Assembly (NCBI GenBank): GCA_903893485.1
Contig: CAITMK010000014.1
Location: 66,144 to 130,143 of the forward strand
Direction: 5' to 3'
Length of the DNA stretch: 64,000 bases
DNA from: Candidatus Magasanikiibacteriota bacterium
GTDB taxonomy: Bacteria > Patescibacteriota > Patescibacteriia > Magasanikbacterales > 2-02-FULL-50-9b
Shown here: positions 1-64,000 of the stretch, piece by piece
How the letters are laid out: each line of letters opens with the position of its first letter
Numbering within the stretch: the stretch's first letter is position 1
Translations under genes and position numbers: made by a program
The notes under the pieces: generated by a model
Told to the model about the DNA's origin: nothing
The model's input: the letters and a program-made list of their open reading frames with translations, nothing else
Databases searched by the model: none

Positions 1-2928
1 CTTAGGAATGTTGATGTTCAAAGCACTGAAACGAGCATAAGCTGCTGAAACATCAGTCTGTGATGATACATCACCAGATGTAAGAGCTGCTACAGTACCA
101 ACAGTTGTATCGCCATCCATAAGACGGATGTTCTGAAGTAAACCAGTTGGTGATGTTGCTGCGTTTGACATGCCGAATGCTGTTGCAAGTTCAGATACGT
201 TCACATCTTCAGATTTACCAGCGGTAAGGCTGAATTTGAAGATTGGCTGTGAAGGAGCACCCATAACAACCTGCTGAGCAACTGGGGTGTCTGAGCTAAG
301 TGATGCAGTCAATGAACCTGCTGTTGCAAGGTCAACGTACTGTGCAGTGTTTGGGGTCATTGTTACAGTGCCACTCAAACCGGTAAGTGCGGTCTGGTAT
401 GAAACACCACTAGCAGTAACCTGAATAGCTACAGTTGGAGATGTAAATGCTGATACTGTTGAGAGTACGTCAGCAACTACGTTTACTACTTTCTGTTCAC
501 CTGCGCCCAAGGTAAGACCTGGAGTTGGGTTGATTGTGAAAGAGTAAGTTGAGTTTGGTCCGCCTGCTGCAATATTAGTTGCAAGCAAGTTGCCAGCTGC
601 ATCTGTCAAACGGATGTTTGCAAATGCAGTGTTCAATGCAGTGCCGTTGTCAGCAAGTGCAATTGAAGTAATCTTTGAACCTTCACCAGCGCCGCCAGTC
701 AAGATGAATGAAGCAATTTTTACATTGGTGTCATTCAAAACAGCTGTTGGCTCAGATGGTGAACCGTTTGCTACTGCTGCGTTAACCTGAATACTTGGCT
801 GACCAGTACGCAATGTTAACAAGTTACCAGAAACTGGTGAAACTGCAACAGTTGCGAGTGATACGTTACCCTGAGCTGCACCTGAAGTAATACCAACACG
901 GATAGTTTCCAAGCTGTAAGCGGTTGCATCGTTTAAGTCTGCAACAACTTCAAGTGTGCTTGGAGTACCAGGCTGTACAATAAAACTGTTAGTGAAGCTG
1001 TATAAGTTGTCACCACCATTTGCTGTCAAAGATGGAATAGAGTTACCAACCTGTACGCCATTAAGTAAGAGCTTAACGTTCTTCAAGATGAATGCTGATG
1101 ATGTTGAAACACCGTCAATGTTCAATGAAGATACTTTTACATTTTCACCTGCAGCTGTGAAGTTGAACTTCGCAAGGCTTACATTGGTACCGCCAAGAGC
1201 AGTGTTCAATGTTGCAGTGTCTGATGCAGTTGTAAGTGTCAAGGTACCATGGTTAATGGTTGATGCTGCGAGAGTCTGAACAGCAAACTGAGTTGTGTTC
1301 AATGCATATGTACCAACATACACTTTGTAGTTGAGGTCATAAGCTACAACATCTTCTGTGTTCTGAACGCTGAATGCAAAGTTGCGGTTTGTACCACCAA
1401 CGATGTCACCAACGATGTCAACAAATTTGCTCTGACCAGCCAAAATCTTCAAACCACCGTCTGCATTTGCAGCGCCAGTTGAATCTTTGCTGAAGTCAGC
1501 AACCAAAGTGTTGTCTGAAGACAATGATTTAGTTACGTCATACTGAACGCCACCAATCTGAACTTTCAAATTAGCAAGGTCTGATGAAGCAATTGAACCA
1601 ATTTCTGTGAACTTCATCTTTTTCAAGAGGATGTTCTGATCCTTTGCAACTACCTTAAAGGTACCGAAAGTGTAACCAATTTTACCTGCATCAACGTTAG
1701 TTGGTGTAAGTGGTGAAGAGGTTGCAAATTCAAGGCGACCAAGATCAGTTACAGCAGCAACAGAGAATGTTGCGCCAGCAGCTGAACCGGTAACTGAACC
1801 TGAAGAGTTAGTTGTGATGCCTGAAGCGTCAACAGTCCAGCTCTGGGTTGTACCAGTACCTGCACCTTTGTTTACGTCTTCAAGAACCCAGATTGAAACA
1901 GTCTGACCTGCTGGTACGGTGAAGAGACCTGCAGTGTTAAGGAATGTTGCAACGCCGAGTGAGAATGAGTTGTTCTTAGCGAGAACAGCACCATTAGCAT
2001 CTGCGAGGTACAAGTAGTCAACGTCAGCATCCTTTGAGATACCACCGCGAACTGCCTGAAGTTTTGTAACAACAACGTCAGCACCATTTGCAGTCAAGTT
2101 AACTTTCGTCATGCGAGCCAATTTCTGGCCGCCTTCTGAATCGATAACCATTGAGTTGCCTGCTGATGGTGAGTCTGAAGCCAATGAAACAGTCAATGAA
2201 CCAGTTGAAGCTGGAGCAGTTGTGCCACCTGTGGTCTGACCAGCAGATGAACCCTGTGATACATTAGCTACTTCTGTTGCACCGAGAGCTGCGCCCACAG
2301 TGTTTGAAAGGCTTGCTACAGTGATAGCATAAGCGCTGTTGAGCATGTTGCCCGACATTGCTGCTGCATCAACTGGACGTGCTACACCACCCTGGATGTA
2401 GTAGTATGTTGAGCCGTTCAAAAGAAGTGAACCGTCTGGGTATGAAGCGGTTGTAAGGTCAGCACCAATGCTGTAGTTGGTGAAAAATGCGTCTGACACA
2501 TCGTCAACGCGCTTTGCCCAATCTGCACCATAGAGAGCCTGAGCAACTGATTCACTGGTTACCCAGCGAAGTTTGCCACCTGGTTCAACTGCGTATACTT
2601 TTGGATCAGTTGTAATCTTTACGAGGCGTGTACCTGCGCGGAATACAACGTTACCAGCGAGCTGGTATGTCTGAAGTTCTGAAAGAGGCACGGTCTGAAC
2701 TGTTGAGAAGTTCTTGTACCATGTCTGGTAAGTTTTAAGGTTTGGGAATGTCCAACGCTTGCCACCTTGGTAGTAGTACACTGCGTCAAATTCTTTAGCC
2801 TTGATGAGTGAGCCGTCGGTAGCTGCTGCGTTAGCAGTAAGTGTACCAACAAGCATTGAAGCACCCATTGACCAGAGAATTGTCGAAGTGACAACCACTG
2901 ATGACAGTGTTTTCTTTGCGATATTCAT
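1..2928 (-). CDS. Large secreted cell-surface repeat protein; N-terminal 975 aa in window, remainder continues beyond window start
   Basis: Open minus-strand frame from ATG at about 2926-2928 to position 1 with no stop. It is not in the ORF track because it is edge-truncated. N-terminal hydrophobic signal-like segment (MNIAKKTLSSVVVTSTILWSMGASMLVGTLTANA). Remainder is Thr/Ser/Gly/Asn/Val-rich with recurring roughly 90-100 aa beta-sandwich-like modules typical of giant surface proteins. Confidence 0.6.
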   Translation of the reverse strand, partial: MNIAKKTLSSVVVTSTILWSMGASMLVGTLTANAAATDGSLIKAKEFDAVYYYQGGKRWTFPNLKTYQTWYKNFSTVQTVPLSELQTYQLAGNVVFRAGTRLVKITTDPKVYAVEPGGKLRWVTSESVAQALYGADWAKRVDDVSDAFFTNYSIGADLTTASYPDGSLLLNGSTYYYIQGGVARPVDAAAMSGNMLNSAYAITVASLSNTVGAALGATEVANVSQGSSAGQTTGGTTAPASTGSLTVSLASDSPSAGNSMVIDSEGGQKLARMTKVNLTANGADVVVTKLQAVRGGISKDADVDYLYLADANGAVLAKNNSFSLGVATFLNTAGLFTVPAGQTVSIWVLEDVNKGAGTGTTQSWTVDASGITTNSSGSVTGSAAGATFSVAAVTDLGRLEFATSSPLTPTNVDAGKIGYTFGTFKVVAKDQNILLKKMKFTEIGSIASSDLANLKVQIGGVQYDVTKSLSSDNTLVADFSKDSTGAANADGGLKILAGQSKFVDIVGDIVGGTNRNFAFSVQNTEDVVAYDLNYKVYVGTYALNTTQFAVQTLAASTINHGTLTLTTASDTATLNTALGGTNVSLAKFNFTAAGENVKVSSLNIDGVSTSSAFILKNVKLLLNGVQVGNSIPSLTANGGDNLYSFTNSFIVQPGTPSTLEVVADLNDATAYSLETIRVGITSGAAQGNVSLATVAVSPVSGNLLTLRTGQPSIQVNAAVANGSPSEPTAVLNDTNVKIASFILTGGAGEGSKITSIALADNGTALNTAFANIRLTDAAGNLLATNIAAGGPNSTYSFTINPTPGLTLGAGEQKVVNVVADVLSTVSAFTSPTVAIQVTASGVSYQTALTGLSGTVTMTPNTAQYVDLATAGSLTASLSSDTPVAQQVVMGAPSQPIFKFSLTAGKSEDVNVSELATAFGMSNAATSPTGLLQNIRLMDGDTTVGTVAALTSGDVSSQTDVSAAYARFSALNINIPK

Positions 2929-3115
2929 ATTAAGAATTTCTGTCTTGTATAGTTAGCCCTAATAAAATTTGCATTCTGCGCCGCGGGAACGGCTCGACAT
3001 TTCTATCATCCTGCAAGTATAGGATTTTTTGTACCCACTTCGCGCTGCATTAATTGCCGCGCGTTGTGAAGTACAAATTCCCTCCAGTATCTGTACTCCA
3101 CCTGGTTTTTATTTT

Positions 3116-4120
3116 TTATTGCCAGGCTTCCAAAGTGATTGGTGTTGCGGTATCCACCACATTCGGTGCTAATTCCGGTGGACGTTCCGGAAAGTTTTTT
3201 AAAATTGCATCTTGTTCTGAGGTGGTTGTGGTAACGACGGTTGCGTCTGACGAAACTTTGTTGCCAACATGAGCCGTGGTGGTAGAAAAAGTGGTTGAGG
3301 TGCTCGTAGGCAAAACAACTGGCGTTGAAGTTGCTGTAATCGCAGGAGTGCTTGTTGGCGCAGCGGCAATAGCCGGCGTTGAAGTTGCTGCAACCTGCGC
3401 ATTTGCTGCGTCAGTTTTTAATTGGTTAATTGCAACCAATACATCAGAAGATGCATCGGCTGAAGTAATATGTACCGCAGTAGAAGAAAGGTTTTGTTTC
3501 ATTTCGTCTGCTTTTGTTTCAATCACTTTTGCAACTGCAACCAAATCTGGCACCGATGAATTACTTTTTTGCGCTGCAACCAAACTATCGCTGGTTGATT
3601 GTACTTCGGTTTTTAATTGTTGTACTGCCGCTTCAACGCGCACTGATTTTGCTTTTTCATCGGTGGTTGGAGTTGCAACAATTTTTTGGACTTCTTCAAA
3701 ACGGCGATTGGTAAGTGTTACATGAAATTCTGCAGATGCAGTTTTGCCCTGCAACACGCTCACCACAGCAACTTGTGTTTGCTCTGAGGCAAGTTTAACA
3801 GGATACAAGGTATCGCCTGGCAAACTATTCAGTGATGCTGAAACGGTGGTGATCCAGCCGCCGATACCAACACCAAAACATAAAACGAAAATAACCGCTG
3901 GACGCACCACGGCGTACACGGTTTTTTGTGGCATAATAAAAGAAAGTGCAGTCCACACATGGGTTAAGGTAACGACACGACGTGGTGTTGCAGCATTGGT
4001 CTGTTCAATATGACGAAGCATGCGGCTACGGTTTTCCGCAACCCATTCTGGGCGCGGATTAAAATCCGTTGACGCATTCTTTACTTGGTTCATGAGTTGT
4101 TCGACCTGAATTTTTTTCAT
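3116..4120 (-). CDS. Putative anti-sigma factor, single-pass membrane protein
   Basis: Immediately downstream of the ECF sigma gene with a 2-nt gap. Cytoplasmic N-terminus, one TM segment (VYAVVRPAVIFVLCFGVGIGGWITTV), then a Ser/Thr/Ala-rich extracytoplasmic domain. The call rests on position and topology only. Confidence 0.45.
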   Translation of the reverse strand: MKKIQVEQLMNQVKNASTDFNPRPEWVAENRSRMLRHIEQTNAATPRRVVTLTHVWTALSFIMPQKTVYAVVRPAVIFVLCFGVGIGGWITTVSASLNSLPGDTLYPVKLASEQTQVAVVSVLQGKTASAEFHVTLTNRRFEEVQKIVATPTTDEKAKSVRVEAAVQQLKTEVQSTSDSLVAAQKSNSSVPDLVAVAKVIETKADEMKQNLSSTAVHITSADASSDVLVAINQLKTDAANAQVAATSTPAIAAAPTSTPAITATSTPVVLPTSTSTTFSTTTAHVGNKVSSDATVVTTTTSEQDAILKNFPERPPELAPNVVDTATPITLEAWQ

Positions 4121-4122
4121 AC

Positions 4123-4689
4123 TTATTTTTTTTCAAGAAGTCCTGCAAGTGTTTTGGTTGCCCGGTGCAAAAGCACGCGTACATGCACTTGCGTTTTTCC
4201 AATGATCTCCGCGATTTCAGAAACTGACAATTCTTCGATGTAGCGAAGCATGAGCACTTCGCGGTAATCAGCTTTCATTTGCTTCATGGCCGCCATTACT
4301 TCAGCCGCTTCCATTTTCATGTCCACAAGAAGCATTTGCTGGCCGTCGTCTGACCAACCGATGGTGTTTTCGCCGTCGTCTGACTCGATCGCTTCATCCA
4401 GCGAAATATGCATCTTGCGGCTACGGTAATGGTCGATGACCAGGTTACGCGCAATGCGATACACGAGCGATGGGAAACTGACCACGTCTCGACTTTCCAA
4501 AAGGTAGTGCCAGGTACGAAGGAAAACCTCAGAAGTGAGATCTTCGGCTTCTTCCCTGCCATTTACCTTATATGAAATGAACCGGAACACCCCAGCCACG
4601 TGGGCATCATATAGCTCAGCATACGCGGTAGCATCGCGTTTGGTCTGGATTCGATATAGGAGAACTTTTTCCTGTAATTTGCTACTCAT
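4123..4689 (-). CDS. ECF-type RNA polymerase sigma-70 family factor
   Basis: Sigma-70 region 2 (…VYRIARNLVIDHYRSRK) and region 4 HTH (LSVSEIAEIIGKTQVHVRVLLHRATKTL). 188 aa, typical ECF size. Confidence 0.85.
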   Translation of the reverse strand: MSSKLQEKVLLYRIQTKRDATAYAELYDAHVAGVFRFISYKVNGREEAEDLTSEVFLRTWHYLLESRDVVSFPSLVYRIARNLVIDHYRSRKMHISLDEAIESDDGENTIGWSDDGQQMLLVDMKMEAAEVMAAMKQMKADYREVLMLRYIEELSVSEIAEIIGKTQVHVRVLLHRATKTLAGLLEKK

Positions 4690-4793
4690 GTAATAAGACG
4701 TGGCTAAAGGGAAAGTGTTACAAAATTAAAGCGAAGTATAGCGCAATACCCCCAGAAAGTCAACGCGGTATTTGCTAGATTTGTGGGTAAATA

Positions 4794-4823
4794 TTGACAC
4801 ATTTGTATAGAGTAGTGTAGACT
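4794..4823 (+). promoter_or_regulatory. Candidate sigma-70-type promoter for the HTH gene (TTGACA, 18-nt spacer, TAGACT), in a divergent intergenic region shared with the sigma factor gene
   Basis: Perfect -35 TTGACA at 4794-4799 and a TAnnnT -10-like hexamer at 4818-4823, 10 nt before the ATG at 4834. Visual call only. Confidence 0.3.
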
Positions 4824-4833
4824 TTTAATCACT

Positions 4834-5205
4834 ATGTCCATGAACGAAGTTATCCGAATTTCTATTTCCGAAACTGCCCGGCTTTTTGGGCTCAACTCCC
4901 AAACCATCCGCCGTGCCATTAAAACCGGCGAATTGCCAGCAATTGTGGTTCAAGGCCGTTATAAGGTTGATTTTGAAACCGCGCTTAAGTGGTCTCAGAT
5001 CCACAGCACCACCAAAAACAAACTTTCTTCGCGTGGCATTGGTCAATTTGTTAACGAATGGCGTCCAACGATTAAACAAGCCGAACTTCCAACTCCAACG
5101 GAGCCAGAAGCGCCTGAAGAACCAACTGCCGAGGCAAAACCGAAAGCACCTCGCCGCAAATTAGGCCCGCGCACGGACATTTCGCAGCAAGCTCTGCCCT
5201 TCTAA
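4834..5205 (+). CDS. Excisionase-family helix-turn-helix DNA-binding protein
   Basis: N-terminal HTH resembling excisionase/MerR-type HTH_17 (ISETARLFGLNSQTIRRAIKTGELPAIVVQGRYKV). C-terminal Pro/Glu/Lys-rich tail. Divergent from the sigma gene. Confidence 0.6.
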   Translation: MSMNEVIRISISETARLFGLNSQTIRRAIKTGELPAIVVQGRYKVDFETALKWSQIHSTTKNKLSSRGIGQFVNEWRPTIKQAELPTPTEPEAPEEPTAEAKPKAPRRKLGPRTDISQQALPF

Positions 5206-6363
5206 CGAGCCGCACGTTTCAAGCGCCACGAGCGCCACATGATACCGCGCCGCGATTAATTCCCAACGATATTGTTCCTGGATGCGACGTGCATGTGCAA
5301 GCGCCACCGCGCGAACTTCTTCATAGTGCACCACATTACGTTCCAAATCGCGGCTCAGGCGATCTAAATCGCCAACCGTATTGTACACGTGCATCTCACC
5401 AAAAATTTCGCGATGCGCCGGAATGTTCGAAAGCACAAGCGGCACACCAAACGATGCAACTTCCAAAACCGCAAGCGGCATACCTTCTGAATACGAAGGC
5501 TGCGCGGCAACGCGCGCAAAACGCATTAATGTTTTCAGTGGTGCACCGGTTTGTACACCGGTAAAAATAATATCCGTGCGCCCTGCTGCCTGCTCACGCA
5601 AACTTTCAGCGTAATTATCACCGAGCGCCGCTTCACCAACTAATACTAATTTTAATTTTGCAAACTCTGGCTCTGTTCGTTTTTTTAAACGAATGAAACT
5701 TTCAATTAATTCATGCTGCGCCTTGTCTGGCATTAAACGGCCGACACATAAAATATATTCTTCTGGCTGCAAACCAAACGCGGCAAGTGTTTCGTGGCTA
5801 TCAGCTTCGCCTTCGGCAATTTCAAAAACACCGTTTGGCAGATACGTTGCAATGCGCCCCCATACTTCATACGAGTAGTCTTGCAAAAAACGACTCGTCA
5901 CAAAAACTTCATGCGCCGCATGCATGGCAATATATTCGCCAAACCAAAACGCGGCGCGTGCAATAAAATTCCATTTCGAAAGACGACGATCCAAACAGTG
6001 AAACGTTACGAGCACTTGCGTGCGCGGCGCAAAAACGCGCGGCATCCACGCCAAAAGCGCTGGACCAATACCCTGAAAATGAATAATATCCGCGCCAGTC
6101 CACATGGCATGGATCGTTGCAAAAAAAGTATGCGAAATGGTATCCAAATGCTTCGTATGAATCGATGGCACATGGACCAGATCGATACCTTGGTAATTTT
6201 CAACCAGGCCTTTGGTGTACCAGCGGCGACAATAGGCCGTCACGTGGTAACCAGAACGTACCATACGTACTGCCAATTCCTCGGTTGCACGTTCAACGCC
6301 ACCCCAGAGTGCCGGGATGCCTTTTTGGCCAATATAAGCGATTTTTTTGGAGTGTTTCTGCAT
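5161..6363 (-). CDS. Glycosyltransferase family 4 (GT-B fold)
   Basis: Glycos_transf_1-type C-terminal half including the EGMPLAVLEVASFGVPLV motif, with a GT4 N-terminal domain. 400 aa. Confidence 0.8.
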   Translation of the reverse strand: MQKHSKKIAYIGQKGIPALWGGVERATEELAVRMVRSGYHVTAYCRRWYTKGLVENYQGIDLVHVPSIHTKHLDTISHTFFATIHAMWTGADIIHFQGIGPALLAWMPRVFAPRTQVLVTFHCLDRRLSKWNFIARAAFWFGEYIAMHAAHEVFVTSRFLQDYSYEVWGRIATYLPNGVFEIAEGEADSHETLAAFGLQPEEYILCVGRLMPDKAQHELIESFIRLKKRTEPEFAKLKLVLVGEAALGDNYAESLREQAAGRTDIIFTGVQTGAPLKTLMRFARVAAQPSYSEGMPLAVLEVASFGVPLVLSNIPAHREIFGEMHVYNTVGDLDRLSRDLERNVVHYEEVRAVALAHARRIQEQYRWELIAARYHVALVALETCGSLEGQSLLRNVRARA

Positions 6364-6414
6364 AGGGCGTTCTGGTATCAGAACTGCCTATAATAGCAGA
6401 GATTAGCGATTTTG

Positions 6415-7581
6415 TCAATACTGAGCGCTGAGCACGCTCATAAGCTGTTCATAATACAATTCCGGGTCGCGTGTGGCCAAAACTATGCGACGAGCTTGCG
6501 CGCCAACATGCCGCGGCGGCGTTGCCAAAATTTTACTTAAAATTTCCGCTAATTTTTCTGAATCACCCGATGGGAATAGATAACCCGTTTCACCATTTAT
6601 GATTTGCTCTGGAATTCCACCAATTGCACTTGCCACCACAATCTTCCCGGCTGCCTGAGATTCCAAAACCACAAGAGAATCATTCTCATACCAAATTGAT
6701 GGCACCACAACCGCTGCCGCACCTCGTACGTATTCAATAACATCTTCTGGTGATTTATCACCAACAAACGCAACATTGGGCGGTCCTTTTTTTGGAACCG
6801 GCCCGTCACCAATAATTTGAAATTGCGCGTGTGGTAATTTTTCTGCGGCCGCACACAAAACCGCAATTCCTTTTTCTGGCACCAAGCGACCAATAAATAA
6901 AATATATGATCCATCAGCGGGCGCGGTTAAAATGCTATCCGCATCAACAGGATTTGGAATGTGCACAAATTTTTCTGTGCGCCATCCGCGAGCCACATGT
7001 TTTTCGATTACAAATTTACTTGGCGAAATTATTTGATTGATAAAATTAAATGCGCCGAGCCGACGATGCAATGTCCAACCAAACCATGCGCCAAAACTTT
7101 TGATAAAAGAATTTTGCACGCTGCAACTGATCACATCGTTAAATCCATACAGTGGCGCATTACCGCAAAGTTCATCAATATGATCATGCGAAAATAATTT
7201 CCAGTTCGGACAAATTAATTTATACGCATGCGCGGTAAAAATAATTTTTATATGATGACGACGCAACGTCCACAAAACCGTTGGGCCAAGTGCGTCAAAA
7301 ATGCCGTGAATGTGAACCACATCTGGTTTTGTTTTTTCAATCAGCGCCGATAATGCGCGGTCGACTTCGCGTGACCAAATGGCGCGCACACTTTTTTGTA
7401 AAAATGTTTTTGCATCGCTCACAAAGTATGGTGCAAATTCGGAAAATTTATTTTCTGGCGCGCGCGTTGAAAAATCAATTACGATATGACCGTGCGATTG
7501 TAAAAGTTCGCGCTGTAAAAAAAAGACGCGTTCAACGCCACCAACATCGTGGAAAAAATTATTGATGAGCAAGATGCGCAT
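6415..7581 (-). CDS. Glycosyltransferase family 4
   Basis: MRILLINNFFHDVGGVERV GT4 N-terminal domain plus a Glycos_transf_1 C-terminal domain. Start chosen at the internal Met (MRILL). Overlaps the upstream GT gene by about 23 nt. Confidence 0.8.
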   Translation of the reverse strand: MRILLINNFFHDVGGVERVFFLQRELLQSHGHIVIDFSTRAPENKFSEFAPYFVSDAKTFLQKSVRAIWSREVDRALSALIEKTKPDVVHIHGIFDALGPTVLWTLRRHHIKIIFTAHAYKLICPNWKLFSHDHIDELCGNAPLYGFNDVISCSVQNSFIKSFGAWFGWTLHRRLGAFNFINQIISPSKFVIEKHVARGWRTEKFVHIPNPVDADSILTAPADGSYILFIGRLVPEKGIAVLCAAAEKLPHAQFQIIGDGPVPKKGPPNVAFVGDKSPEDVIEYVRGAAAVVVPSIWYENDSLVVLESQAAGKIVVASAIGGIPEQIINGETGYLFPSGDSEKLAEILSKILATPPRHVGAQARRIVLATRDPELYYEQLMSVLSAQY

Positions 7582-8653
7582 ATACCCGTTCATAATCCGC
7601 GACCATCGCGCGAATATCAAAATCTTTTTGCGCTTTCACGCGCGCGGCCGCACCTAATTCACGCGCGGCCGCTTGGTTTTGCCACACGCGACGAATTGCA
7701 ACTTGCAGCGCATCGACATCTTCTACTGGCACCAACATACCGGTTACGCCATCATCAATTAATTCAGGAATACCGCCCACATTACTTGCAATTACCGTGC
7801 GACCCGCGGCCATGGCTTCCATAATTACCAAACCAATTCCCTCCCAACGCGACGACATGACCACTACATCCGACGCGGCCAAATACGGCGCCACATCCAT
7901 GTGCGTGCCCACAAAATGCACGCGATCATGCATGTGATTAATAATTGCCAAATCAACTAAACTATCTTTTGCAGAACCTTCGCCGACCAACGTTAATTCC
8001 CACGGCACATCACGCAAAGTTGATAATGCATTTAATAAAATGTCGTGTCCTTTTTGTGGCTCCAAACGGCCGATCGCTAAAAGTTGCATTACCTCACCAA
8101 AAGGCGCTGGCGGAATTTGCGCAAATCGCCCAGTCTCGACCGCATTGCGAATAACTGTAATTTTATCGGTCGGAAAATTTTCTTCTTCAACTAAAAATTT
8201 TTTTATGCCGTCGGAAGCCGCAACCACCGCGCTTGATCCGTACGACAAAACTTGCTTGATACGATGTTTTAATTCACCAATATCAACATCAGTATTTTGC
8301 TCCGAAAAAACTAAGTGTGGCACGCGATTTAATTTCGATGCGATCTCGCCCCACAAATGCCCGCCAAATAAATGTGTGTGTACAATGTCTGGCTCCAAAC
8401 GATTCAAAAGTGCGATTAATTCCACCAGCATCACGAGCCCCAATTCCGATGTTTTTTTAAGCGGATAATATGGCACGCCAAGTTCGCGAATGTCGGCTTC
8501 AAGCGGGCCGCCATCAACAATCGTAATTACCGCAAAATCAAACGCGTCGCGATTTCCATAGCGCACCAATTCCGTCAAAATGCGTTCCGCGCCGCCGAGC
8601 GCCAGCGTTGGAATAATATGCACTACTTTTAGTTTTCGAGTTGCGGTGTTCAT
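7559..8653 (-). CDS. Glycosyltransferase family 4
   Basis: KVVHIIPTLALGGAERIL N-terminal motif and Glycos_transf_1 C-terminal domain (EGIGLVIMEAMAAGRTVIASNVGGIPE). Start MNTATRK chosen, giving an ATGA overlap with the upstream gene stop. Confidence 0.8.
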   Translation of the reverse strand: MNTATRKLKVVHIIPTLALGGAERILTELVRYGNRDAFDFAVITIVDGGPLEADIRELGVPYYPLKKTSELGLVMLVELIALLNRLEPDIVHTHLFGGHLWGEIASKLNRVPHLVFSEQNTDVDIGELKHRIKQVLSYGSSAVVAASDGIKKFLVEEENFPTDKITVIRNAVETGRFAQIPPAPFGEVMQLLAIGRLEPQKGHDILLNALSTLRDVPWELTLVGEGSAKDSLVDLAIINHMHDRVHFVGTHMDVAPYLAASDVVVMSSRWEGIGLVIMEAMAAGRTVIASNVGGIPELIDDGVTGMLVPVEDVDALQVAIRRVWQNQAAARELGAAARVKAQKDFDIRAMVADYERVYAHLAHQ

Positions 8654-9996
8654 AGAAGAGAGGCCAGACAGAGCCCGACCAGGACCCACACTTTACCATC
8701 AAAATAGCCAGTGTTAAAGAGCTGATAGGCCCACAGAGAAATAAACGTAAAAAACCAAACGGCTTCGAATGCGCTGTGGCGACGCTTCCACAAACGCCAA
8801 CCCAAACTTATGAGCAACGCCAAAAACGCGATTGTGCCAAGCGCGCCGGTTTCTGCCATCACTTTTTGCAAAAATCCGTGCGCATCGAGCGGGTCGCCGT
8901 AATCTAATCGAAACGCGGCGGTCTCGCCAACTAATTGAATAAACGTACCCGGCCCCTGCCCGGTGAGCGGCGCGCGATTAAAATACGTAAGAGCAATGCC
9001 GGTTAAATCTGTACGCGTTGCATTGCTGCTGTCGGCCACGGCGGTGTTTTCGATCCACATGAAAAATAATGCGACCACGGCAACAACCGCCACAATTGCA
9101 ACGCGCCGGCGACCCGTATGTTTTCCAAAAAACCACAGCCAGCCCAAACCTTGCAGCGCCAAAACAATCCATGCAGCGCGCGAAAAAGTTAATGCCGAGA
9201 CAATTGCAATGAGTGCCGCTGCCCCGCCCCAGAAAATTTTTGCCGCGCGCGTTTTTTGTTCACTCGCCCACCACACTGCAAACGGAATGATCGCGGTCAA
9301 ACTTTCAGCGAGCACATTATGATTCGTGCCAAATGGAATGTATCCAAAAATTGCAAATGGTTCTGCGCGCGGAAACCCAATGGAGCTGGTCACAAAAATC
9401 GAAACCGCGCCCATGAGTGCGCCCGCCAAACATGCAATTTCATACGCAACCGCGGCATAAATAATTTCTGCTCGGCGATTTACAAATAATAAAATCGGCA
9501 ACACGAACGCCAGATACGTAAAAAGATATGGCCGAAAAAATGCTTTAAGCGATGTACCAAAATAAATGGGATCACCAAAATATACCGCAGCCGCAACCGC
9601 CGCAAACCAAAGCAAAAACCACGGCAAATGATTTTTGATGTGCGCGGGAAATATTTTTTTGTGATTAATGAAAAAAATTATTGGCGCGGCAACTAACAAA
9701 ATAATGGCGATAAAATCTACCACTGGCGCTTCGATGCCACCAAGATAAGGCACACGCGATAAACTTTGTTCACTTGCAAATGAAATTGCCAGCCCCGAAA
9801 GCGGTGCCGCCGCGGCAAGCGCATACACACCCCATACTGGCCGTGCAACGACCGCAATAAAAATTGCTAACAGCGCAAAAACAATTACCACGCCCGCCCA
9901 TGAAATATAAAAAGAGGCCGCAATGCTAAGCGCAATTGCAATTCCAAACCACGCTACCAATTCCCATGTGGCACGTTCAATGAGCTGCTGTTTCAT
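8650..9996 (-). CDS. O-antigen ligase/polymerase (Wzy/WaaL-like) polytopic membrane protein
   Basis: 448 aa with about 10-12 predicted TM helices. Wzy_C-like segment (LTFSRAAWIVLALQGLGWLWFF). Clustered with three GT4 genes. Confidence 0.6.
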   Translation of the reverse strand: MKQQLIERATWELVAWFGIAIALSIAASFYISWAGVVIVFALLAIFIAVVARPVWGVYALAAAAPLSGLAISFASEQSLSRVPYLGGIEAPVVDFIAIILLVAAPIIFFINHKKIFPAHIKNHLPWFLLWFAAVAAAVYFGDPIYFGTSLKAFFRPYLFTYLAFVLPILLFVNRRAEIIYAAVAYEIACLAGALMGAVSIFVTSSIGFPRAEPFAIFGYIPFGTNHNVLAESLTAIIPFAVWWASEQKTRAAKIFWGGAAALIAIVSALTFSRAAWIVLALQGLGWLWFFGKHTGRRRVAIVAVVAVVALFFMWIENTAVADSSNATRTDLTGIALTYFNRAPLTGQGPGTFIQLVGETAAFRLDYGDPLDAHGFLQKVMAETGALGTIAFLALLISLGWRLWKRRHSAFEAVWFFTFISLWAYQLFNTGYFDGKVWVLVGLCLASLL

Positions 9997-10023
9997 GCTG
10001 CCCAGTATACCAAAGTTGGGAAT

Positions 10024-10054
10024 ATAAAAAAACTCCTTCTGAGGAGTTTTTTTA
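10024..10054 (-). terminator. Rho-independent terminator after the coiled-coil gene
   Basis: Hairpin AACTCCT-TCTG-AGGAGTT flanked by A and T runs, 5 nt past the stop at 10059. Confidence 0.5.
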
Positions 10055-10058
10055 TTGC

Positions 10059-10373
10059 CTACTGTGCAAATCGCAACTCAGCAATTTGTTCGGCGCGTTT
10101 TAAATAGCCGACAATTTCATCGTGAAAATTGAGATTATCGTTGCGAAACAGTTGCATTTCTGTGGTTAGACGCTGCTCAACGTCTGTTAAGCGTAAATCA
10201 ATCGCTTCAATCCGTGCACTCAACCTTACTTCAACATCGTCGATTTTGGCAGTCAAATTAGTTTCAACTTCATCAATCCTTGCCGTTAACCGATCTTCGA
10301 CATCTAAAACCTGCTGCGTGGCTTGCACCGCAACCGCGCCAATCATTTCAATAATATCACCCTCCTTGATCAT
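10059..10373 (-). CDS. Small coiled-coil protein with four tandem 11-residue repeats
   Basis: LTARIDEVETN / LTAKIDDVEVR / LSARIEAIDLR / LTDVEQRLTTE, with a matching 33-nt periodicity in the DNA. Confidence 0.5.
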   Translation of the reverse strand: MIKEGDIIEMIGAVAVQATQQVLDVEDRLTARIDEVETNLTAKIDDVEVRLSARIEAIDLRLTDVEQRLTTEMQLFRNDNLNFHDEIVGYLKRAEQIAELRFAQ

Positions 10374-10493
10374 AATAAAAAAATATGAATAATTATTTGC
10401 ACTATACCAAACGAAAAATTTCTGTCAAATAAAAAAACGCCGACAGCTCCCGTGGGGAAACTGCCGGACATGGGGCTTTGCGCGGTCGCGTGA

Positions 10494-10988
10494 TTAGCCG
10501 CCCTGCGCCTCTGCACTGCGCCGGATGAGAACCGCCTCGGTTGGAGGCATCCGCATCTCTTCGAGCAGCCGTTGCAGCGACACGTGGTTGATGCAATTCC
10601 ATGTGCTGTAATGGATCGCCACAATGCCGTAGTCGCGCACGCTCTGCACGACCTCCGCGTTTTCATCGACGACGACATTGACTTCAAGCTCCTGGCACAG
10701 CACCGCCTTCTTGGAATCGTCATCGACCACATGGACATTGATGAGCGACGCGGCGAAACCGTCGAGCCAATACTTGAGCCACTCCTGCAAGAGATCGGCG
10801 TCGAGCTGCTCGCGCCCCGGCTTGGTGACGAAAACAAGGTTAACTTGATGTGAGCGCACGGCCCACATCAGTGTCTCGATCGCTTTTGGAAAAAACGGCA
10901 CTTTGCCGAATCCCCCGCGTTCGAATGCCTCGATTTGCGCGCCGTTAAACAGCGCCAAAGTATTTGCCACACCAAATGCAATTCGCAT
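10494..10988 (-). CDS. Hypothetical protein (GC-elevated segment)
   Basis: ORF with a GGAGGG Shine-Dalgarno 5 nt before the internal ATG (MRIAFGV…). No recognisable domain. GC is clearly higher than in flanking host genes. Confidence 0.5.
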   Translation of the reverse strand: MRIAFGVANTLALFNGAQIEAFERGGFGKVPFFPKAIETLMWAVRSHQVNLVFVTKPGREQLDADLLQEWLKYWLDGFAASLINVHVVDDDSKKAVLCQELEVNVVVDENAEVVQSVRDYGIVAIHYSTWNCINHVSLQRLLEEMRMPPTEAVLIRRSAEAQGG

Positions 10989-11145
10989 GACACCCTCCAT
11001 GAGTTGTGAAACTCGAGAAAAAAGCATACCACAAAATGGCCCGAAAGTCAAGGGTAATAGCTGCTTTTTTGTTCAAAATATAAAAATAAAAACAGGCAGC
11101 AACTTTTTGCAAAGTGCTGCCCGGAGCGAGGACGACGCGATCGCG

Positions 11146-11901
11146 CTAATCGTCATACGCTACAGAAACCTTGGTTGAACTGAACTGCGCCTCGCGCTTC
11201 ATGTCCAGGATAAAGTCCACTGCCTCGCCGTTGCTGCGATACGAAAGCTCGGACTGGTTGCAATCTGCCACCGCGCGCAAACCATTTTGCACGGTCGTGC
11301 GCACCAGCAGGTTGGCATCCTTGGAATACTGGCCGTCGTTGATAACCTTCACACGGACCGTGGCGCCACGCTTGCCAAACACGCGGATCAGCGTTTCCGC
11401 GCCATCGTACGGACCTTTGGTAATTTGCCGCGGGCACATGTAATTGAGCACGTGCGGCGCATTATCCTTCGTCCATTCTGAGCGTGGAATCACCTGCGGA
11501 ATTTGCAACTCCGCAGACTTTTCGGACAAATGGAATGGCGCCCGCTCCGCATATTCCAGAAATTTCTCGAACGCGACATCTTGCGTCGCCGTGTCGGTTG
11601 GCGAGCATGCCATTTGCGCCGCCGTGCCGCCGTTGAACAGCTGCAATTCGCAGTACACGTCGTGGATCTGTTCTGCAGACGAGGCGGCCTCTGGAAGTCC
11701 AACCGCCACGGATGTCACCGCTTCAATTGCAGGCGTCGGGTCCGACGGCACAATGTTCGCGATGAGTTCCTGGCGATACACGATGCACGCAATGAGAACC
11801 GCCAACGCCGCAGAAATAAGCAGCGCGCGATCAACCTGCCGCGCGTTCCAAAACGACCGTCCGATTTCACTTACCGGAATTCCTTTTGGGAATTTTTTCA
11901 T
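11146..11901 (-). CDS. Hypothetical N-terminally membrane-anchored protein (GC-elevated segment)
   Basis: 251 aa, one N-terminal TM segment (ALLISAALAVLIACIVY). No recognisable domain. Confidence 0.55.
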   Translation of the reverse strand: MKKFPKGIPVSEIGRSFWNARQVDRALLISAALAVLIACIVYRQELIANIVPSDPTPAIEAVTSVAVGLPEAASSAEQIHDVYCELQLFNGGTAAQMACSPTDTATQDVAFEKFLEYAERAPFHLSEKSAELQIPQVIPRSEWTKDNAPHVLNYMCPRQITKGPYDGAETLIRVFGKRGATVRVKVINDGQYSKDANLLVRTTVQNGLRAVADCNQSELSYRSNGEAVDFILDMKREAQFSSTKVSVAYDD

Positions 11902-11929
11902 GAGTCCTCCAACTCGGTGAGGGGGAAAG

Positions 11930-12370
11930 TTACCCGGGCACCATACCGGATTTTGGGGGTTTTGTCAATGGTGAGAGGGCCAAAAACTTTTGCATTTCGA
12001 TACAGACTTTTTCGTAGAGATTTTTTTCTGAGACGCGGATTGCGCAGAGACGCTGCGTGGCCCAAAGACGGAATTGCATGCCACGAACTGCCCGGAAATT
12101 CCGGACAGTTGGATTTCGCTCTAATTCACCCTCTTCGTACAGTTTCTGAACATGTTCAGAAACAGTGCGTTTATCTTTTTGAAAAAGATCGACCATTTGC
12201 ATAAGACTCAAACACACCGTTTCGTCCTGCAAACGCACCTGAACCTGCAGCGATCCATCGGCAGCTTCGTATAAAATAATTTGGTTTTGATGTTCCCCGC
12301 CCTGAGACAACATATTTTTAAAATTAAAATGGCATGCAAAAACTATGCCCGAACAAAAACCGAATGTCAA
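11930..12370 (-). pseudogene. RhuM-family (virulence-protein RhuM-like) gene remnant, internally deleted and C-terminally truncated
   Basis: N-terminus matches the RhuM family pattern (IILYEAADGSLQVQVRLQDETVCLSLMQMVDLFQKDKRTVSEHVQKLYEEGELE … NFR-AVRGMQFRLWATQRL). About 30 aa of the conserved middle (YNLD…GYRV) are missing, and the ORF ends about 200 aa early. Confidence 0.55.
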
Positions 12371-12547
12371 GAGTGGTTATGCACTTTTTGTGCACAGAAA
12401 ATTCCGTGAAATAAAAAAACACCACACCGCTTGAGCATCCTGGGTAGGATTGCAGCAAGCAATGTGGCGTCACTCAACTCGTTGTGTGAGTGTGACCCTT
12501 TCGGATCATTGCAGAGTCGCCGTTACTGAGGCGCTACTGCGTTGGAA

Positions 12548-14464
12548 CTACTGCGGCGTGAACGTGAACTTCGCGGTGCCCTTCACGTAGCCGTTCAGGT
12601 TCTTCGGGCCAGAGATGCCGTCGAACCAGAGGCGCTGATTGGGCTGACCCGTGCCGCTGAAGCTGATCGCCGTCTGACCGCCTTGCAGGCAATCCGACGC
12701 CGTCATTTCCTTCGGCAAATCCGGCCCGCAATTGACGGTCTGCTGCAGCATCATGAGGATGCTGGTGGAAGGCGAAACCGTCTTGTCCGGCGCAATCGTG
12801 ACCGAGACCTTCACGCTTTGCGGCGCGCTGATCACGTACACTTGCTCCGGGCCAGTCGCGCCCGAAACCGTCATGCCGTCCGCGCACGTCCATTTGTCCA
12901 CCGTTTGCTTTCCGGCGGGCGCAGTGGTCGTGTCGACGTTTTTGCTAATGACGAGCGTGCCGCTGCCCGTGTAAGTAACGTAGACCACGTCGCTGCACAC
13001 ATCGCACGCGCCGCCTTCGTCGATCTGCAAGTTGCAGTTGTCGTCGAAGCCGTTGCAGACCTCCGGCGCATTCGGGTGGACGCTCGCCTTCGAGTCGTCG
13101 CAGTCCGTGTCGTCAAGGATCCACTTGCCCACGGGCGCGCATGCCAGCGTCGTCACGGCCGCGTTGCCGTAGCCGTCGCCATCGCCGTCCCAGTAAAGCG
13201 TCAACTTCACGCCCTCGTCGATCTGCTTGTCGCAGTTGTCGTCGAGGCCGTTGCAAACCTCCTTGGCGCCCGGGTAGATGGCGGCGTTGGTGTCGTCGCA
13301 GTCCGTCGAGTCGCTCACGTAGCCGGCCGGAGCCGAGCACGCTTGCTTGGTGCTGCTGAGGTTGCCGAACTTGTCGCCATCCGTGTCGGCGTAGTAGGTC
13401 GTCTGAACGCCCTCGTCGATCTGCTTGTCGCAGTTGTCGTCGAGGCCGTTGCAAACCTCCTTGGCGCCCGGGTAGATGGCGGCGTTGGTGTCGTCGCAGT
13501 CCGTCTTGCTCGTGACCTTGAAGTTCGCGTCTGCCGAGCACTGGCACGAACCGCTACCGGCGCCGTAAGTGTCACCGTCCACATCAGCGTAGAACCAGGT
13601 GCAGTTGAGCACGTTGCCTGCCGGATCGACGCTGCCATCGCAGTTGTCATCGACGCCCACCGTACTGCAATCGTCCATGATGCCCGGGTGAATCTTGGGA
13701 TCCAGGTCGTTGCAGTCATCGGAACTGGTCACGTAGTTGAGCGGCTCGGTGCAGCCCATCTTCGTGCTCGAGGAAAGGCCATGACCGTCGCCGTCGCCGT
13801 CGAAATAGAACGTCGTCTGGACGCCGTTGTCGATGACGGTGTCGCAGTCATTGTCCTTGCCGTCGCACGTTTCCTTGACCGGCAGACCCTGCGTGCACGT
13901 CGGATTGGGGTCCAGCGTGCCGTCCGGTTTGCATGCCAAAGCGTCGCAGGCGCATTCGCCGACGCCCACTTTGGTGCCCGGAAAGCTCGCCTTCGGCGGC
14001 GTCATGCACAAGAAGCGCGTGATGCCGTCGGTGGTTTCCAGCGGCACGGGAACCGAGTCCACGCACTTGCTGTTGGTCGAGGCCGCCACCGCCGCATCGC
14101 AGCCGCCGGACGAAGTGCTGAACGACGCGTCGTCGAGACCCAGCGGCGAAGCCGAGCAATCGAACGCCATCGCATCGAAGTTGTACGGGCAATCCGGCGC
14201 GAGCACGCACTTCTGGATGCTCTTGTTCCACGCCCACTTGGTGCGGTGAATCGGATCATCGGGCAGCGCGTCGCACAGCGTCTGGCTGATGGCCAGCTTG
14301 GCCGTGAGCGCGAACGATTGCGAGCCGAACGTCGCCGTCGGCGCTTGGGGCGCGGTTTTCACCGCATCGAGCACCGCAGAACCGCTCTGCGGTGCGGTCG
14401 GACCGGCACAGCCGATCAGACTTGCCAGCGCACAAAGCGCCAGCAAAGGGTTGAACTTCTTCAT
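12548..14464 (-). CDS. Secreted lipoprotein with tandem MopE-like putative metal-binding Cys/Asp repeats (C-x-GxDDNCDxxIDEG … DGDGxG)
   Basis: Signal peptide with lipobox LIGC. At least 5 repeats of the MopE-type motif (DCDDTNAAIYPGAKEVCNGLDDNCDKQIDEGV). GC about 60-65% with GC3-rich codons. 638 aa. Confidence 0.8.
   Translation of the reverse strand: MKKFNPLLALCALASLIGCAGPTAPQSGSAVLDAVKTAPQAPTATFGSQSFALTAKLAISQTLCDALPDDPIHRTKWAWNKSIQKCVLAPDCPYNFDAMAFDCSASPLGLDDASFSTSSGGCDAAVAASTNSKCVDSVPVPLETTDGITRFLCMTPPKASFPGTKVGVGECACDALACKPDGTLDPNPTCTQGLPVKETCDGKDNDCDTVIDNGVQTTFYFDGDGDGHGLSSSTKMGCTEPLNYVTSSDDCNDLDPKIHPGIMDDCSTVGVDDNCDGSVDPAGNVLNCTWFYADVDGDTYGAGSGSCQCSADANFKVTSKTDCDDTNAAIYPGAKEVCNGLDDNCDKQIDEGVQTTYYADTDGDKFGNLSSTKQACSAPAGYVSDSTDCDDTNAAIYPGAKEVCNGLDDNCDKQIDEGVKLTLYWDGDGDGYGNAAVTTLACAPVGKWILDDTDCDDSKASVHPNAPEVCNGFDDNCNLQIDEGGACDVCSDVVYVTYTGSGTLVISKNVDTTTAPAGKQTVDKWTCADGMTVSGATGPEQVYVISAPQSVKVSVTIAPDKTVSPSTSILMMLQQTVNCGPDLPKEMTASDCLQGGQTAISFSGTGQPNQRLWFDGISGPKNLNGYVKGTAKFTFTPQ
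13209..13505. repeat. Intragenic direct repeat: two identical 99-bp copies (13209-13307 and 13407-13505) with a 198-bp period
   Basis: Exact identity by direct comparison of the two stretches. They encode an identical 33-aa MopE-like motif twice. Confidence 0.85.
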
Positions 14465-14708
14465 CTTTGAAATCTCCTGTCAAAAAACACGATCGCTCTT
14501 TCGAGCCTCCCTCCCCACCGCGCACTCGCGCAGTAGGTAATTGTCGGCGCCGGGATAAAACGCCTGACGAATTCATCTCCTTATTGATGTCGTCAGGATT
14601 TTCATCTTTTAAAAAATAGGACCCCGGCAGCAGCAGCGTTCTTGCCACTGCTACCGGGTGAATCATTTCTCGTCTGATTCAGACGTTGCGCGGCTCGTTG
14701 GCCTGCGC

Positions 14709-16398
14709 TTACTTCTTGAACTTGGCGCACCAATCCACGACACCGCCTGGACCAAACATGTCCGGCAAAGCGATGTTGCTCTCGATGTCAAAGTCACCGG
14801 GACCCAGATCCACGAGCGGCACCAAAGCGCCGAGCGGATCTTGTACCGTCATGTACGGACCGCCAATCGCGTAGTGATCCTTGCCCTTGTTGAGCATGGA
14901 ATACGCGGTGCCGCCAAATTCGATCGGCGGAGTACCCTTGGCCGCGCCGACGTCGTACGCGTCACAAAACAGCTGCGCCGAGATCTTCACTTCGGGCGAG
15001 ATGCCCGAGATGTAGTTCGGAGCACCCGCCAGCTTGAAGTAGCCCCAGCTATTCCCGATAGTGGTCAGGATCATAGCATACGGCGCCGGCGCGTACAAGC
15101 CCATGATGTCCGAGCTTTCGCCCGTGCTCATCGTGAAAAACAGCGGCGTCCATTCACAGCCAACCTGCGAGTCGCAGGTGTCCAACGTCCAGTACTTCTG
15201 GTCGTTGCACTTGGCGGTGACCGTTGCGAAGGACCACGGAACAAACTGGCAGCCCAGCAGCGGCAGGCACGAATCGTCGGTGCACTTGTCGCCATCATCG
15301 CACGTCACGACCGTACCCTTGCAGGCAGCGGTCTTGTCGCAGATGTCGCCGTCTGTGCACAGATTGCCGTCCGTGCACGACTTGCCCACAATGGGCAGGT
15401 GCTTGAACACGCCGGTCTGCGGATCACACTTGGCGTCCTCCGTGCATTCGTTGCCGTCGTCCTCGAGCTTGGCCTCCGACAAGCACTTGCGCAGATCCGT
15501 ATCGCACGTCACCTGGATGCACAGATTGCCTTTGAATTGCGGCTGCGCGAGGCAGTCCGCATCCGTGTTGCAATCGTACGCCGGCAAACCTTCACAGGTG
15601 CCGGCCGTGCAAACGTCATTCTCCGTCGCCGGATTCCCGTCGTCGCACTTGCTGCCATCCTTCAGCTCCGCGGTCTGGCAGCCCAGCTTGGCGTCGCAGG
15701 AATCGGTCGTGCACGGGTTGCCGTCGTCGCACTTCAGGGTCGAACCTTTGCATGCGCCGACCGCACAAGTATCCGCTGTCGTGCATACGTTCCCGTCATC
15801 ACACGCCGCCGTGTTGTTCGCGTAGACGCAGCCCTTGGCTTTGTCGCACGAGTCATCGGTGCATGCGTTGCCGTCGTTGCAGGGCAACGTCGCGCCTTCG
15901 CACGAACCCGCCTTGCAGCTGTCGCCGGTGGTGCAGGCATCGCCGTCGTCGCACACGATTGCCGTGGCGATTGGTGACGCGACGCACTTGCCGAGCTTGG
16001 CATCACAGCTGCTGACGACGCACGGGTTGCTATTGTCGCAAACCACGGACACGCCCTTGCAGTAGCCAACGCCATCGCAGGCGTCGCCGGTGGTGCACGC
16101 GAGCTTGTCGTCGCACGCCGTGCCTTCCTTGGGATACGTCGCGCCTTTCGGCCGAACGCATTGCCCGGAAACGCACGTGAACTGGACATCGCATGTGGTC
16201 TTGTTCAGCGGCGCGCAATCCGGATTCGTTTCGCACAGCACGATTTGTGCCACAGAAACGTCCGGCGCGGGCGCCTGAACATCGACCTGAACGCTGCCGG
16301 CGTCCTCGGTGGGCGCGCTACCGCCCGAACCAGCTGCCTGCGTACAGCCCGCGACAATCGCGAACGGCACGCAGAGTTTGATCAAACGCGTGAACATG
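14709..16398 (-). CDS. Secreted lipoprotein with about 12 or more Myxococcota-type cysteine-rich disulfide repeats (C-x-DGN-x-CT-x-D-x-C)
   Basis: Probable start MFTRLIKLCVPFAIVAGC (lipobox VAGC). Repeats such as CDDGDACTTGDSC, CNDGNACTDDSC, CDDGNVCTTADTC, CDDGNPCTTDSC. C-terminal roughly 170 aa is non-repetitive. GC-rich. Confidence 0.8.
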
Positions 16399-16573
16399 AT
16401 AAACCTCCGAAACAAGTTGAGACACTGTTGGCACACAAGAAAAAGAGCCGAGGAGCAACCGCGAGAAATAACCGTGAGGAATCTCCCCGCAGATCAACCC
16501 CCGACGCCAAAGAATTTGGAGAGGGAGCGACATATGAGAGTATCACAATCCCGCAACAATGTCAAGCCTCTAA

Positions 16574-16628
16574 AATAAAAAAAGACCCCCGAAACCAACC
16601 GCGCGTGATGCGTTGTTGGTCCGGGGAG
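16574..16628 (-). terminator. Candidate rho-independent terminator downstream of the third island lipoprotein
   Basis: Imperfect GC-rich hairpin (CCCCGGACCAAC…GTTGGTTTCGGGG) followed on the minus strand by a T run of at least 8. Confidence 0.45.
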
Positions 16629-16679
16629 TCGGTTGTGGTATTGGGCGCCGGTCGGCGATGCAATACGAGGGGGTGACCG

Positions 16680-18032
16680 CTAGAAGAAGCGATCGAGGAT
16701 GCGGTAGGCGTCGCACGTAAGTGTGCCGAACATCGCCGTCTTGCCCGTACCGGCCGGCAACGTACCGTTGCTGATCGTGTACTGGTTCGGGACGATGTAG
16801 TCGACCGTCGTCACGTTGTTCGGGCCCGTGGTAAGGACCTGAAACGCGTGATTCGTGCCGACTTTCTTGGTTGCCGACGTGCAGCTTGAGCCGATGTAGC
16901 CGGGCGAGAAGTCGCCGGCCGCCCACTTGATGTAGAAGCCCGCGCCGTTCGCGCTGCTGTTCACCTTGCTGCACCACTTGTTGCTCACGCCGACCTGGGT
17001 CATGTTGAGCGAGTCGCCGTCCAAGGACCAGATGCCGCCGTACACGAACTCGCCGTTCACGGAAACGATCTGATCATCGGCCTGCACGCACACTTTGTAC
17101 TGGCCGCCGCTTTGCGCCGGCGTTCCGGTGTGCGAACACGTGATCTTGCTGGTGTCCGTGGTGGGCGTGGTCGTGCCGGTGCACTGGTCGAGCGTCGCGG
17201 CGTTGGCGTCATCGCAGAGGAAATCCGCGCTGACGGTGGGGTCAGTGGTCGGCGCGCAGCCGATCTGAATCCCGTTTTGCCACTGGCACATGCCTTTCAG
17301 CATGGCCTGCTTCTGGACGCCTTTCGCGCTGCAGTAGTACGTCGGCGAACCGTCGCACAAGCTGGGATCCGAGCAAGCGAACACGCCATTCAGCGCGTTG
17401 CACGCGCCGGTGAGCGAGTTGCAGACCTGGCCCGCCGGGCAGCTGTTTTGCGTGCAGCTTTGCGGCGCCGTGTTGGGAGTGTTGGTGCACTTGAAGGTGT
17501 TCCAATCCCCCGTGCACGAATCAGTCGTGCTCGGATCGTTGTCGCTGCAGCTGTAGGGCTGCGACGGCTGATTCGAGTCGTACTCGCAGTACTGCCCCGC
17601 GCCCGTGCCGAAGCACATGCCCGTGAAAAAGTACTGCGTGGCCACGCCGGCATCACAATGACGCGACGTCAGCTGACAGGTGACCCCGTCGCAGACGTGC
17701 GCCACTTTGTTGGGATCCACCTGCGGCACCGAGCACACGCCCGTGTCGCAAATCTGGTTCCCGGTGCACGTGCCGCACGAGCCGCCGCAGCCATCGCTGC
17801 CGCAGTCGTGCGTGCCGCACTTGGGCGTGCACGCGTCGGCCGAAGCCGTCGCGTCCGTGCCGTTGCTGGTGTCCGAGTTGCTCGCATCCGCCGCCGCGCA
17901 GCTGGCGCAGTCCGTGGACAAACCCACAATGGGCTGGTCGGCAGGCTGGTCGACCGGGATGGCGCAGCCGGTGAAACCGGTGGCGCAGACCAACGCACAC
18001 GCGATGGCCAGAAACTTCTTGACGTTCAACAT
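16680..18032 (-). CDS. Secreted Cys-rich lipoprotein (CGxxDCGxDGCGGSCGTC motif) with a C-terminal beta-rich lectin-like domain
   Basis: Start MLNVKKFLAIACALVCATGFTGC (lipobox FTGC). Many Cys in the N-terminal two thirds. C-terminal roughly 170 aa is Gly/Ser/Asn-rich and predicted beta-rich. Confidence 0.75.
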   Translation of the reverse strand: MLNVKKFLAIACALVCATGFTGCAIPVDQPADQPIVGLSTDCASCAAADASNSDTSNGTDATASADACTPKCGTHDCGSDGCGGSCGTCTGNQICDTGVCSVPQVDPNKVAHVCDGVTCQLTSRHCDAGVATQYFFTGMCFGTGAGQYCEYDSNQPSQPYSCSDNDPSTTDSCTGDWNTFKCTNTPNTAPQSCTQNSCPAGQVCNSLTGACNALNGVFACSDPSLCDGSPTYYCSAKGVQKQAMLKGMCQWQNGIQIGCAPTTDPTVSADFLCDDANAATLDQCTGTTTPTTDTSKITCSHTGTPAQSGGQYKVCVQADDQIVSVNGEFVYGGIWSLDGDSLNMTQVGVSNKWCSKVNSSANGAGFYIKWAAGDFSPGYIGSSCTSATKKVGTNHAFQVLTTGPNNVTTVDYIVPNQYTISNGTLPAGTGKTAMFGTLTCDAYRILDRFF

Positions 18033-18283
18033 GACAGACTCCTCAAGCAATAAGGCCGATTAGGCCGTGGGTGAAAAACAAACTGACACTGGAAAGGAAC
18101 GCAGAACTTCTGTGCGACGAATTACGTCGTAAACAAAAGCACTGAGTTCGCCTGACAAGCTGCGTGTTATGAAGGAGGGAGCATAACAGCTACTCGTCAG
18201 ACGAACTCAGCGCTCATGGCTTTTGTTGTCCGGGATGCTATTATCAGATGCTTTATATTAGTTGTCAAGAAACGTCCTGTGGA

Positions 18284-18340
18284 AAAAAATCTCCGGGGTG
18301 GTCGACAAGCGTTATTGCTTGCCGACCACCCCTTCGTTGT
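18284..18340 (-). terminator. Rho-independent terminator after the OMP gene
   Basis: Perfect 10-bp stem GGGGTGGTCG / CGACCACCCC followed on the minus strand by GGAGATTTTTTT. Confidence 0.5.
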
Positions 18341-18363
18341 TGCTCTTGCCGCCGGTTAGGTGA

Positions 18364-19335
18364 CTAGAAGCCGTACTGGATCCCGAACGTGACGCCGAGC
18401 ACCGGATCGAACTTGACGCCGTGGTCCAGGTTGCCCCGGAGGTCAAACGCGAAATTCGACTTGCCCATGAAAATCTCCGCACCCAGCGCCCCGCCGAACC
18501 GGTTTTCCGTCACATTGTGACTGAACCCGTTTTCAGCGATGCTGACCGCGTGGAAGCCGGCGTAGATCGCAAATTCGCGATGAAAATCGATCTTGGCCGC
18601 TGCCAGGTAATCGATCTCCGCGTGATTGTCGCCGCCGAAGGCCATGCGCACATCGAACTTGCCGTCCAGCCACTGGTGGCCGAACGATTCGATGCCGAGG
18701 CCAAAGCCACCGATGCCCGTCTGGTTCACGCCGCCGAAACCGGCGAGGATGAACTTCCACGAGGACGGCACGTTGGCGATCGGATTGACCCGGGGCGCCT
18801 GCGGCACGTACTGCTGCGGTTGCGGCTGCGGCGTGACCAGTTCCTTCCGGAGCTGCTTGAGCCCCGTCCACGCCGCCTGGGCGATGACCAAAGCCTCGCG
18901 AGCTTCGGACGCCGTCTGCAGCGTGTTGACCAGGATGCCGGCCTGCCGCGCCCGCATCAGCCGCAACGCGACGTCGTCGTCGTGATACTTGATCACTTCG
19001 ACGATGCGCGTGGCGGACACCACGCAACGGGGGTTGCGGAGCTGATCGTGAATCTTCTCGAGGGCGCTCACGCGCACGACGAGAGACGTGATCAGCTGCT
19101 GCGACAACCCGTTCGCACTCGCCTGCCCAGCCATCTGCTGGATCGTGGCGTTGCGCTCGGTCTTGGCCATGTCGGTCAACGTATCGACCGCTTTCGCCGC
19201 CTCCGCCCGCATCTCCGGAGAGAGCGGGCGATCGTCCGGCGCAGCGGGCGCCAAATTGACCTGCTGCGCAAACGCAGCCGGGGCCGAGACACAGAACATC
19301 AAGGTCGCCATCGCGACCGTCATCAACTTCTTCAT
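18364..19335 (-). CDS. Outer-membrane beta-barrel protein (signal peptide, C-terminal …GIQYGF)
   Basis: Cleavable signal (…SAPAAFAQQ). C-terminal about 150 aa show alternating hydrophobic beta-strand pattern ending in an aromatic-x-F terminus typical of BAM substrates. Confidence 0.65.
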   Translation of the reverse strand: MKKLMTVAMATLMFCVSAPAAFAQQVNLAPAAPDDRPLSPEMRAEAAKAVDTLTDMAKTERNATIQQMAGQASANGLSQQLITSLVVRVSALEKIHDQLRNPRCVVSATRIVEVIKYHDDDVALRLMRARQAGILVNTLQTASEAREALVIAQAAWTGLKQLRKELVTPQPQPQQYVPQAPRVNPIANVPSSWKFILAGFGGVNQTGIGGFGLGIESFGHQWLDGKFDVRMAFGGDNHAEIDYLAAAKIDFHREFAIYAGFHAVSIAENGFSHNVTENRFGGALGAEIFMGKSNFAFDLRGNLDHGVKFDPVLGVTFGIQYGF

Positions 19336-19588
19336 GACGAACTCCTACACAGTAAAGTGACCGCGAGGGCCACGAAAGAAACTACCAGTGAAAAGGGCGC
19401 GTGCTAAGTATCCGATCGGACACCTACCACTTCTGCTTTTGAGAGCATATCTGTACTGCCTAAAGCAACACGGACATGATCTTAAAATAATCGTCCTGGG
19501 GAGCGAAATCGTGGATTCGGCGGTTGCCTTATCACACTTCTTCGCTCCCCAAGGAGTTTGCGCCCCAGTCACTTAGGGGCATTTGGCG

Positions 19589-20275
19589 CTACGGCTGCCG
19601 CAGGAAGCCGTTCGCGCGCGCCTCGCCGTCGGCCCGCGCGCTCGCATACGCCTGATTCAGCGTGCGCAGCTCGCGGCACTGTGCCGGCGTCGGGTGCGGC
19701 TCGCCGTAGATCTGGCAGTCGCCGTCGCTCCGGGCAGCGCCGCGCTTGTCTTCGGACTTCGTGTGCGCTTTCGGGGCGGCGGGCTCGATCTTGATGACCT
19801 CGCCGTCGTCCTTCTTGTCGCCCGCGTCGTCGGACTTCACGTGTGCCTTGGCCTTGGCTTTCGCCTTGGCCGCCCACTCGCCCTTCCAGTTCTCCGTCGC
19901 GCCCTTGGTGGCGTCGTGGAGGCCCTTGGCGCCCAGGCAGTCCTGGTACGCAGCGCCGCACTTCGCGTTGGCCGCGTTGGCGAGTTCTTGCGCGCGCGCC
20001 TGGCAGATCTTGCCGCTCTCGCCGCAGTTGATGAACTCATGCGCCAAGATGTGCGCGACGAGATTCTTGCAGCTCGTCTGCACCTCCTCGCACGTCGAGG
20101 CCGTCGTCGGCGCCGGCACCGCAACCACCGCCGGCTTCGGCGGATCGTCGGTCGGCACTTTCACCGGGTCGACCTGCTTGGGGCAGTCCTTGCCGCAGGT
20201 CACCGTGGTGGTGCCGCACGCAGCAGCCGTCATCGCGACCAAAACCAGAACGCCAGAAACAAAAAGCTTCTTCAT
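19589..20275 (-). CDS. Secreted lipoprotein, hypothetical
   Basis: Signal plus lipobox (LVAMTAAAC). Cys pairs in the N-terminal half and a Lys/Ala/Asp-rich C-terminal half. GC-rich. Confidence 0.6.
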   Translation of the reverse strand: MKKLFVSGVLVLVAMTAAACGTTTVTCGKDCPKQVDPVKVPTDDPPKPAVVAVPAPTTASTCEEVQTSCKNLVAHILAHEFINCGESGKICQARAQELANAANAKCGAAYQDCLGAKGLHDATKGATENWKGEWAAKAKAKAKAHVKSDDAGDKKDDGEVIKIEPAAPKAHTKSEDKRGAARSDGDCQIYGEPHPTPAQCRELRTLNQAYASARADGEARANGFLRQP

Positions 20276-20545
20276 TGCTTGTGCCTCCCCAATCGGTTAC
20301 TACCGTGGGATCAGTTGACCTTCCAACAATACGAACACCCCAGTGGTGACGCACGTTGTCCAGCCAAATTCAGAAAACAAACTATTCTACCAACTAATTG
20401 TACGGAACTGGAACTGTTGCCCCACGAGATAGGCTTGTGGCCGTCTCAATGTGACTTAATACAATATCACACTTTCCTGGAAAAGTCAAGGGGGTGGGGG
20501 CCATTTAGACCCTCACCCCCAAGAAATGCAAAAAATTATTAAAAA

Positions 20546-21148
20546 TTAGCCAAAAATGCCGTGTTTATGGTGCGCCAAACTATAAATAAAGCTAACCGCT
20601 CCACCAAGCAGGAATCCTGCCACTGCAATTGCCAAAAAATTAGGCTTCTGTGGATACTGCGACGCAACTGGCGAATCAATAAGCCGGTAATCTGCCGCAT
20701 TAACCGCAAAGTCATTGCCCGTTCCACCCAGCACACCCGCAACCGTGCTCGCAATCGCAACGGCCTGCGCCTTATTGGTATGATACGCGGTAATTCCTAA
20801 AATGCCGGTATTATAGGTAACACTCGCATCAATGGTCTGAGACCAAAGCTTGCGGCGCTGCAGTTCGTCTGTTGGAAAATACGAAACATCAATCCCCGAC
20901 CCTGGCACGGCAATTACACGAGAAAAAAATTGACTCGTACCAACAACTTCCGCCAAATTTTGTGCGATACGCTCAGCCGCCTTGCTGCTGGTGTAAGGAT
21001 CAACTCCCGGCGTTGCGCGCGGTGTAATAAGTAATCGAGCTTCAGCGCCATACTTAAGTGGAAAAACCACCAACGCCACGAGACATGCAACAACGGCAAC
21101 CGCCAATCCGCTGCCGACTGACGTGTACAAAGAACGAGCGTAATTCAT
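20546..21148 (-). CDS. Putative polysaccharide chain-length determinant (Wzz/CpsC-like) bitopic membrane protein
   Basis: 201 aa from MNYARS. N-terminal TM and C-terminal TM flank a roughly 130-aa extracytoplasmic domain. The call is by topology and size only. Confidence 0.4.
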   Translation of the reverse strand: MNYARSLYTSVGSGLAVAVVACLVALVVFPLKYGAEARLLITPRATPGVDPYTSSKAAERIAQNLAEVVGTSQFFSRVIAVPGSGIDVSYFPTDELQRRKLWSQTIDASVTYNTGILGITAYHTNKAQAVAIASTVAGVLGGTGNDFAVNAADYRLIDSPVASQYPQKPNFLAIAVAGFLLGGAVSFIYSLAHHKHGIFG

Positions 21149-21149
21149 A

Positions 21150-22208
21150 TTATTGAAGATGAGAAATTTTTGTAGTGAGTGGAACCGCGAGATCAATTGA
21201 TTTTCCGCCGCGCAGTACCGTAACGTGAAGCGTTCCGTCTGCAACCGCTGCCTGCACCAAAGGAAACAATTCGGTATCACCTTCAATGGATGATCCGCCA
21301 ATTGAGGTAATTATATCATCATCTTTCAAATCTGACGCGCCACGAGTTGGACGAAGTGTTTGAACTAAAAATCCTTGGGTGCTTGTGGTTGACTCAAATA
21401 CAAATGGTGAACGAATTGAATTTGCAACTCGCACCGGCAAACTTGCGCGCGTAATGGTGCCCGCCGTAAACACTGATTGAAAAATTGGTTTAACGGCGCT
21501 CGTTGGAATAATTACCAATCGATTATTTTGTGTTGTTGCAAAACCAACTAGTGTGCCCCGCACGGTGATCACCGGAGCGCCATCAGCACTGTGCGGCACA
21601 ATTGATTCAACCACGGCGCCGGCAAACGAAAGTGTATCCGCATATTCGTACGGGCATTTATCCGCAACACAAAGTGAAGTGTCTTGCAGTGTCACGGGCA
21701 ACGCGGTATCAGGCAACACCACAATCAGGCGTGAACCGCGCGCCATGTCTGCTAAATTTTCTTCGTCTAAAATATGTAAATTTTGCGCGTGCGTTTTAAT
21801 GAATGCCAAATTGGTTGCACCGTCGACGATTGTTTTTTCGATGGGCAAACTACCAACGCCGCGTACTAATAATTTTTTTCCGCGCACCGCACGTGCGTCC
21901 GCAATAAACCAACCGTCTGAGGTAATTGCAGTTGCATATGTTGCATCAGCCGCGCCCACCACCGAAGCCACACTTTGCGTTGCTTCCATTACCCGTGTTT
22001 CATCGATGCCATCAGGAGCCTGCTCAATACGCGTTTCATATTTTGTAGTCGCGGTGCTGCCATAACTGGCATACAATAAACTCGCCACAAAACCACTGAG
22101 CGCGCCAATTAAAATCATGGCAACAAAATAACCCGTTGCTGGATGTAACGTTTGTACATTTGTATCTTCTGAAGGAATATGTGGTGCGGTAGGTGTCATA
22201 GGAACCAA
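21150..22208 (-). CDS. Membrane-anchored PDZ-domain protein
   Basis: N-terminal TM. C-terminal PDZ-like segment (DIITSIGGSSIEGDTELFPLVQAAVADGTLHVTVLRGGKSIDL). Confidence 0.5.
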   Translation of the reverse strand: MVPMTPTAPHIPSEDTNVQTLHPATGYFVAMILIGALSGFVASLLYASYGSTATTKYETRIEQAPDGIDETRVMEATQSVASVVGAADATYATAITSDGWFIADARAVRGKKLLVRGVGSLPIEKTIVDGATNLAFIKTHAQNLHILDEENLADMARGSRLIVVLPDTALPVTLQDTSLCVADKCPYEYADTLSFAGAVVESIVPHSADGAPVITVRGTLVGFATTQNNRLVIIPTSAVKPIFQSVFTAGTITRASLPVRVANSIRSPFVFESTTSTQGFLVQTLRPTRGASDLKDDDIITSIGGSSIEGDTELFPLVQAAVADGTLHVTVLRGGKSIDLAVPLTTKISHLQ

Positions 22209-22750
22209 CTAAATAATGAAACGCAAAATACAATTACGATTACAAAAATACTTGCGGTAATGATAAGACGTTTTGTGGAGTTGCCCGCGGTAATGCCATG
22301 CACAAGCGTTGCCAAAAAAGCGAACGCTGCCGCGGCCAATGCGCCACGACCAAAAAAACTTGCGGATCCAAACAAAAGAACTAAACACCAGATAGTCCAA
22401 AGCGCACCAAAAACAATTCGGGTGGTAAAATCTTTTTCAAAAAGAAAAATAAATCCGATACAAACAATAGTGGTGATAAGTGCGACTGACCAAACAGGCA
22501 TTAATTGAAGTGCGCTACAGCCATACGCAAGTGAAATCCATTCCCACGCCGCAAAAGAAAAAAGTGCGGTGCGAAGCGTTGGAAATTTTTCGGTGAGTTC
22601 GAGGCGACGCGTGACTTCGTAACCAATTGTTAGTACAAGCGCGGCAACCGCAAGCACCCACACCAATGATGACGCATCAAAAAGAAGCGCGAGCAATGCG
22701 GCGCCGATAATCGTTAAAATTTGTGCATTATATTGTACCCAGAATTTCAT
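22196..22750 (-). CDS. Hypothetical polytopic membrane protein
   Basis: About 6 TM helices. Start taken at MKFWVQY. Confidence 0.45.
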   Translation of the reverse strand: MKFWVQYNAQILTIIGAALLALLFDASSLVWVLAVAALVLTIGYEVTRRLELTEKFPTLRTALFSFAAWEWISLAYGCSALQLMPVWSVALITTIVCIGFIFLFEKDFTTRIVFGALWTIWCLVLLFGSASFFGRGALAAAAFAFLATLVHGITAGNSTKRLIITASIFVIVIVFCVSLFSWFL

Positions 22751-22751
22751 A

Positions 22752-23147
22752 TTAACGAGCGGTATTGAACAGTTGGTAATCTTGCACCGCGGTTGCAGCA
22801 CCAGAAACATCATCTTTATCGAGTGCAATAACCCATGCGAGATGACGATCTTTTAGCACGGCAGGCACATAAAGCGCAAGTGCACGCTTTTTTGCTTCAG
22901 CAGCTGAAATCTGTTTTGCCGCATATGCATTTTCTATGGCAAGCGAGTTTTGAATATAAGAATCGATAAGCGATTTTTGTTTTTCGTATTCCCCTGCAGT
23001 CGGTGAAATTTTTGCAATTTCAGCAGCGCGTGTACTTTGTGGCAAATGATTAAACCAAACTACCATAAGCGCGGCGATCGCGGTAACCGCCAAACCAACT
23101 CCACACAAAACAATTATTGGCGCGTGACTTTTGTGATGAAATTTCAT
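22752..23147 (-). CDS. Hypothetical membrane-anchored protein
   Basis: Start MKFHHKSH (ATGA overlap with the upstream stop). One TM then an Ala/Lys-rich domain. Confidence 0.45.
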   Translation of the reverse strand: MKFHHKSHAPIIVLCGVGLAVTAIAALMVVWFNHLPQSTRAAEIAKISPTAGEYEKQKSLIDSYIQNSLAIENAYAAKQISAAEAKKRALALYVPAVLKDRHLAWVIALDKDDVSGAATAVQDYQLFNTAR

Positions 23148-24190
23148 AGCGGTTTTTCTTCGATGATTTCGGTTGCTTTTTCGCCGATAAATGTTTCGCC
23201 AACCGCCATAATAATGCACGCGAGCGGCACACCAAGCAAAACACCGAGCGCACCAAACAAAGTGACACAAACCAAAATCGAAATCATGGACATGATGGAA
23301 TCAACACCCGTTGCACGCTCCATGATTTTTGGAACAATCAAATTATTTTCGAGTTGTTGGATAATGTAATACGCAAGTGCGGTAATAATTGCAGCCAATG
23401 GCGAAACCGTAAGCGCAAAAAATATACCGAACAAACCCGAAAGTGCTGGGCCCACATACGGAATAAATTCGAGCAAAAACGCGAGCGACGCAAGCGCAAA
23501 TGCATATGGCACACCAATCAGCAGCAGCGAAAAATACACCATGACGCCAATCACAAACGACAAAATAATTTGTCCACGTGCCCATCCTCCAAGGCGGCGC
23601 TGAATATTTTGAAACAAACGTGCGGTGGGTGTTGCAAAACGCGGTGGCATGCAAAGTGCGAGCAACTTTTTCATTTTAAAATCATCAACCACCATGTAAA
23701 ACGCAAACACCATGATGAGCACGATTACGCCAACCGCAACAAAAATACCTTGCACCGTTGAAAGCAAGCTGCTGACAGTTAAAAACAAACCGTTTTTTAA
23801 TTCCGCGGCAATCGATGCAATATTTGCCTGAAGCGCATCGCGCAGCATGATACTTTTATCTGGCGGCAACAACACAATCGCTTTGTCCCAAAGCGAAGAA
23901 AAATTTTGCACGATGCTGGTAATTTCACTAAGCAAAACCGGCACCAACAAATACCCAACTCCCGCGAGCAAAATAAGGCCGAAAAAATAGACGCCCAAAA
24001 TAGTAATGGTGCGTGGCAAATAAAATTTCTGCGCCCATTTTGCAATTGGATGCAAAACCGTTGCCAAAATGAATGAAACAAACAAGATAAGAAGCACATT
24101 ACGCGCTTCGTAAATAATGTAACATCCAAGCACCACAAGCACCGCGCGAAGCATGGTTTCGGTGGGGATCGAAAAGGGCTGATTTGCCAT
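23144..24190 (-). CDS. AI-2E family (PerM/UPF0118) transporter
   Basis: 8 TM helices. Family-typical segment LEFIPYVGPALSGLFGIFFAL … IIQQLENNLIVPKIM. Confidence 0.75.
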   Translation of the reverse strand: MANQPFSIPTETMLRAVLVVLGCYIIYEARNVLLILFVSFILATVLHPIAKWAQKFYLPRTITILGVYFFGLILLAGVGYLLVPVLLSEITSIVQNFSSLWDKAIVLLPPDKSIMLRDALQANIASIAAELKNGLFLTVSSLLSTVQGIFVAVGVIVLIMVFAFYMVVDDFKMKKLLALCMPPRFATPTARLFQNIQRRLGGWARGQIILSFVIGVMVYFSLLLIGVPYAFALASLAFLLEFIPYVGPALSGLFGIFFALTVSPLAAIITALAYYIIQQLENNLIVPKIMERATGVDSIMSMISILVCVTLFGALGVLLGVPLACIIMAVGETFIGEKATEIIEEKPL

Positions 24191-24238
24191 AACCGTTGAA
24201 AAAATATTTGGTTCAAGTATACTAGGTTTATCTAAAGT

Positions 24239-24691
24239 ATGCCAACTCTTGCAGAAAACAAATTTGCGCGCCGTGAATACGACGTTTTAGACGAGGTCGA
24301 AGCCGGTCTCGAATTGTTAGGCGTGGAAGTAAAACCAGTGCGCGCCGGCCAAATGAAGCTCAAAGGTTCGTTTGTAAAAATCGTTGGCGGCAACTTGGTT
24401 TTACTGAATGCGTTTATTCCCAAATATACGAAGGCCACCGGCGGCGTTGCTGAAAAATACGATCCGTACCGCACCCGCGCGCTGCTGGTTCACAAAAAAG
24501 AATTGAAAAAGATTTTTGACATGGTTGAGCAGCGCGGCGGCACCATCATTCCCCTTTCGGTGTATACGCGTGGCCGTTTGATTAAAATTAAAGTTGCCGT
24601 GGCACGTGGCCGCAAAATGCACGAGAAAAAAGAAATCTTAAAACAAAAAGATATTGCGCGCGATGCAGAGCGCGAAGCTAAACGTTATTAA
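24239..24691 (+). CDS. smpB: SsrA-binding protein SmpB
   Basis: ENKFARREYDVLDEVEAGLELLGVEVKPVRAGQMKLKGSFVKIVGGNLVLLNAFIPKY matches the SmpB core. 150 aa with a basic C-terminal tail. Confidence 0.85.
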   Translation: MPTLAENKFARREYDVLDEVEAGLELLGVEVKPVRAGQMKLKGSFVKIVGGNLVLLNAFIPKYTKATGGVAEKYDPYRTRALLVHKKELKKIFDMVEQRGGTIIPLSVYTRGRLIKIKVAVARGRKMHEKKEILKQKDIARDAEREAKRY

Positions 24692-24692
24692 T

Positions 24693-25130
24693 ATGACAAA
24701 AAAATGGGATGATACAATCGAGATTACCGGACTCGAGAGCAAACGAATCAAATACGCGTCCGATTACGAAGCACTTATTGACGTGATTAAAAATATTCCA
24801 CAAGTATCCGAAGAAGAAGCGGCCAAATGGAATGAACCCGCATACACCGGCCGTCAAATAGAAATTATGATTATTGAAGTTAAAGAAGGCCGCCGCTCCC
24901 CTAAAAACACGCCGCGCGCATATGGACTTCAAGAAGCGCTTCAAAAATTAGCGTTCATGTATCCAACAACTCAAAGTCATACTCCTAGCGAATTAATCGC
25001 GCGCGAAATTTCAGCCATGGAGCCGACTGTACAAATTCCAAGACCAGATGAACAACGCAAACCAATTCCAAGAAATCCAAGTTTAGCAGCAACCATTGAA
25101 ATTGATCCACGGAACCCTTCGGAAAATTAA
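24693..25130 (+). CDS. Hypothetical protein
   Basis: ORF starting MTKKWDD, 2 nt after the smpB stop. No domain recognised. Confidence 0.4.
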   Translation: MTKKWDDTIEITGLESKRIKYASDYEALIDVIKNIPQVSEEEAAKWNEPAYTGRQIEIMIIEVKEGRRSPKNTPRAYGLQEALQKLAFMYPTTQSHTPSELIAREISAMEPTVQIPRPDEQRKPIPRNPSLAATIEIDPRNPSEN

Positions 25131-25687
25131 ATTTCGATTATTGCATCTTGATACACGTACACAATTTTCGTATTTAAATATTTTTTTACCAATTCATTTT
25201 CTTTTGGATACGTGTGGCCGTGAAATAAATACCCGGGATTCATCTCTTCAATGTACGTGGCAAGGGCGCGATACCCGGTATGCGCAATATCGGTTTGGTC
25301 GTCATTCACGCCAAGCGGCGGGCAGTGTGCAAGTATTACATCAACGCGAGGAAAATTTTTAAGCAGCGCATCAGCTTCTTCTTGCGTGTACATTTTTGCA
25401 TATGCCGATTCTTTGTAGCGCACACAGCCTTCAAATCCGCCAAAGGTAATTCCCTTGTGAGTGAACGTATTAAGATGCATGTTGGTAATACCGAGACCAT
25501 CAAAATAATTTCCCGAGCAGTGATTTCCGTACACGCCGAGTTTTGGAATGTTTGTGATCATGTCGAGACCGCGCAAATCTTGAGATTCTAGGTCGCCAAG
25601 CGTGACAATAAGGTCAACCGGAGTTTCTGCGATAATGTCGCGAATAAGGCGGCGTGGTGGACGATCGGCGATGGCGAGGATGCGCAT
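25127..25687 (-). CDS. Metallophosphoesterase (calcineurin-like, YfcE-type)
   Basis: MRILAIADRP…VTLGDL…GNHC metal-binding motifs. 186 aa. Confidence 0.75.
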   Translation of the reverse strand: MRILAIADRPPRRLIRDIIAETPVDLIVTLGDLESQDLRGLDMITNIPKLGVYGNHCSGNYFDGLGITNMHLNTFTHKGITFGGFEGCVRYKESAYAKMYTQEEADALLKNFPRVDVILAHCPPLGVNDDQTDIAHTGYRALATYIEEMNPGYLFHGHTYPKENELVKKYLNTKIVYVYQDAIIEI

Positions 25688-25688
25688 A

Positions 25689-25997
25689 TTATAGGGGGCT
25701 ACGTGCCGGAAATGGCGTGAGGTTTTTTAATTCGTTGGCTTTTGCGGAATTGATGACGCGTTTATCAGCGAGCGTTTCGATAACTTCATCGACCTTTTCA
25801 TCCTCTTTTCTGAGCGAACCGTTCAATTCACCCTTATATTCGCGGTCTTTCTTATCAATGTAATCGCGAAGCTCGCTATTAGATTTAGCAATCATAAGCT
25901 CTGCATCGGCTTTTGTGAGCATGTTTTGCGCAATAAATTGCAACAATTCCGTACTTTCCTGCGTGGTAAATGTTTGGCCTTCGCCCTCCTGCGGCAT
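25689..25997 (-). CDS. Hypothetical protein
   Basis: 102-aa charged, helical ORF adjacent to the upstream gene. Confidence 0.4.
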   Translation of the reverse strand: MPQEGEGQTFTTQESTELLQFIAQNMLTKADAELMIAKSNSELRDYIDKKDREYKGELNGSLRKEDEKVDEVIETLADKRVINSAKANELKNLTPFPARSPL

Positions 25998-26075
25998 AGG
26001 ATAAAAATTTAAGAATTAATATCTGCGTTATATCAAAAAATATACGTGCTCGAAAGAGGGTGTCAAGGGTTCGAT

Positions 26076-26540
26076 TTAGGCGCCAAAAATCTTCTGCTCC
26101 CAATTCGCAATTTTCGTATCGTGCGAAGCTAGTATTTCAATCATTTTATTTTTTATTTCTTTGTATTCGCTCTGCACCTCATCAATTGTTTTGTTACCAA
26201 CCAAAACGGCAATGTTCGCCTCGATATAAAAATTATATTTGAGTCTGGTCGCAGAAAAATTAATGTCATCAAATACGAGTTCAGACATTAATGATCTTAA
26301 TTTAGCTGCGTCGATTTCTGCGGCCTTATACTGTGCATATGCTTTTTCCCATGCGCTGAAATTTAAATCTTTTTTTAGTGATGCACTCTGATATTCATTT
26401 CGAGCCGCCACCACTGTTTGTGTATCAAAGGCAAGATAATATTTCAGAGCATCTTCATCTTTTTTCTCGATAATTATTACTAACTTTTTTAGAATTAAAA
26501 AAAGAATTACCGTGATGACCAAAAGAAATAAATAAGGCAT
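26076..26540 (-). CDS. Hypothetical membrane-anchored protein
   Basis: N-terminal TM (MPYLFLLVITVILFLIL), remainder helical. Confidence 0.45.
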   Translation of the reverse strand: MPYLFLLVITVILFLILKKLVIIIEKKDEDALKYYLAFDTQTVVAARNEYQSASLKKDLNFSAWEKAYAQYKAAEIDAAKLRSLMSELVFDDINFSATRLKYNFYIEANIAVLVGNKTIDEVQSEYKEIKNKMIEILASHDTKIANWEQKIFGA

Positions 26541-26543
26541 ATA

Positions 26544-27338
26544 TTATGTTAGTTGCTCTAAATTTGAAGTTGAAAATGATCCATTTGCCATGCCTGACAA
26601 TTGACGCAGCGCAGAGAGTAATGATTCTTGAAGCGGAGAAATAATTGCAGTGAATTTATTTTGTAGATCTTCACATTGTTGATCTGAATCTTCACCAAGG
26701 TTATAGCGCGCATTCTGTTCCTTACTAAACGTATCTGCTATCTCCTCACGAAGTGATTCTATGTGGGCCACCAATTTCTGCGCTGATTCCGCTTTTTGCT
26801 CAATGCCAAATGCATCACCGAGTGGCGTTTTCGCCTCCAGCGCTCTTTGGATGGCGCGAGCTTCGGTGGCGCCACCTGTAAATTGCTCATGCGCTGACTG
26901 CAACGCACTTGCAAGTGTTGCGAAATTTTCCGCAAGCGAATTAAAGCGAATGTTGCGTTGGTTATTCGCAAGCGCAAGATCTTCTGATTCCGATGCAAGT
27001 TGTTTCACGTAGCCGTAAAAATTTTCAAGCTCGCCTATTTCACGCTCAAGCATTGTCGGTTCTTGCGAACTCATCACGGATTGCGCTTCCAAAGAAGTGC
27101 CCGATTCTACGACAGGTTCTGACATATCAAGCGCATCGAGCCGTTCTTTTAATGCTTCGCTGCGTTCGAACCGCGCTTCAGTGCGAGATAATTCCGGTTG
27201 TACAGGAATACTTTCAACTGCAGCCTCAACAGTTTTTGGTACTCTCTTTTCAAACCGTGGGATAAATTTCGGATCCGACATAGATTGACAAACGGAGATT
27301 TTTCTGATATTCTGAGTATACGGTTTTTTCTTTGACAA
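26544..27338 (-). CDS. Hypothetical coiled-coil protein
   Basis: 264 aa rich in Glu/Leu/Ala/Ser. No domain recognised. Confidence 0.45.
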   Translation of the reverse strand: MSKKKPYTQNIRKISVCQSMSDPKFIPRFEKRVPKTVEAAVESIPVQPELSRTEARFERSEALKERLDALDMSEPVVESGTSLEAQSVMSSQEPTMLEREIGELENFYGYVKQLASESEDLALANNQRNIRFNSLAENFATLASALQSAHEQFTGGATEARAIQRALEAKTPLGDAFGIEQKAESAQKLVAHIESLREEIADTFSKEQNARYNLGEDSDQQCEDLQNKFTAIISPLQESLLSALRQLSGMANGSFSTSNLEQLT

Positions 27339-27355
27339 TTCAATAATTCTTCTTT

Positions 27356-27755
27356 GGGGATGACAGGCTTCGAGAAGAAAAAGAAGGCTCTAACGGGCGT
27401 GTCGGGAATGTACTGCTTCTCGCAAAACGCAGTACAAATCCAAGTGCAAACATCTTTGCACGTGCAAAAGCGACGATTGCTAACGCATTCGCTCCAACTT
27501 TTGTACCAGCATTCGCTTAATTGCCAATGCCATCGAACCAGACGTTCACGGTCCGGTATTCGGTGTTATTAAACAGTGAAGTAGAAACTCCGAGCGCTGC
27601 AAGTCGCGCGTAGTTCCGAAATCAATACTTGTCTTGTGCATTGGCTTGTTTGTCCAATTGATGGCCGCGCATAAGTAAAAATTAACTGGACTACACACGT
27701 AGGCCGCGAGTATCCTTTTTCTTTGACCCGGGTTCAATTCCCGGCATCTCCACCA
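27356..27755 (+). ncRNA. ssrA: tmRNA (transfer-messenger RNA)
   Basis: 5' GGGGATGACAGGCTTCGAG pairs with 3' CATCTCC-A-CCA to form an acceptor stem with a G3-U70 wobble (alanine identity). T-arm CCGGG-TTCAATT-CCCGG. Internal tag ORF …GCT AAC GCA TTC GCT CCA ACT TTT GTA CCA GCA TTC GCT TAA. About 400 nt. smpB lies 2.7 kb upstream. Confidence 0.85.
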
Positions 27756-27903
27756 CTGAATTTTATTTTTTTGTTTGTTTCGGAGACGTGTCAGTTTGGC
27801 CAGCGCCAAACTGCACTTACTCTCGGCGCGCCATTTTTGCCTTCGGCAAAAAAACCGGCTGGCGCGCCTGCGAGATACTCCTCTACAAACAAAAAAATAA
27901 AAT

Positions 27904-28452
27904 TTGCCTATCCTTATCACCTACTTCGTCCACGGCACCACTTTGGACAATGAACAAGAAATTTCATCCGGCTGGTCAGACGCAGAGCTTTCCGCACTCG
28001 GCATTGAACAATCACACAAATTAAAAAATCTCACCGCCGATAAAACTTTCGACGCAATTTTTTGTTCGGACTTACAGCGCGCTATCGACACGGCACACAT
28101 CGCATTTGGCGATGGCCCCGCGCCCATCATCCACGACGCACGCCTGCGCGAATGCAACTACGGTACCTACAACGGCCAGCCCTCTGAAATCGTGGAACCG
28201 CTCCAAGAAAAAATGATCACCGAAAAATTCCCTGACGGTGAAAGTTACGAAGACGTCGGACATCGCATCTCGGATTTTTTACAATTCCTAAAACAAAACT
28301 ACGAAGGAAAACATATCGCGATCGTCGCGCACAAAGCGCCGCAGCTTGCGCTCGACGTATTACTCACCAGCAAAACCTGGGGCCAAGCATTCACAGAGGA
28401 TTGGCGAAAAATAAAAGCGTGGAAACCCGGTTGGGAATATCAACTTCTGTAA
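27904..28452 (+). CDS. Histidine phosphatase superfamily (phosphoglycerate-mutase-like) protein, with non-canonical VHG in place of RHG
   Basis: ITYFVHGTTLDNE … AIVAHKAPQLAL resemble the RHGxT and second-His motifs of branch-1 histidine phosphatases, but Arg is replaced by Val. Confidence 0.5.
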   Translation: MPILITYFVHGTTLDNEQEISSGWSDAELSALGIEQSHKLKNLTADKTFDAIFCSDLQRAIDTAHIAFGDGPAPIIHDARLRECNYGTYNGQPSEIVEPLQEKMITEKFPDGESYEDVGHRISDFLQFLKQNYEGKHIAIVAHKAPQLALDVLLTSKTWGQAFTEDWRKIKAWKPGWEYQLL

Positions 28453-28554
28453 AAAATTTGTGGATAAAAAAACACGCCCACCCGCCCCGCCATTACAGCA
28501 AGACAAGGTGAACGTCGTAACATGCGTTTCATTGCTGCATGTCAGAGCACATAG

Positions 28555-29175
28555 CTATAGTGAGGAGCGCCGCCAAAACTGCACCTGACCGCGCTCCTGT
28601 AAGAACCGCATGAATTCATCGCTGTGCGGCTCGTTCGACAACTCGTAACCCAGATCGCCAAAAATCGATGGTCCGCTGGGGCAAACGAGAGGCGCCGGTG
28701 CGTAACCTTTGACGAGGCTCGTGAACGTGTTGAATTCGATTGTTACCAGCCCGTCGCAAACAGCAAATTTCACATTACCGCTCAATCCGCCGGACTCATC
28801 CTTTTGAATTCTGCCCACTTCAAGTTCGGGCGGCCGCAGAGCTACAATCACGTGACGCATGTCACCTGCAGTCATACTAGCGATGACGACTTTCCCGCCG
28901 ACCGACGCGGACCGCAGCGCACGCTGCAGCACGTTGAAGCCGACCACCTCGTTCACGCGCGCCAGTTCAGCGCTTCCCCCGAGTTGCTGAACGGTCCGTA
29001 CGGCCTCTCGCGCAGATCGACGTTCGCGCAGTGTACGCCACAACTTACTTATACCAAGTGGATTTAGAAAATAGTTCTGGAAAAACATCGAGATCGGCGT
29101 CGTGAATTCGATAAACCAAAATCGCAACGCTAGCCGCTGCTCATCACCAAGGATCGTTTTAAGCCATCGCCACAT
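28555..29175 (-). CDS. Hypothetical protein (GC-elevated block)
   Basis: 206-aa ORF with clearly higher GC than the neighbours. No domain recognised. Confidence 0.45.
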   Translation of the reverse strand: MWRWLKTILGDEQRLALRFWFIEFTTPISMFFQNYFLNPLGISKLWRTLRERRSAREAVRTVQQLGGSAELARVNEVVGFNVLQRALRSASVGGKVVIASMTAGDMRHVIVALRPPELEVGRIQKDESGGLSGNVKFAVCDGLVTIEFNTFTSLVKGYAPAPLVCPSGPSIFGDLGYELSNEPHSDEFMRFLQERGQVQFWRRSSL

Positions 29176-29445
29176 GAGATTCTCCTTGCAAATTCAGAAA
29201 AAACATACCATCTTTTTACAAAGATGTCAACCTTGACAAAATCAATTTTCAATGCTTAAATACGAACGGCGTAATCAACGCTCACAACAAACAGACATTC
29301 GCTCTCACAGGAGATCCCAATGGCAAAGAAGAAAGCGCAGGGTCGCAAGCCCTGCATTCCGGTCAACGTCAGCTTTGACCGCAAACTGTCGCTGAAAGAA
29401 TAGGCCGCCATTTTCAGCCTCCCGCACACGCCAACGACCGAAAAG

Positions 29446-29661
29446 GTGGTGCGTGCGCTGTTCGTTGCCAATGGCGACGGCTACGCGCGCGAAATTCTGG
29501 ACGGCACGTGGAGTCGTGCGATGCAGCTCAACCGGCTGCTCATCAAGCACGGCTTGCCGTACCGCGTGCGGAGCTACCCGCTTTCGGAACTGGAGGCTCG
29601 CAAGCGCTACGACGGCTACGCGATTTCACAAGAAGGGCTCACGCTCGGCATTGTCATGTGA
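29446..29661 (+). CDS. Hypothetical small protein; in frame with the upstream 27-codon ORF (29320-29403) across a single TAG
   Basis: The ORF MAKKKAQGRKPCIPVNVSFDRKLSLKE-TAG is in the same frame as MVRALFVANGDGYAREILDG…. 29446-29320 = 126. Confidence 0.3.
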   Translation: MVRALFVANGDGYAREILDGTWSRAMQLNRLLIKHGLPYRVRSYPLSELEARKRYDGYAISQEGLTLGIVM

Positions 29662-29689
29662 ATCACCAACAAACCCAATGGAGGGCATC

Positions 29690-30319
29690 ATGCCGAAACT
29701 CGAAAAAATTCTCGGGGCGGCGGTGCCGCTCCTGACACTCGGCGCTTCGGTGCCACTGCTCATTGGCGGATGGCAACATCCGATCGAAATCAATTTGGCC
29801 GCGTACACGCTGTGGATCATGCTGGCAGCAATGCTCGCATACTCTATGTGGGCGCAGCACCAACCAACGTGGCGCATGATGCTTGGCTTTTTGCTCGGCA
29901 ACGTGAGCATGGTGACGCTTGGGCTGGTACGCGGCGGATACACATTCAACCTCGGCACATCTGAACTCATCGTGCTGTTCGGCATGGTACTCACCGTGGT
30001 CGTGTGGCTCACGGCTAGGCAAATCACCAGCTCAAGCAACCCGCGCATCCTGCTTTTGGGCGGAGTCACGATCGACGTGATCACCTACTACCCGCTGTTC
30101 AAGCAGTACCTCATGCAACACGAACCACCAACGGCGTGGATGAAGCTCGGCTGGTGCATGCAACTCACGGGCATAACGATTAACCTGTTCGTCGTGGAAC
30201 GCATTGTGCAAAAAATTCGGTATCACGAAAAGTCTTTGCCGAAGATTCTCGAAGAGTCGGCATTTTCGCTCGAGTGCTGCATTTTCATCTCGATGCTTCT
30301 GTGGCTGATCAACACGTAA
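29690..30319 (+). CDS. Hypothetical polytopic membrane protein
   Basis: Start MPKLEKILGAAVPLL. About 6 TM helices. Confidence 0.5.
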   Translation: MPKLEKILGAAVPLLTLGASVPLLIGGWQHPIEINLAAYTLWIMLAAMLAYSMWAQHQPTWRMMLGFLLGNVSMVTLGLVRGGYTFNLGTSELIVLFGMVLTVVVWLTARQITSSSNPRILLLGGVTIDVITYYPLFKQYLMQHEPPTAWMKLGWCMQLTGITINLFVVERIVQKIRYHEKSLPKILEESAFSLECCIFISMLLWLINT

Positions 30320-30391
30320 CAACCGCGTGCGGCGCACCGCAACAAACCCAATCTCACGGCTCGCAAAGCGTGGGGGCGGGTCTTTTTTTAT

Positions 30392-30449
30392 AAAAAAATC
30401 CCGCACCGCGAGTCACCAATTTCTGTGACATCCAAGCGGTGCGGGATTA
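30392..30449 (-). terminator. Rho-independent terminator (12-bp stem ATCCCGCACCGC / GCGGTGCGGGAT) downstream of the 30464-30865 gene
   Basis: Perfect 12-bp inverted repeat with a T run of at least 7 on the minus strand. An A run on the plus side could also serve the convergent plus-strand gene. Confidence 0.4.
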
Positions 30450-30463
30450 AAATTTCTAACGAC

Positions 30464-30865
30464 CTACGAAACCAATGCGCACGGATGCAGCGTGAACCAA
30501 AACGTCAAATCCTTTTTCAGGTTCGCCACGAACTCCACGATGAATGCTTCCAGAAAAGCGTAATTCCGCGGCGTCCGCTCCTTTGGCAACGCCTGCTCAA
30601 ACCGCTCGCTCAGCATGCAAATCAGCACGAACTTTGCCGTGTCCATGTTCGGCTGTACGAGCACCAACGGGTAGTTGAAGCCCTGTTCAACGTAACTCAT
30701 CAGGGTTTCCGTGTCCAAATCCTTCGGGCGCTCGATAGCATATACCTCCATCTGCCGTTCAAGCGCCTGGGGCACGGACGAGTACGCATGTGCCAGCGTC
30801 AACACTTCCTTCAAATAACCTTCCAGTTCCGCTTCGATCACTCGAGCCGTATCTGCGTGTGACAT
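30464..30865 (-). CDS. Hypothetical protein (GC-elevated block)
   Basis: Start MSHADTARV. 133 aa, no domain recognised. Confidence 0.45.
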   Translation of the reverse strand: MSHADTARVIEAELEGYLKEVLTLAHAYSSVPQALERQMEVYAIERPKDLDTETLMSYVEQGFNYPLVLVQPNMDTAKFVLICMLSERFEQALPKERTPRNYAFLEAFIVEFVANLKKDLTFWFTLHPCALVS

Positions 30866-31014
30866 AAATCCTACCTCGCGTGCCGGTCCGTTGGCTCGCA
30901 GCCACAATCTTATTTCAAAAAATCAGATTTAGCAAAAAATGTCAATATAAAAATAGGCAGCAGATGAGTCGCATCTACTGCCCAGATTGTCCTCCCGCGT
31001 TCGCGATTAGGCAA

Positions 31015-31860
31015 TCACTTTCCAAGCCACCGAATCCAATCGCGCAGCTTGCCTGTTGGTTTCACGCTCATAAGTCGCGTGCCATTGTTCCACGGCCATG
31101 CATGCACCACGCATGCCAGCGCTTCGCGATGAAAAGCACCCGGCCCACGCCCCAGTTGATGCTCTGCCAGCCCACTGACCGTGAGCAAATGCGCAACCGC
31201 CGTGTTTGGAACCACGCGAAGCGCCCGATCAAGCAGTTCGCGCGACGCATAATAGCAACCCATGGCATCTTGCATGCCCACGAGTCGCTCTTCATACATC
31301 GTTGGCTGAAGCCGCTGCCGCCGCCATTCGCGCACCAAGTTTTTGTGGTGAAGCAGATACGGTTCGGCATGCGGACCTAGGCGTGTTTGCCACAGCGGCT
31401 CCGCCATGATTTCGGCATGCGTCAGCGGCGTACCACTAAACGCCAAATCGCTGCGCCGCCACACTGCCTGCAAATCCAACACGGTCACCTTGCCGTAAAA
31501 GCCGTTTTCCAAGCGATGAAAATCCGCCGCCGAAATACGACCTCCGTACGTACGACCATGTGTGCACGTGCGATCGTGTGAATACGTCTCCAAAATTCCG
31601 GCGTACGTTGCAAGCGGGCCCACGCCATGCGCCACAATTACAATGGGGTTGCCCGCACGACTCAGTCCAACGTACTCCGCGGACAGCGTCGTGCAAAATC
31701 GTTCCCAAAAATCGTGACCCAGATTTGTGTGCAGCCGTGCGTCGATCACATCTGACACCGTAGCAATATGTCCTTGAGGTCCGCCACGCGTTTCTGCCTC
31801 CAAAAAAACTCGATCAAACTTTTCGCCATCGAAATGGAGTCCAAATTGATTTGCGCTCAT
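31015..31860 (-). CDS. Hypothetical protein (GC-elevated block)
   Basis: Start MSANQFG. 281 aa, no confident domain. Confidence 0.5.
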   Translation of the reverse strand: MSANQFGLHFDGEKFDRVFLEAETRGGPQGHIATVSDVIDARLHTNLGHDFWERFCTTLSAEYVGLSRAGNPIVIVAHGVGPLATYAGILETYSHDRTCTHGRTYGGRISAADFHRLENGFYGKVTVLDLQAVWRRSDLAFSGTPLTHAEIMAEPLWQTRLGPHAEPYLLHHKNLVREWRRQRLQPTMYEERLVGMQDAMGCYYASRELLDRALRVVPNTAVAHLLTVSGLAEHQLGRGPGAFHREALACVVHAWPWNNGTRLMSVKPTGKLRDWIRWLGK

Positions 31861-31954
31861 GTTCCCCTCCGAGATGAATGCCTTTTGCAAGCCTAACAAA
31901 ATGGCACGTGCTTGTCTAGCGTTTTTTATATATAATGAATCGAATTCAAAATAT

Positions 31955-32875
31955 ATGCCATGGTTTCTTGTTGTAATGCTTGCGGCGCTTTGTTGGAGTA
32001 TCGCTGTTCACACTGATAAATTTGTTTTGTCGCGATACTTTAAAGCAAGTGGGCCTGGTGGCTACATGCTATTTTCCACACTCGTACAACTGTGTGCAGT
32101 TGCAGCAATCATCGCAACACACCCAACTTTTTTTAATGTACCGCGCGCGCACATCGCAGGACTCGCGATAAGCGGCATCACCTACATCATCGCGATGCTC
32201 ATCTATTTGTGGGCCATGACCAAAGAAGAAGCAACGCGTGTCTCAATTATTTTTCAGACAATCCCCGTATTTTCATTCGTGCTCGAATATTTTTTTCTGC
32301 ACACTATTTTTTCGCGCAATCAAATCATTGGCGGCATTATTATTTTATGTGGTGCACTTCTTATCTCCATCGATAGCGCACATTCAAGCGCAAAAAAAAT
32401 TCACATTAAATATTCCGTGCTTGGTGCGATGCTTGGCGCATCAATTTTACTTGCCATTCAATGGATCGTATTCAAACAAAGCGCAATCGCTGGTGAATAT
32501 TGGCTCAGCGTTGGCTGGCAATATATGGGTTGTTTATTTGCCGGTGCATGTCTTTTTATTTTTGTTCGTCCATTTCGCAAAGATTTTTTTCATGTATTCA
32601 AAGCAAATGGTCCCGCGGTGCTCGCGCTGAATGTTGCAAACGATATTATTAATGAATCCGGTAATCGCTTGATGAGTTATGCGGTAATGTTTACTCCCGT
32701 CACTCTCGCGCAGCTCGCCAACGGTTTTCAAGCGGTGTTTGTTTTTCTTATCGGTATATCTCTTACAAAATTTTTTCCATCGATCTCGAAGGAGTCAATG
32801 ACCAAAAAAGATCTTATTCAAAAAATTACTGCGATCTCGATTATGCTTTTTGGTGCGTGGGTACTGGGTTGGTAA
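31955..32875 (+). CDS. EamA/DMT-superfamily transporter
   Basis: Start MPWFLVVMLAALCW. 10 TM helices in two 5-TM halves typical of EamA. Confidence 0.65.
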   Translation: MPWFLVVMLAALCWSIAVHTDKFVLSRYFKASGPGGYMLFSTLVQLCAVAAIIATHPTFFNVPRAHIAGLAISGITYIIAMLIYLWAMTKEEATRVSIIFQTIPVFSFVLEYFFLHTIFSRNQIIGGIIILCGALLISIDSAHSSAKKIHIKYSVLGAMLGASILLAIQWIVFKQSAIAGEYWLSVGWQYMGCLFAGACLFIFVRPFRKDFFHVFKANGPAVLALNVANDIINESGNRLMSYAVMFTPVTLAQLANGFQAVFVFLIGISLTKFFPSISKESMTKKDLIQKITAISIMLFGAWVLGW

Positions 32876-34744
32876 TTATTTTTTAACTCGCCGAAATAAT
32901 CTCGCGGAATTTAGCAGTGGGAAAAAATCTGTCGCGAAATTATAAAACGCCGCAAGCGCCGGACCAACAAACCCCGTAAATACCAACGCGAATCCAAAAA
33001 TATTTGAGACGGCCCAGATGATAACATCAAGATGAATCACGGACATTGTTTTCCGACTCAGTGCAATAATTTCTGGCACGCGCGCTAAATTATCCGTTAA
33101 AATCACTACGTCCGCCGCTTCAACGGCAACGGCAGTGCCTCCGGTACCCATGGCAATACCAATTGCCGCGCGCGAAAGCGCTGGTGCATCGTTCACTCCA
33201 TCACCGATCATTGCAACCGTTGATCCGTCAGCACCAAACGCAGCGACCTCACGCATTTTATCTTCTGGTTTCATGTTGGCATGTACGCTGGTAATCCCAA
33301 GCGCTTTTGCAATTCGATTTGCAGAAACTTCGTTGTCACCGGTGAGCATGGCAATTTCAGAAATACCAAGGGCGCGCAGCGCTGTGATACTTTTGTGCGC
33401 TTCAGCACGTGGGACATCTGCCAAAAATCCATAGCCGTAAAATTTACCATCTTCAAAAACCAAAAAAACACTGTTCCCTTCTTTTTCTTGGGCCGCAGCA
33501 ATATCCGCAGAAATTTTCGTGGGCACTGTCACGTGCGCTGCCAATGCAGCATCAGTATTTCCCACCACAATTTTTTTTCCTTCATACATGCAAGTAACTC
33601 CCGCGCCTTTCAAAATTTCAAATTTTTCAGGTTCACCAAATTGTTTTACATGTAGCGCCGCTTCAGCAACCAATGCGCGCCCCGCAGGATGCTCAGAATA
33701 TTTTTCAGCTGCACCAACAGCGCGCCAAAATTTTTCTAAAGAAATCTCTGGCATAATGACGGCGCATTTCACCGACAAATGTCCGTGTGTTAATGTGCCC
33801 GTCTTGTCGATTACTATTTTTTGCACGCGGCTGAGCGCCACAATGCGCTGGCCACCCTTGATAATCACACCACGCTGCGCGGCGCGACCAATGGCGCCAG
33901 CCATGGCAAGCGGAATCGCAACCGCCATGTCATCAGCGCAGGCCACCAAAAAAATTGCCGTGGTCATGGTTGCACTGCGCGTAAAATAATATGTGCCCGC
34001 ACCAATTGCCAAAACAATCGGCAAAAAAATCGTTGCAAATTTATCCGCAATTTTTTCCGTTTCAGATTTATTTGCAGCTGCATCAGTAATGAGCGCGGCA
34101 ATGCGTTCAAAAGTTGAATCTTTTGAAATATGCAGTGCACGAATTTTTATAACCCCCGCTTCATTAACCGTACCACTTGAAACCAATGAATGAATTTCCT
34201 TTTTTACCAACGCAGATTCACCGGTCACCGCGGCTTCATTAATATGCGCTTCACCAAAAATTACCACGCCATCAACCGGGATACGATCGCCGCTACGCAC
34301 CACCACGGTATCGCCCACCACCACATCCGTTACTGAAATTTTTGTTTCGACGCCCGCCGCACCACGTTCCACCGACGCAATTAATGGTTTTTGTTTTAAT
34401 AATAATTCGACGGCACGATGCGCGCGCGATTCGGTACTCCAATCAAGTAAATCCGCACAGGTAAACATGAGCACAATAAATGCCGCGGATTGCGGATCTC
34501 CCAAAAAAAATGCAGCGGCAAGTGCAAACGTATTAAATGTATCAATGGTAATTTTTCTTTTAATCGTTGCCTGAAATGTGCGCGCCAAAAGTGGTAATGA
34601 TCCTGCGGCAGAAATCGTGAGTAACATGAGTCCCGCCGCGGGCATAAAAAAATGTACAACCAAAGCCGCGGCCAGAGCGCTGATAATAATCCATTCACGG
34701 CGTGGCGAAGAAAAAAAGGTGCGAAGGTGCTTCATACGAAGCAT
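32876..34744 (-). CDS. P-type ATPase, P1B-like core lacking the N-terminal metal-binding domain; TM6 shows ACADD in place of the canonical CPC
   Basis: TGES (actuator domain), DKTGTLT (phosphorylation), TGDN and GDGVNDAPAL (P/N domains). 622 aa. The segment VACADDMAVAIPLA aligns where P1B pumps carry xCPCxL. Confidence 0.85.
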   Translation of the reverse strand: MLRMKHLRTFFSSPRREWIIISALAAALVVHFFMPAAGLMLLTISAAGSLPLLARTFQATIKRKITIDTFNTFALAAAFFLGDPQSAAFIVLMFTCADLLDWSTESRAHRAVELLLKQKPLIASVERGAAGVETKISVTDVVVGDTVVVRSGDRIPVDGVVIFGEAHINEAAVTGESALVKKEIHSLVSSGTVNEAGVIKIRALHISKDSTFERIAALITDAAANKSETEKIADKFATIFLPIVLAIGAGTYYFTRSATMTTAIFLVACADDMAVAIPLAMAGAIGRAAQRGVIIKGGQRIVALSRVQKIVIDKTGTLTHGHLSVKCAVIMPEISLEKFWRAVGAAEKYSEHPAGRALVAEAALHVKQFGEPEKFEILKGAGVTCMYEGKKIVVGNTDAALAAHVTVPTKISADIAAAQEKEGNSVFLVFEDGKFYGYGFLADVPRAEAHKSITALRALGISEIAMLTGDNEVSANRIAKALGITSVHANMKPEDKMREVAAFGADGSTVAMIGDGVNDAPALSRAAIGIAMGTGGTAVAVEAADVVILTDNLARVPEIIALSRKTMSVIHLDVIIWAVSNIFGFALVFTGFVGPALAAFYNFATDFFPLLNSARLFRRVKK

Positions 34745-34895
34745 AGTATACCGTGAGACGCAAAAAAATGCAGCTGTTCGTAAATAATATCTATATTTTA
34801 TGTATCAAACGCAACTGATGGCGGTTTTTTCGCTAAAATTATACGTTTATTATAAATTTGAACCAAATTGACAATACCTTGCGTATATATAATAT

Positions 34896-35672
34896 ATGAA
34901 AAAACTCTCAATTATCACCACAAGCTCAGTAGTTGTTGCGTCAATTTTAGGCGCCGTGCCAGCATTTGCTGCAACCAACCCAGCACATGGCCGCCCCACT
35001 ATGCAACCACACAAAATTCAAATGAAAAAAACGGACACTAAAAATCAAAATCACCCTTTTTTTGGTAAAGTCACGGCCGTTTCAGGCACCTCTATTACTA
35101 TGACCACACTTAGCCCAACATCAACCGCATATACTATCGATGCCAGCCGTGCAAAATTCATGAAAAATGAAAAAACTGCTGGCGCAATCACTGATATTGC
35201 TGTTGGTAATTTAATTGGCGTGCAAGGCACCTCATCGGGTACTAACATTGCAGCAAACGCAATTATGATTAATGGTGGTGGTCCTGAAAATACGAACGGC
35301 GCTGTTGGTCGTGGCATTGCCGGCAAAGTAACCTCGATTTCTGGAAATACCTTTACCATCGATTCAACTCCATTTCATGGTCGTGGAATGCGCGGCGCCG
35401 CAACATCAACACCAGTAACACCGCCAGCCCCAGTCTCATATACGGTAACTGCTGATGCAAATACGGTATACACTAAAGATGGTCAGCCAGCTACCATCAA
35501 TGACGTAACCACCACATCATTGATCATGGTTCGTGGCACCACTGATCCGGTTGCACACACAATTGCCGCAACAAATGTGATGATCAACACACACATTCCA
35601 ACCGCATCATCTGCACCGCTCGCAAAAAAATCTTTGCTCGGCCGGGTACTCGGCTTTTTCCACAAAAAATAA
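34896..35672 (+). CDS. Secreted repeat protein (DUF5666-like beta repeats)
   Basis: Signal peptide (…AVPAFAATNP). Three repeats of the GKVTxxSGxxxT…YT pattern. Confidence 0.55.
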   Translation: MKKLSIITTSSVVVASILGAVPAFAATNPAHGRPTMQPHKIQMKKTDTKNQNHPFFGKVTAVSGTSITMTTLSPTSTAYTIDASRAKFMKNEKTAGAITDIAVGNLIGVQGTSSGTNIAANAIMINGGGPENTNGAVGRGIAGKVTSISGNTFTIDSTPFHGRGMRGAATSTPVTPPAPVSYTVTADANTVYTKDGQPATINDVTTTSLIMVRGTTDPVAHTIAATNVMINTHIPTASSAPLAKKSLLGRVLGFFHKK

Positions 35673-35685
35673 TTTGTTGGAACAT

Positions 35686-35718
35686 AAAAAATCCCCGCTT
35701 CGCGCGGGGATTTTTTAT
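35686..35718. terminator. Bidirectional rho-independent terminator between convergent genes
   Basis: AAAAAATCCCCGC-TTCG-GCGGGGATTTTTT, with A and T runs on both sides. Confidence 0.5.
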
Positions 35719-36521
35719 TTCTTCAAATTAATTGCTTCGATGCACATGAACAACGGAATTTCCAAACGCGCTTTATTTTCCGCGCCAGCACGTGGACCAC
35801 TTGTTGCAGGACGATGTGATACCCATTCTTCGAGTCGCGTCACTGCAAAACCAGCCTTGCCCAAATGTTTAAAATATAATTGCAATGGACGATGAAACGA
35901 AACCGTTTGCACCGACGGATCGCTGCCCGGATGCATATCAATTTGATTTTTGCGTTCCGTTAAATACGCGTCAACGCGGCGATACTGCACATGTTTTTTT
36001 TCATCCCATTCCCAACTCGAAAATTTTGGCACGCGAAATGTGGGATGATTTAATACAAATAAAATTCTGCCGCCCGGCGCAAGCACGCGTGCTGCCTCGG
36101 CCATAACTGGCGAGACACGTTCGATATTTTGCAACGCCAATACAATTGTCACCACATCAACTGAGTTATCCGGCACAAATGAACAATCGTCCGCGGGCGA
36201 TACATGATATACAATTTCAGGCACAGAATTTTTCTTTGCAATTGCAATTAATTCTGGCGCGATATCTGATGCAATAATCTGCGCACCAGCGGCCGCAAAT
36301 CGGCGCGAAAAATATCCTTGCCCGCATGCTAAATCTAAAATTTTCATTCCTGGTTTTGGCGCGACCAATCGTTCCAAGTTTGGTGCCAATACTTTTTCCT
36401 GAAAGGTATCTGGATTATTTTCTAAAAGTTCATCGTACCAAGGCGCAACCGCACCCCACGATGTCGATTTTTCGTGCGCCGGTTTTTTTACCACTTTGCG
36501 CGGATTAAATGCTGGTCTCAT
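35715..36521 (-). CDS. Class I SAM-dependent methyltransferase
   Basis: Motif [30 protein letters not shown] and downstream Rossmann-fold pattern. Confidence 0.75.
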
Positions 36522-37456
36522 ACGACTTTTTTAAAATACGCAATTGTTTTAACCAAGCCTTCGTCAACCATCACCTTTGGTTCCCATCCCAGCATTTTTT
36601 TAGCAACCGAAATATCTGGCTTGCGACGTTTTGGATCATCACCCGGCAACGCGCGAAATGTAATCGCTGATTTTGAACTCGTCAGCTTCACCACTTTTTC
36701 CGCAAGCTGTTTCATGGTGAATTCATTTGGATTGCCCATATTCACCGGCCCTGTAACGCGCGCCTTTTCCATAAACAACATCATGCCGCGCACCAAATCA
36801 TCAACGTATTGAAAGCTGCGCGTTTGATCGCCCGCACCATAAATGGTAATTGGCGCGCCGCGAAGCGCTTGCACGATAAAATTCGAAACCACGCGACCGT
36901 CATTCACGGCCATGCGTGGGCCATAGGTATTAAAAATTCGCACCACGCGAATCTCAACTTTTTTTTCGCGATGATAATCAAAACATAATGTTTCTGCGGC
37001 GCGTTTGCCTTCATCGTAACATGCGCGAATGCCAATTGGATTTACATTTCCCCAATACGTTTCGCGTTGTGGATGTTCAAGTGGATCACCATAAATTTCT
37101 GACGTGCTTGCCTGCAATACGCGCGCACCAGTTTTTTGTGCCAACTTTAACATGTTATGCATTCCTAAAAAACTCGTTTCAATGGTTGCCACCGGATCTT
37201 TTTGATAATTCACAGGCGACGCCGGACATGCCAAATTATAAATGCGTGTAAATTTTATTTTTGTAACAAATGGTTCACGCACATCGTGTTTAATGAAAGT
37301 AAAATTTTTATTTTTCAAACACGTTACAATATTTTTTTTACTTCCACAAAATAAATTATCAACGCACACGACGGTGTGGCCCGCGGTGAGCAGCGCCTCG
37401 CACAAATGCGAACCGATAAATCCCGCACCACCAGTTACTAAAATTGTTTGTTTCAT
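36518..37456 (-). CDS. UDP-glucuronate decarboxylase (UDP-xylose synthase), NAD-dependent epimerase/dehydratase family
   Basis: [99 protein letters not shown]. Near-collinear with UXS enzymes. Confidence 0.85.
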
Positions 37457-38088
37457 ACTTTGTTAGAAAAAACTTTTTTGATTCCCGCAATAAGGAGTGC
37501 GCGATCATTTTTGTCGCGAAGAACGTGAATCACCCCTGGTAAAAATGATAAAACTAAAATTGCCAAAACAATTCTGCCGATATATGTTTCAATTCCCGGA
37601 ATCGATGCGCCGGCCCAGTAGCCAATATATGGAAGACCAACCGCCCAAATCGCCGCGCCCAAAATATTATATGCTAAAAATTTTCGATACTTCATGTGGC
37701 CCACACCCGCAATAGTTGGTGCAAACGTACGCACCACCGGCAAAAAGCGCGCCAAAGTAACGGCCTTGCCACCATGCTTCACATAAAAATTATGTGCGCG
37801 ATCCGCATGGCGTTTGTTAAAAAACAAAGATTTTTCGCGATTAAAAATTTTAGGGCCAATTTGGCGACCCAAACTGTATCCAACTGAATCCCCCGCAACC
37901 GCAGCGATAAAAACAAGTACTGCGAGCAAATGTATATTAATGTACCCTTGCGATGCCAAAAAGCCCGCGGTGAATAATAAACTATCGCCCGGCAAAAAGA
38001 ATCCCACCAAAAGGCCGGATTCAGCGAACACAATTCCCGCGACACCAATATAGCCCGCGGTTTTGATAAATGAAGTGACGTCAAACAT
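37453..38088 (-). CDS. DedA/SNARE-associated family membrane protein
   Basis: [40 protein letters not shown] DedA signature. 211 aa. Confidence 0.7.
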
Positions 38089-38143
38089 GCTGACATGGTA
38101 ACGGATTTTTTGAGTTTATACAAGTATAAACAAGGTGATTTTG

Positions 38144-39505
38144 TCAACCTCGATCCGTTGCTTCAAAATATTTTTCAATAACTGATTCGGCGACAGATAA
38201 AAATCGTTCAGCGCCTTGCATCGCGACTGGATCACGGCGCGTAATTTTTTGCGAATCAAATAAAGCATTGCGCGCTCGTCCGCCGTTTGCAATTCTATTT
38301 TTTTGTTTCCAACTTTTCAGCGCCGCGGTTGGATCACCTCCTTCGTAATACACAATTTTCGACGGTCGCAGTTCAGGGTGCTGCGCAAAATACTGCTCCC
38401 AATATTCGCGCGACGAAATAGTTTTATCAGCAAGCAACAATTCGCCGTCATTCATTTCGGGATTTTTTTCTGCATCGACCAAATATCGAGAGCCGGTATG
38501 CGGATCAACCCGCGCGTCTGCCGGAATAAAAACCACACCAGCATCTACATTAATCCCGCGATTTTCCTGATCCCACACCCACAGATCATTCCAATAACCA
38601 CCACCAGAATCGGCAAGACCGCCCGAATGATGATACGCGGTTGCAATAAACATGGCCGGAAATACAAAAAATATTTCATTGCCCTGCTCCGCGCCATAAT
38701 AGCTATCCGCAACTTCGTTTGCAGCAAAATGCACCGAATTGATATCAGAATATACACCCGGCTTTCCTTGTCCTTCTGGATTCACCACGTTTTGCACCCA
38801 GCTAAACGCGGCCTCTTTTGTTGTCAATCCAATATCTTTTATTTCTGAAACAATCGCCGCCTCTTTCATTTCTTGAGTTACCGCTCTACCAACCACCGAT
38901 TGCAGACGACCCGCCCGCATTGTTTGTTCAAACCCATTATAAAATCCACCGGCCCCACTGTGATGCGAAATTCTGTCGCGCACACCCTGACGCGTCACAT
39001 GCGTCACGAGCTCACCCGGAAACCGGCGCAGCAGCAGCGCGTAATCTTCAATAGAAAGTTTAGCAAGATATTCTTCGGAAAAATATTTTTTAATGTCTGC
39101 CTCAGCATAAGGCGTTAATTCCCAACGCTCCATCACCGCGGCTTCATGCTGTGCAAACTGCTCATCAACATGCTCTCGAACTTCTTTTATATAGGTTGCA
39201 ATTTGTTCATCAAGCAATTCCAATGCTGAAGCATCATATCCATGCATCTCAACCAAAAAATCATATTCATCGGATAGCCCCTGAATTCCTTCCATTTTTC
39301 CAGTCAATTCTTTCATCCGCATTTCTCGTTCACGCATTTTTTGCGTTACATCGGCTCGCTCTTCAATTGCCCGCCGCTTACCATGAAGCGCAAGTCGTAC
39401 AGCCTCAGCATCTTTAATTCTATGAACATGTCGCGGTTTCCCTTGTTCGGTTTGACCCAAATACGGATCGGTTTCGGTTATAAAATTTGGCCAAACCTTT
39501 TTCAT
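38144..39505 (-). CDS. Hypothetical protein (453 aa)
   Basis: Long ORF, N-terminal coiled-coil-like region. No domain recognised. Confidence 0.55.
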   Translation of the reverse strand: MKKVWPNFITETDPYLGQTEQGKPRHVHRIKDAEAVRLALHGKRRAIEERADVTQKMREREMRMKELTGKMEGIQGLSDEYDFLVEMHGYDASALELLDEQIATYIKEVREHVDEQFAQHEAAVMERWELTPYAEADIKKYFSEEYLAKLSIEDYALLLRRFPGELVTHVTRQGVRDRISHHSGAGGFYNGFEQTMRAGRLQSVVGRAVTQEMKEAAIVSEIKDIGLTTKEAAFSWVQNVVNPEGQGKPGVYSDINSVHFAANEVADSYYGAEQGNEIFFVFPAMFIATAYHHSGGLADSGGGYWNDLWVWDQENRGINVDAGVVFIPADARVDPHTGSRYLVDAEKNPEMNDGELLLADKTISSREYWEQYFAQHPELRPSKIVYYEGGDPTAALKSWKQKNRIANGGRARNALFDSQKITRRDPVAMQGAERFLSVAESVIEKYFEATDRG

Positions 39506-39570
39506 AGAAACAGTATATCACGCGTCAAACCTTGCAATATATGCGCGAATACATTATACTCTCCCCATCT

Positions 39571-40119
39571 ATGCGTATTGCTCGAAAGCGCTTCAAACCA
39601 GAAGTACAAAAAATCAAAATTCGTTACAACGAAGGTATTCGCGTACCCATGGTTCGCGTTATCGATGAAGCCGGCGCTCACGTGGGCACCATGACCACCC
39701 AGGAAGCAACTGCTCTGGCTTTGGAACGCGGCCTTGATTTAATCGAAATCAACCCAAACGCCGATCCACCGGTGGTAAAAATCACGGAATACGGCCAGTT
39801 TAAATATCAGAAAGACAAAGAAGAACGCCTCCAGAAAAAGAAACAGAAAGAATCGGAAGTCAAAGGCGTGCGTCTTTCCCTGCGTATCGGCGAGCATGAT
39901 CGCGAAATGCGCATGAATCAAGCTAAAAAGTTCCTTGAAGATGGCAATAAGGTTAAGGTGGAAATCATTCTCCGCGGCCGTGAACGCCAGTTTGTAACCG
40001 GCGCGTTTGCCGTCATGGACAAGTTTATTAACGAAATGCGCGCCGCAATGCCGGTACGTGTGGAACAGCCGGTCAGCAAGCAGGAAAACAAGGTTACGGT
40101 ACTGCTGGTTAAGGAATAA
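39571..40119 (+). CDS. infC: Translation initiation factor IF-3
   Basis: IRVPMVRVIDEAGAHVGTMTTQEATALALERGLDLIEINPNADPPVVKITEYGQFKY … VKVEIILRGRERQFVTGAFAVMDKFINEM. The start is uncertain: the track ORF begins at a TTG at 39532, and IF-3 often uses non-ATG starts. The ATG at 39571 was chosen. Confidence 0.85.
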   Translation: MRIARKRFKPEVQKIKIRYNEGIRVPMVRVIDEAGAHVGTMTTQEATALALERGLDLIEINPNADPPVVKITEYGQFKYQKDKEERLQKKKQKESEVKGVRLSLRIGEHDREMRMNQAKKFLEDGNKVKVEIILRGRERQFVTGAFAVMDKFINEMRAAMPVRVEQPVSKQENKVTVLLVKE

Positions 40120-40192
40120 GCAGTAATACACAGGCCGCCCTTGACGAAAATACGCATAAACTGTTATAATCTGCACACTTAAATTTGGCACT

Positions 40193-40387
40193 ATGGGGAA
40201 GCTCAAAACGAAAAAATCTATTGCGAAACGCTTCCGCGTGACACGCAACGACAAAGTGATTCACCGTGCAAGCGGCCAGGGTCATTTCAATGGTCGCGAA
40301 TCTGGCAATACCACCCGTGAAAAACGCACGGACAAGGTTTTAGCTAAGACGCACACAAAATTAATCATCCGTAGCATCAGTAAATAA
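40193..40387 (+). CDS. rpmI: 50S ribosomal protein L35
   Basis: 64-aa basic protein, MGKLKTKKSIAKRFRVT…, directly between infC and rplT. Confidence 0.75.
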   Translation: MGKLKTKKSIAKRFRVTRNDKVIHRASGQGHFNGRESGNTTREKRTDKVLAKTHTKLIIRSISK

Positions 40388-40388
40388 T

Positions 40389-40805
40389 ATGGCACGCGTA
40401 AAACGAGGTACAATTCGCGCAAAAAAGCGCTCAGCCATTTTGAAAAACACCAAGGGTTACATGTGGGGTCGCAAAAACCGCATCCGCATGGCTAAAGAAG
40501 CTATCTTGCACTCAGGTGTGCAGTCTTTTCAGGCTCGCCGCAAGAAAAAGGGTGTTGCACGCGCAGCATGGCACATCCAAATCAATGCAGCCGTACGTCC
40601 ATTTGGCACCAACTATTCCAAGTTCATGGATGCTTTGAAAAAGGCAAACATCACCTTGAACCGCAAAATGCTTGCTGAATTGGGTATTAACCACCCAGAT
40701 GTATTTGCAGCAATCGTAAAGAAAGTTGTGGTTCCAACAGAACCAAAAGCCCCTAAAGCTGCAAAAGCTCCAAAGGCAAAAAAAGTAGCGAAAGCAAAAG
40801 CATAA
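40389..40805 (+). CDS. rplT: 50S ribosomal protein L20 with Lys/Ala/Pro-rich C-terminal extension
   Basis: MARVKRGTIRAKKRSAILKNTKGYMWGRKNRIRMAKEAILHSGVQSFQARRKKK… Canonical L20 plus a tail …KAPKAAKAPKAKKVAKAKA. Confidence 0.9.
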   Translation: MARVKRGTIRAKKRSAILKNTKGYMWGRKNRIRMAKEAILHSGVQSFQARRKKKGVARAAWHIQINAAVRPFGTNYSKFMDALKKANITLNRKMLAELGINHPDVFAAIVKKVVVPTEPKAPKAAKAPKAKKVAKAKA

Positions 40806-40842
40806 TCTCAACCGAGGTGGCGCGCGCTGGCCACCTCGATAT

Positions 40843-40919
40843 GGACTGGTAGCTCAGCTGGTTAGAGCGTCCGCCTGTCACGCGGAAGGTCGAGGGTCCG
40901 AGTCCCTTCCAGTCCGCCA
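40843..40919 (+). tRNA. tRNA-Asp (GTC)
   Basis: Acceptor GGACTGG/CCAGTCC, anticodon loop CTGTCAC, T-arm GAGGG-TCCGAGT-CCCTT, encoded CCA. 77 nt. Confidence 0.9.
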
Positions 40920-40920
40920 T

Positions 40921-40953
40921 AAAAAATACCACCTCATGAGGTGGTATTTTTTA
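40921..40953 (+). terminator. Rho-independent terminator after tRNA-Asp
   Basis: AAAAAATACCACCTC-ATG-GAGGTGGTATTTTTT. Perfect 10-bp stem. Confidence 0.7.
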
Positions 40954-41221
40954 TGTCTGATTCGAAGTAAGGGACTCGGAGGGCGAGCACGCAACCGAGC
41001 GTGCGCAGGTTGCATCGTGCGAGCCCAGGCCCGAAGGAGCGACATGGTTCGCGACTGAGGCGAGTCCCGCCACCACTCTCACAACTACCATATAAAATGT
41101 TTAACATTTTAATTTCAAATTGTTACACATTTTTTCTGCAATAAAAAAACACCCATCTCTCACCGCGAAATTCTGCGGATAAAGAGACGGGTGGTGGAAT
41201 ACGCTCACGCGCAAACCACTG

Positions 41222-41821
41222 TTATTCGGGGATGTTTTCCAAGTGCCAGTCGATGCTGCCATCATCAACTTCTTCCCCACCCGGAATCAGCATGGTGTAA
41301 TGGTAGTCCTGAGTGCTGACGAATCCATGCTCAACCACATTGTCAGGAATGAAAATCGGAGTGAGGCGAACGCGCACATCACACTGATCCGCATTGCAAA
41401 CCACAAGCAGCAGCGCGGCGTGCGTGCGATCGTTGCGATTGATCCATCGTTGCACTGGGGTGAGCACGTCACCATCCTGGTACAACCACGTCCTGCCGTC
41501 CTCGCTGGTTGTGCCGTGAGCAAACAAAACACCGATGCCCGAACGCTGCGTGCGTTCACCCCGAAGACGGACGTACTCCAAAAACTTTGGATCGATCTTC
41601 CGAACAAACATCTGGTGAATGTCTCGATCCAAGTAATCTTCAACGCTCTGTGATCGCTCAGTCGGCGAAGACTCTTTGCCAAGCATTTTCTGCACCGCTC
41701 CCACAAACTGCAGATCCTGCGGGCGCGGTGGCGTCGCAATTTCAAGCCGGCGCTCTGCTTCAATATCGCTGCTCACATGAACAAAAAACCCGGGGAATTC
41801 CTTACTTTCAACAACACGCAT
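41222..41821 (-). CDS. Hypothetical protein (GC-elevated)
   Basis: 199-aa ORF, no domain recognised. Confidence 0.5.
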   Translation of the reverse strand: MRVVESKEFPGFFVHVSSDIEAERRLEIATPPRPQDLQFVGAVQKMLGKESSPTERSQSVEDYLDRDIHQMFVRKIDPKFLEYVRLRGERTQRSGIGVLFAHGTTSEDGRTWLYQDGDVLTPVQRWINRNDRTHAALLLVVCNADQCDVRVRLTPIFIPDNVVEHGFVSTQDYHYTMLIPGGEEVDDGSIDWHLENIPE

Positions 41822-42011
41822 GTGCCCTCCTGTGTTAAACGTTGTCAGAGCGAGAGTTGATTGAAATTCAATCTAGCAAAAAGACGGACTTTTGTCAACC
41901 GTGGTATTCAACAAATACGCCGTCTTCTCTTCAATAAAAAAATCGCACCCACCCCTCACATCGTCATTAAGTTCATGATGGAAAGAGGGATGGGCACCGC
42001 GTCGCTTGCGA

Positions 42012-42791
42012 TCACGGGTAGGCTTGGACAAATTCAGCGATCAATTGGTCCAAGTGCGGAAGTAGTACGGCTCGCACCTCCTGATCCGCGCATTCTTCGT
42101 ACTTCGCAATCTGCACAGCAAGTTCAGTGAGCTTTTCGAGTCGCTGCACTTCAAAGGTCTGATCAATCAGCGCCTCTTCGCGCGCAGCGATTGCCGCCTG
42201 ACGTGCCACGACGATCTCCAGCGACGCAGACAGCGTCGACTTGCGATCATCGAACGCACGCTGCAGCTCGGCCGTGAGCTCCTCTGGCAAGCCAGAGATG
42301 TTGCGCTCATGCGACGCGGACAGCTCAATCAGCTGAGTCTGCAGACGGGCCTGCTTCGACTGCAGAGCCGCTGACTCATTCCGGAGGCTCGCGAGCTCGA
42401 CACTGCGCCGCTTTGCACGCCCTGCGGTGTCGCTAAGATGCGCGACCACCTCCTTGTGTGCAGGCGCGCGGCGCATGAAGTACAACCGAGCACGCGAAAG
42501 GCTGTCTGTCGCCCACGCGACCAGCCCCAAAGTAAGCGCCACCAAAGTAAAGGCGCTAAACAGACCGCCAATCCAGTGGGTCTCGGTCCCGTTGCACACG
42601 TCATTCCCTGAATGATAGTTCTGATAGCAATCAGGCACCTCATCCAGAAACATGTGCTTGATCACGTCCCACGCGTATGGTTGGATCCACACCATGGCCA
42701 AAAGAGCTGCGATAGCCCCAGTGACGATCCACACACCTTTGAGTGGGAACCAAACAACTGCTTTCTCGCGAATTTTAAGGTACATTTGCAA
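42012..42791 (-). CDS. Hypothetical membrane protein with coiled-coil domain
   Basis: Two N-terminal TM helices, then a long helical region (…LQTQLIELSASHERNISGLPEELTAELQRAFDD…). Confidence 0.5.
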   Translation of the reverse strand: MQMYLKIREKAVVWFPLKGVWIVTGAIAALLAMVWIQPYAWDVIKHMFLDEVPDCYQNYHSGNDVCNGTETHWIGGLFSAFTLVALTLGLVAWATDSLSRARLYFMRRAPAHKEVVAHLSDTAGRAKRRSVELASLRNESAALQSKQARLQTQLIELSASHERNISGLPEELTAELQRAFDDRKSTLSASLEIVVARQAAIAAREEALIDQTFEVQRLEKLTELAVQIAKYEECADQEVRAVLLPHLDQLIAEFVQAYP

Positions 42792-43008
42792 CTCCTACAA
42801 AAATCGACTCAGTCAGAAGTGCGACGCGTCGTGCGCCCCCTCTCTCGCAATTACCCGTTCAGTGGGCTCGACTGGATGTGCTTTTTTAGCACAACAAAGC
42901 AATATAACACAAAAAACAAGATTTGTCAATCCTATATCAATCGCTATCTGACCGAAACGTATTGGTACAACGCCATTCACCCGTGCTACAATTACACAAT
43001 AATACGTT

Positions 43009-43467
43009 ATGTATTTTTACAATTTGTTAGACTTCGTTGGTCTGTTTTTGTTCTTAAGTGGCTTTGTGATCGGCCTCGGCGCAGTAACCGTTATTGATAT
43101 CCATGGTTTTTTAGGACGCACATCTTCATACTGGACGGAAGCAACGACGCGAACTCATAAAGTAACCAAGCCGCTCATCTGGGTTGGTATTATCCTTGCT
43201 ACTATTGGCGGTCTTATTTTTTATCGCACCGCATCATTCAATGGTATCCCGCGCATTCACGCATTTCTTGCACTCGTACTCATCTGCAACGGATATTTCC
43301 TTTCGTTTAAAGTCAGTCCATATATGCTCGAGCGCGAACAGCGAGGCGACGCTGGCAAACTACTTCCTGCATCATGGCAACGTAAGATTGTGGTTAGTCT
43401 TATTGTATCTGACATTGGCTGGTGGGGTGGACTTGCACTGCTTGTTATGTACCTCATCCGACGATAA
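43009..43467 (+). CDS. Hypothetical 4-TM membrane protein
   Basis: 152 aa, four hydrophobic helices. Confidence 0.5.
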   Translation: MYFYNLLDFVGLFLFLSGFVIGLGAVTVIDIHGFLGRTSSYWTEATTRTHKVTKPLIWVGIILATIGGLIFYRTASFNGIPRIHAFLALVLICNGYFLSFKVSPYMLEREQRGDAGKLLPASWQRKIVVSLIVSDIGWWGGLALLVMYLIRR

Positions 43468-43472
43468 GATTA

Positions 43473-43997
43473 ATGAAGCGTATGAAAAAAATCGTAATCG
43501 TTAACGACAAAATGCAGCGCGGGTATCGATACGAACTCACCGCGCCCATTGGTAAACAATTTGATCCAGCCTTTAAACCGAAGCTTACACCAAAACAAAT
43601 GCTTGCGCTCGGTATCTTTGGGGGTGTATACATGCGCGACTGCATCAAAGAATTTCCAAAAGATTGGTTTCCCCGTGCAAAATTTCAGAAAAAAGAATTG
43701 CACATACCTGACGCACACATTAATTATTTTCAGGTGAACGCAAGCCAGCCGCTGTCTGTATGGAAAAAGAAAGGTTGGATATACCGCGATGACCCACGAG
43801 GATGGTTCCAGTGGTACTGCCGTTATTACATGGGTCGACGCTTACCTCTTGAAGACTTGCGCCAAATCAAACGGTGGAAAGCTATTGTGCGTCATGTTGC
43901 GCAGCTCAAAAAACATTGCGCCATAGGTGACAGAGCATGCCGACCAGTTCAACGCCAAGCGCTCTTGCACTGGGCATACGACAGCAGAAAATTATAA
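43473..43997 (+). CDS. Conserved hypothetical protein (GWFQWYCRYYMGRR…RQIKRW motif)
   Basis: 175-aa soluble basic protein. The motif recalls a DUF family seen in bacteria and large viruses, but I cannot assign it confidently. Confidence 0.5.
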   Translation: MKRMKKIVIVNDKMQRGYRYELTAPIGKQFDPAFKPKLTPKQMLALGIFGGVYMRDCIKEFPKDWFPRAKFQKKELHIPDAHINYFQVNASQPLSVWKKKGWIYRDDPRGWFQWYCRYYMGRRLPLEDLRQIKRWKAIVRHVAQLKKHCAIGDRACRPVQRQALLHWAYDSRKL

Positions 43998-44122
43998 ACT
44001 AACTAAACTACAAACTTATTTCTTCCAATAGCATGTTGGTTTTTTTATCGAACTGCATGCACCAATCCGCGTTATTCCTTCGTATACTATACAAGTTATA
44101 TATTAATTTTATACATACTAAT

Positions 44123-44548
44123 ATGAAGGTCAAATCCTTTATTGCATTATCGGTCATCGCACCAACCTTACTCATGTCAACAGTTGCATTTGCCGCCACT
44201 ACCCCAACGTCTGCTCCAAGCGCAAAACATGAGCGTGCAGAAACGGCAGCCACCAAAAAAACAGAAAATACCACATTAAACGCAGCGATTGCTGCGGCAA
44301 AGGCTACCTATAAATCTTCAATTACTGCAGCTGATCAAGCATATGCTGCCGCAACAACAGATGCAAAAACTACCTATACAGCCGCAACAAAGTCTGCAAA
44401 TAAAGACAAGGCAGCAATTGCTGCAGCTAAAGCAGCTCGCACGGCAACACTCACCCAGGCTAAAGCTACCCGTAAAGCTGCGCACGATGCGGCTACTGCA
44501 GCTCTTAAGCAAGCTAAGGCTGCTGCAAAAACAGCATCAGCTCAGTAA
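44123..44548 (+). CDS. Small secreted Ala/Thr/Lys-rich low-complexity protein
   Basis: Start MKVKSFIALSVIAPTLLMSTVAFAATT (signal peptide). Mature part is Ala/Thr/Lys-rich. Confidence 0.5.
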   Translation: MKVKSFIALSVIAPTLLMSTVAFAATTPTSAPSAKHERAETAATKKTENTTLNAAIAAAKATYKSSITAADQAYAAATTDAKTTYTAATKSANKDKAAIAAAKAARTATLTQAKATRKAAHDAATAALKQAKAAAKTASAQ

Positions 44549-44566
44549 ATTTAATTAAATAAGTTT

Positions 44567-44597
44567 TAAAAATACCCCGTCACTGGGGTATTTTTAA
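44567..44597 (+). terminator. Rho-independent terminator
   Basis: AAAAATACCCCG-TCAC-TGGGGTATTTTT. Confidence 0.55.
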
Positions 44598-44791
44598 ATT
44601 CTTTGAATAAAAAAATCGCACCCACCCTGTTGCCGTTACAGCATTGGATTGGGTGCGGCGCATTCACTCGAATGTACCACCTTCCTGCAATTGTTAAGTT
44701 GGGTGCCCAGAAACCCGATTTTCTGCTGGACCAAACAAGATACCATAAAAAATGGCGTGTATCAATCATGTCGACGTTATTAAAATAAATT

Positions 44792-44820
44792 AAAAAATCC
44801 ACCCTTCCGAGTGGATTTTT
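44792..44820. terminator. Bidirectional terminator between convergent genes
   Basis: AAAAAATCCAC…GTGGATTTTT hairpin with A and T runs on both sides, 20 nt past the stop of the giant minus-strand gene. Confidence 0.55.
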
Positions 44821-44839
44821 GAAATACTGCCCTGAATTT

Positions 44840-47800
44840 TCACTTCTTGGTAGCGTTTATGACTTTTCGAGTATAGTCATAGAAGTTCCTAGTTCCTTTT
44901 TTCAATTTCAGTGGCTTCAAAATAAGCGCTGCGTTTGCTTCCTGAAATTTCGTGATCGCTTTAGCAGTTGCCTGACTAAAACGCGTCGTCTCATTTCCTG
45001 GCGACCCAGGACCAGACTTTGCCACAACAAATCCATTTGTGTTCAAGAATTTTTGCAGCTCTTTTACATCAGCACCTGTTGCACCAATTTTCAGATTACG
45101 CGTAAATACATACGTATTTTTTATTGATTGAGCTTCAGAAACCGCGGTTTTGTCGAGTAACGATTTTACATCAAGCACCGCATTATTCTGCTTTAAATCA
45201 GTAAGTGCAATCGAAATGTCTGGGATTTTATCGTTATCAAGGTCAACTGAAACCAACTTCGCAAGTTTGAGTGTAAAAATTTGCGGAGTAGATTCAACAC
45301 GAATTGTTACCGTACCAGCTGCATAATCGATTGACACAATCGTAATGTGATGCGTTTGATCTGTGTATGTCTGACTCACGGGCGCGATAACCGTAGTCTG
45401 TACGCTCGCCGCGCCAGCTACAACTGCCGGAGGTGCGCCCGCCGCATCAACATGAACTAATGATTGCGTTTCGCCCGCCGCAACAGGGGCTGCAGGAGGA
45501 GGAGTTACTGATTGGACTGGCGGCTGAACTGGCGGAAGAGTCGTCGCTGGTGTTTGTACCGGAGTATCAGAATGTGAATCATTAGAATGCTCAGCCGGAG
45601 TTGGAGTTGGGCTTGGAGTACTAATTGCATTCCCACTGCCCCCACTACTGCTACCGCCGCCACCAACCTGACAAGGATTAGTTGTAACCGTTTGATCTCC
45701 ACTATAAACCGTACCTCCCAAATAAGTTGCGCGAGCACGATAATGATAAAGCGTATTACACTGAAGCCCTGTTAATGTCGTCGAAAACGAATTAGAGGAA
45801 AATCCATCTTCTTTTGTTTCATTTGTAGTCATTCCGTAACTATCCGTTAAACCATAGTCAAAACCGCGAGCCGTTGCGAGCGAATCATCAAGAGGATTGA
45901 AATTACCCACAACAACCACGTAACCATTCCAAACGCCGGGAGAACTCGATGCGGTAACGGTCGCGCTAAGCGAATTCGTAATTACCAGTTGCAGCAAATC
46001 AGTATTAAGGGAATGATGAATGCCTTGCGGCGCATTCACATACGTACCCCAATTAATTGCACGAGTATTATAAGTGCTCTGATATGCATTATGATCCGCA
46101 TCAGTTGGATAATTTTCAGTTTCTGTGTGATACGGATATTGCGTCATCTCGTTAAACGGTAATGGCGCTATCGTATCACCCGTTGGGTTGTGATATGACT
46201 TGTGGAAATCCCATGTTTTGTACAAGAAGTCTCGGGTTGTGCCTGGTGCTTGTACTGGCACATGATATTTGAGTGCTAATTCGTCACCCTGCGTTGCAAT
46301 AACAAATTTGTTATCAACATCCGTCACCAATGGCAACACATCACCATAACGCGTTGCATTTCCCGAAACCGGATTACCACCACCAACTGTTTTTGCGAGG
46401 CGGTCGTACACCGGCTGTGAAATTTGCATAAGCGGATCTTCAGGATCAGCACTTGTTAGTTCTGAAACACCGCGAAAATGCAAATCGGCATAATATGGCG
46501 CAAGGTTTGTTACCGTAACTGCCTGATCAGGACTCGTATCAACCGCCATCCAATTAATTACCCAGCGAAGCAAATTATTTGATGACCAAATACGAATTTC
46601 GTTGTCCTTGATATTCAGGCCAGACAAATCAATAACCTTTGTATCCATGCCATACGTGTTGGAATAGTTACGCGTACTTGTTGCCGTTCCGATACGCGTA
46701 CTATTAAACGGATCGTATTGCGCAGGAACATTCACAAAGACACCGCTTGAGTTTTTGTACTGTAATTTGTCTGAGCCGGTCCCACCACTTTGCGGACCTT
46801 CTTTGCCGCGTTTAATGACTAATTTCAAATGCGCTGGTGTTGATGTTGCATTTGATAATTTAATCGTTACATACGTTGGAATTTCTGTTTTTGAACTATG
46901 CCACGACAAATGATCATCATTTGCAATAAGCGATGTCACATCGATTCCATCTTGGTCTACAACTCTTACTGGCGCAGGAGCAGTCTTACTAATCGTATGA
47001 ATCTGTCGGTTGTTTCGATAATCTGGAAATACATCAACACTCGGATCATGATCAATTACCTGCAGTGCGGCCTGATCATAGTAGTTGACTTCATTCAACT
47101 CGAACGAAGTTTTGACATCATAATATGTTTCATCGCCTATAGTACGAGGTATGAGTTCACCGTGCGGAATTTTTACGTATGATTCAGGATTTGGAAATGC
47201 CATGGCCTTATAAAACGGCGTCGCTTTCCATTGATTTAAGTCACCACCAGAACCAAGCGTCGATGCACTCGAGGCATCAATGATGAAATTATATTTTGAC
47301 CCGTCATATGTCCACACAAACGGACATGAAGATGACAAGCCGTAGAGCATGCTATATTCATCGCTTGTGGTAATATTTCCTTCAGCATTAATTGAACGTA
47401 CACGATAATACCAACGAGAGCCCGATGTATCCTCGAACGTTGCACCAGCGTCCGCAGAGGCCCAGATATCCCCACCCCATGCGCCGATCAGTAATGTGCT
47501 ACCATCAGACGATGCAGCGGTCGACATCCAACATCCACTCAGCGTTGAATGCAATACCCATGTGACACCACCATCAGTTGAGGTATACATATTACCACAA
47601 TCCACACCCACGATAATTTTTTGGCCATCCGCAGAAACTGAAACGGTTTGCCAACCTGAATACCCAGGACCCGATTGCGCGATCCATGTAGCCCCGCCAT
47701 CGGTAGAAATATTTACAGTGTTAATATTCGAACCTACGGTAACCAATACATTTCCAGTTGCATCTGACGAAATAGCTTGCCAGTTTCCATAGCCCGATGC

Positions 47801-50668
47801 ATTGCCTTGCGTTGACCAATCCGTACCACCATTTGAGGTTGTGTAGACATATCCATTGTCCATGGTAGCAGCGACCTTATTTCCAGCAGCATTCATAGCG
47901 ATGCCTGTCCAATACTGTGTACCTGCGTTATCCTGACGCGTCCATACCCACGCACCATCTGTTTTGGTAGCAAGCCATATATAGCCGTAATCAGAGGCCG
48001 CAGCAATTTTTGTGCCATCACTATTCATTGTGATGCCCTGCCATCCAGCCGTACCTGGATCGGTTTGCTGCGTCCATACCCATGAGCCATCAATCAAATC
48101 CCCAGTCCAAATTGAGCTATTTGTTGCAGCAGCTACCACGTGATCGCCAGCGGTATCTTCGGCAACCGCACGCCAACAATTGCTGCCAGGATCATTTTGT
48201 AGTGTCCATGTCCACACACCATCGGTCTTAACACCAAGATACAAACTGTTACACCAATTTGCAGCAATTGCACGGTCACCTGCACCGTCAACTGCTAATC
48301 CATACCACAGCTTTCCGTTTGTATTATTCAGCGCTGGAGTAAGTGCATGCTGAGTTTCCATGTTGCTATCTGCAAGATGGTTTGCGTAATCATCCCAACT
48401 CGCATGCGAGATTGTGTCATACGCAATCATACTTGTTGATGAAGCATCGGTTGTCCACTGAATTGGAAGCAAGCCGCCATTTGCACCAACATTGGTAATC
48501 GTTACCGGACTGAAACTACTATCCGCCTGCGCTAATACCCACGAAGCTCCATCACCATCCTTGTACTGCGTGCCAGTCTTGTCTCCCGATAGCGTACAAT
48601 CCGTACCGCAATGCGCGGATCCAAGATGTTCCCACGCTGATGACAAAAAATTCCAAATCGAAATTGAAACTTGCTTGCCGTCTGGCACCGCACCATGACC
48701 CTGCCAATTAACCGTAAACTTTGGCTGGGTAATTCCCGTAAAATCCGTCGTAAATTTAAATACCTGAGAATCGAAACCGTTATCAATCTGAGAAAGTGCC
48801 GTGGTTAAATACGAACCATCGTGTGCGAGAATTGGATCGAATGAGCCAAACGCACTTCCTGGTTCTTCCGGTGTGGTACTCGCATTTGCGCTTTCATACG
48901 CAGCCACTGCGTTTGAGGTTATATTTGTTGGCGCATACGAAAAATTTAGAATTGCACTACCGTTATTTTCATAATATTCAACTGTAATAGTATGATCGCC
49001 CGCAGATAATGTTTCAACTTGAGTATCTGGACTCCATGGCGCATCACCACGATTTTGCCAACCATCCATTATGAGTGCCCCGTCAAGATACACTTTTGCA
49101 CCGTCATCGCTATCATCCTGAAACAAATAATCACCCGCATCAAAATGCGTCGTCTTACTAAATCGAGCAAGAAAGCCGTCGTTATTAATACCATTGCCCG
49201 GCGAACCATTTGCCCAATTAAATGCAATCACACGAGAGTTTGCGATATATGTCGGTGCAGTGGTTGGAAACTGAGGTCTGCTTGATGCGCCAGTTGGCAC
49301 ATTCCAATATTCAGCCAAATAGGAATCAGAATTCCCCCTCTCAAGTGGCCATAGATACGCAACATATGAATCATCAACGCCGCTAAAATAATAAATTTGA
49401 TCAACAGACGAAAAATATGTTTCCCCATCTAGATAACCGGGTTTTGTAAAATTAAATGCGATATTTGATCCATCAGAGCAGGAAGCAGCGTCGGGCGGCA
49501 TACCCACAACTTGCCCGTTTACATCCGTGGTGCCAAACTCTGTCCACGAACCATTGCAAAGCACTTTTACGTCCGCGCCGGAAATTGGTGTGCTGGTTGA
49601 GCTCAGCAAATTAAATTGCACATGGCCAAGCGCTGGACCGGAATTGTTTGCGTTCCATGTGGCGCCAGCATCGGAAGAGTTATAAAAATCGCCATATCTT
49701 TTCGCCGCAAGCCACATGTCACCATTTGTGTTAACCGCAACCGCGCCCCAATCAGCTGAGCCAGATGCATTATCATGGCTCGACCACGTTGCTCCACCAT
49801 TTTCTGATGTATACACATAACCACTATCGCCGGTCGAGAATCCATCGACAATATATTTATTTCCAGCGGAATTCACCGCAACAGAATTCCAATAGTGTGC
49901 CCCCAGATCAGTCATCGGTGTCCAATTCTGCCCCGCATCAGACGAAAGAAAAACATAGCCATATCCATACTCATCAGCTATCAAATTATTTCCACTCGCA
50001 TCAGATGCGATATTTTCCCAATTATGCGTGGTGTTCGTACCACTATTATTTGTCCAGGTGGCGCCATAATCTAATGAGGTATACACGTATCCATTATTTT
50101 GGTCAGTGGCAAATAATTTATCACCGAGGGCGTTTGAAGCAACTGAATACCAATAATGAATACCTACGGTCTTACGATCAGTCCATGTAGCACCATAGTC
50201 TGTCGAGGTCCATAAATCGCCAAGATTTTCTGACACAATAAGTTTGTCGCCCGCAGCATTTGAGGCGATCATATGTGCATTATGCGATCCTGTTATTGTT
50301 TGTCTTGTCCAGGTAAGGCCCGAGTCCGCGGAGACAAATACATGCCCTGATCCCTGTTCCAAAGCTGCAAAATGTGTGCCATCCCCAGATGATGCAATTG
50401 AAATCCAGCATCGATAACCCGCATTCGTACGTGCGGTCCATGTCGCACCACTATCGGTCGAGGTATAAAGATATCCACACCATGAACCCGCAATTACTTT
50501 AGTTCCGTCTGCTGAAGCCGCAAAGGTATTCCAGCTGTATGCTGCACCCGATGCAAGTACACGAGGGGTGTGCGAAAATAAAAAAACTGTAATTGCGAGC
50601 GCACATACTCCAATTACAGAAACCGCACAGAATAAAATTTTTTGTTTAAGGGTTTGCGGATGGGACAT
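44840..50668 (-). CDS. Giant cell-surface protein (1942 aa): N-terminal anchor, Asp-box (BNR) beta-propeller repeats, PA14-like domain, more Asp-box repeats, FN3-like domain, Pro/Thr-rich linker, C-terminal peptidoglycan-binding (PG_binding_1-like) domain
   Basis: At least 11 Asp-box motifs (YTSTDSGATWT, FVSADSGLTWT, WTSTDYGATWT, YTSLDYGATWT, YTTSNGGTDWS, YTSTDGGVTWV…). PA14-like segment (DAGDYLFQDDSDDGAKVYLDGALIMDGW…GDHTITVEYYENNGSAILNFSY). Linker TPSPTPTPAE…PPVQPPVQSVTPPPAAP. C-terminal LKIGATGADVKELQKFLNTNGF…TRFSQATAKAITKFQEANAL. Confidence 0.85.
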   Translation of the reverse strand: MSHPQTLKQKILFCAVSVIGVCALAITVFLFSHTPRVLASGAAYSWNTFAASADGTKVIAGSWCGYLYTSTDSGATWTARTNAGYRCWISIASSGDGTHFAALEQGSGHVFVSADSGLTWTRQTITGSHNAHMIASNAAGDKLIVSENLGDLWTSTDYGATWTDRKTVGIHYWYSVASNALGDKLFATDQNNGYVYTSLDYGATWTNNSGTNTTHNWENIASDASGNNLIADEYGYGYVFLSSDAGQNWTPMTDLGAHYWNSVAVNSAGNKYIVDGFSTGDSGYVYTSENGGATWSSHDNASGSADWGAVAVNTNGDMWLAAKRYGDFYNSSDAGATWNANNSGPALGHVQFNLLSSTSTPISGADVKVLCNGSWTEFGTTDVNGQVVGMPPDAASCSDGSNIAFNFTKPGYLDGETYFSSVDQIYYFSGVDDSYVAYLWPLERGNSDSYLAEYWNVPTGASSRPQFPTTAPTYIANSRVIAFNWANGSPGNGINNDGFLARFSKTTHFDAGDYLFQDDSDDGAKVYLDGALIMDGWQNRGDAPWSPDTQVETLSAGDHTITVEYYENNGSAILNFSYAPTNITSNAVAAYESANASTTPEEPGSAFGSFDPILAHDGSYLTTALSQIDNGFDSQVFKFTTDFTGITQPKFTVNWQGHGAVPDGKQVSISIWNFLSSAWEHLGSAHCGTDCTLSGDKTGTQYKDGDGASWVLAQADSSFSPVTITNVGANGGLLPIQWTTDASSTSMIAYDTISHASWDDYANHLADSNMETQHALTPALNNTNGKLWYGLAVDGAGDRAIAANWCNSLYLGVKTDGVWTWTLQNDPGSNCWRAVAEDTAGDHVVAAATNSSIWTGDLIDGSWVWTQQTDPGTAGWQGITMNSDGTKIAAASDYGYIWLATKTDGAWVWTRQDNAGTQYWTGIAMNAAGNKVAATMDNGYVYTTSNGGTDWSTQGNASGYGNWQAISSDATGNVLVTVGSNINTVNISTDGGATWIAQSGPGYSGWQTVSVSADGQKIIVGVDCGNMYTSTDGGVTWVLHSTLSGCWMSTAASSDGSTLLIGAWGGDIWASADAGATFEDTSGSRWYYRVRSINAEGNITTSDEYSMLYGLSSSCPFVWTYDGSKYNFIIDASSASTLGSGGDLNQWKATPFYKAMAFPNPESYVKIPHGELIPRTIGDETYYDVKTSFELNEVNYYDQAALQVIDHDPSVDVFPDYRNNRQIHTISKTAPAPVRVVDQDGIDVTSLIANDDHLSWHSSKTEIPTYVTIKLSNATSTPAHLKLVIKRGKEGPQSGGTGSDKLQYKNSSGVFVNVPAQYDPFNSTRIGTATSTRNYSNTYGMDTKVIDLSGLNIKDNEIRIWSSNNLLRWVINWMAVDTSPDQAVTVTNLAPYYADLHFRGVSELTSADPEDPLMQISQPVYDRLAKTVGGGNPVSGNATRYGDVLPLVTDVDNKFVIATQGDELALKYHVPVQAPGTTRDFLYKTWDFHKSYHNPTGDTIAPLPFNEMTQYPYHTETENYPTDADHNAYQSTYNTRAINWGTYVNAPQGIHHSLNTDLLQLVITNSLSATVTASSSPGVWNGYVVVVGNFNPLDDSLATARGFDYGLTDSYGMTTNETKEDGFSSNSFSTTLTGLQCNTLYHYRARATYLGGTVYSGDQTVTTNPCQVGGGGSSSGGSGNAISTPSPTPTPAEHSNDSHSDTPVQTPATTLPPVQPPVQSVTPPPAAPVAAGETQSLVHVDAAGAPPAVVAGAASVQTTVIAPVSQTYTDQTHHITIVSIDYAAGTVTIRVESTPQIFTLKLAKLVSVDLDNDKIPDISIALTDLKQNNAVLDVKSLLDKTAVSEAQSIKNTYVFTRNLKIGATGADVKELQKFLNTNGFVVAKSGPGSPGNETTRFSQATAKAITKFQEANAALILKPLKLKKGTRNFYDYTRKVINATKK

Positions 50669-50782
50669 AGGATAGGTACGAAGTAAAACTTAATTGCCAA
50701 TTATTATATCAAAAAAAATGCTCGTCGCCTATGACGAGCGCAAAACTCTTAATAAAAAGAAGATCTAAAATTTGCAACAGCT

Positions 50783-51079
50783 CTATTTAATCAAAAATTT
50801 CTTGCCATACAAAGACATCGCGTCAATGATTTTAGCTAATTTAGAGCCTTGTTTTGTAATACGATAAAATGAGTCTTTTTTTAAAAGAATACCTTCTGCT
50901 TCCAAATTCTTAAGTTTGCTCGTTAACGTGCGTGTACTGATACCGGACAACGAAGATTCGAGCTCAGTAAAACGCATTTTGCCGCGTAGCAAGTCGCGAA
51001 TAATAAGCATGGTCCACCGATCGGACAATAAACTGGCAACACGCGCCACGGGACATTCTGATGGTTCATGAGATGACAT
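50783..51079 (-). CDS. HxlR-family winged-helix transcriptional regulator
   Basis: CPVARVASLLSDRWTMLIIRDLLRGKMRFTELESSLSGISTRTLTSKLKNLEAEGIL matches the HxlR/DUF24 pattern. Confidence 0.75.
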   Translation of the reverse strand: MSSHEPSECPVARVASLLSDRWTMLIIRDLLRGKMRFTELESSLSGISTRTLTSKLKNLEAEGILLKKDSFYRITKQGSKLAKIIDAMSLYGKKFLIK

Positions 51080-51175
51080 GACAAAAGCATAGCATTTTGG
51101 CTTTACTTTGTAAAGGCTTTACAAAGTAAAGTAACTACGCTACACTGTTTCTATTCACTCAATAACTTCTCTTCT

Positions 51176-51700
51176 ATGAGCACATGGACCATTGACGGCG
51201 CACATTCAGAAATCGCCTTTAAAATCAAGCATCTCGTAATTTCAACGGTACGCGGCACGTTCAAAAAATTTAGCGGCGTCGGTATTGCCGCAGATGACAC
51301 CTTTGAAAATGCGGCAATCAACTTTACCGCCGAAACTGCGAGTATTGAAACAAATAACGAAGGTCGTGATGAGCATTTACGTGGCGCTGATTTTTTTGAT
51401 TCCGCAATCCACCCTACCATTAATTTTGTTTCAACTTCATTTACAAAAAAAGATGGAAATCTTTTTGAACTAGTTGGTGATCTGACCATGAAGGGTGTTA
51501 CCAAATCAGTTTCACTCACAACTGAATTTAATGGCATCGGCAAAAATATGGGTGGCCAACGTTTTGCAAGTTTTAATCTTTCTGGAACTCTTAATCGTAA
51601 CGATTTTGGACTTACCTGGAATTCAATTCTTGAAATGGGCGGCCTTGCGCTCAGCGAGGAGCTTGTTTTGGAAATGACCATCGAAGCAATCGAAGAATAA
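51176..51700 (+). CDS. YceI-family (polyisoprenoid-binding) protein
   Basis: WTIDGAHSEIAFKIKHLVISTVRGTFKKFSG…NNEGRDEHLRGADFFD YceI-like domain. Divergent from the HxlR gene. Confidence 0.8.
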   Translation: MSTWTIDGAHSEIAFKIKHLVISTVRGTFKKFSGVGIAADDTFENAAINFTAETASIETNNEGRDEHLRGADFFDSAIHPTINFVSTSFTKKDGNLFELVGDLTMKGVTKSVSLTTEFNGIGKNMGGQRFASFNLSGTLNRNDFGLTWNSILEMGGLALSEELVLEMTIEAIEE

Positions 51701-51712
51701 AAATCAGAAAAT

Positions 51713-51742
51713 AAAAAAACCTCCCAATCGGGAGGTTTTTTT
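51713..51742 (+). terminator. Rho-independent terminator after the YceI gene
   Basis: AAAAAAACCTCCC-AATC-GGGAGGTTTTTTT. Confidence 0.6.
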
Positions 51743-51914
51743 ATTTTCGTTTTTTCTTTTGTCCTCCACGAACCTGCGGCTCATGTGGCTGCGGAATATT
51801 TTGCACTAACACTTTTTTAGTTGCCAACCGTCCGCTCGGTCGACCAATAATTTTTTTACCTGCGCTCATATAATAATTTTATACGGTCATCATAGCTTGA
51901 CATGAATCTACATG

Positions 51915-52172
51915 TCAATCATTGGTGATGTCTTTTCCATTTTCATTTACGACCTGGATAATTCCTACTGGGCAACATTGCGCGGCATATTTATTATCTT
52001 CAATTTCGATGTCCGCAATCTCGGCAACAAATACATCATTTTTTTGCACGGCGCGTTTTAAACACGCTTTGCCGTCTTCTGCATTCATTTCCCAGTTCCC
52101 TGGCGATGTTTCAACGCATGATCCGCATCCAATACATGCATCACGAAAATGAATTATTTTGCATTTGCTCAT
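51915..52172 (-). CDS. Small 4Fe-4S ferredoxin-like protein
   Basis: CIGCGSC…C cluster-binding pattern plus a distal CCP. 85 aa. 4-nt overlap with the upstream U32 gene. Confidence 0.6.
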   Translation of the reverse strand: MSKCKIIHFRDACIGCGSCVETSPGNWEMNAEDGKACLKRAVQKNDVFVAEIADIEIEDNKYAAQCCPVGIIQVVNENGKDITND

Positions 52173-53410
52173 ACAATGCGTTCGCGAATCACAAACAACT
52201 TATCGTTCACACGCACGCGCTCCGGCAATAAAATAGAAATCACATCTCCTTTTTTTGCAATCTGTGCCGGCTTATCATTTACAAATAAACTTTCGAGTTT
52301 TAGTTTTACCATGCCCGTGTTATCTCCGACAATTAATAGTTCTTCACCAACTTGCAAATCTCCCGAATCCAAAATAAATTCACCAACACTTTTTTGTGAG
52401 AAAAAATTAGTCACACGTCCAATCTGTACATTGTGCGTCTGCGTGTGCGAGCCGTATTCACCACTCCATTCACCCAATTCTTTTCCTAAATAATATCCGC
52501 CGTGCCAAAACCCGCGGTTATATACCGTCTCCAATTCCTTCACCCAGGCATCACATTTTTCTTTGGTATAAGTTCCCTGCTCAACCGCATCAGCGGCCTC
52601 ACGATAACATTTCGTTACCGTGTACACATAATCAACGGAACGGCCGCGGCCTTCAAGTTTTAAAACGCTCACACCTGCATCAAGCAACTGATCTACAAAT
52701 TGAATCGTACACAAATCTTTTGGCGACATCACATATTTATTATCGATCACCAATTCTTCGTTTGTTTCTTCATCAATCACGCGATAGGCGCGGCGGCAAT
52801 TTTGTGTGCACGCGCCACGATTTGCCGATGCATTATTTGTTGCCAAACTCATGTAGCACTTACCAGAAATCGCAACACACAGTGCGCCGTGCGCAAAAAT
52901 TTCGATTTGTACGAGCTGGCCATTTGGCCCCACTACTTTATCGCGCGCAATACCATCAACAATCGCTTTAATTTGTTTCAACGTTAACTCACGCGCCAAA
53001 ACAACCACGTCCGCAAACTTTGCAAAAAATTTAACTGCTTCCAAATTACTAACATTTTGCTGTGTTGAAATATGAATCTCCATGCCAATTGACGATGCAT
53101 ATTGCAGCGCTGCAATATCACACGCAATAATCGCCGTTACCCCTGCAGATTTTGCGGTGTCACAAATTTTCTTCATGAGCGTAATGTCATGATCGTACAA
53201 AATGGTGTTCACTGTAAGATACGATTTCACGCCCGCGGCTTTTGCAATTTCCACGATTTTTGGCAAATCAGTAACCTTAAAATTATTGGTGGAGCGCGCA
53301 CGCATATTAAGCTGCTCCACGCCAAAATATACGGAGTTCGCTCCAGCTTTAATGGCGGTTTGTAACGCGGCAAACGAGCCGGCTGGTGACATGATTTCGA
53401 TCTTGCTCAT
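52169..53410 (-). CDS. Peptidase U32 family protein (PrtC/YhbU/RlhA-like)
   Basis: Start MSKIEIMSPAGSFAALQTAIKAGANSVYFG…, a typical U32 N-terminus. Cys cluster near the middle. 413 aa. Confidence 0.8.
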   Translation of the reverse strand: MSKIEIMSPAGSFAALQTAIKAGANSVYFGVEQLNMRARSTNNFKVTDLPKIVEIAKAAGVKSYLTVNTILYDHDITLMKKICDTAKSAGVTAIIACDIAALQYASSIGMEIHISTQQNVSNLEAVKFFAKFADVVVLARELTLKQIKAIVDGIARDKVVGPNGQLVQIEIFAHGALCVAISGKCYMSLATNNASANRGACTQNCRRAYRVIDEETNEELVIDNKYVMSPKDLCTIQFVDQLLDAGVSVLKLEGRGRSVDYVYTVTKCYREAADAVEQGTYTKEKCDAWVKELETVYNRGFWHGGYYLGKELGEWSGEYGSHTQTHNVQIGRVTNFFSQKSVGEFILDSGDLQVGEELLIVGDNTGMVKLKLESLFVNDKPAQIAKKGDVISILLPERVRVNDKLFVIRERIV

Positions 53411-53510
53411 GGCCAAAAGATTAGTCCTTTTTTTGAAAATTGTCAATGAATAAAAACGGCGCGCAAACCCTGTGCCGTCTGGCATTGAGTTTGCGCGCGT
53501 AACAGCCTGC

Positions 53511-54119
53511 TTAGGGGCGAAGACAAACGCCCAAGATCGCGAACGCTGCCGCCGAAACGATCATGGTCGCCACGTTAACCCGGTCGAGCCACGGCCCATT
53601 TTGGTACCAAGGCAACTTCAGGAGCCGCAAGGGATGCGAGCCCAGAAAGATTACGAGCCACAGTCCGCTGCCCATGAGCACCAAATCGTGCACGGACCGG
53701 CCAGACGTTGCCGACGAGTAGAAAAGCAGCACCACCGTGATCACCGCACCCATGAACAGTGCGTGCATCCAGCCCGACAACGTTACGCGATGGTGCATGA
53801 CGTGCGCTTCGAACGCAGGGCTTTTGGCATACCACAACTGCGCAATCAAGCCGAGTGTGATTCCTGCCGTACCTGCGCGCCAGATGTTGTAGTTACTCCA
53901 CTGAGCATGGTACGTCCCGATGATGTACCCCATGAGCGGCGAGATGACGAGTAGGTCGCCCCACATTGCCAAATGTGCGTTCCACGGAATGCTGCGCGCC
54001 ACGTGATGGCGGTCCAACATTTGCCGCCACGAGAATGTACCTTCGATGTAAGAAAACAACCCGCCCCACATACACACCACAAAGAAACCGACTGCCCACA
54101 AAATTCCAACACTGTTCAT
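53511..54119 (-). CDS. Hypothetical polytopic membrane protein (GC-elevated)
   Basis: 202 aa, about 6 TM helices, His-rich loops. Confidence 0.5.
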   Translation of the reverse strand: MNSVGILWAVGFFVVCMWGGLFSYIEGTFSWRQMLDRHHVARSIPWNAHLAMWGDLLVISPLMGYIIGTYHAQWSNYNIWRAGTAGITLGLIAQLWYAKSPAFEAHVMHHRVTLSGWMHALFMGAVITVVLLFYSSATSGRSVHDLVLMGSGLWLVIFLGSHPLRLLKLPWYQNGPWLDRVNVATMIVSAAAFAILGVCLRP

Positions 54120-54271
54120 GATCCCCTCCCTGCAGCTATTCGCCGCGACATTGTAATTATGTTGGCAGAAAAACCTGAAAATGTCAACACCAAACTAGAC
54201 CAATCGTATAAAGTTATCCCCTAAAATAATACTAAAGATAGCGATGCCTGCTATACTCAACTTACTTAATT

Positions 54272-55870
54272 TTGTACCTTAAAAATATGCAGGGATTCAA
54301 TAGAATCTTGGGAAGCGCCACGACACTTTTATTCGTGTTAAGCTTTGCAGGACCCACAACCTTATTCGCCGCAAATCCACCACCACTCGGATATTCGATT
54401 ACCTATGGTATTCTTGCGAACACTTATACCAACACCACACTTGGAACAACAGTGGCTGGCGATATTGGTTACACAACTGCTCCAGCAATTGTGGCGGCTG
54501 GCGTTCACAACAATCTTGGCTCCGAAGCGCCGTATGCTGCGGCTGGAGCAGATCAAGGCACTGCATTAGCAAATTTAAATTCACAACCCTGTACTTTCAC
54601 TTTTGCACCAGGAGCAATTGATCTTTCAACAGATACAACTCACGGAACAATTGCCACATATGGCCCGGGTGTATATTGCAGTACCGGCGCAATGGATGTT
54701 GGCGGCCCTATTTCACTTAACGGCGCTGGCACCTATATTTTTAGACCAAGCGGCGCACTTACTTCAACAACCGGTTCTGTAATTTCATTATCTGGCGCGT
54801 CTGCTTGTAATGTATTTTGGACACCAGGAGGCGCAACATCATTGGCAACAAATACTACTTTTGTTGGTACTGATATTGATGTCGCTGGCATAACCGTTGG
54901 ATCAACTGTAACTTGGGTTGGCCAAGCATTAGCATTTGGAGGAACCATTAGCACTGACGCAGATACCATCAGCGTTCCAAACTGTACAGTTGTACCAAAA
55001 GCACCGATCGTTGGACAAGGTGGAGGTTACACAACACCAACCGCAGCCGTTGTACCACCACTTATTCATATTACAAAAATTCCAGACCCACTTTTATTAA
55101 CCGCTGGACCTGGATTAGTAACATACAATTACACGGTAACCAATGTTGGTCTTGTGCCAATGAGTAATATTACCGTCATCGACAATAAATGCAGCGCGGT
55201 TACCCTGTTATCTGGCGATTCAAATCTTGATTCAAAACTTGATGTTGGAGAAATTTGGAAATATCGTTGTGCCATGACGCTTTCCGAAACAACAACGAAT
55301 ACAGTTACCGCAACGGGGCAAGCAAGCGGTCTAACTGCAACCGATATCGCAGAATCAACGGTTGCTGTGAGCGCACCACTTCCTCCACCACTTATTGACC
55401 TTATCAAAATTCCAGACCCACTGGTACTTCCATCGACTGGTGGTGTAGTAAAATATACCTACACCGTTACCAATCCTGGCGTCACACCACTTAGCAACGT
55501 TTCGGTGGTTGATGATAAATGTATTCCCGTAAGCGGACCAAGTGGTGACACAAACAATAATAATTTGTTAGACATGAACGAGACGTGGACATATACGTGC
55601 AGCTCAGTGTTACACGAAACCACCGCTAACGTCGGCACTGCTACCGGGAGCGCCAATGGTATGTCAGCTCAGCATTCTTCAATTGCGCTCGTTGTTGTAA
55701 ATGCACCCGCACTAACAATAAAAACGCCAACCTCAACAGTTCCAAAATTACCAAACACGGGTGTTAACCAAAACAATAATTTCTTGCAAATTTGTTTTGG
55801 CCTTGTGGGATTATTTGCACTTTTAGCAGCGTTCTTTAAAGGCAAAGAAATTCTTGCATCGCGCCGCTAA
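54272..55870 (+). CDS. LPXTG-anchored surface protein: N-terminal ice-binding-like (DUF3494) domain plus two DUF11/CARDB-like repeats
   Basis: Signal peptide. LGYSITYGILANTYTNTTLGTTVAGDIGYTTAPA… resembles the DUF3494 N-terminus. Two roughly 100-aa repeats (IPDPL…YxYTVTNxG…). C-terminal LPNTG plus hydrophobic stretch plus KGKEILASRR. Confidence 0.75.
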   Translation: MYLKNMQGFNRILGSATTLLFVLSFAGPTTLFAANPPPLGYSITYGILANTYTNTTLGTTVAGDIGYTTAPAIVAAGVHNNLGSEAPYAAAGADQGTALANLNSQPCTFTFAPGAIDLSTDTTHGTIATYGPGVYCSTGAMDVGGPISLNGAGTYIFRPSGALTSTTGSVISLSGASACNVFWTPGGATSLATNTTFVGTDIDVAGITVGSTVTWVGQALAFGGTISTDADTISVPNCTVVPKAPIVGQGGGYTTPTAAVVPPLIHITKIPDPLLLTAGPGLVTYNYTVTNVGLVPMSNITVIDNKCSAVTLLSGDSNLDSKLDVGEIWKYRCAMTLSETTTNTVTATGQASGLTATDIAESTVAVSAPLPPPLIDLIKIPDPLVLPSTGGVVKYTYTVTNPGVTPLSNVSVVDDKCIPVSGPSGDTNNNNLLDMNETWTYTCSSVLHETTANVGTATGSANGMSAQHSSIALVVVNAPALTIKTPTSTVPKLPNTGVNQNNNFLQICFGLVGLFALLAAFFKGKEILASRR

Positions 55871-55882
55871 TCGAAAAACATT

Positions 55883-56479
55883 TTGTCCGCAAAAATTCTA
55901 AAATTTGGAATTCTTGGAGTAATCGTAGTTGGTTCTGTAGGCATGTATTTTCAAAATGCCTATGGCACCTCTTCGTATTCAATCGAATTCGCACCCTCGC
56001 TAGAAAATAATGCTGCCCTACCCGCCATTCATATTGGTGCGCCACAACGAATCCAAATTCCAGAAATTGCGCTTGATGCGGTAATCGAAAGCGTTGCTTT
56101 AACAGCAGACGGATCAATGGACGTACCAAAAGATCCTCTCAATGCCGGCTGGTATTCGCTTGGACCCCGACCAGGAGAAATCGGAAGTGCAGTTATCGAT
56201 GGTCATGTAAACTGGATACACAACAGTGTCGCTGTTTTTACAGATCTTCACAAAATAATATCAGGAGACACCATAATCATATCTGACGATACTGGCGCAC
56301 AAACAAAATTTAGCGTTCGCAAAACAGAACTCTACAACGCCGCAGAAAATGCAGCGGATATTTTTACATCAACAGATAATAAATCTCATTTAAATTTGAT
56401 CACCTGCGACGGAGAATGGGATAAAGTTGCGCGCCAATATAAACAAAGATTTATTGTCTTTGCAGACAAAGTTGATTAA
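55883..56479 (+). CDS. Sortase family transpeptidase
   Basis: N-terminal TM, catalytic His (VIDGHVNW), TLxTC active-site motif (LNLITCDGEWD). 12 nt downstream of the LPXTG gene. Confidence 0.75.
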   Translation: MSAKILKFGILGVIVVGSVGMYFQNAYGTSSYSIEFAPSLENNAALPAIHIGAPQRIQIPEIALDAVIESVALTADGSMDVPKDPLNAGWYSLGPRPGEIGSAVIDGHVNWIHNSVAVFTDLHKIISGDTIIISDDTGAQTKFSVRKTELYNAAENAADIFTSTDNKSHLNLITCDGEWDKVARQYKQRFIVFADKVD

Positions 56480-56487
56480 ATAGCGCG

Positions 56488-56790
56488 TTAAAATGTTTTG
56501 TCTAAAAGCTCAGCAAGTTTCTTTTTGGCGCTAATTGTAAACACAATTTTTTCTTCATCGCTACGCGCAGCCATCACTTGATTTATCTTTTCAAGATCGC
56601 CAGCCTGCATTGCCACGGCTAATTCTTTTGCATTTTCATCGCCTATCGTTTTCACGTATTCGCTCAAGCCAAATAACACAGCCAATTCAAAAGCGCCCAT
56701 GAGATACTTTTCAGTTTCTTCTTCGCTAATTCCCTGCGCTAATAATTTTTCGCGACCTTCCGCCAACTGATGTACAAAAATAGTAAGCAT
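56488..56790 (-). CDS. Hypothetical protein
   Basis: 100-aa helical acidic ORF. Confidence 0.4.
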   Translation of the reverse strand: MLTIFVHQLAEGREKLLAQGISEEETEKYLMGAFELAVLFGLSEYVKTIGDENAKELAVAMQAGDLEKINQVMAARSDEEKIVFTISAKKKLAELLDKTF

Positions 56791-56795
56791 ATAAA

Positions 56796-57164
56796 TTAGG
56801 AAATTCCTTCATCACGTGGCAAGCTCGGAATGTGTGTATTTTTGATACCCCGCACAGCATCACGGATTTTTTCAACGCCGTCTTTTACCGTTGTGATCAA
56901 AAAACCCGACGACATGGCCGCAACAAACCCAACCAAGGCTGCCGCATACGGCGCATCGTAGTAAGCTAAACCACCCGCAATAGCGGGCAAGGCAAGTCCT
57001 TCAACGATATGGTGCATGCCTTTATACATCTGCGCCGCAGTTTCGTTATGAATTAAAAGCTCTCTTTTTTCATCTTCCATTTCTCGATTCATTCTACGCA
57101 TTGGCGATTCGCGATGCAATTCTCGAGGCAATGGTAAGTCTTTTGGCAATGCAAGTTCGGCCAT
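56796..57164 (-). CDS. Hypothetical membrane protein
   Basis: 122 aa, central hydrophobic hairpin (LALPAIAGGLAYYDAPYAAALVGFVAAMSSGFLI). Confidence 0.4.
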   Translation of the reverse strand: MAELALPKDLPLPRELHRESPMRRMNREMEDEKRELLIHNETAAQMYKGMHHIVEGLALPAIAGGLAYYDAPYAAALVGFVAAMSSGFLITTVKDGVEKIRDAVRGIKNTHIPSLPRDEGIS

Positions 57165-57252
57165 ATAAAAATATTATGGAATTAGTATATCACACCGTGC
57201 GGGCATGGCTCTGGCACAGCACGCCCATTTACTGCTAAAATAGCCCTGCTCT

Positions 57253-58629
57253 ATGCACGAATATTCTGCGGCGGCAGAGATAGATTTTATTACTTCGACC
57301 CAGATACAGCGTCTTTTAAAATTTCAAAAAAAAATAGCGTCCTTGCACATTCCACTTGATACAAAAAACCTCGTGCAGGCGCAAACAAAAAATTTATTGG
57401 CGCTGTGTAAAAATGCAACACCTGACGCAGCTCGGACTTTGCAGGGCCAAGTCGCTGCGCTACTCGCCAGTGTTGATTGGCAATCCCCTTCTTTTTTGCA
57501 TTCAACGTATGCCGAAGCAGGTACCCAAGAAGGCCGAATCGTGGGCACGGTTAATGATTACAAGCGCGATCAACATTTTGACGCGGTTGATTATGAATCA
57601 GCATTTCGATCTCAATATATTGACGCCCCGCTACGCCTGCCGCCCGCGGTTTTTTTAACCAATAGCGGCATGGCCGCATTTTCGACGATTATTTCGTGTC
57701 TGCATATGGACGGCGCCGCAAACGGGCCAATCCTGGCGGGCAACGCCTGCTACTTTCAGGAAAAGCGAGTGCTTGAAAATTTTTTTCCAAAAACACTTCA
57801 CTTTGCTGACGAAACAAATAGTGAAAATTTTTTAGCCGCGGTTGAAAAATTGCAACCCGCGGTGATTTTTCTAGATACACTCTGCAATACCGAAAACATT
57901 GAGATGCCTGATTTAAAAAAATTAATTCCTGCAATTGCAAAAATAATTACGCGCACTACAACACTCGTGCTCGATAATACCGGACTCGGGCCCACCTATC
58001 AGCCGCTTGCCGATATGCCCGCGATTCCCGGCAAATTACGTCTTGTGGTATACGAAAGCTTACTGAAATATCATCAATTTGGTTTCGATCGCATCTCAGC
58101 GGGCATCATGTGGACACCAGGATTAACACCGATAAAATTATTTGCGCGTCGCATGGATTTAGGCACCAATATTTCAGATACTGCGGCGCTTTCACTCCCA
58201 GTTCCAAATCGCAAACTGCTCGAAGCTCGGATGATACAAATTGGCAGTAACGCCCGTTTCTTGGCGCATGAATTAGAAAATTTTATAAGCACGCGTAAAA
58301 CAAAATTTACTGGCGTTTCCTACCCAGGACTTACACCAGCTCAAGAAAAAACTTTTTACGGTGGATGTCTCGTGCTTCGCGGTGCGGCAAAAAAACCAGA
58401 CGTCGCCTTGTATAATCGATTCATTGCCACCGTTATTACCGAAGCAAAAAAGCAACATATCCCCCTTATTGCCGGCTCCAGTTTTGGATTCAACACTACC
58501 CGAATTTACCTCACCGCGCTGCGTGCAGACACCATAACACGCCCATTCTTACGCATTTCTGCCGGAACTGAGTCGCCAACACAAATCAAAGCGCTTGCAG
58601 AAATCTTCAAAAAAGCACTTGGCCATTGA
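57253..58629 (+). CDS. PLP-dependent enzyme of the Cys/Met-metabolism (cystathionine gamma-synthase / beta-lyase-like) fold, with roughly 100-aa N-terminal extension
   Basis: TNSGMAAFSTIISCL and YESLLKYHQFG resemble the TSSGMAA… and S-x-TKYxxGH (PLP-Lys) motifs of that family. Assignment is tentative. Confidence 0.5.
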   Translation: MHEYSAAAEIDFITSTQIQRLLKFQKKIASLHIPLDTKNLVQAQTKNLLALCKNATPDAARTLQGQVAALLASVDWQSPSFLHSTYAEAGTQEGRIVGTVNDYKRDQHFDAVDYESAFRSQYIDAPLRLPPAVFLTNSGMAAFSTIISCLHMDGAANGPILAGNACYFQEKRVLENFFPKTLHFADETNSENFLAAVEKLQPAVIFLDTLCNTENIEMPDLKKLIPAIAKIITRTTTLVLDNTGLGPTYQPLADMPAIPGKLRLVVYESLLKYHQFGFDRISAGIMWTPGLTPIKLFARRMDLGTNISDTAALSLPVPNRKLLEARMIQIGSNARFLAHELENFISTRKTKFTGVSYPGLTPAQEKTFYGGCLVLRGAAKKPDVALYNRFIATVITEAKKQHIPLIAGSSFGFNTTRIYLTALRADTITRPFLRISAGTESPTQIKALAEIFKKALGH

Positions 58630-58698
58630 CAGAAAAGCGAAATTCTGCTACACTAGGCATCAATACGGTCGACTCTCAATCAAAACAAGCTTTCCAAT

Positions 58699-58902
58699 AT
58701 GACAGGTTCTATCAAGTCCCTTCCACCAGGCAAAGAGTTCGGCTTCATCAGCCAATCAAACGGCGACAAAGACGTGTTTTTCCACACATCTGAAGTTGTT
58801 GCTCCACTCGCATTCGCAGACCTCAAAATCGGCGATACAGTGACTTTTGAGCTTCAGGATTCTCCAAAGGGTCCTAAGGCAACTCAGGTTGCTCGCGCAT
58901 AA
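58699..58902 (+). CDS. Cold-shock protein (CspA family)
   Basis: GSIKSLPPGKEFGFISQSNGDKDVFFHTSEV…GDTVTFELQDSPKGPKATQV cold-shock domain. 67 aa. Confidence 0.85.
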   Translation: MTGSIKSLPPGKEFGFISQSNGDKDVFFHTSEVVAPLAFADLKIGDTVTFELQDSPKGPKATQVARA

Positions 58903-58917
58903 TTGCACGACATCCCA

Positions 58918-58945
58918 AACAGCCGCCCTTCGGGGCGGTTTTTTG
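58918..58945 (+). terminator. Rho-independent terminator after the csp gene
   Basis: AAACAGCCGCCC-TTCG-GGGCGGTTTTTT. Confidence 0.65.
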
Positions 58946-59034
58946 TTTGCATCAAAATTGACTAATGGCAGTAAATAGCGTAAAAAAGGTAAAGGGCAGC
59001 CGCCCACATATCCGAAAACCCAGCAAGGAGATCT

Positions 59035-59814
59035 TTGATGAAATCGCACAATATTCTGCCCACGGGCTATCAGAGCCTACGGGAATTTTGGCGCGCGAGC
59101 GCCCTTCATACGGCAACGTGTGGTGCTCTTACCGATTTCGAAATCTGGAGCGTCAAGCGCCATCTGGACAACCACCAGACGTGCGTGGACTTTCAATGCC
59201 CGGTCATGAAAATCGATAAGTGGCTACTGCTACTTGATGCGTTCATTTTTGTTGGCTGCTCCGCGATTGGATTCGTAATCATTTCAGGATGGCTCCTGAT
59301 CGGATTGCCGATTGCAGGGATCAGCTTTTACGTCAGGGGGAAACTGATTCAAAGCCAACTGGCATACCATCGTAGTCAAGAAGCAGCACCACCCGGCAAC
59401 ATGGATACGATCCGCGCGCGAGGATTCGTGCAATGGGATATCCAGCAGATGCAAACCCACTGGGCATCAGTGCAAGCGTGGCACCGCGATGTGGAGCAAG
59501 ACCCGCTCAATCAGGCCAAGCTGCTAACGCATTCTGAGGACTTTACGGGGGTCGTAGAGGCCTATTTGAACCATCAGCGCGGTAAAGCCATTGCAGCCGA
59601 CTTCAACAGCCTGTACGAGCTGCACCTGGCTACCGTGAATTTGTACCAAAAATACACCACGGCCGCAGATCAGGCCGTGGCGAGCCGACAAAAGCTGGGC
59701 GAATTGGCTCCCGGTATTCATCTGAAAATGGTTGCGGTGCAAGTGGGCGCCATGCGTACAACACTGCGTCAGATGCGAGCAATCGCAAATCTGCCAATCA
59801 ACACATCCTTGTAA
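59035..59814 (+). CDS. Hypothetical membrane protein (GC-elevated)
   Basis: 259 aa. Two TM helices around residues 60-100, C-terminal helical domain. Confidence 0.5.
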   Translation: MMKSHNILPTGYQSLREFWRASALHTATCGALTDFEIWSVKRHLDNHQTCVDFQCPVMKIDKWLLLLDAFIFVGCSAIGFVIISGWLLIGLPIAGISFYVRGKLIQSQLAYHRSQEAAPPGNMDTIRARGFVQWDIQQMQTHWASVQAWHRDVEQDPLNQAKLLTHSEDFTGVVEAYLNHQRGKAIAADFNSLYELHLATVNLYQKYTTAADQAVASRQKLGELAPGIHLKMVAVQVGAMRTTLRQMRAIANLPINTSL

Positions 59815-59944
59815 CAATATTCTCGGGGTTTGGTCAAAAGCCGAGCTCCGAGGATTTATTTTTTTAAGCCACAAAGACCTCTTGCGTAATTAGAAATAAT
59901 TTGATACAATTTGGCGGTAAAATTGAATAGGCGTGGAGAGGTGG

Positions 59945-60034
59945 CCGAGTGGTTTAAGGCAACGGTCTTGAAAACCGTCATAGGTGAAAGCTTATCGAGA
60001 GTTCGAATCTCTCCCTCTCCGCCAGGACAATTTC
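59945..60034 (+). tRNA. tRNA-Ser (TGA)
   Basis: Acceptor GGAGAGG/CCTCTCC, anticodon loop CTTGAAA, long variable arm, T-arm GAGTTCGAATCTC, encoded CCA. 90 nt. Confidence 0.9.
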
Positions 60035-60195
60035 TTATCGAGCGACTCACTTTCTTGGCTAAAATTAGCCAAATAATTGAGCCATCAATGAGGCCTTGTC
60101 CGAGCAATATAAAACGACCCCATTTGGGGTCGTTTTATATTTACAACATCCTAACGCGAGAACGAATACTGTGCACGTTTAGTAATGTACACCGA

Positions 60196-63100
60196 TTACG
60201 CCCCAAGCGTATCCAAAGGCTTCCGTGGTGCTGAACGCAGATGCCGTGCCTGAGCACGAAGCACCTCGAGTTTCAAATTATCATCTGAAATAATATCTCC
60301 TCGAATTGTCGTGAATTTACCAGGCTCGCCCGCAAACTCCTTGCTTGCCATTTTTGCAAACGCCTCCACCATATCTTCGGGAGGTTTGTTACCCTGATTC
60401 AGGTATTTCTTTGAAAGAATAAAAACTCGATGAGTATTCGTACCAAGTTTTTTAAACATTTTCTTTGCTCGCTGAAGATCTTCTTTTGTGTCTATGATAA
60501 CCGCGCCTTCTGGTAATCCAAGCTTTTTTTCGCGAGAATCATCATTTGGCGGACCACTTTCACCCCCTTTCGGTGGGCGTGGCTCTGATGATGGAGTTTC
60601 CATTGCACCACGCGCCCATTCAGGTGTTACCAAAATCGGATCAATCCAGCCCGCGCCCGCGCCATTCAGATTTTTTACAACTGTTGTTGTATCTTCAATC
60701 GCGTGAATAATCGCGCCACCCGGACCATGACCAACACCTGTTGCAAGCGTATCATATCCTGCGGTACCACCACGTCGAAACACCGCTTCTGCAGCAAATT
60801 TAAGTTTACCGGCTTTGTTAATTAAAATATCGTGCAATGGATCTGACTTATCGATGACTAATTCTCCATGCTCATCTAATGGGATATCTACGCCCATAAC
60901 ATGCACCTTGAAGTTGCTTGCAACATCTTTTAGATTGCCGCCTCTTACCGCAGCGCGCAAATCTGCAAATTTATTATCATGCGTTCCGTCCGTATTTTTT
61001 GCACCATGCTTCATCATTTGTTGAAGCATTTTCTTCATAGAAAGCACGGTTTTACCAACACGATGTCTCAATTCAAGCTGCTGCTCCTTACCATCAAATT
61101 TAAACGTTTCATTGTTATGGTAATCGGCTCGAGCTCCTGGCGCATGTCCAAAACGATTTTCCATGTATGCTTTTATGCCCGCGTTATTCAGATGATGTGT
61201 AACAACTGCGTGATCCACAACTGTTTGAACCGCGTCTACTTTTACAATGCCGGCGTGAACAAGCGCTGCGTGCAATGCGCCCACATCATGACCCTGAAAA
61301 ACTTTGGAAAGCGGAAGACCCCAATTGTCAACAAGCATCCCCATCCCCTTATCGTTTGTTATAAACTGAACGTGATCTGGGAGCTGCACATGCGATCCAT
61401 CTGGAAGAGTAATGTTGTGAATTTGAGAAGTTATTTCGCTGCCACCCAAAAATGTTTTCACAATATGTTCTGACCCACTGTGAATCCAGTTTGAAAGAGA
61501 ATTCATTGAGCCACTGAGTCCATCATTATACAAACTACTGCCGGCATTAATCACCGAGCGCATCAGCACACCACCCGCGATACCAATAACAGAGCCGCCA
61601 ACAACTGCCTTTACCGTTTCCCAACGTTTGAAGCTTTTAAATTCATCATCTTGTTTTGCGACAGCTGCGAGTGTACCCTCTTCCATATGTCGCATATCTT
61701 CCGCGAAGATCTCTGCATTACCCGCTTCGGCTTGAATACGTTTTAATTCCGCACGAATTTTATTAAGCGAAAAAAGTTTTGTATTTCTTGCACCTTCTTC
61801 TGCATCAACCGCAAACATATCGATATGATTTGTGCGTTCGATTTTTTCTTTTGCCATGATTTGGCTTATGTTTGTGCGCTGCTCAGGTGTTAGCCGTGCG
61901 CCATTACACGTTTGCAAATATGCAATTACTTCACCGGCCTGCATGATCTCATCTCGATATCCAAGGCTGCGAATTTTTTCGGCGCGGTCACCACCTGCAT
62001 GTTTACCCAGTGCTTCTCGGCGCATTTCAAGACCGCGATCGCGTCTTAATTCTGCTGAACGGCGTGCACCGGCAAAACCACCGCCCATAAGTGCAGCGGC
62101 TGCTACTGGCGCTCCCGCCAACAATGATGAGCCTCTGACGCCCACACCAATACCCATTCTCACAGCAAAATTGGCAAGCGCACTAGTTGCAGCACCCGCA
62201 AAAATAGGACTCGTTAACCGTCCAAGAATTGGAAGCGACTGAATACGGTTTACAACATTATCTACAAACGATTTTGATCCATCAGGAAATCGATTTGCGA
62301 TATCACGTTCCTTTCGACCAAGCTGCACATCAACTGCCATGGTGCCACGAACAAACTTTGCGATAGCTTCTTTATTTTCTGCTCCATGTTCGGCAGCAGC
62401 TTCTTGAATTGAACGCTGAATTTCTGACTTATATTCTTCTGCGTATTTAAAAAGATTTGTTGCGTACAGTGCACCCTGATCATTTGCCGCCACAGGTCCC
62501 TTCGAAAATGTGCGGCCCTTAAGATAAGTTTGCACGATACGTACATCAACTTCTCTGTCGAATTCAGCACGCGTTCGAATCTCTCCTTGTGCGTAGCGCA
62601 TCATAATCGATGCAACTTCTTGGTTGATTTGTTCATTGTTTTCAATTTTTTCGCCTTTTTCGTGTTCTTGAACAAGACCCTGATCGTACGCTTTAAATAC
62701 TTCATCTAAATACTTTTCCGAGTCACCCAAACTTCCAGGCGTAATTACAACATCACTTTTGTGGATCAAGTGCGCTTCAATGGTTGCCATCAAATTACGA
62801 TTCTGAATAATTGCGGATTTTGCTTCCTGAAAAAATTTCTCTCGCTGACCACTTCCACCCGCACGTGCCAAGAACCGCTTAAAAAAACCATTCTTTTTAG
62901 TATCATTCAAATATTCATTCTCTTTTTCTTCAGCAACACGCTGCGCAAGCTGATTCACAAGCGGCGTCACATCATTCACACCCATTTCAAATTTCATGGA
63001 TGGAAGACGAGCGGGGCGTTTTACGTCATCAGTCACCTCGTTCAAGTTTTTTACACGCATGTAATCTTCAAGCGTAAACCGCGGATCCTCTTTATATGAC

Positions 63101-63216
63101 ACATGAAGCGCGTCACGAATTCGCGCTGATAATTCCGCGTCAGTTTCGTCAGATGCAGCATCACGACCATAGGTGGCGTCGGTGATTTCAAATTTTTTGA
63201 AAGGTTCTTTTGGCAT
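60196..63216 (-). CDS. Giant hypothetical protein (1006 aa) with two internal Gly-rich TM regions separating three soluble regions
   Basis: Long uninterrupted ORF. TM/Gly-zipper segments (ILGRLTSPIFAGAATSALANFAVRMGIGVGV…AGAPVAAAALMGGGFAG and AVVGGSVIGIAGGVLM). No recognisable catalytic motif. Confidence 0.7.
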   Translation of the reverse strand: MPKEPFKKFEITDATYGRDAASDETDAELSARIRDALHVSYKEDPRFTLEDYMRVKNLNEVTDDVKRPARLPSMKFEMGVNDVTPLVNQLAQRVAEEKENEYLNDTKKNGFFKRFLARAGGSGQREKFFQEAKSAIIQNRNLMATIEAHLIHKSDVVITPGSLGDSEKYLDEVFKAYDQGLVQEHEKGEKIENNEQINQEVASIMMRYAQGEIRTRAEFDREVDVRIVQTYLKGRTFSKGPVAANDQGALYATNLFKYAEEYKSEIQRSIQEAAAEHGAENKEAIAKFVRGTMAVDVQLGRKERDIANRFPDGSKSFVDNVVNRIQSLPILGRLTSPIFAGAATSALANFAVRMGIGVGVRGSSLLAGAPVAAAALMGGGFAGARRSAELRRDRGLEMRREALGKHAGGDRAEKIRSLGYRDEIMQAGEVIAYLQTCNGARLTPEQRTNISQIMAKEKIERTNHIDMFAVDAEEGARNTKLFSLNKIRAELKRIQAEAGNAEIFAEDMRHMEEGTLAAVAKQDDEFKSFKRWETVKAVVGGSVIGIAGGVLMRSVINAGSSLYNDGLSGSMNSLSNWIHSGSEHIVKTFLGGSEITSQIHNITLPDGSHVQLPDHVQFITNDKGMGMLVDNWGLPLSKVFQGHDVGALHAALVHAGIVKVDAVQTVVDHAVVTHHLNNAGIKAYMENRFGHAPGARADYHNNETFKFDGKEQQLELRHRVGKTVLSMKKMLQQMMKHGAKNTDGTHDNKFADLRAAVRGGNLKDVASNFKVHVMGVDIPLDEHGELVIDKSDPLHDILINKAGKLKFAAEAVFRRGGTAGYDTLATGVGHGPGGAIIHAIEDTTTVVKNLNGAGAGWIDPILVTPEWARGAMETPSSEPRPPKGGESGPPNDDSREKKLGLPEGAVIIDTKEDLQRAKKMFKKLGTNTHRVFILSKKYLNQGNKPPEDMVEAFAKMASKEFAGEPGKFTTIRGDIISDDNLKLEVLRAQARHLRSAPRKPLDTLGA

Positions 63217-63220
63217 ACTA

Positions 63221-63601
63221 CTAAGCTAAACTTGATAAAAATGTATCCTTGAAATCGAGGAGCGATTGCGCTACCACATCCGAGCTATTCAATACAGCGC
63301 CCTGCAAAAAAAGCGAGATCTGGCTCTCTGGCGCACCCGATGTAGCCAGCTGTTCGAATTCTGCCAATCTTTCGTCCGACAACTTTGCGAGCAAGTCAAG
63401 AAAAATTTGATGTTGAACGCGACCAAACAATTCCGTGATCATTGAAGTGCGCAGCTCAGCATTTGTCGGCTGAATCCCAGCTTCGATAAGCAAGCGTTCG
63501 AGATACAAACGCACATCGTCTGGAATGAGAACGCCATTTTCATCTGTCATGGCAGTAACTGTCATAGGTAAAGAAAATAAATTGTATGTAGTATACACCA
63601 A
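63221..63601 (-). CDS. Hypothetical small acidic protein, immediately upstream (4-nt gap) of the giant gene
   Basis: 126-aa ORF, or about 110 aa from MTVTAMTDENG. Helical and acidic. No domain recognised. Confidence 0.45.
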   Translation of the reverse strand: MVYTTYNLFSLPMTVTAMTDENGVLIPDDVRLYLERLLIEAGIQPTNAELRTSMITELFGRVQHQIFLDLLAKLSDERLAEFEQLATSGAPESQISLFLQGAVLNSSDVVAQSLLDFKDTFLSSLA

Positions 63602-63656
63602 AAATCAAAAATCTCAAAAAGAATCCACTTATTTTTTTGATAATTCTTTAACCATT

Positions 63657-64000
63657 CTACAAACGCTCAGTGTAATTACGAATTGCCCCCATAAAAAGTT
63701 CCCCAAATTGAGAAAGCTTTAAATTACCAACGCCATTAATTTGCAAAAAAGCAGCCGGCGTTTGCGGCAATTGCGCAGCCATCTCCTGAAGCGCTTTGTC
63801 GCCAAACACAATATATGGTGGAACGCCAAGTCGTGAAGCTTCGCTCGTTCGAATAGCACGAAGTTCCTCAAACAACATCTTATCAAAAGCAACAGCCCCC
63901 ACCGAAGCAGCTATTTTTTTTGCTTTTGAAATCACTTTAATTTCAAGTGGTGCATGCGGCGCGCACACATCACAATTTCCACAATTCACCACATCCGAAT
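63657..64000 (-). CDS. recQ: ATP-dependent DNA helicase RecQ, C-terminal part (gene continues beyond window end)
   Basis: Zn-binding CGNCDVC followed by an HRDC-like domain (LFEELRAIRTSEASRLGVPPYIVFGDKALQEMA…INGVGNLKLSQFGELFMGAIR). The frame is open to the window edge. Confidence 0.7.
   Translation of the reverse strand, partial: SDVVNCGNCDVCAPHAPLEIKVISKAKKIAASVGAVAFDKMLFEELRAIRTSEASRLGVPPYIVFGDKALQEMAAQLPQTPAAFLQINGVGNLKLSQFGELFMGAIRNYTERL

Follow-up and report, generated by a model that had tools for sequence, protein, structure and literature searches.

A 99-nt identical patch, probably left by gene conversion, between old modules of a surface lipoprotein gene in a cluster of anomalous codon usage

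How do two parts of a single gene come to agree at every nucleotide when the sequence that follows each of them has drifted far apart? The question is raised by a gene for a repeat lipoprotein in the window, by which we mean the whole 64,000-nt stretch of DNA that was analysed here (features in Table 1). The two blocks in question, 13209–13307 and 13407–13505, are identical at 99/99 nt, with the identity extending 0 nt to either side, and they recur at a period of 198 nt, or 66 amino acids, in frame. At the protein level the 33-residue peptide TDCDDTNAAIYPGAKEVCNGLDDNCDKQIDEGV (TDCDD…DEGV) is present twice, at residues 321–353 and 387–419. The identical nucleotide block sits one base off the codon frame, since it begins with the last base of one codon, runs through 32 whole codons and takes in the first two bases of a valine codon; the third base of this terminal valine codon of TDCDDTNAAIYPGAKEVCNGLDDNCDKQIDEGV differs synonymously between the copies, and in codon frame the motif halves of units U2 and U3 agree at 98/99 nt. 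The linkers of the same two units are identical at 50/99 nt and at 12/33 amino acids (36%). An earlier note on this DNA had described two nucleotide-identical 99-bp blocks with a 198-bp period and a diverged remainder in each 66-aa unit, and the exact comparison and the unit alignment agree with it on both counts.

The patch stands out from everything else in the gene at the same spacing. The remaining exact runs at a 198-nt offset are of 15 nt or less, and the motif of U4 is 78% identical to that of U2. If the 49 mismatches were scattered at random over the 198 aligned sites, an exact run of 99 nt would be expected with P < 3e-17. A repeat search recovered three copies spaced 198 nt apart, and Tandem Repeats Finder did not call the array because similarity covers only half of each unit.

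Table 1. Positions in the window of the repeat-lipoprotein gene, its parts and the surrounding cluster
Feature	Position	Strand	Basis or remark
High-GC3 cluster, five secreted-protein genes	12548-20275	minus	GC3, codon usage, Pfam
Repeat-lipoprotein gene (cluster gene)	12548-14464	minus	ORF, 638 aa
Dicty_CTDC-repeat lipoprotein, Cys-rich (cluster gene)	14709-16397	minus	Pfam; lipobox from translation
450-aa Cys-rich lipoprotein (cluster gene)	16680-18032	minus	Lipobox from translation
323-aa orphan with Sec signal peptide (cluster gene)	18364-19335	minus	Signal peptide from translation
228-aa lipoprotein (cluster gene)	19589-20275	minus	Lipobox from translation
Signal peptide with lipobox MKKFNPLLALCALASLIGC, aa 1-19	14408-14464	minus	From translation; ends …ASLIGC
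N-terminal Cys-rich region, aa 20-197	13874-14407	minus	Orphan fold; final ~60 aa kept in relative P0139
Repeat array, aa 198-485	13010-13873	minus	U0 (partial), U1, U2, U3, U4 motif; unit alignment
Identical block, gene-order copy 1 (U2 motif, aa 321-353)	13407-13505	minus	Exact comparison
U2 linker QTTYYADTDGDKFGNLSSTKQACSAPAGYVSDS, unique, separating the two copies	13308-13406	minus	51% nt identical to U3 linker
Identical block, gene-order copy 2 (U3 motif, aa 387-419)	13209-13307	minus	Exact comparison
C-terminal domain, aa 486-638 (153 aa)	12551-13009	minus	Sole same-architecture relative found is P0139
Shine-Dalgarno-like GGAG	14474-14477	minus	9 nt 5' of ATG, read from sequence
Terminator-like hairpin	14623-14658	minus	15-bp stem, then T run; ends upstream Dicty_CTDC gene
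Hairpin and U-run, probable intrinsic terminator of the repeat-lipoprotein gene	12407-12470	minus	3' of stop codon

The protein in which the patch lies has 38 cysteines and a composition of 11.8% aspartate and 0.5% arginine, and Pfam finds PF11617 ("Cu-binding_MopE") in it in four stretches, with 145.1 bits and an E-value of 6.3e-43 against a curated cut-off of 27 bits. Its N-terminus combines the signal peptide, the lipobox and the cysteine at position +1 that characterise a lipoprotein, the lipobox being a pattern read by eye against the consensus and not the output of a predictor; no Lgt/LspA processing genes were seen among the scanned ORFs of the window. The cysteine-rich region of residues 20–197 is without a Pfam match at E<=10. 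In the array, each unit consists of a 33-aa PF11617 motif and then a linker of similar length (about 33 aa) that contains YxDxDGDxxG, with four cysteines per unit, one of them added by the linker according to the unit alignment. AF2, given a 50-sequence alignment, models residues 200–485 at a pLDDT of about 90 as successive separate modules with a beta-hairpin per linker, and gives the N- and C-terminal parts a pLDDT below 50; from two sequences the C-terminal domain is predicted to be mainly strands, in a model too poor to use (pLDDT 37). No relevant solved homologue of the 638-aa protein came from phmmer against all PDB chains at E<=1, a set that includes the crystallised MopE*, and every Foldseek match in the PDB had an E-value of 3 or higher. 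With a strong terminator-like hairpin upstream that sets it apart from the Dicty_CTDC gene, a GGAG of its own and a 3' hairpin of its own (the minus strand of 12400–12550 folds at -65.6 kcal/mol, z = -7.35), the gene looks monocistronic as far as its sequence can tell.

The age of the modules can be judged from a relative. When the C-terminal domain was used as the query of an exhaustive HMMER search, 13 matches came back at E<=1e-3, one of which, P0139 (660 aa, with five PF11617 stretches), has the same architecture and is aligned across residues 17–144 of the domain. The domain also weakly resembles stretches of PKD/PPC-domain proteins, as in P0134, a protein with 12 PKD domains (E 5e-9). 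P0139, which likewise bears a lipobox (…LAALAVGC), is collinear with residues 139–633 of the window protein at 33–35% identity with small gaps only, and its modules pair one-to-one with U0–U4, U2 and U3 each having a counterpart of its own. Because the modules correspond one-to-one at 35% identity, the array predates the split between the two proteins and the patch is specific to one lineage, an argument on age that has P0139 as its single same-architecture relative. The units of P0139 have a period of 207 nt and show 59–67% nucleotide identity between equivalent neighbouring modules; a perfect patch is absent from it, the longest exact run being 20 nt, and between its units U1' and U2' there is an older patch, decayed in part to about 45/48 nt, that suggests recurrent conversion.

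From the linkers, which are about 50% identical, and from the one-to-one correspondence with P0139 it follows that the units are old and that only their motif half was recently homogenised. We therefore regard a recent and short gene-conversion tract between old adjacent modules as the probable source of the 99-nt identity, and the earlier note, which had listed gene conversion among several causes, was right to do so, since conversion fits both the sharp borders and the divergence of the linkers. In such an event, non-reciprocal homologous recombination would have replaced the motif half of U2 by that of U3, or the reverse, and the tract would have ended at the borders of motif and linker, where similarity falls away; conversion explains identity and borders together because a tract that depends on homology would keep to the motif, the better conserved half of the unit, and stop where similarity collapses. 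Either module may have been the donor. The identity with its abrupt borders, the diverged flanks and the age of the modules are observed, as are the recurrence of the arrangement in other assemblies and the frequency of such repeats in the family, whereas the recombination mechanism and its recency are inferred. As a case of concerted evolution over a short tract in a modular surface protein the patch would be a clean one, and it matters little in itself.

The most familiar alternative, and the one contained in the earlier note's phrase "tandem duplication", is that the whole 198-nt unit was duplicated recently and that the linker half diverged afterwards. An in-frame period of 198 nt is what such an event would leave, and in many members of the family whole units of at least 66 aa are exactly duplicated, yet the two linkers agree at only 51% of nucleotides and 36% of residues while the motif block shows no difference even at synonymous sites, and no selection regime yields such a contrast between motif and linker from a single duplication. 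U2 and U3, moreover, have separate counterparts in P0139, five modules in all being matched one-to-one by this relative of 35% identity. Whole-unit duplication is accordingly a highly improbable account of the patch, and the phrase should be given up.

A different doubt is whether the identity, or the number of copies, was made by the assembler. De Bruijn assemblers can pop the bubbles formed by near-identical repeats, in which case a "perfect" identity might mask a few differences between copies, or the copy number might differ from two through an R-Y collapse. Contigs do in fact break within the repeat: in L002, which comes from a third sample and is a scaffold of 38.8 kb collinear with window 1146–20704, a 100-N gap (7244–7343) falls at window 13461/13462, within gene-order copy 1, and the Logan contig L003 stops at window 13238, within gene-order copy 2, while the full 638-aa protein is on record on one 5.4-kb contig only. 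That contig, the ENA scaffold L001 from another sample, corresponds to window 12014–17391 with 1 mismatch in 5378 nt, at 16071 and outside the gene; it carries the exact 638-aa protein and, like the window, runs through both copies in the same way. The sequence of the gene does not differ between the window, L001 and L002, the last with its N-gap in the repeat. The X-R, R-Y, Y-R and R-Z junctions, where Y is the unique linker, are each supported more than once, and all four are covered in L002 and L003. Since the unique linker is assembled along with all four junctions, a true copy number of one is impossible, and reads of common length, which exceed 99 nt, can bridge the repeat. Independent assembly thus reproduces the two-copy order, although contigs by themselves leave room for more than two copies. 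Exact look-ups of the hypothetical one-, three- and four-copy proteins (572, 704 and 770 aa) in the protein collection returned none, which is a weak negative. Two records were left out, P0123 as a spurious cluster member and L064 as a 782-nt scaffold whose ends do not match. Taken together we hold an artefact to be unlikely; the earlier note's worry was apt in that assemblies break within the repeat, and was unfounded as to the single-copy case. The repeat does mark a fragile spot for short-read assemblies of this genome, and claims about protein length need read-level support.

Whatever their origin, two identical copies may now serve as a substrate for in-frame deletion or expansion by 198 nt (66 aa), and this brings up the possibility that their identity is itself selected, as part of a maintained contingency device in which recombination switches the length of the protein for antigenic or size variation. 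In-frame repeats of 99 nt are long enough for homologous recombination, and at this length recombination between copies, not classic slipped-strand mispairing, would be the relevant mechanism. Contingency loci contain at least two identical in-frame repeats, and here there are 2 x 99 nt at a spacing of 66 codons, in a protein that is probably surface-exposed and whose modules appear structurally independent in the AF2 model. Set against these points, the copies number just two and agree over only half a unit, length variants were not found, the gene is invariant across samples and P0139 lacks identical repeats, so that a contingency device seems to us very unlikely. Among size-variable tandem-repeat surface proteins, the streptococcal alpha C/Rib and staphylococcal Bap-type proteins resemble the window gene in having identical in-frame intragenic repeats, but have many fully identical units and documented length polymorphism, where the window gene has two half-units and no polymorphism that we could find. 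A diversity-generating retroelement was also considered and was dropped, no reverse transcriptase being present among the ORFs scanned with Pfam.

Gene conversion of the kind proposed would be in keeping with the family to which the protein belongs. The 50-sequence alignment shows the same module of 66–70 aa throughout, with cysteine, aspartate, proline and glycine columns that are invariant or nearly so and are shared between the window protein and its 49 relatives. Proteins annotated as "putative metal-binding motif" or "MopE-related" in Myxococcota, in Bacteroidota (as T9SS cargo) and in others are secreted and have this module in tandem, and they share with the window protein the pattern DCDDxxxxxxPGAxExCNGxDDNCDGxxDEG…YxDxDGDGYG…C..P.GYV; the tandem 66–70-aa motif and its DxDxDG/…C..P.GYV linker are both found in the window protein. 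Exact internal peptide repeats, frequent in the family and present here, reach at least 30 aa in about 40 of about 120 relatives and at least 60 aa in 22, with periods of 66, 132, 198 and 264 aa, in a sample drawn from a full-length search and biased to repeat-rich proteins. Recent homogenisation or duplication of modules is thus clearly routine in the PF11617 repeat family. The window protein differs from these relatives in having 4.5 modules where the best-scoring of them have about 10–15, a lipoprotein anchor where they have a T9SS or other tail, near-orphan N- and C-terminal domains, a CPR genome as its setting and foreign-looking codon usage. The full-length homology search itself was swamped by repeat-rich proteins, none with more than 62% query coverage.

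By its sequence the 638-aa protein is a PF11617 repeat protein and not an orthologue of MopE. The copper site of MopE is formed by two histidines and a kynurenine derived from tryptophan, and these ligands are without an alignable counterpart in the window protein, which has in common with MopE/CorA, the copper-binding surface proteins of methanotrophs, the Pfam motif of about 30 aa and no similarity beyond it. PF11617 spans only a small part of MopE/CorA and does so without specificity (PMC6189053), and the same core has been aligned with cysteine-rich regions of teneurins and of algal proteins (PMC3278476). The description "MopE-like repeat lipoprotein" in the earlier note is therefore sound as regards the lipobox and the PF11617 match, and misleading where it implies a likeness to MopE larger than the 30-aa motif; binding of copper by this protein appears unlikely from its sequence.

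A more plausible function lies outside the cytoplasm, a location that follows from the 38 cysteines and the lipid anchor. Loops of the DxDxDG type are a known Ca2+-binding pattern. Our best reading is that the protein forms a stalk held by disulfide bonds and probably also stabilised by Ca2+, which would space the beta-rich C-terminal domain from the membrane, and it is proposed because of the cysteines and the anchor, the DxDxDG-type loops and the neighbouring Wzy/GT4 genes, which are a surface-polysaccharide cluster. The gene product would then be a membrane-anchored, disulfide-rich extracellular lipoprotein with a stalk of about 4.5 ancient modules of 66–73 aa. For the more specific proposal of a surface stalk or adhesin with Ca2+-stabilised modules, the sequence features leave the chances at about even.

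The setting of the gene poses a second question. The host is a tiny CPR (Patescibacteria) bacterium; the window encodes a P-type ATPase that shares 75% identity with a protein of a Candidatus Magasanikiibacteriota MAG and about 50% with proteins of many other Patescibacteria, and DUF5667 and DUF5666 proteins are encoded in the window as well. Members of the CPR spend their lives attached to other cells, with their surface proteins as the likely points of contact. Within this genome the five genes of the cluster have a GC3 of 0.79–0.90, against 0.35–0.47 elsewhere in the window, and a GC content of 61–68%, against 48% for the window overall. Codon choice is flipped for every amino acid, AAG, for example, making up 84% in the cluster against 18% elsewhere, while the intergenic spacers within the cluster are just 46–53% GC. 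The codon anomaly of the cluster is odder than the patch, which is ordinary for the PF11617 repeat family.

Several simple explanations of the anomaly were rejected. A chimeric contig was set aside because the left junction of the GC-rich cluster recurs in L002, L001 and L003, and the right junction in L002, all of them derived from different samples or runs. Contig ends do cluster in this region, a pattern that may point to a presence/absence polymorphism of 12.5–20.3 kb. Nor do the codons look like the optimal codons of the host: IF3 and SmpB, taken as likely highly expressed host genes, and an HU gene of an Uhrbacteria genome keep AAA and GAA, whereas the cluster uses AAG and GAG. A high GC3 intrinsic to the gene family was also rejected, since in three non-CPR settings, Bacteroidota, a genome of 60% GC and a genome of 46% GC, MopE-type genes have a GC3 that matches their flanks. 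An objection to a high-GC donor from the lysine-rich and arginine-poor composition was weakened in turn, P0114 being equally poor in arginine in the 60% GC genome.

Deviating composition of the kind by which genomic islands are recognised is thus present across 12.5–20.3 kb, but the other marks of recent import are missing. Flanking repeats longer than 12 nt were not found, the tRNA genes of the window lie only at 40.8 and 59.9 kb and none is at the border, and a Pfam scan of the cluster genes, extended to two ORFs on either side, shows no recombinase. Homology searches likewise gave no identifiable donor for the non-repeat parts of the cluster: a contig scan of genomes with the 323-aa protein had no match and a further homology search with it matched only itself; a query of the N- and C-terminal parts with the repeats removed had no matches, a weak negative as it also missed its own cluster representative; and the HMMER search with the C-terminal domain likewise pointed to no donor. 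Two metagenome contig scans with the C-terminal domain found again only the L065 contig.

The locus of P0139 (JGI 3300014205 Ga0172380_10011337; ENA ERZ27247358 k141_659459) provides a comparison. Its order is that of the window, with a 329-aa protein, a Dicty_CTDC protein, the repeat lipoprotein, Wzy and three GT4 genes, and it differs in that the lipoprotein gene and Wzy are not separated by the three additional ORFs found there in the window. No fewer than three of the five cluster genes are present in the same order in that organism, the flanking proteins being 47–61% identical and the cluster proteins 35–38%, and GC3 is raised there also, at 0.73–0.80 against 0.48–0.58. A simple recent import is disfavoured by this synteny and shared high GC3, together with the absence of mobility genes, flanking repeats, an adjacent tRNA and a detectable donor.

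The anomaly may stem, among other possible causes, from repeated transfer of genes into CPR genomes or from gene conversion biased towards GC where a locus recombines, a process described by Lassalle et al. 2015 (PMC4450053). We tentatively suggest, as an idea that is more doubtful than not, that the cluster, instead of being a recent import, has long been resident in this CPR clade and that a locus-specific process holds GC at its synonymous sites about 40 points higher than in the genome. Such a process might be GC-biased gene conversion at a recombination-prone locus, of which the 99-nt tract might be a fresh footprint; it might instead be repeated replacement of cassettes from an unsampled high-GC partner, possibly the host bacterium of the episymbiont. 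Were either recurrent transfer from host bacteria or biased gene conversion true, it would bear on how streamlined symbionts acquire and keep up their surface repertoire, and in this respect a group of orphan lipoproteins rich in cysteine that keeps GC-rich codons across a deep divergence, beside a surface-polysaccharide locus, could matter more than the patch within it. The same anomaly is seen in similar genes of another CPR lineage, where a MopE-type gene of Candidatus Uhrbacteria has a GC3 of 0.74 against 0.28–0.42, and is absent in the Bacteroidota and the other non-CPR genomes examined.

Five consecutive secreted-protein genes on the minus strand (window 12548-20275) form a cluster with GC-rich codon usage, having a GC content of 61-68% and a GC3 of 0.79-0.90, while GC3 in the remaining genes of the window is 0.35-0.47. 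Codon preference is reversed in all codon families of the cluster genes, and the spacers between them have a GC content of just 46-53%. The gene for a 1942-aa protein elsewhere in the window has a host-like GC3 of 0.37, and GC-rich codons are therefore not common to all large surface proteins here.

A recent import of the cluster followed by amelioration is hard to reconcile with what is found at the locus of P0139, a relative with 35% identity to the 638-aa repeat lipoprotein, because this deeply diverged relative retains both gene order and raised GC3. On the relative's contigs (L065 and L066) the gene for a 329-aa protein is followed, in the order seen in the window, by those for the Dicty_CTDC protein, the repeat lipoprotein and Wzy, then by three GT4 genes and HTH_17, and GC3 in the relative's three cluster genes is 0.73-0.80 against 0.48-0.58. 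The starts of its modules U1' and U2' (L065 1354-1400 and 1561-1607) are identical at about 45 of 48 nt, with the remainder of the units at about 60-65%, and this near-identical stretch is possibly the remnant of an older conversion patch that has since decayed in part.

A similar offset is seen in a MopE-related gene of Ca. Uhrbacteria, another CPR lineage, where GC3 is 0.74 in the gene and 0.28-0.42 in its neighbors; it is adjoined by an element carrying a serine recombinase/Toprim, itself host-like in composition. MopE-type genes at three non-CPR loci (L069, L071 and L072) agree with their flanks in composition. At the protein level, arginine is nearly absent (0.5-0.7%) and lysine abundant in P0139 and the three Cys-rich cluster proteins (window 12548-18032), giving K/(K+R) values of 0.84-0.95; the ratio is about 0.2 in two Corallococcus MopE proteins, and P0114, a MopE-type protein from a 60% GC genome, is comparably poor in arginine.

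Contig ends of independent assemblies gather at both cluster borders and within the 99-nt repeat of the lipoprotein gene. Those at the borders could reflect a change of coverage or GC, or presence/absence polymorphism of the island. L064, an ENA scaffold of 782 nt, includes the 3' portion of the repeat lipoprotein gene at 99.8% identity to window 12306-12930, with ends (1-127 and 754-782) unlike the window, and is probably a low-coverage chimera; its product, P0122, is the 90% cluster representative for the repeat lipoprotein.

Features of the window and of related loci (window coordinates unless a contig is named)
Feature	Position	Strand	Remarks
Locus of P0139	L065 1-9189; L066 1-6092		JGI 3300014205; ENA ERZ27247358
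Contig ends L001, L004, L005	~12007-12069		cluster border
Contig ends L002, L006	~20704-20748		cluster border
Contig end L003	13238		within 99-nt repeat
Gap in L002	13461		within 99-nt repeat
562-aa lipoprotein	14709-16397	minus	Dicty_CTDC (PF00526) CxDGNxCTxDxC repeats, E 8.5e-25
323-aa protein	18364-19335	minus	Sec signal peptide
MopE-related gene, 994 aa	L068 5473-8457		Ca. Uhrbacteria MAG GCA_043808565.1
Three ORFs between repeat lipoprotein gene and Wzy	10494-12370		
SmpB gene	24239-24691	+	~2.7 kb from tmRNA gene
tmRNA gene	27356-27755	+	125 bits
tRNA-Asp	40843-40919		
1942-aa protein	44840-50668	minus	PA14, Sortilin/BNR, peptidoglycan-binding domains
tRNA-Ser	59935-60024		

The 562-aa lipoprotein gene adjoins that of the repeat lipoprotein, and its Dicty_CTDC copies are diverged, without perfect repeats. 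The 323-aa protein is an orphan, a homology search returning only its self match and Pfam no match. Its C-terminal half, rich in glycine and aromatics and terminating in GIQYGF, is reminiscent of a small outer-membrane beta-barrel, and such a protein would be odd for a CPR cell. The three ORFs between the repeat lipoprotein gene and Wzy are absent from the equivalent position in L065; two (185 and 251 aa) have a GC3 of 0.67, and the third (146 aa) has a weak RhuM-like match (E 0.07).

Follow-up and report, generated by a model that had tools for sequence, protein, structure and literature searches.

We found that a genome of the CPR/Patescibacteria lineage encodes an intact, secreted protein whose C-terminal domain is predicted to form an eight-stranded outer membrane protein (OMP)-type β-barrel, a class of barrel for which we found no precedent in the literature on CPR. 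The gene occupies positions 18364..19335 on the minus strand of the window, by which we mean the whole 64-kb stretch of DNA analysed, exactly the coordinates given in an earlier reading made from the letters of the DNA (the sequence-only reading), and runs for 323 amino acids from an ATG start to a stop codon at 18364-18366. A Shine-Dalgarno AGGAG (19342..19346, minus strand) lies 7 nt upstream of the ATG, and directly downstream is an intrinsic terminator (18295..18332, minus strand) with a 16-bp stem followed by a T-run; in the related genome L005 a hairpin of different sequence is found in the same place. GC3 in the target frame is 0.86. A 328-aa open reading frame on the opposite strand was rejected as an antisense artefact, attributable to high GC content, and in one public assembly the automatic gene callers annotate the region on the wrong strand. 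Literature searches yielded nothing on the source samples.

The protein, all of whose segments are encoded on the minus strand, begins with a signal peptide (residues 1-23; 19267..19335) that by inspection consists of MKK, a hydrophobic core and an AFA/QQ site that would be cleaved after residue 23. The AxA/QQ site is kept in the homologue P0003, in agreement with the cleavable signal peptide proposed by the sequence-only reading. Residues 40-166 (18838..19218) form a helical, coiled-coil-like N-terminal domain, for which DSSP assignment of the AlphaFold2 model gives four predicted helices at a low pLDDT of 42-65; the alpha-type hydrophobic moment of the domain has z = 2.4, and its RVSALE motif is invariant between the target and P0003. 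A Pro/Gln-rich linker (residues 167-192; 18760..18837), to which the model assigns no secondary structure (pLDDT below 50), connects this domain to the predicted amphipathic eight-stranded barrel (residues 193-323; 18367..18759). The β character ascribed earlier to a C-terminal region of roughly 150 residues thus stands, although its length is 131 residues. The last eight residues, TFGIQYGF, fit the polar-x-G-x-x-aromatic-x-Phe β-signal, so that the terminal-Phe signature was correctly recognised, and P0003 likewise ends in Phe (MEVRF).

AlphaFold2 modelling of the C-terminus, which the sequence-only reading had called for, returned the eight-stranded barrel twice: eight strands with short turns are found in the full-length model (pLDDT 52) and again in the domain-only model (pLDDT 70.4, pTM 0.61), the barrel model being built on a two-sequence alignment (pLDDT 70) and the stalk model being of low confidence. 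The predicted structure is a closed antiparallel barrel of eight transmembrane strands, and its two faces differ in the manner of a membrane barrel, with a hydrophobic, aromatic surface toward lipid and a charged lumen. The mean Kyte-Doolittle value is +1.96 for the outward face versus -0.86 for the inward face, charged residues number 0/52 outward versus 17/51 inward, and 15 aromatic residues point outward and three inward. This inward/outward contrast was matched by none of 5000 within-strand shuffles, the period-2 hydrophobic moment of the domain has z = 3.2, and P0003 keeps the polarity when the target's register is projected onto its sequence. Foldseek searches of the PDB and viral libraries returned OMP barrels only among the matches. 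Predicted fold and surface chemistry together back the assignment to the OMP type that had been claimed from the sequence. It is very improbable that the domain is instead a soluble eight-stranded barrel (lipocalin, avidin or YceI-like) or another β-rich secreted domain: soluble barrels of these kinds have a polar exterior and a hydrophobic ligand pocket, whereas here it is the exterior that is uncharged and rich in aromatics and the lumen that charged residues fill, every top structural match is a membrane barrel, and the C-terminus carries a β-signal.

An exhaustive HMMER search of 1.84 billion representative proteins yielded P0003 as the sole accepted homologue, a full-length match at 28% identity with the same architecture, encoded at the same locus of a related CPR genome with a GC3 of 0.9. 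Judged by these matches, the target appears to found a very small, undescribed family with two detectable members. A word-indexed homologue search with the target recovered the query itself only, and its profile version added just P0003; a GTDB genome scan with the target and a viral scan with the family profile gave no match. The target matched nothing in Pfam or NCBIfam, even as an isolated domain and at E-values up to 10, nothing significant was found for it when it and its neighbours were compared with PHROGs and PADLOC, and neither phmmer/hmmsearch nor a profile search gave a significant match in the PDB. It therefore matches no curated OMP barrel family model significantly, and P0003 reaches PF13505 (OMP_b-brl) only below threshold (E = 2e-3, 18.7 bits versus a cut-off of 28.7). 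The 3747-aa repeat protein P0002, a second product of the exhaustive HMMER search, which we take from its sequence to resemble a type-IX-secretion substrate of Bacteroidota, was rejected as a spurious homologue because its match is confined to the linker and first hairpin. In the relative L031 a 335-aa protein occupies the syntenic position and has the same architecture as the target, but its homology is undetectable by BLASTP or hhalign and we therefore treat it as an analogue only. It carries a 10-residue extension beyond the last strand, so that not every protein in this position ends strictly in Phe.

The U32 peptidase encoded in the window shares 88% identity with its counterpart in a Ca. 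Magasanikiibacteriota MAG, and on this sequence similarity the host belongs to the ultra-small CPR/Patescibacteria, a group treated as monoderm (PMC8871954; bioRxiv 10.1101/2021.05.31.446380) and whose cells imaged to date have been described as such (PMC8871954). The single-membrane appearance noted by the sequence-only reading is in keeping with this placement, and the surface proteins on which that reading drew were recovered: a sortase (55883-56479) adjoining a 532-aa protein that ends in LPNTG, a hydrophobic stretch and KGKEILASRR, and a giant peptidoglycan-binding surface protein of 1942 aa with PA14, BNR and PG_binding_1 domains. DUF5667/5666 is also present in the window, and none of the ~40 proteins scanned within it is a BamA, LptD, TolC or Lol homologue. 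The target lies in a cassette found immediately downstream of a gene pair of the host flank and beside a Wzy/GT4 polysaccharide cluster. The pair comprises a 349-aa PDZ-domain protein (21150..22199, minus strand), whose gene lies upstream of the Wzz-like one in every relative, and a Wzz/PCP-like membrane protein (20546..21148, minus strand; Pfam GNVR at E = 2.7e-4, below the gathering score). The latter is 76% identical to the L005 fragment and 57-61% identical to its counterparts in L029-L033, and served as the anchor of our syntenic comparison.

The cassette consists of five genes, and the four besides the target encode Cys-rich lipoproteins, all on the minus strand. Gene 1 (19589..20275; 228 aa, lipobox TAAAC/G, GC3 0.90) shows weak homology (E = 4e-6) to a 196-aa lipoprotein in the matching position of L005. 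Gene 3 (16680..18032; 450 aa, lipobox FTGC/A, GC3 0.88) is an orphan whose matches share only the short motif CxPxCxxxxCGxDGCGGSCGxC, gene 4 (14709..16397; 562 aa, lipobox VAGC/T, GC3 0.79) has Dicty_CTDC Cys-rich repeats, and gene 5 (12548..14464; 638 aa, lipobox LIGC/A, GC3 0.85) has four MopE-type Cys/Asp repeats. The genes are furnished with consensus promoters, AGGAG sites and terminators, and their codon preferences are the inverse of the host's: GC3 is 0.79-0.90 in the cassette versus 0.31-0.52 in host genes, AAG makes up 0.84 versus 0.19 of Lys codons and ATC 0.84 versus 0.21 of Ile codons, and A-ending codons account for 4% in the cassette. GC content is 61-68% in cassette coding sequence, 46-53% in its intergenic sequence and 42% in a host spacer (9997-10493). 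We rejected translational selection as an explanation of the high GC3, since the G-ending codons and the CGC/GGC/CCG/CTG preferences track GC bias and not tRNA-matching optima. A GC3 of ~0.9 in both diverged copies is hard to square with a long stay in a genome of 45% GC.

The abrupt jump in GC, together with the break of several assemblies at 20704-20748, might suggest that a GC-rich segment of another organism had been joined to the host genome by chimeric assembly or mis-binning, the latter having been raised by the sequence-only reading. This is barely credible. Mis-binning is irrelevant because the target shares its contig with host genes, and the whole island and both its junctions are reproduced at 99.97-100% identity in assemblies of other samples: L001 covers 22255-18249, a stretch that takes in both the PDZ gene and the target, the 38.8-kb contig L038, which derives from a different sample, covers 20704-1146, the whole island and on into the Wzy/GT4/sigma-factor genes, and L035 covers 32199-20748. 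These independent assemblies, which together span both junctions, exclude mis-binning and chimerism. The related genome L005, which comes from an unrelated run, excludes them as well: there, too, a homologous cassette of high GC content occupies this spot and is joined to a CPR Wzz-like gene. The possibility that L038 and L039 hold alternative island content was rejected because their alignment is colinear with the window, their odd gene list being due to antisense gene calls and a 100-N scaffold gap.

The L005 locus has the same arrangement as the window (lipoprotein, barrel protein, conserved RNA element, lipoprotein), with proteins only 25-28% identical to the window's, an extreme divergence, and a GC3 of 0.90-0.94. 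In three more distant relatives the coding sequence also turns GC-rich right after the same flanking gene, and the GC3 of the locus is 0.75-0.94 in every relative examined. Thus, although its composition and codon usage deviate from the host's as those of a genomic island do, the cassette is not missing from the locus in relatives, L005 being homologous and L029-L033 GC-rich. Mobility signatures were likewise not found: the island has no adjoining tRNA, no convincing flanking repeat and no integrase, phage or defence family, and integron (attC) and DGR explanations were discarded, since neither an integrase nor a reverse transcriptase came to light, nor any attC-like repeat or TR/VR pair. The locus resembles the hypervariable metagenomic islands at O-antigen/capsule (Wzx/Wzy/Wzz) loci in that the cassette sits between Wzz-like and Wzy/GT4 genes, its content varies among relatives while the flanks are conserved, and contigs tend to break there. 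The GC content of metagenomic surface islands is usually below that of the genome. Here, unlike in such islands, the GC3 of the locus is high, and there is no integrase, tRNA or flanking direct repeat.

The foreign origin proposed by the sequence-only reading accordingly survives as a statement about composition, GC3 and inverted codons included, but not as a simple recent insertion, given the diverged L005 cassette at the same locus. A one-off transfer is unlikely because the target's sole homologue occupies the corresponding locus of a related CPR genome, where its GC3 is again 0.9. It is also rather unlikely, though less so than the other alternatives we weighed, that the gene arrived recently by horizontal transfer from a high-GC diderm, such as a Myxococcota-like donor, and is merely carried along, without a working role, in a monoderm recipient. 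The inverse codon usage, the diderm character of the fold, β-signal and lipoproteins, and a Cys-rich motif common to a neighbouring lipoprotein and a protein on a 71% GC contig carrying a sigma-54 activator would all fit such a transfer. However, the architecture at L005 has been fully kept despite the low protein identity, relatives L029-L033 have GC-rich genes at the locus too, no donor-side homologue was found among the 1.84 billion representatives and both family members recovered there have a CPR context, the open reading frames are intact with consensus promoters, Shine-Dalgarno sites and terminators, and the island sequence is identical in at least five samples. We infer that the cassette came ultimately from a high-GC diderm lineage and is now a selected, resident part of the CPR lineage. 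It is a good deal more doubtful whether a Magasanikbacteria-like clade keeps a hypervariable surface locus downstream of the PDZ/Wzz-like pair, in which a coiled-coil stalk plus an eight-stranded OMP-type barrel recurs and some process acting locally keeps the GC3 high, candidates being GC-biased gene conversion and repeated exchange of cassettes.

Among the closest known systems are the small eight-stranded outer-membrane barrels (OmpA/OprF N-domain, OmpX/Ail/Lom, NspA, OmpW and PagL; clan MBB; PF13505, PF01389, PF06316), with which the target shares a hydrophobic, aromatic exterior, a charged lumen, a Sec signal peptide and a C-terminal G-x-x-Y-x-F β-signal. Unlike them, it has no significant sequence match to any such family and its host is a CPR bacterium, without known BAM or outer membrane; moreover, its barrel is C-terminal, after a helical domain, whereas that of OmpA/OprF is N-terminal, before a peptidoglycan-binding domain. 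The order of the target's domains is instead that of OmpM/SLH-porins and Thermotoga Omp-alpha, outer membrane-to-peptidoglycan tethers of diderm Terrabacteria in which an N-terminal periplasm-side module and a helical stalk precede a C-terminal barrel; Terrabacteria are the supergroup that includes CPR (bioRxiv 10.1101/2021.05.31.446380). Residues 24-175 of the target contain no SLH or other Pfam domain, and its eight strands in 131 residues contrast with the large porin of OmpM, to which it has no sequence similarity. Type V-like surface proteins with helical passengers (Helicobacter Hop adhesins, trimeric autotransporters) resemble the target in combining a signal peptide and a helical N-terminal domain with a small barrel anchor at the C-terminus that ends in Phe. 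The barrels of autotransporters are built of 12 strands (or 3 x 4) and Hop barrels use an N-terminal strand; the target has eight strands per monomer, with no pore-spanning or adjoining helix, its linker being Pro/Gln-rich and unstructured. A passenger is unlikely to be exported through a closed barrel of eight strands whose lumen is charged and filled, and the stalk would thus probably stay on the cis side.

We consider the target best read, with confidence somewhat above even, as part of a surface module that is resident and hypervariable and has a barrel embedded in a membrane as its anchor. The Sec signal peptide would export a two-domain protein in which a ~130-aa helical, coiled-coil-like stalk and the Pro/Gln linker precede a transmembrane barrel of the OmpA/OmpX/NspA class; the barrel would serve as the membrane-embedded anchor that presents the stalk at the cell surface, and the protein would belong to a fast-evolving surface or partner-contact module. 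Such anchoring of the stalk is the most likely function. After Sec export the barrel would have to enter a lipid bilayer without a cognate BAM, and small eight-stranded barrels (OmpA, OmpX, PagP) can insert spontaneously in vitro. Alternatively, the clade might possess an unrecognised outer lipid layer and the protein might be a coiled-coil-plus-barrel tether or structural OMP in the manner of OmpM, Lpp or OmpA, which we regard as improbable. The stalk-then-barrel order, by which the stalk would lie on the cis (periplasm-like) side, an arrangement shared with OmpM-type tethers (bioRxiv 10.1101/2021.05.31.446380), the conservation at one locus beside envelope polysaccharide genes and the lipoprotein neighbours all point that way, but they are opposed by the lack of any outer-membrane biogenesis gene among the window proteins scanned, the monoderm description of imaged CPR cells (PMC8871954), the sortase/LPXTG display and the absence of an SLH or OmpA_C peptidoglycan-binding domain from the target. 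CPR are mostly obligate epibionts (background in bioRxiv 10.1101/2025.02.28.640651), and it seems slightly more improbable still that the protein is secreted for attachment or as an effector, lodging its barrel in a diderm partner's outer membrane while the stalk stays outside and bridges to the CPR cell. The uncharged barrel exterior, perfect β-signal, Sec signal and hypervariable locus, the last as expected of partner-contact proteins, would fit such a role. Trans-insertion of a monomeric barrel of the OmpA class is, to our knowledge, without precedent.

Current scenarios of outer-membrane loss within Terrabacteria take CPR as monoderm, and an OMP-type barrel with an intact β-signal has been kept at a fixed locus in two CPR genomes despite very deep sequence divergence. 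It could be a relic or import put to a BAM-independent use, evidence of an unrecognised outer lipid layer, or a tool to engage a diderm partner. On the doubtful reading of a GC-rich surface locus kept by a clade, a functional barrel would mean that certain CPR cells either make an additional, outer lipid layer or set a β-barrel anchor into a partner's outer membrane, in both cases without canonical BAM. The inverse codon usage of five adjacent genes, seen likewise in the relatives' locus, is relevant to the way in which 'foreign DNA' is identified when MAGs are curated.

Between the target and the next lipoprotein gene the cassette holds a conserved intergenic element. It contains a near-consensus (11/12) sigma-70 promoter, TTGACA-17-GATAAT (18240..18268, minus strand), which is kept in L005, and a 35-bp RNA hairpin (18129..18215, minus strand) with the loop CUCCCUCCUU at 18172-18181, followed by UUUUGUUU. 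The hairpin has no Rfam family, its motif had no match in the viral scan and a 30-mer from it had none in a JGI metagenome scan. Its minimum free energy is -61 kcal/mol (z = -6.5), and the element is 85% identical in nucleotide sequence to that of L005, between flanking proteins that are just 25-28% identical. The two versions differ by two compensatory and three wobble changes, with no pair broken, and the hairpin may be an sRNA, or else an attenuator in the leader of the lipoprotein gene that follows.

The minus-strand gene at 18364..19335, located exactly where the sequence-only reading had placed it, is confirmed as encoding a 323-residue protein with an ATG start. An AGGAG ribosome binding site lies 7 nt upstream of the start, a T-tailed terminator with a 16-bp stem follows directly downstream, and GC3 in this frame is 0.86. 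A 328-residue ORF overlapping it on the plus strand is Arg-rich and was rejected as an antisense artefact of high GC. By eye, the N-terminus (MKK, a hydrophobic core and AFA↓QQ) reads as a putative signal peptidase I signal peptide, and the AxA↓QQ cleavage site is kept in P0003, the protein's only homologue.

Given an alignment of two sequences, AlphaFold2 modelled the full-length protein at low confidence (overall pLDDT 52) with four long helices (residues 40-166), an unstructured Pro/Gln-rich linker (167-192) and eight β-strands joined by short turns (193-322). Eight strands were again obtained when the C-terminal domain was modelled alone (pLDDT 70.4, pTM 0.61). The best Foldseek match of this domain is OmpA-TM (E 4e-5, TM 0.64), followed by OmpX, OprF, Ail and NspA, and the matches in the viral library are phage-encoded outer-membrane protein (OMP) barrels. 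When strand limits were taken from the model and the more hydrophobic face of each strand was taken as outward, the mean Kyte-Doolittle values were +1.96 outward and −0.86 inward, a contrast reached by none of 5000 within-strand shuffles; charged residues number 0 of 52 outward and 17 of 51 inward, and aromatics 15 and 3. Projecting this register onto P0003 through the alignment provides an independent test, and the polarity is kept there (+1.26 versus −0.38; charged residues 3/50 versus 14/51).

The OMP C-terminal β-signal follows the consensus polar-x-G-x-x-aromatic-x-Phe, which the last eight residues, T-F-G-I-Q-Y-G-F-COOH, fit; P0003 ends in MEVRF. No family in Pfam, NCBIfam or the PDB matched the sequence, and P0003 matches PF13505 (OMP_b-brl) below threshold (E 2e-3, 18.7 bits; cut-off 28.7), so by sequence the protein is not demonstrable as a member of any curated family. 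Fold, surface chemistry and C-terminus together, all computational evidence and with a barrel model built on two sequences, indicate that in its way of working, and very probably in its fold, it resembles an OmpA/OmpX-class barrel, a class assignment that carries no curated-family sequence match. The fold class is already known; new are the sequence family, the order of its domains and, most of all, the fact that it is conserved in CPR genomes.

The island to which the gene belongs sits among host genes at ~45% GC. In the window these encode an ECF sigma factor with a DUF5667 protein, three GT4 glycosyltransferases and a Wzy_C protein, an AI-2E transporter, SmpB (24239-24691), a P-type ATPase, a DUF5666 protein and a U32 peptidase. 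The sortase with an LPXTG substrate and the peptidoglycan-binding giant protein noted earlier are indeed present: an ice-binding-like/DUF7507 protein ending in LPNTG, a hydrophobic stretch and a basic tail adjoins the sortase, and a 1942-residue protein carries PA14, BNR and PG_binding_1 domains. The U32 peptidase shares 88% identity with its counterpart in 'Candidatus Magasanikiibacteriota bacterium LacPavin_0920_WC57_MAG_45_8', which identifies the host as a CPR/Patescibacteria bacterium, a group regarded as monoderm (PMC8871954; bioRxiv 10.1101/2021.05.31.446380). Outer-membrane biogenesis factors were absent from the ~40 proteins scanned in the 64-kb window.

Since island and host genes lie on one contig, mis-binning is not applicable. 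Moreover, contigs of independent assemblies from other samples, 99.97-100% identical to the window, cover both island junctions and rule out an assembly artefact: L001 (window 22255-18249) runs from the PDZ gene through the barrel gene, L035 covers 32199-20748, and the 38.8-kb L038 (20704-1146) crosses the entire island and enters the Wzy, GT4, sigma-factor and DUF5667 genes, with one 100-N scaffold gap within the MopE repeats. The automatic gene calls of one public assembly place the island on the wrong strand (L038 163-7017, window ~13700-20540), taking antisense ORFs that include the 328-residue ORF opposite the barrel gene; that sample's protein set therefore lacks the real proteins, a hazard for homologue counts drawn from databases. 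Three contigs from two samples (L035, L036 and L038) start or end within 45 nt (20704-20748) inside the Wzz-like gene, which suggests that the assembly graph branches there and that the population may contain alternative cassettes downstream. The GC-rich nt 1-94 of another matching contig, L003, are unmatched in the window and joined at a GCCGACGGCGAGGCG repeat inside the 228-residue lipoprotein gene, probably a local mis-join or variant.

The island comprises five consecutive minus-strand genes (12548-20275) with GC3 of 0.79-0.90, against 0.31-0.52 in host genes, and its codon preferences are inverted relative to the host (Lys AAG 0.84 versus 0.19; Phe TTC 0.77 versus 0.14; Ile ATC 0.84 versus 0.21; A-ending codons 4% versus 25%). 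Four of the five encode Cys-rich lipobox proteins, of 228, 450, 562 (Dicty_CTDC repeats) and 638 residues (four MopE-type repeats); within the last gene, 12965-13505 holds three tandem 198-nt units that are 65-88% identical. Every gene has its own upstream spacer of 244-331 nt at 49-53% GC, promoter-like sites precede the 228- and 450-residue genes, and terminator-like hairpins follow the barrel and 562-residue genes. We found no integrase, tRNA, flanking direct repeat, or phage or defence family associated with the island. At its left edge, a small low-GC ORF (11930-12370, minus strand; 146 residues from TTG, 127 in other assemblies' calls) matched nothing in Pfam; its N-terminal part may resemble RhuM-family island-associated proteins.

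HMMER, run exhaustively against 1.84 billion representative proteins, returned P0003 as the single true homologue. It too has 323 residues, is 28% identical over its full length and shares the architecture, from signal peptide through helical domain and barrel to a terminal Phe. Its 3-kb contig, L005, comes from an unrelated sequencing run. At its start lies a partial Wzz-like gene (GC3 0.50) encoding the protein's last 165 residues, a fragment 76% identical to the product of window 20546-21148. Next come a 196-residue Cys-rich lipoprotein (GC3 0.94) with weak homology to the window's 228-residue protein (E 4e-6), P0003 (GC3 0.90), a conserved intergenic element and the start of another lipoprotein. 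Both known family members thus occupy one locus in two related CPR genomes.

The intergenic element (window 18129-18268, ~160 nt, minus strand; L005 2705-2869) lies between the barrel gene and the next lipoprotein gene and is 85% identical between the two contigs, against 25-28% for the flanking proteins. It consists of a near-consensus sigma-70 promoter (TTGACA-17-GATAAT), a 35-bp hairpin whose CUCCCUCCUU loop looks like an anti-Shine-Dalgarno sequence, and a U-run. All five stem pairs that differ are still paired, two because both partners changed in a compensatory way and three because a change in one partner keeps the pairing, and the fold z is −6.5. No Rfam family matches it. Judged on sequence and predicted folding, it probably belongs to the cassette as an sRNA or as an attenuator that would act in the leader of the lipoprotein gene downstream, on its transcription.

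With the Wzz-like protein as anchor we found further relatives (L029-L033, 57-61% identical), in each of which GC rises abruptly to 60-67% after the PDZ and Wzz-like genes, with ORF GC3 of 0.75-0.81. In five contigs this stretch (L005 500-3093, L029 3900-4545, L031 2700-4886, L032 10600-12264, L033 6300-7934) is 60-69% GC with GC3 of 0.75-0.94, and its products are secreted or membrane proteins that are unrelated or barely related; the locus is clade-wide, hypervariable and GC-rich. The second GC-rich gene of L031 (3682-4689) encodes 335 residues with a signal peptide, a long coiled coil and a β-rich C-terminal 135 residues of about eight amphipathic segments (period-2 moment z = 2.8). As its sequence has no detectable similarity to the window protein, we treat it as an architectural analogue at the syntenic position, which could reflect either extreme divergence of a homologue or convergence.

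The foreign composition proposed in the sequence-only reading and its OMP-type protein in a monoderm-type lineage are thus borne out by codon usage, barrel fold and CPR host; mis-binning is not, and neither is a simple recent insertion, given a cassette at the same locus of a related genome whose proteins have diverged nearly to the detection limit beside a flank still 76% identical. Composition, OMP fold, lipoproteins and Cys-rich motifs point to a high-GC diderm as ultimate origin. Indeed, the CxPxCxxxxCGxDGCGGSCGxC motif at residues 60-130 of the 450-residue lipoprotein (16680-18032) is repeated in a protein on L028 (10001-11536), a 71% GC contig that also encodes a sigma-54 activator and FG-GAP proteins, which hints at the kind of lineage that supplied the Cys-rich modules. 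We infer that the cassette resides in this CPR lineage as a hypervariable feature, rather than being a one-off recent import, and that selection has kept the stalk-plus-barrel architecture. High GC3 (~0.9) in both diverged copies, and raised in all relatives at the locus, has to be set against the saturation that synonymous sites must have reached between the window and L005. The codon pattern is at odds with translational selection, and the intergenic DNA of the cassette is much lower in GC than its coding DNA. Independent imports into the locus are one candidate explanation, which calls for a donor pool not yet sampled and an integration site in common; the other, long residence in the lineage, calls for an active GC-biasing process.

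A resident cassette that conserves this architecture leads us to read the protein as a membrane-embedded anchor bearing a helical stalk, which would belong to a surface or partner-contact module that evolves rapidly beside the envelope polysaccharide genes. Sec export would be followed by membrane insertion of the barrel. CPR bacteria are not known to have a BAM; in vitro, small barrels, OmpA, OmpX and PagP among them, insert and fold into bilayers spontaneously. Candidates for the membrane concerned are a so far unrecognised outer layer, the outer membrane of a partner, vesicles and the outer side of the cell's own membrane.

Beyond the main island the contig is a compositional mosaic (typical host GC3 0.31-0.52). 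Lone genes with GC3 of 0.58-0.73 lie at 10494-11051, 11146-11901, 41222-41821, 42012-42791, 53511-54119 and 59035-59814. A tmRNA gene at 27356-27755 on the plus strand (Rfam, 125 bits) was missed by ARAGORN. Just downstream of this ssrA, three genes without Pfam matches (28555-29175, 29453-30319 and 31015-31899) have GC3 of 0.58-0.70, and 27900-31900 may be a second island at this classical target.

Follow-up and report, generated by a model that had tools for sequence, protein, structure and literature searches.

The region analyzed, referred to here as the window, is a stretch of 64,000 nucleotides in which a single open reading frame (ORF) on the minus strand (44840..50668; ATG start, stop codon at 44840-44842) encodes a large surface protein of 1942 amino acids (aa). 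This is the longest ORF in the window, as an earlier reading of the DNA without database searches (the sequence-only reading) had claimed, the runner-up being 1006 aa, and it is real, intact and monocistronic. Three full-length homologues, P0002 to P0004, are collinear with it at 49-57% identity, which rules out an artefact of assembly or frameshifting, and a scan of a genome collection identified a further full-length collinear homologue at the Magasanikbacteria locus L005 (alignment A1). The gene is flanked by terminator-like hairpins, in agreement with the same reading: one directly 3′ of the stop codon (44793..44820, minus strand) has a 12-bp stem followed by a T-rich tail, and the other (50720..50739, minus strand), which belongs to the upstream HxlR-family gene (50783..51079, -; Pfam HxlR match), has a 7-bp stem with five GC pairs followed by T8. 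Shortly 3′ of this upstream terminator and 35 nt 5′ of the ATG lies an extended -10 promoter-like element, TGATATAAT (50703..50711, minus strand), which was read from the sequence and may serve as the promoter of the surface-protein gene; it was missed by a consensus promoter scan because a -35 element is absent. The loci of three homologues have no neighbour genes in common, so there is no operon logic to draw on. As judged from protein matches, the genome is that of a member of the Patescibacteria/CPR: the neighbouring P-type ATPase shares 75% identity with a protein of Candidatus Magasanikbacteria, and the other named matches are all to Patescibacteria.

From the N-terminus, the protein is composed of a signal peptide, a first beta-propeller, a small beta domain, a PA14 domain, a beta-sandwich designated unkA, an FN3 domain with a second propeller nested within it, a 430-aa module, an FN3-like spacer, a linker, a small domain and a PG_binding_1 domain. 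The Pfam annotation proposed as a check of the sequence-only reading was run, and the matches to PA14, Sortilin-Vps10 (BNR) and PG_binding_1 all lie above their curated cut-offs. The putative signal peptide (aa 1-39; 50552..50668, minus strand) consists of an n-region with K8 and K10, a 21-residue hydrophobic core that is the sole hydrophobic segment in the whole protein, and a VLA/SG site, with cleavage likely after aa 39. This small-x-small site is retained in four of four homologues (VLA/S, VSA/A, TRA/S and ALA/A), the signal-peptide region being otherwise 17-35% identical among them. The hydrophobic core is also long enough for a membrane anchor.

At the opposite end, aa 1856-1942 (44843..45103, minus strand) are predicted by profile to be a peptidoglycan-binding domain; the match to PG_binding_1 (PF01471) covers aa 1864-1912 and scores 28.4 bits in the whole protein and 32.1 bits when only the C-terminus is scanned (cut-off 23), which upholds the PG_binding_1-like terminus recognized earlier. 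Upstream of this domain are a putative small conserved domain (aa 1766-1855; 45104..45373, minus strand), 72% identical to P0002 and also found before PG_binding_1 in P0133, P0028 and P0029, and a low-complexity linker (aa 1693-1765; 45374..45592, minus strand) that aligns poorly among homologues. The sequence-only reading had rightly recognized a linker, but its composition (aa ~1693-1765) is Ala/Thr/Val/Pro-rich and not Pro/Thr. A sortase-anchored LPXTG adhesin was considered and rejected, as LPXTG and a second transmembrane segment are absent and PG_binding_1 ends the protein. The ectodomain cysteines form six conserved or local pairs, leaving one unpaired and near-invariant residue, C1115; a six-pair pattern is typical of an extracellular protein.

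Propeller 1 (aa 40-350; 49619..50551, minus strand) is a seven-bladed BNR/Asp-box propeller with seven Asp boxes and a conserved Cys pair (C64/C87), identified as such by its match to Sortilin-Vps10 (PF15902; 41.9 bits, cut-off 33). Propeller 2 (aa 787-1082; 47423..48310, minus strand) is likewise a seven-bladed BNR propeller, modelled by AF2 with a pLDDT of 87. Seven strict S-x-D-x-G-x-T-W motifs are present, and a slightly relaxed pattern recovers 11, matching the earlier count of at least eleven Asp boxes in two clusters: seven in the first (aa 70, 113, 155, 198, 242, 288 and 331) and four in the second (aa 944, 988, 1030 and 1071), where three degenerate boxes ('TDGVWTW'-type, e.g., at aa 814) occupy the first blades. 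With a narrower relaxed pattern that captures 10 of the 11 boxes, 2000 shuffled sequences contained 0.07 boxes on average and never more than 2. The boxes are spaced at 42-46 residues, which gives 14 blades, seven in each of the two propellers.

The sequence-only reading allowed that these propellers might cleave glycans in the manner of sialidases, a proposal that fails on several counts. Asp boxes are common to sialidases and GH74 enzymes, the nearest PDB sequences to the propellers are sortilin and the GH74 enzyme 6p2l (E about 2e-4), and a Foldseek search with propeller 2 gives seven-bladed propellers as best matches (TM 0.65-0.77), plus GH74; however, none of its top 50 matches is a sialidase. 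A GH33-type sialidase was rejected on the basis of the seven ~43-residue blades, where a sialidase propeller has six larger ones, the lack of an (F/Y)RIP or R[IL]P motif across the whole protein, and the lack of a BNR_2 or sialidase family match in the Pfam scan (E ≤ 1). A GH74/F510_1955-type enzyme was rejected as well: the weak match to NCBIfam NF045728 ('F510_1955 family glycosylhydrolase') reaches 78 bits, far under its cut-off of 175, and GH74 catalysis needs two tandem propellers around a cleft, whereas those here are 436 residues apart with one nested in FN3. The propellers are, moreover, the least conserved parts of the protein, and relatives that lack them or have them replaced retain everything else. 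Catalytic glycosidase propellers, whether sialidase-like or GH74-like, are thus very improbable and this reading is largely refuted.

Between propeller 1 and the FN3 domain lie three further domains. The small beta domain (aa 351-447; 49328..49618, minus strand), Ig-like by position and containing a conserved Cys pair (C371/C397), is conserved in P0002 to P0004, P0124 and P0125 and has no Pfam match at E ≤ 10. The PA14 domain (aa 448-585; 48914..49327, minus strand) matches PF07691 at aa 470-585 (E 1.7e-11, 44.5 bits, cut-off 24) and the PDB PA14 chains 6qdi and 6qe7 at about 1e-13; what had been described as a PA14-like carbohydrate-binding insert is therefore PA14, but as a free-standing domain. 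The third, unkA (aa 586-721; 48506..48913, minus strand), has no Pfam match at E ≤ 10, carries an invariant HCxxDC motif and is modelled as a sandwich of 7-8 strands. It is present in 50 of 269 collected proteins, each time alongside the module at aa 1111-1540, and is the first part of a conserved cassette of unkA, FN3 and module.

The FN3 domain of this cassette is split into N-terminal strands (aa 722-786; 48311..48505, minus strand), which are purple-acid-phosphatase-N-like, and C-terminal strands, 'WYYRVRSINAEGNITTSDEYSMLY' (aa 1083-1110; 47339..47422, minus strand), found at model residues 500-525 with a pLDDT of 82-87. Alignment A3 shows propeller 2 inserted into the FN3 loop, between 'LTPALNN' and 'GSRWYYRVRS', since both segments fall on the contiguous FN3 of four insertion-less homologues (P0131, P0133, P0134 and P0135) that have a 300-residue gap opposite the propeller, and the confident predicted model agrees. 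The contiguous FN3 of P0134 matches PF16656 (5.5e-12, 46.5 bits, cut-off 30). Spliced in silico to 95 aa, the window protein's own FN3 has no Pfam match at E ≤ 10, so its FN3 membership rests on homology to these relatives. The FN3-like module reported earlier is a different element, here termed the spacer (aa 1565-1692; 45593..45976, minus strand), for which the profile matches are weak (E 0.065 for fn3, and E 0.0016 for Pur_ac_phosph_N with the segment scanned by itself); it is missing from the three closest homologues, as a gap in alignment A1, and resembles modules that are repeated in tandem in other giant BNR proteins (P0005 to P0009). The sequence-only reading overlooked the FN3-nested position of the second propeller, as well as the combination of module and unkA, the largest and most conserved element of the protein.

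The core module (aa 1111-1540; 46049..47338, minus strand) is an all-beta unit of ~430 residues that opens with a near-invariant S-C-P and closes with Y-N-T-R. Nothing in Pfam (E ≤ 10), NCBIfam or the PDB matches it, and PDB sequence searches with a single module sequence or a 30-sequence profile returned nothing meaningful. Homologues of the module are nonetheless found in at least 1756 representative protein clusters (50% identity) at E ≤ 1e-3, and module and unkA together may constitute an unrecognised, widespread domain family without a Pfam or PDB entry. No description was found in a search of the literature on the module and on CPR propeller/PA14 surface proteins. The AF2 model of the module (pLDDT 84.7, pTM 0.86) is one compact unit of three parts, of which sub-domains match galactose-/fucose-binding jelly rolls (probability 1.0, TM 0.5-0.6); these matches include CBM32, SpX-3, lectinolysin and GH29 C-terminal domains. 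Across 183 copies of the module sharing just 28-36% identity, ~25 polar residues are near-invariant, namely C1115, E1193, D1198, D1206, H1207, D1252, R1359, T1439, D1452, D1462, R1479, K1490 and R1536 among those identified. Such residues would be no less fitting for an active site than for a lectin site. A thioester (Cys-Gln) adhesin was rejected, as no Gln reaches 75% conservation in the 183 copies, and an intein/Hint interpretation of the 'SCP...DG' start was abandoned, the model being built of beta-sandwiches with lectin-like matches.

The conservation of the module raises the possibility, doubtful but deserving of weight, that the protein is a wall-anchored enzyme in which the module is a new catalytic domain with a host or environmental glycan or peptide as its substrate, perhaps working through Cys1115/His1207/Asp or conserved carboxylates, while the propellers, PA14, unkA and FN3 target the substrate as accessory modules do in multi-modular Gram-positive carbohydrate-active enzymes. 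No other region of the protein is as conserved as the module, whose near-invariant polar residues persist at low overall identity, and position 1115 is restricted to Cys (160 copies), Ser (6) and Thr (1), the classical nucleophile set, with C1115 the sole unpaired conserved Cys amid a disulfide-paired ectodomain. The compactness of the model would allow its sub-domains to form a cleft, and the arrangement of binding modules and FN3 with a core and a wall anchor resembles that of secreted carbohydrate-active enzymes. However, no catalytic family is matched by sequence or fold, the fold matches are limited to the sub-domain level and to non-catalytic lectin/CBM-type jelly rolls, and the window protein has Asn at 1372 and 1453, where Asp is near-invariant in the module copies. 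The module is also frequently duplicated, many proteins carrying two copies in tandem, an arrangement commoner for binding than for catalytic modules, and no recurrent partner or neighbour gene hints at a substrate.

Named close relatives of the protein occur only in Patescibacteria (CPR MAGs). Among four full-length homologues, identity is 66-72% in the module, 52-82% in PA14, unkA and FN3, and 38-47% in the propellers. Close relatives retain the series unkA-FN3-module-PG_binding_1, with PG_binding_1 at the C-terminus in most of those bearing the cassette, and their other domains are N-terminal or inserted; NHL, ELWxxDGT repeats, LamG, M26_N and a different repeat propeller are among the domains swapped in. 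The wall anchor of these relatives is constant and invariably C-terminal, the variable parts invariably N-terminal. Because the N-terminal domains swap and evolve fastest while the C-terminal anchor is constant, the N-terminus is suggested to be the exposed end.

This gradient bears on a reversed topology, in which an uncleaved N-terminal membrane anchor would leave PG_binding_1 as a tip gripping host peptidoglycan and thereby bridging epibiont and host. The 21-residue hydrophobic core can span a membrane, PG_binding_1 domains also occur in enzymes directed at foreign walls, and cultivated CPR bacteria are described as living on other bacteria. However, a small-x-small site directly after the hydrophobic core is kept in all four homologues, the linker and PG_binding_1 are constant where the N-terminal domains are exchanged, and the low-complexity linker adjoins the PG-binding end, which may be compared to the wall-spanning regions of wall-associated proteins. 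The reversed arrangement is accordingly judged unlikely. PG_binding_1 could alternatively grip the wall of another cell.

Since the domain calls hold and the genome is CPR, a wall-tethered glycan-binding adhesin is the best reading of the protein. The binding half of the proposal of a wall-tethered glycan-binding or glycan-cleaving adhesin therefore survives as a prediction, and cleavage by the propellers does not. More fully, the gene product would be a Sec-exported, non-covalently wall-tethered Patescibacteria surface protein with exchangeable glycan-binding tips and a conserved binding core, an explanation held with about even confidence. The signal peptide would be cleaved upon export via Sec, and the C-terminal PG_binding_1 would fasten the protein to the peptidoglycan of its own cell, with linker and spacer raising the remainder off the wall. 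The tips, formed by the N-terminal propellers and PA14, would be exchangeable, evolve fast and bind ligands, most likely glycans, the propellers acting as binding platforms and not as sialidases. The unkA-FN3-module cassette would be the conserved working core, its function probably being acidic-residue-rich and perhaps Ca2+-dependent carbohydrate binding. A more speculative proposal, advanced tentatively, is that module and unkA have a specific biochemical activity, which could be catalysis or else ligand capture, covalent or metal-dependent, via the unpaired Cys1115, His1207 and conserved carboxylates; in Patescibacteria it would drive a host-attachment protein family that resets its specificity by swapping whole propellers, including by insertion into FN3 loops.

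Several known systems share parts of this architecture. GH74 xyloglucanases, the best-scoring enzymes in the fold search, have seven-bladed Asp-box propellers as found here; however, their tandem propellers make a catalytic cleft, while those of the window protein are separated and dispensable in relatives. The non-catalytic Sortilin/Vps10 and Ycf48-type propellers, the latter annotated as 'photosystem II stability/assembly factor-like', also have ~43-residue blades with an Asp box each, but the sortilin propeller has ten blades compared to seven here, and in the window protein the propeller is used twice, once within an FN3 loop. The module itself is shared with TPR, FG-GAP and UnbV_ASPIC proteins (~1100-1200 aa, CRTAC1-like), whose unannotated last ~430 residues show homology to aa 1111-1540 (28-38% identity, E 1e-27 to 1e-31) and follow directly after a propeller and beta-sandwich, as in the window protein. 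These proteins are annotated at source as 'TPR repeat protein' or 'CcmH/NrfG'. Membership of the window protein in the ASPIC/UnbV (CRTAC1-like) group was rejected, as TPR, FG-GAP and UnbV_ASPIC are absent by Pfam and only the downstream module is shared.

Adhesins with propeller or PA14 lectin tips are likewise large and secreted, with tips spaced off by beta-sandwiches and, as here, without a recognisable catalytic domain. Marinomonas MpIBP, a PA14-bearing RTX adhesin, is one example. Another is provided by the modular glycan-binding adhesins Bap1/RbmC of Vibrio cholerae (PMC10102183). The window protein differs from these in its PG_binding_1 anchor, in place of an outer-membrane plug or matrix binding, its lack of RTX repeats, its uncharacterised 430-residue core, its FN3-nested propeller and its CPR host. 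EsrA-type filaments of Actinomycetota are similarly Sec-exported, with a diverse N-terminal propeller and no LPXTG (PMC13622651), and the EsrA propeller is held off the wall by Ig-like domains and proposed to be a diversifying recognition element (PMC13622651). However, EsrA is a WD40-type sensor encoded with MoxR/vWA/kinase signalling genes (PMC13622651), and the domain families differ from those here; no MoxR/vWA/kinase signalling genes flank this locus.

If the module is merely a structural or lectin unit, the protein would be an ordinary large adhesin-like protein. The analysis also flags a large uncharacterised domain family common to FG-GAP/UnbV_ASPIC proteins of other bacteria. The presence of whole propellers in FN3 loops bears on the evolution of domain architecture, and the nesting matters for annotation pipelines because Pfam does not recognise an FN3 that is split in this way. 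In culture, Patescibacteria grow attached to other microbes, and their host-recognition molecules are largely unknown besides type IV pili (PMC11623550). The family described here is a concrete candidate for such a role in Patescibacteria: a constant anchor and core combined with swappable propeller and lectin tips is the pattern expected of a specificity determinant, suggesting that these proteins may contribute to host recognition.

The gene at 44840..50668 on the negative strand is an ATG-start open reading frame of 1942 residues and, as the sequence-only reading had stated, the longest in the window; the runner-up (60196-63216, negative strand; 1006 aa) is charged, rich in Ala, Gly and Glu, and has no Pfam match. 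The flanking terminators reported earlier were also recovered: a GC-rich hairpin followed by T8 lies at 50739..50720 (negative strand), at the end of the upstream HxlR-family gene, and a 12-bp hairpin lies 3′ of the stop codon at 44820..44793 (negative strand). With a TGATATAAT element read 35 nt upstream of the ATG on the same strand, these hairpins make the gene look monocistronic. Genes around it encode the HxlR regulator, a ferredoxin, a U32 peptidase and unannotated small ORFs that give no hint to function, and the neighbourhoods of three homologues are unrelated to one another. An Ice_binding (DUF3494) + DUF7507 protein of 532 aa is encoded 3.6 kb away (54272-55870, positive strand), and an Ice_binding + SpaA_2 protein is encoded at 1549-4116 of L001, the contig carrying the homologue P0002, ~4 kb from that gene; the two pairs differ in orientation, and the proximity may be due to chance or to a loose grouping of genes for surface proteins. 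The protein sequence is already present in public databases, without annotation.

Pfam searches identified a PA14 domain at aa 470-585 (44.5 bits, cut-off 24), which is also similar, at ~1e-13, to the PA14 structures 6qdi and 6qe7, and a C-terminal PG_binding_1 domain at aa 1864-1912 (28.4 bits in the whole-protein scan and 32.1 bits when the C-terminus was scanned alone, cut-off 23), both as anticipated. The predicted FN3-like module corresponds to a weak fn3 match at aa 1611-1649, and the linker described as Pro/Thr exists, its composition being Ala/Thr/Val/Pro instead. Eleven Asp boxes are found by a relaxed pattern, seven of them strict, in the two clusters previously noted (aa 70, 113, 155, 198, 242, 288 and 331; aa 944, 988, 1030 and 1071), with degenerate 'TDGxWxW' boxes in blades 1-3 of the second; a slightly narrower relaxed pattern finds 10 of the 11, versus a mean of 0.07 in shuffled sequences. 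Their regular 42-46-residue spacing indicates two propellers of seven blades each (aa 40-350 and 787-1082), and the Sortilin-Vps10 BNR propeller profile scores 41.9 bits (cut-off 33).

The suggestion of sialidase-type, glycan-cleaving propellers failed every available test: there are seven blades, no R-I/L-P motif in the protein, no sialidase profile in its Pfam scan, and no sialidase among the top 50 fold matches of the predicted model of aa 585-1114 (pLDDT 87.3). The best matches of this model are seven-bladed propellers (a designed 7-blade protein, G-beta and WD40; TM 0.65-0.77), with GH74 domains ranking after them. Against the NCBIfam 'F510_1955 glycosylhydrolase' model the protein scores 78 bits, where 175 are required, and the closest solved sequences are sortilin and one GH74 enzyme (E ~2e-4). 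A GH74-type clamshell is unlikely, since the propellers are 436 residues apart and are absent or replaced in relatives.

Propeller 2 interrupts another domain. Alignment shows aa 722-786 ('LPIQWTTD...HALTPALNN') and aa 1083-1110 ('GSRWYYRVRSINAEGNITTSDEYSMLY') to be the N- and C-terminal halves of a single FN3 domain, which is uninterrupted in four homologues (P0131, P0133, P0134 and P0135), a single ~300-residue gap facing the propeller in MAFFT. In P0134 the unbroken FN3 is recognised by the Pur_ac_phosph_N model (5.5e-12); the window protein's FN3, spliced in silico, has diverged too far for Pfam to match it alone, and standard annotation therefore overlooks the split domain. Another repeat insertion occupies the same FN3 in P0129 (aa ~640-1000) and P0132 (aa ~1200-1560), two further members of the family; it is composed of tandem 'GxLYGTT..GGxxxxGT[LI]F' units with no Pfam match and lies, as judged by eye, one loop before the propeller 2 position. 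This FN3 has therefore taken large insertions at least twice, which suggests that propeller-like arrays were inserted into it repeatedly and independently.

In the alignment with the only three full-length homologues (49-57% identity), the propellers are the least conserved region (38-47%) and an all-beta module of ~430 residues at aa ~1111-1540, overlooked in the sequence-only reading, the most (66-72%). Its edges are sharp, beginning with 'S-C-P-F-L-Y-x-W-D-G' and ending with 'Y-N-T-R'. The module has no Pfam match at E<=10, no NCBIfam match when the whole protein was scanned at E<=1, and no match among PDB sequences using either the single sequence or a 30-sequence profile. An exhaustive HMMER search over 1.84 billion cluster representatives returned 1756 proteins at E<=1e-3 (1106 at E<=1e-10). 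Remote copies make up the last ~430 residues, which carry no annotation, of TPR + FG-GAP + UnbV_ASPIC proteins, others adjoin beta-helix, NHL, SBBP and MAM domains, and many proteins contain two; in the databases these proteins are called hypothetical or take their names from their other domains only.

The AF2 model of the module (pLDDT 84.7, pTM 0.86) is all-beta with three strand-rich sub-regions. Foldseek against PDB and BFVD found no match spanning the whole module; individual sub-domains resemble galactose-binding-like jelly rolls (probability 1.0), including fucose-binding SpX-3, the lectinolysin lectin domain, CBM32, CBM29, GH29 C-terminal domains and IFT25. Near-invariant across 183 copies are S1114, P1116, E1193, D1198, D1206, H1207, D1252, R1359, G1400, T1439, D1452, D1462, R1479, K1490, P-L-P-F 1502-1505, M1508 and R1536. 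Position 1115 holds Cys in 160 copies, with Ser in 6 others and Thr in one, and C1115 is the only unpaired Cys of the mature protein, the rest forming conserved or local pairs at 64/87, 371/397, 687/691, 806/831, 1024/1046 and 1637/1666. Two positions that are usually Asp are Asn here: aa 1372 (46553-46555; Asp in 93% of copies and in all three closest homologues) and aa 1453 (46310-46312; Asp in 87% and in P0002, Asn in P0003 and P0004). The dense set of invariant polar residues and the choice among Cys, Ser and Thr at position 1115 would suit a module acting in catalysis or covalent capture, which we consider unlikely given the absence of a catalytic match, the lectin-like sub-domain folds and the frequent tandem duplication; for the same reasons, conserved glycan binding, possibly Ca2+-dependent, is favoured as the role of the cassette formed by the module, the FN3 and unkA.

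The last of these, an unnamed beta-sandwich (aa 586-721) with an invariant HCxxDC, accompanies the module in 50 collected proteins, and the cassette with a C-terminal PG_binding_1 occurs in nearly all members of the close subfamily (16 representatives, 49-70% identity across the module). Their N-terminal or inserted domains vary among BNR propellers, NHL, ELWxxDGT repeats, LamG, PA14, M26_N and a different repeat propeller. The window protein has one hydrophobic segment, N-terminal, and no LPXTG motif; a small-x-small site kept in all four homologues within an otherwise divergent region points to signal-peptide cleavage. Beyond the observed domain order, nesting and conservation gradient, we propose that the signal peptide is cleaved and that the cell's own wall would hold the protein through PG_binding_1, with the Ala/Thr/Val/Pro linker, small domain and FN3-like spacer forming a stalk, the propellers and PA14 serving as exchangeable recognition tips, and the conserved cassette carrying out a constant function. 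A reversed topology, anchored N-terminally with the PG-binding tip on a host wall, fits the pattern of variation more poorly and is improbable.

Surface-related functions are common across the window, with cell-envelope glycan genes at 3116-9996 and 35715-37456 (two GT4 glycosyltransferases, a Wzy_C/O-antigen-ligase-like protein, an NAD-dependent epimerase/dehydratase and a methyltransferase). A high-GC island at 12000-20500 (GC 0.58-0.63 versus ~0.44 in the rest of the window) looks foreign to a CPR genome and may represent horizontal transfer or chimeric assembly; it holds two negative-strand ORFs for Cys-rich, lipoprotein-like secreted proteins (14709-16436, with a Dicty_CTDC repeat match at 8.5e-25; 16680-18050, 8% Cys), and its positive-strand ORFs, rich in Arg, Ala and Leu, appear to be antisense artefacts. 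Genes for tmRNA (27356-27755, 125 bits), tRNA-Asp(GTC) (40843-40919) and tRNA-Ser(TGA) (59935-60024), all on the positive strand, are unrelated to the surface protein.

In its proposed working the protein would resemble modular lectin-tipped adhesins; membership among sialidases, GH74 enzymes, LPXTG adhesins, thioester adhesins and ASPIC/UnbV proteins is denied because defining features of each were sought and are absent. The P-type ATPase of the window shares 75% identity with a protein from Candidatus Magasanikbacteria, its other named matches all being from Patescibacteria. When species-representative genomes were scanned, eight contained relatives of the surface protein, five of them named as Magasanikbacteria (one), Saccharibacteria (two), Moranbacteria (one) and 'Patescibacteria group' (one). 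By analogy with cultivated members, the epibiont lifestyle that the sequence-only reading raised as a condition is plausible for the organism. New in this reading are an uncharacterised, widespread core module with its partner domain, the nesting of a propeller in FN3, and the swapping of tips within Patescibacteria.

Follow-up and report, generated by a model that had tools for sequence, protein, structure and literature searches.

A pair of adjacent genes coding for a predicted surface protein and a sortase was identified in the window, that is, the whole 64-kb stretch of DNA that was analyzed. We interpret it, with a probability of roughly 0.6, as a two-gene surface-display cassette in which a short protein resembling the fibrillar adhesins would be attached to the cell wall by its cognate sortase, its head binding a target other than ice. 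The pairing of substrate and sortase was confirmed and is kept throughout the Patescibacteria (CPR), where it is common rather than rare. The features of the locus are collected in Table 1.

Table 1. Features of the substrate–sortase locus (positions of the window)
Feature	Position	Strand	Details and basis
Divergent flanking gene	53511-54119	-	ORF list
Substrate gene	54287..55870	+	ATG start, 527 aa; predicted secreted, sortase-anchored surface protein; ORF list, domain matches
Sec-type signal peptide (predicted)	54287..54370	+	MQGFNRILGSATTLLFVLSFAGPTTLFA; sequence inspection; AF2 helix at residues 4-19
DUF3494/Ice_binding-like right-handed β-helix head	54374..54985	+	PF11999, AF2 model, Foldseek
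Flexible linker	54986..55039	+	TVVPKAPIVGQGGGYTTP; pLDDT < 50 at residues 234-251
CLIPPER_2 (DUF7507) Ig-like repeat 1	55040..55369	+	PF24346 match
Repeat 1, candidate isopeptide residues	K264 55076-55078, D299 55181-55183, N338 55298-55300	+	
CLIPPER_2 (DUF7507) Ig-like repeat 2	55370..55702	+	PF24346 matched best here (residues 373-463, numbered in the 532-aa form)
Repeat 2, candidate isopeptide residues	K374 55406-55408, D409 55511-55513, N448 55628-55630	+	
Conserved Cys pairs			Repeat 1 C302/C328; repeat 2 C412/C438; alignment A1
LPNTG sortase recognition motif	55748-55762	+	Translation; TIGR01167
Rest of sorting signal	55763..55870	+	Spacer, hydrophobic FLQICFGLVGLFALLAAFF, basic tail KGKEILASRR, stop; translation
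Intergenic spacer	55871..55882	+	12 nt, TCGAAAAACATT; sequence
Class F-like sortase gene	55883..56479	+	198 aa, TTG start; PF04203 and NF033748 matches
Sortase N-terminal membrane anchor	55895-55951	+	ILKFGILGVIVVGSVGMYF; translation
Sortase catalytic residues	His108 56204-56206, Cys175 56405-56407, Arg189 56447-56449	+	Triad intact
Convergent flanking gene	56488-56790	-	ORF list

The ORF list also gave a longer form of the substrate with a TTG start (54272..55870, + strand, 532 aa). An identical 527-aa protein, public in NCBI/ENA (P0001), begins at the ATG of position 54287, the more likely start. The TTG start of the sortase was supported by its homologues, which aligned from residue 1 on. 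No terminator-like site was found in a scan of the spacer between the two genes, and from the layout of the locus both are probably co-transcribed; scans for promoters and terminators in the surroundings of both genes returned fewer sites than shuffled controls and were uninformative. Within the 64 kb of the window, as distinct from the whole genome, there was a single sortase and a single canonical LPXTG ORF.

The N-terminal region of the substrate, likened to DUF3494 in the initial annotation, matched PF11999 (Ice_binding) with 60.9 bits (cutoff 28.7) over residues 48–233, corresponding to positions 2–207 of the 208 in the profile. The β-helix expected for such a domain was recovered as well, since the AF2 model of the substrate (mean pLDDT 84.7) displayed a right-handed β-helix in the head (residues 30–233, pLDDT ~86–97) with a flanking α-helix at residues 83–99. 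All the best 30 Foldseek matches of the head were DUF3494 ice-binding proteins (target TM 0.66–0.88, for single-domain targets), with AnpIBP (7bwx) superposing at TM 0.88 and rmsd 1.8 Å and 5uyt at E 1e-9. Searches with the profile of the head family gave E-values of 5e-31 for 5uyt and 3e-19 for 4nu2 among solved structures, and full-domain matches to IBPv, FfIBP, EfcIBP, and ColAFP. Identity to the solved DUF3494 proteins was 20–29%, which corresponds to a divergent subfamily, and the NCBIfam equivalog IBP_CFB was not reached by the substrate (22 vs. 400), so the head is not that specific ice-binding protein. Upstream of the head, a basic R6, a hydrophobic core and the residues LFA followed by A were recognized by inspection, and the putative signal peptide would be cut after LFA; in alignment A1 the N-terminus was hydrophobic and variable up to a conserved A-x-A|A-T-T-P-S-L-G boundary. 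The linker that follows the head is, in relatives, the site where extra SpaA_2 or CLIPPER_2 modules are inserted, according to alignment A1 and to Pfam architectures.

Two CARDB/DUF11-like repeats had been proposed for the region after the linker. Two DUF11-related Ig-like repeats were indeed present (52% identical, E 3e-35), but no CARDB profile matched the substrate and the DUF11 profile itself stayed below threshold (18 vs. 24.6), the best match being PF24346 (DUF7507/CLIPPER_2; 45.1 bits vs. 27, in two stretches). The model of the stalk alone was very confident (pLDDT 94.9). Foldseek returned for it generic tandem Ig-like matches alone (integrin, RbmA, transglutaminase, AgI/II), and a phmmer search of the stalk against PDB sequences, the CLIPPER structure 9IFR included, gave nothing. 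CLIPPER_2 has been described as a stalk domain of fibrillar adhesins, belonging to the CnaA-like isopeptide superfamily that pilins also use, and a Lys-Asp-Asn isopeptide triad is known for the family (PMC12617251). The candidate residues K264/D299/N338 and K374/D409/N448 occupy equivalent positions in the two repeats, K374 corresponding to profile position 8, the reference Lys of PF24346. In alignment A1, K264, N338, C302, C328, K374, D409, N448, C412, and C438 were invariant, a list from which D299 was absent. Each stalk domain is probably locked by an intramolecular Lys-Asn isopeptide bond together with a disulfide.

At the C-terminus, as initially annotated, an LPNTG motif comes first, then a run of hydrophobic residues and finally a basic tail. 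TIGR01167 (LPXTG_anchor) scored 19.0 at this end of the protein (cutoff 15.9) and Pfam Gram_pos_anchor remained sub-threshold (14.5 vs. 20), while the AF2 model placed a C-terminal helix at residues 498–526 and the whole segment was conserved in alignment A1. Cleavage would occur between T and G of LPNTG, with linkage of the protein to peptidoglycan.

The enzyme encoded 12 nt downstream, already taken for a sortase in the initial annotation, matched PF04203 with 77.2 bits vs. 26.6. Its Cys175 sits in the sequence NLITC, and His108, Cys175, and Arg189 aligned with the catalytic residues of solved sortases, the first two with those of 4d70 and 8t28; all three were kept in the neighboring sortases (H in 63/63, C in 65/65, and R in 65/66). 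As regards its class, the NCBIfam class F model (NF033748) gave by far the best score, 120.3 bits, in contrast with 26.6 for class GN, 22.6 for E, 22.3 for C, and 19.2 for D, and identity between the CPR sortase and annotated class F sortases was 35–41%. Since the cutoff of NF033748 (166) was missed, the enzyme is class F-like, closest to class F without being filed as a member of it. Class C features were lacking, the score being 22.3 bits vs. 160 and the protein ending in FADKVD without a C-terminal anchor; inspection revealed no lid-type DP[FWY] motif.

The architecture of the substrate proved to be common to >1,500 homologues from nearly all Patescibacteria lineages. A sorting signal was present in 113 of the 120 closest of these (94%), and LPNTG was the commonest motif (55/120 homologues and 28/78 loci); loci in relatives covered at most 14 kb each. 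Together with the occurrence of similar pairs in Actinomycetota, these numbers contradict the earlier statement that DUF3494 proteins are rarely anchored by sortases. The assignment of the DNA to Patescibacteria is based on the names of homologues and the titles of their records; several titles, such as "uncultured Gammaproteobacteria" or "Pseudomonadales," look like mislabeled bins. Closed CPR genomes with the cassette include Berkelbacteria CP011213.1 and Peribacteria OZ246396.1. In databases, relatives are already labeled "ice-binding family protein" and "LPXTG-motif cell wall-anchored protein."

Synteny was assessed in both directions. When loci were selected through the substrate, a sortase on the same strand followed within 1.5 kb in 50 of the 67 loci with enough room downstream, and in the remaining ones it sat mostly beyond an extra paralogue. 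Conversely, with loci selected through the sortase, a DUF3494 gene was found upstream in 36/47, and most of the exceptions still coded for an LPXTG protein whose stalk modules were of the same kind. Some loci contained tandem [substrate-sortase][substrate-sortase] duplicates; at least two such pairs were present in L012, L047, and L077, and also in one MAG (L064 plus L079), suggesting one enzyme per substrate. The arrangement recurred at considerably more than a hundred independent loci, which puts the pair far beyond chance. Both the two-way synteny and the tandem duplicates thus back the initial view of a dedicated substrate-enzyme pair. In the literature searched, no paper dealt with DUF3494 together with either sortase or CPR/Patescibacteria, and none of the papers found describes the conserved pairing.

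The head diverges faster than the sortase, as expected for an exposed binding module: in sortase-selected loci, heads were ~35% identical vs. 51–55% for the enzymes. The opposite picture, with a head more conserved than the enzyme, had appeared in substrate-selected loci (median of 63% for the head in the window's own subfamily vs. 47–51% for the sortase) and was discarded as selection bias once the sortase-selected control reversed it. This comparison bears on the possibility that the substrate coats or builds the cell envelope in a general way, or attaches to abiotic, mineral or polymer surfaces, and plays no part in host recognition, the sortase being a housekeeping enzyme that happens to be encoded beside its most abundant substrate. 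The near universality of the cassette over CPR lineages with very different presumed hosts, the presence of sortase in more than half of CPR genomes and the good conservation of the head at 63% would suit such a role, but the last figure is the selection artifact just mentioned (35% for the head vs. 55% for the enzyme in sortase-selected loci). Moreover, a reduced genome may hold several cassettes, each with its own sortase, which a lone housekeeping enzyme would not easily explain. We consider this alternative unlikely.

Also improbable, and more clearly so, is a sortase-polymerized pilus, in which isopeptide bonds from LPNT to Lys would join the subunits head to tail into a fiber tipped or lined with β-helix heads. 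Pilus islands are typified by a sortase dedicated to one adjacent substrate, the stalk belongs to the isopeptide superfamily found in pilins, SpaA_2 pilin-type domains occur in the related cassettes L143 and L112, and tandem paralogues with two sortases exist at some loci. The enzyme, however, scored 22 bits for class C vs. 120 for class F, its anchor is N-terminal with none at the C-terminus, and the lid motif was not seen. The sole invariant lysines of the substrate, K264 and K374, sit at the positions of the intramolecular isopeptide Lys of CLIPPER_2, so that no separate pilin-motif Lys is conserved, and ancillary pilin genes were absent from the ORF list of the 64-kb window. The single class F sortase studied biochemically has, in addition, been described as a housekeeping, LPXTG-specific enzyme. 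Pam pili (2026 preprint on a novel CPR pilus) were considered too; they rely on donor-strand exchange and are unrelated.

That the protein is a genuine ice-binding or antifreeze protein of the surface, which would tie the cell to ice or maintain a liquid film around it, is very hard to credit. The head is a true DUF3494 homologue that superposes on AnpIBP, and related cassettes occur in a meltwater-pond Arthrobacter and on a glacier Cryobacterium plasmid. Ice binding is unlikely, however, as the homologues whose source can be identified, with habitats inferred from record names, come from aquifer, deep-mine and lake samples, none of them freezing (groundwater of Hainich, Rifle, and New Zealand, a deep-mine observatory, and Lake Pavin). 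The family is also spread over essentially all CPR lineages, and the CPR subfamily scored only 60.9 bits with PF11999 vs. 210–226 for actinobacterial proteins. Most DUF3494 proteins, moreover, belong to organisms outside cold habitats and are not known to be active on ice. As a predicted function, the preference of the initial annotation for adhesion over ice binding is thus reasonable.

For the adhesin cassette, the following course of events can be proposed from the predicted domains. The substrate would be exported through the Sec pathway with removal of its signal peptide, and its C-terminal hydrophobic stretch and basic tail would hold it in the membrane. There, Cys175 of the co-expressed, membrane-anchored sortase would attack the bond between T and G of LPNTG to give a thioacyl intermediate, followed by transfer to an amine of a peptidoglycan precursor, so that the head would be displayed a few nanometers off the wall. 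In this position the head might bind another cell or surface, most plausibly a glycan or lattice of the host-cell envelope, in epibiotic attachment. To our knowledge, no ligand is known for any of the non-ice DUF3494 domains. CPR lack an outer membrane, and work on Saccharibacteria has postulated unidentified close-range surface adhesins that act after pilus contact. An adhesive domain, a stalk domain and an LPXTG anchor, the elements of the operational definition of fibrillar adhesins by Monzon and Bateman, are all found in the substrate; in the work on fibrillar adhesins, Ice_binding is part of the set of adhesive domains and a Pfam family "Ice-binding-like adhesive" was built. With two stalk domains only, it is on the short side for such an adhesin, which counts against this assignment.

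In overall architecture and probable biogenesis the cassette agrees with the sortase-anchored fibrillar adhesins of Gram-positive bacteria, or MSCRAMM-type proteins, including a stalk of the CnaA-like isopeptide superfamily, whereas it differs from them in having two stalk domains and a Patescibacterium as host. The Gram-positive adhesins, moreover, depend on a housekeeping class A or E sortase encoded elsewhere, in contrast with the enzyme immediately downstream found here. Cassettes of a class F sortase with an upstream substrate in Actinomycetota, Bacillota, and Thermomicrobiota showed the same order, strand and tight spacing, and their upstream proteins likewise begin with a signal peptide and end in a TM segment plus a basic tail. 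In two of them, on plasmids pRWAY01 of Rhodococcus sp. WAY2 and pAsp15-1 of Arthrobacter sp. TMP15, the upstream protein carries a DUF3494 head, and RefSeq labels both plasmids' genes "ice-binding family protein" and then "class F sortase." Differences from these cassettes concern the CPR enzyme, which scores below the NCBIfam class F cutoff, and the substrates, with canonical LPxTG and CLIPPER_2 stalks in CPR vs. non-canonical HPETG, GVETG, or HVGTG motifs and low-complexity or collagen-like stalks in the actinobacterial neighbors. The genes next to class F sortases in Actinoplanes have been dismissed as substrates for want of a recognizable motif.

With the DUF3494 proteins of solved structure (IBPv 5uyt, FfIBP 4nu2, EfcIBP 6eio, ColAFP 3wp9, AnpIBP 7bwx, and SfIBP_1 6bg8) the head shares its fold and a detectable homology, and SfIBP_1, to judge from its molecule name, also joins DUF3494 to Ig-like domains. 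The solved proteins derive from polar or sea-ice organisms; most are soluble and secreted, and ice activity has been measured for them. By contrast, wall anchoring is predicted for the present protein, and its relatives, where their source can be identified, come from non-freezing habitats. SpaA-type pili of Gram-positive bacteria have in common with the cassette a dedicated adjacent sortase and isopeptide-type Ig-like domains ending in LPXTG, and they differ in their class C sortase, the extra pilin-motif lysine and the ancillary pilins.

A sortase-anchored adhesin would be recognized at once by a specialist and is unsurprising in kind. The physiological roles of class F sortases were described as unknown as recently as 2026, and the cassette offers a concrete hypothesis for them. 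A broader proposal, which we regard as rather doubtful, is that the DUF3494-LPXTG protein and its private sortase are an ancient CPR-wide attachment module and the missing close-range adhesin, which would fix these epibionts to host cells once pili have made contact, that class F sortases are in general single-substrate enzymes acting on the product of the upstream gene through a relaxed x-x-(E/D/N)-T-G motif, and that DUF3494 is primarily an adhesion fold from which ice binding derived. The cassette is a further argument that, for most DUF3494 proteins, the name "ice-binding" misleads. Beyond type IV pili, little has been learned about host attachment in Patescibacteria, and the cassette is a candidate for it, which is tractable because it is small, radiation-wide and biochemically simple, with one enzyme, one substrate and one canonical motif.

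Two co-directional ORFs, coding for an LPNTG surface protein (substrate) and a sortase, were present in the window exactly where the initial annotation had placed them, as confirmed by the ORF list. They were the only canonical LPXTG ORF and the only sortase in the 64 kb. A scan around the pair found no terminator-like site between both genes, and the genes on either side lay on the opposite strand, which makes substrate and sortase an isolated unit of two genes. A public entry for the substrate (P0001), 100% identical, has 527 aa and starts at ATG 54287; its residue numbers are used here.

Coordinates of the features in the window, in the substrate model and in related plasmid loci
Feature	Position	Strand	Remarks
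Cys-rich repeat protein	12548-14464	minus	4x Cu-binding_MopE, 145 bits
Cys-rich repeat protein	14709-16436	minus	Dicty_CTDC repeats, 87 bits
Membrane-protein gene	53511-54119	minus	divergent, one flank of the pair
Substrate ORF	54272/54287-55870	+	ORF list; two candidate starts
Sortase ORF	55883-56479	+	after a 12-nt spacer, TCGAAAAACATT
Small gene	56488-56790	minus	convergent, other flank of the pair
AlphaFold2 part 1, beta-helix	residues 30-233		confident; characteristic flanking helix 83-99
AlphaFold2 part 2, disordered linker	residues 234-251		
AlphaFold2 part 3, two Ig-like sandwiches			confident
AlphaFold2 parts 4 and 5			second disordered linker, then C-terminal helix
Rhodococcus sp. 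WAY2 pRWAY01 cassette	L162 3602-5874		
Arthrobacter sp. TMP15 cassette	L163 3575-5464		

The proposed DUF3494 head was borne out by Pfam, where the substrate matched Ice_binding/DUF3494 (PF11999) over nearly the full profile (60.9 bits, gathering score 28.7). A profile from 24 family members matched every solved DUF3494 ice-binding protein across the full domain (5e-31 for 5uyt and 3e-19 for 4nu2; also 6eio, 3wp9 and others). The AlphaFold2 model presented five parts (mean pLDDT 84.7), and the top 30 Foldseek matches in the PDB were DUF3494 proteins without exception, the best being 7bwx (TM 0.88, rmsd 1.8 Å). The N-terminus has the look of a Sec signal peptide, MQGFNRILGSATTLLFVLSFAGPTTLFA, followed by ANPPPLG. 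At the C-terminus, LPNTG was followed by FLQICFGLVGLFALLAAFF and then by KGKEILASRR, and the NCBIfam LPXTG_anchor profile passed its cutoff (19.0 vs. 15.9).

Two repeats followed the head, as initially described, but their assignment as CARDB/DUF11-like had to be changed: in Pfam, CARDB gave no match and DUF11 stayed below threshold, whereas DUF7507 (PF24346) matched in two stretches (45.1 bits vs. 27). This family, now named CLIPPER_2, belongs to the CnaA-like domains that form the stalks of fibrillar adhesins; it is predicted to contain an isopeptide bond within the domain (Lys-Asp-Asn), in many cases together with a disulfide (PMC12617251). The two repeats shared 52% identity; K264, N338, K374, D409, and N448 were invariant in the family alignment, as were the Cys pairs C302/C328 and C412/C438. 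D299 in repeat 1 occupied the position equivalent to D409, and the reference isopeptide Lys (profile position 8) corresponded to K374. From these residues we infer that the stalk would carry an intramolecular isopeptide bond. Against solved chains the stalk gave zero sequence-level matches, and the structure search with a stalk-only model (pLDDT 94.9) returned only generic tandem Ig-like structures.

The sortase matched PF04203 with 77.2 bits. Among the NCBIfam classes, F was the best, with 120.3 bits, under its cutoff of 166, the remaining classes giving ≤27 bits each. The catalytic triad was intact: His108 and Cys175 fell on the catalytic residues of solved sortases, Arg189 was in its usual place after the NLITC strand, and the three residues were conserved among 66 aligned neighbouring sortases of related loci (H 63/63, C 65/65, and R 65/66). 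The N-terminal membrane anchor ILKFGILGVIVVGSVGMYF is kept only if translation starts at TTG 55883. Public versions differ in this respect, one source giving 198 aa from that codon and the cluster representative 178 aa, with the anchor lost; since homologues align from residue 1, the longer form is favoured.

The suggestion that both proteins form a dedicated pair gained support from synteny in both directions and from tandem units. The window sortase had tblastn matches in 70 of the 81 loci found via the substrate. At the ORF level, 67 loci extended for at least 1.5 kb past the substrate stop, and in 50 of them a same-strand sortase started within that distance; in most of the other 17 it lay slightly farther downstream, beyond an additional paralogue. 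Conversely, 587 metagenomic stretches coded for this sortase type and, among the best 80, a same-strand DUF3494 domain was found upstream of the sortase in 36 of the 47 loci (77%) with at least 2.2 kb upstream. In most exceptions an LPXTG protein was still immediately upstream (for example, a more canonical DUF3494 plus SpaA_2 protein with 226 bits, SpaA_2 x2 plus CLIPPER_2, or CLIPPER_2-only proteins). Tandem or multiple substrate-sortase units occurred in single loci (L012, L047, L077, L007, and L048), and one MAG carried a pair on each of two contigs (L064, L079). The two-way synteny and the tandem units, together with the single sortase and single LPXTG ORF of the window, speak for a cassette of cognate enzyme and substrate and against chance neighbours. 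In another locus (L128, 2597-3700), a sortase domain was fused to a C-terminal PG_binding_1 (54.7 and 43.2 bits), 3' of two CLIPPER_2-only LPXTG proteins and 5' of a second sortase.

Sortase anchoring of DUF3494 proteins had been considered rare, which is wrong for the Patescibacteria (CPR) in view of the number of homologues, their sorting signals and their spread among lineages. A word-indexed search gave >1,500 homologues with the PF11999 plus PF24346 architecture; the named ones among them are labelled 'ice-binding family protein [Patescibacteria group bacterium]', 'LPXTG-motif cell wall-anchored protein' or 'uncharacterized repeat protein (TIGR01451 family)'. Among the 120 best, 113 had a C-terminal signal of the type [LFIMV]Px[TSA]G, then a hydrophobic stretch and a basic tail; the most frequent motif was LPNTG. 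When each species was represented by a single genome, matches fell in 186 loci, from Uhr-, Pacei-, Zambryski-, Doudna-, Nomura-, Buchanan-, Taylor-, Lipton-, Moranii-, Berkel-, Peri-, Peregrini-, Gracili-, and Absconditabacteria and Saccharimonadales. Some cassette-bearing MAG records are titled 'uncultured Gammaproteobacteria' or 'Pseudomonadales' (e.g., L002, L011, L019, L023, L080) or 'Actinomycetota' (L070), probably because the contigs were mislabelled or mis-binned. When cluster representatives (50% identity) were searched exhaustively, 7,536 proteins reached E ≤ 1e-3 and 805 reached E ≤ 1e-30; among them were giants with up to ~35 copies of the stalk module. Giants of 2,000-7,000 aa (P0121-P0134 and similar) contained 9-35 stretches matching the CLIPPER_2 repeats of the substrate; the same module therefore builds very long surface fibres elsewhere.

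Outside CPR, a plasmid collection contained 'ice-binding family protein' genes followed by 'class F sortase' genes (RefSeq labels) in Rhodococcus sp. WAY2 and Arthrobacter sp. TMP15, in the same order as in the CPR cassette, with gaps of 65 and 120 nt and strong PF11999 matches (223 and 210 bits), respectively. The other class F sortases sampled (L165, L167, L168, L169) also had one same-strand gene directly upstream, coding for a DUF4397 protein in Thermomicrobium and for hypothetical proteins in Planococcus, Streptomyces, and Cryobacterium, each with a signal peptide, a TM and a basic tail. The motifs preceding the TM and tail in these non-CPR proteins (MPDTG, GVETG, HVGTG, HPETG) fit a relaxed x-x-(E/D/G)-T-G pattern. 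A 2026 Actinoplanes study regards class F sortase roles as unknown, and it noted srtF1 and srtF4 neighbours with such termini but set them aside, having recognised no pentapeptide motif in them (PMC13251363); the relaxed pattern may explain these 'motif-less' neighbours. A Streptomyces sp. NBC_01001 plasmid (L164, 3629-5542) coded for a protein that combines a DUF3494 domain (217 bits) with collagen triple-helix repeats (130 bits) and ends in a TM and a basic tail, with no sortase gene nearby.

Elsewhere in the window, a block at 12000-20500 had a GC content of 0.58-0.62, as compared to ~0.44 in the rest, and held two Cys-rich repeat proteins and three further ORFs without Pfam match. Secreted Cys-rich proteins of the sort noted in Peribacteria (PMC4736985) are one possible explanation; the block could also be a foreign island or result from a chimeric assembly. 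The composition profile showed a second, milder rise (0.53) at 28000-32000. A tmRNA gene at 27356-27755 (125 bits) was absent from the ARAGORN output, and a 1,006-aa ORF (60196-63216, minus) had no Pfam match at E ≤ 0.001. At 3.6 kb from the pair, a 1,942-aa protein (44840-50668, minus) with Sortilin/BNR beta-propeller repeats, PA14 and a C-terminal PG_binding_1 is a second giant surface protein, anchored non-covalently to peptidoglycan and not through LPXTG.

CPR cells have no outer membrane, and more than half possess a sortase (PMC6744442). In the best-supported pathway, the substrate would be exported by Sec, retained in the membrane by its sorting signal, cleaved by Cys175 between T and G of LPNTG through thioacyl chemistry, and transferred to the cell wall, so that the beta-helix head is displayed on a short stalk stabilised by covalent bonds; we infer every step after translation from the well-established sortase pathway. 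The most interesting rival is a sortase-polymerised pilus, to which three features would point, namely a dedicated sortase, domains of the pilin type and paralogues in tandem, whereas the enzyme is not class C-like and neither a conserved extra lysine nor accessory pilins accompany it. Another possible reading is a generic coat protein that depends on a housekeeping sortase. True ice binding fits poorly with the habitats of the relatives, whose identifiable sources, according to record names, were aquifers, a deep mine, and a lake. Adhesion is favoured as function of the head because of these non-ice sources, because fibrillar-adhesin surveys already count Ice_binding as an adhesive module (PMC8286594) and Pfam contains a family 'Ice-binding-like adhesive', and because heads diverge faster: in the loci found via the sortase, an unbiased set for this comparison, head identity was ~35% vs. 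~55% for the sortase. The opposite trend, a head more conserved than the sortase, was rejected as an artefact of choosing loci by head motifs.

The substrate is a sortase-anchored fibrillar-adhesin-like protein of a kind already known, with relatives already labelled in databases. No description of the phylum-wide conservation of the cassette or of its link to class F sortases was found in the literature searched. The cassette is tractable; its CPR version looks like the canonical-motif form of a general class F arrangement.
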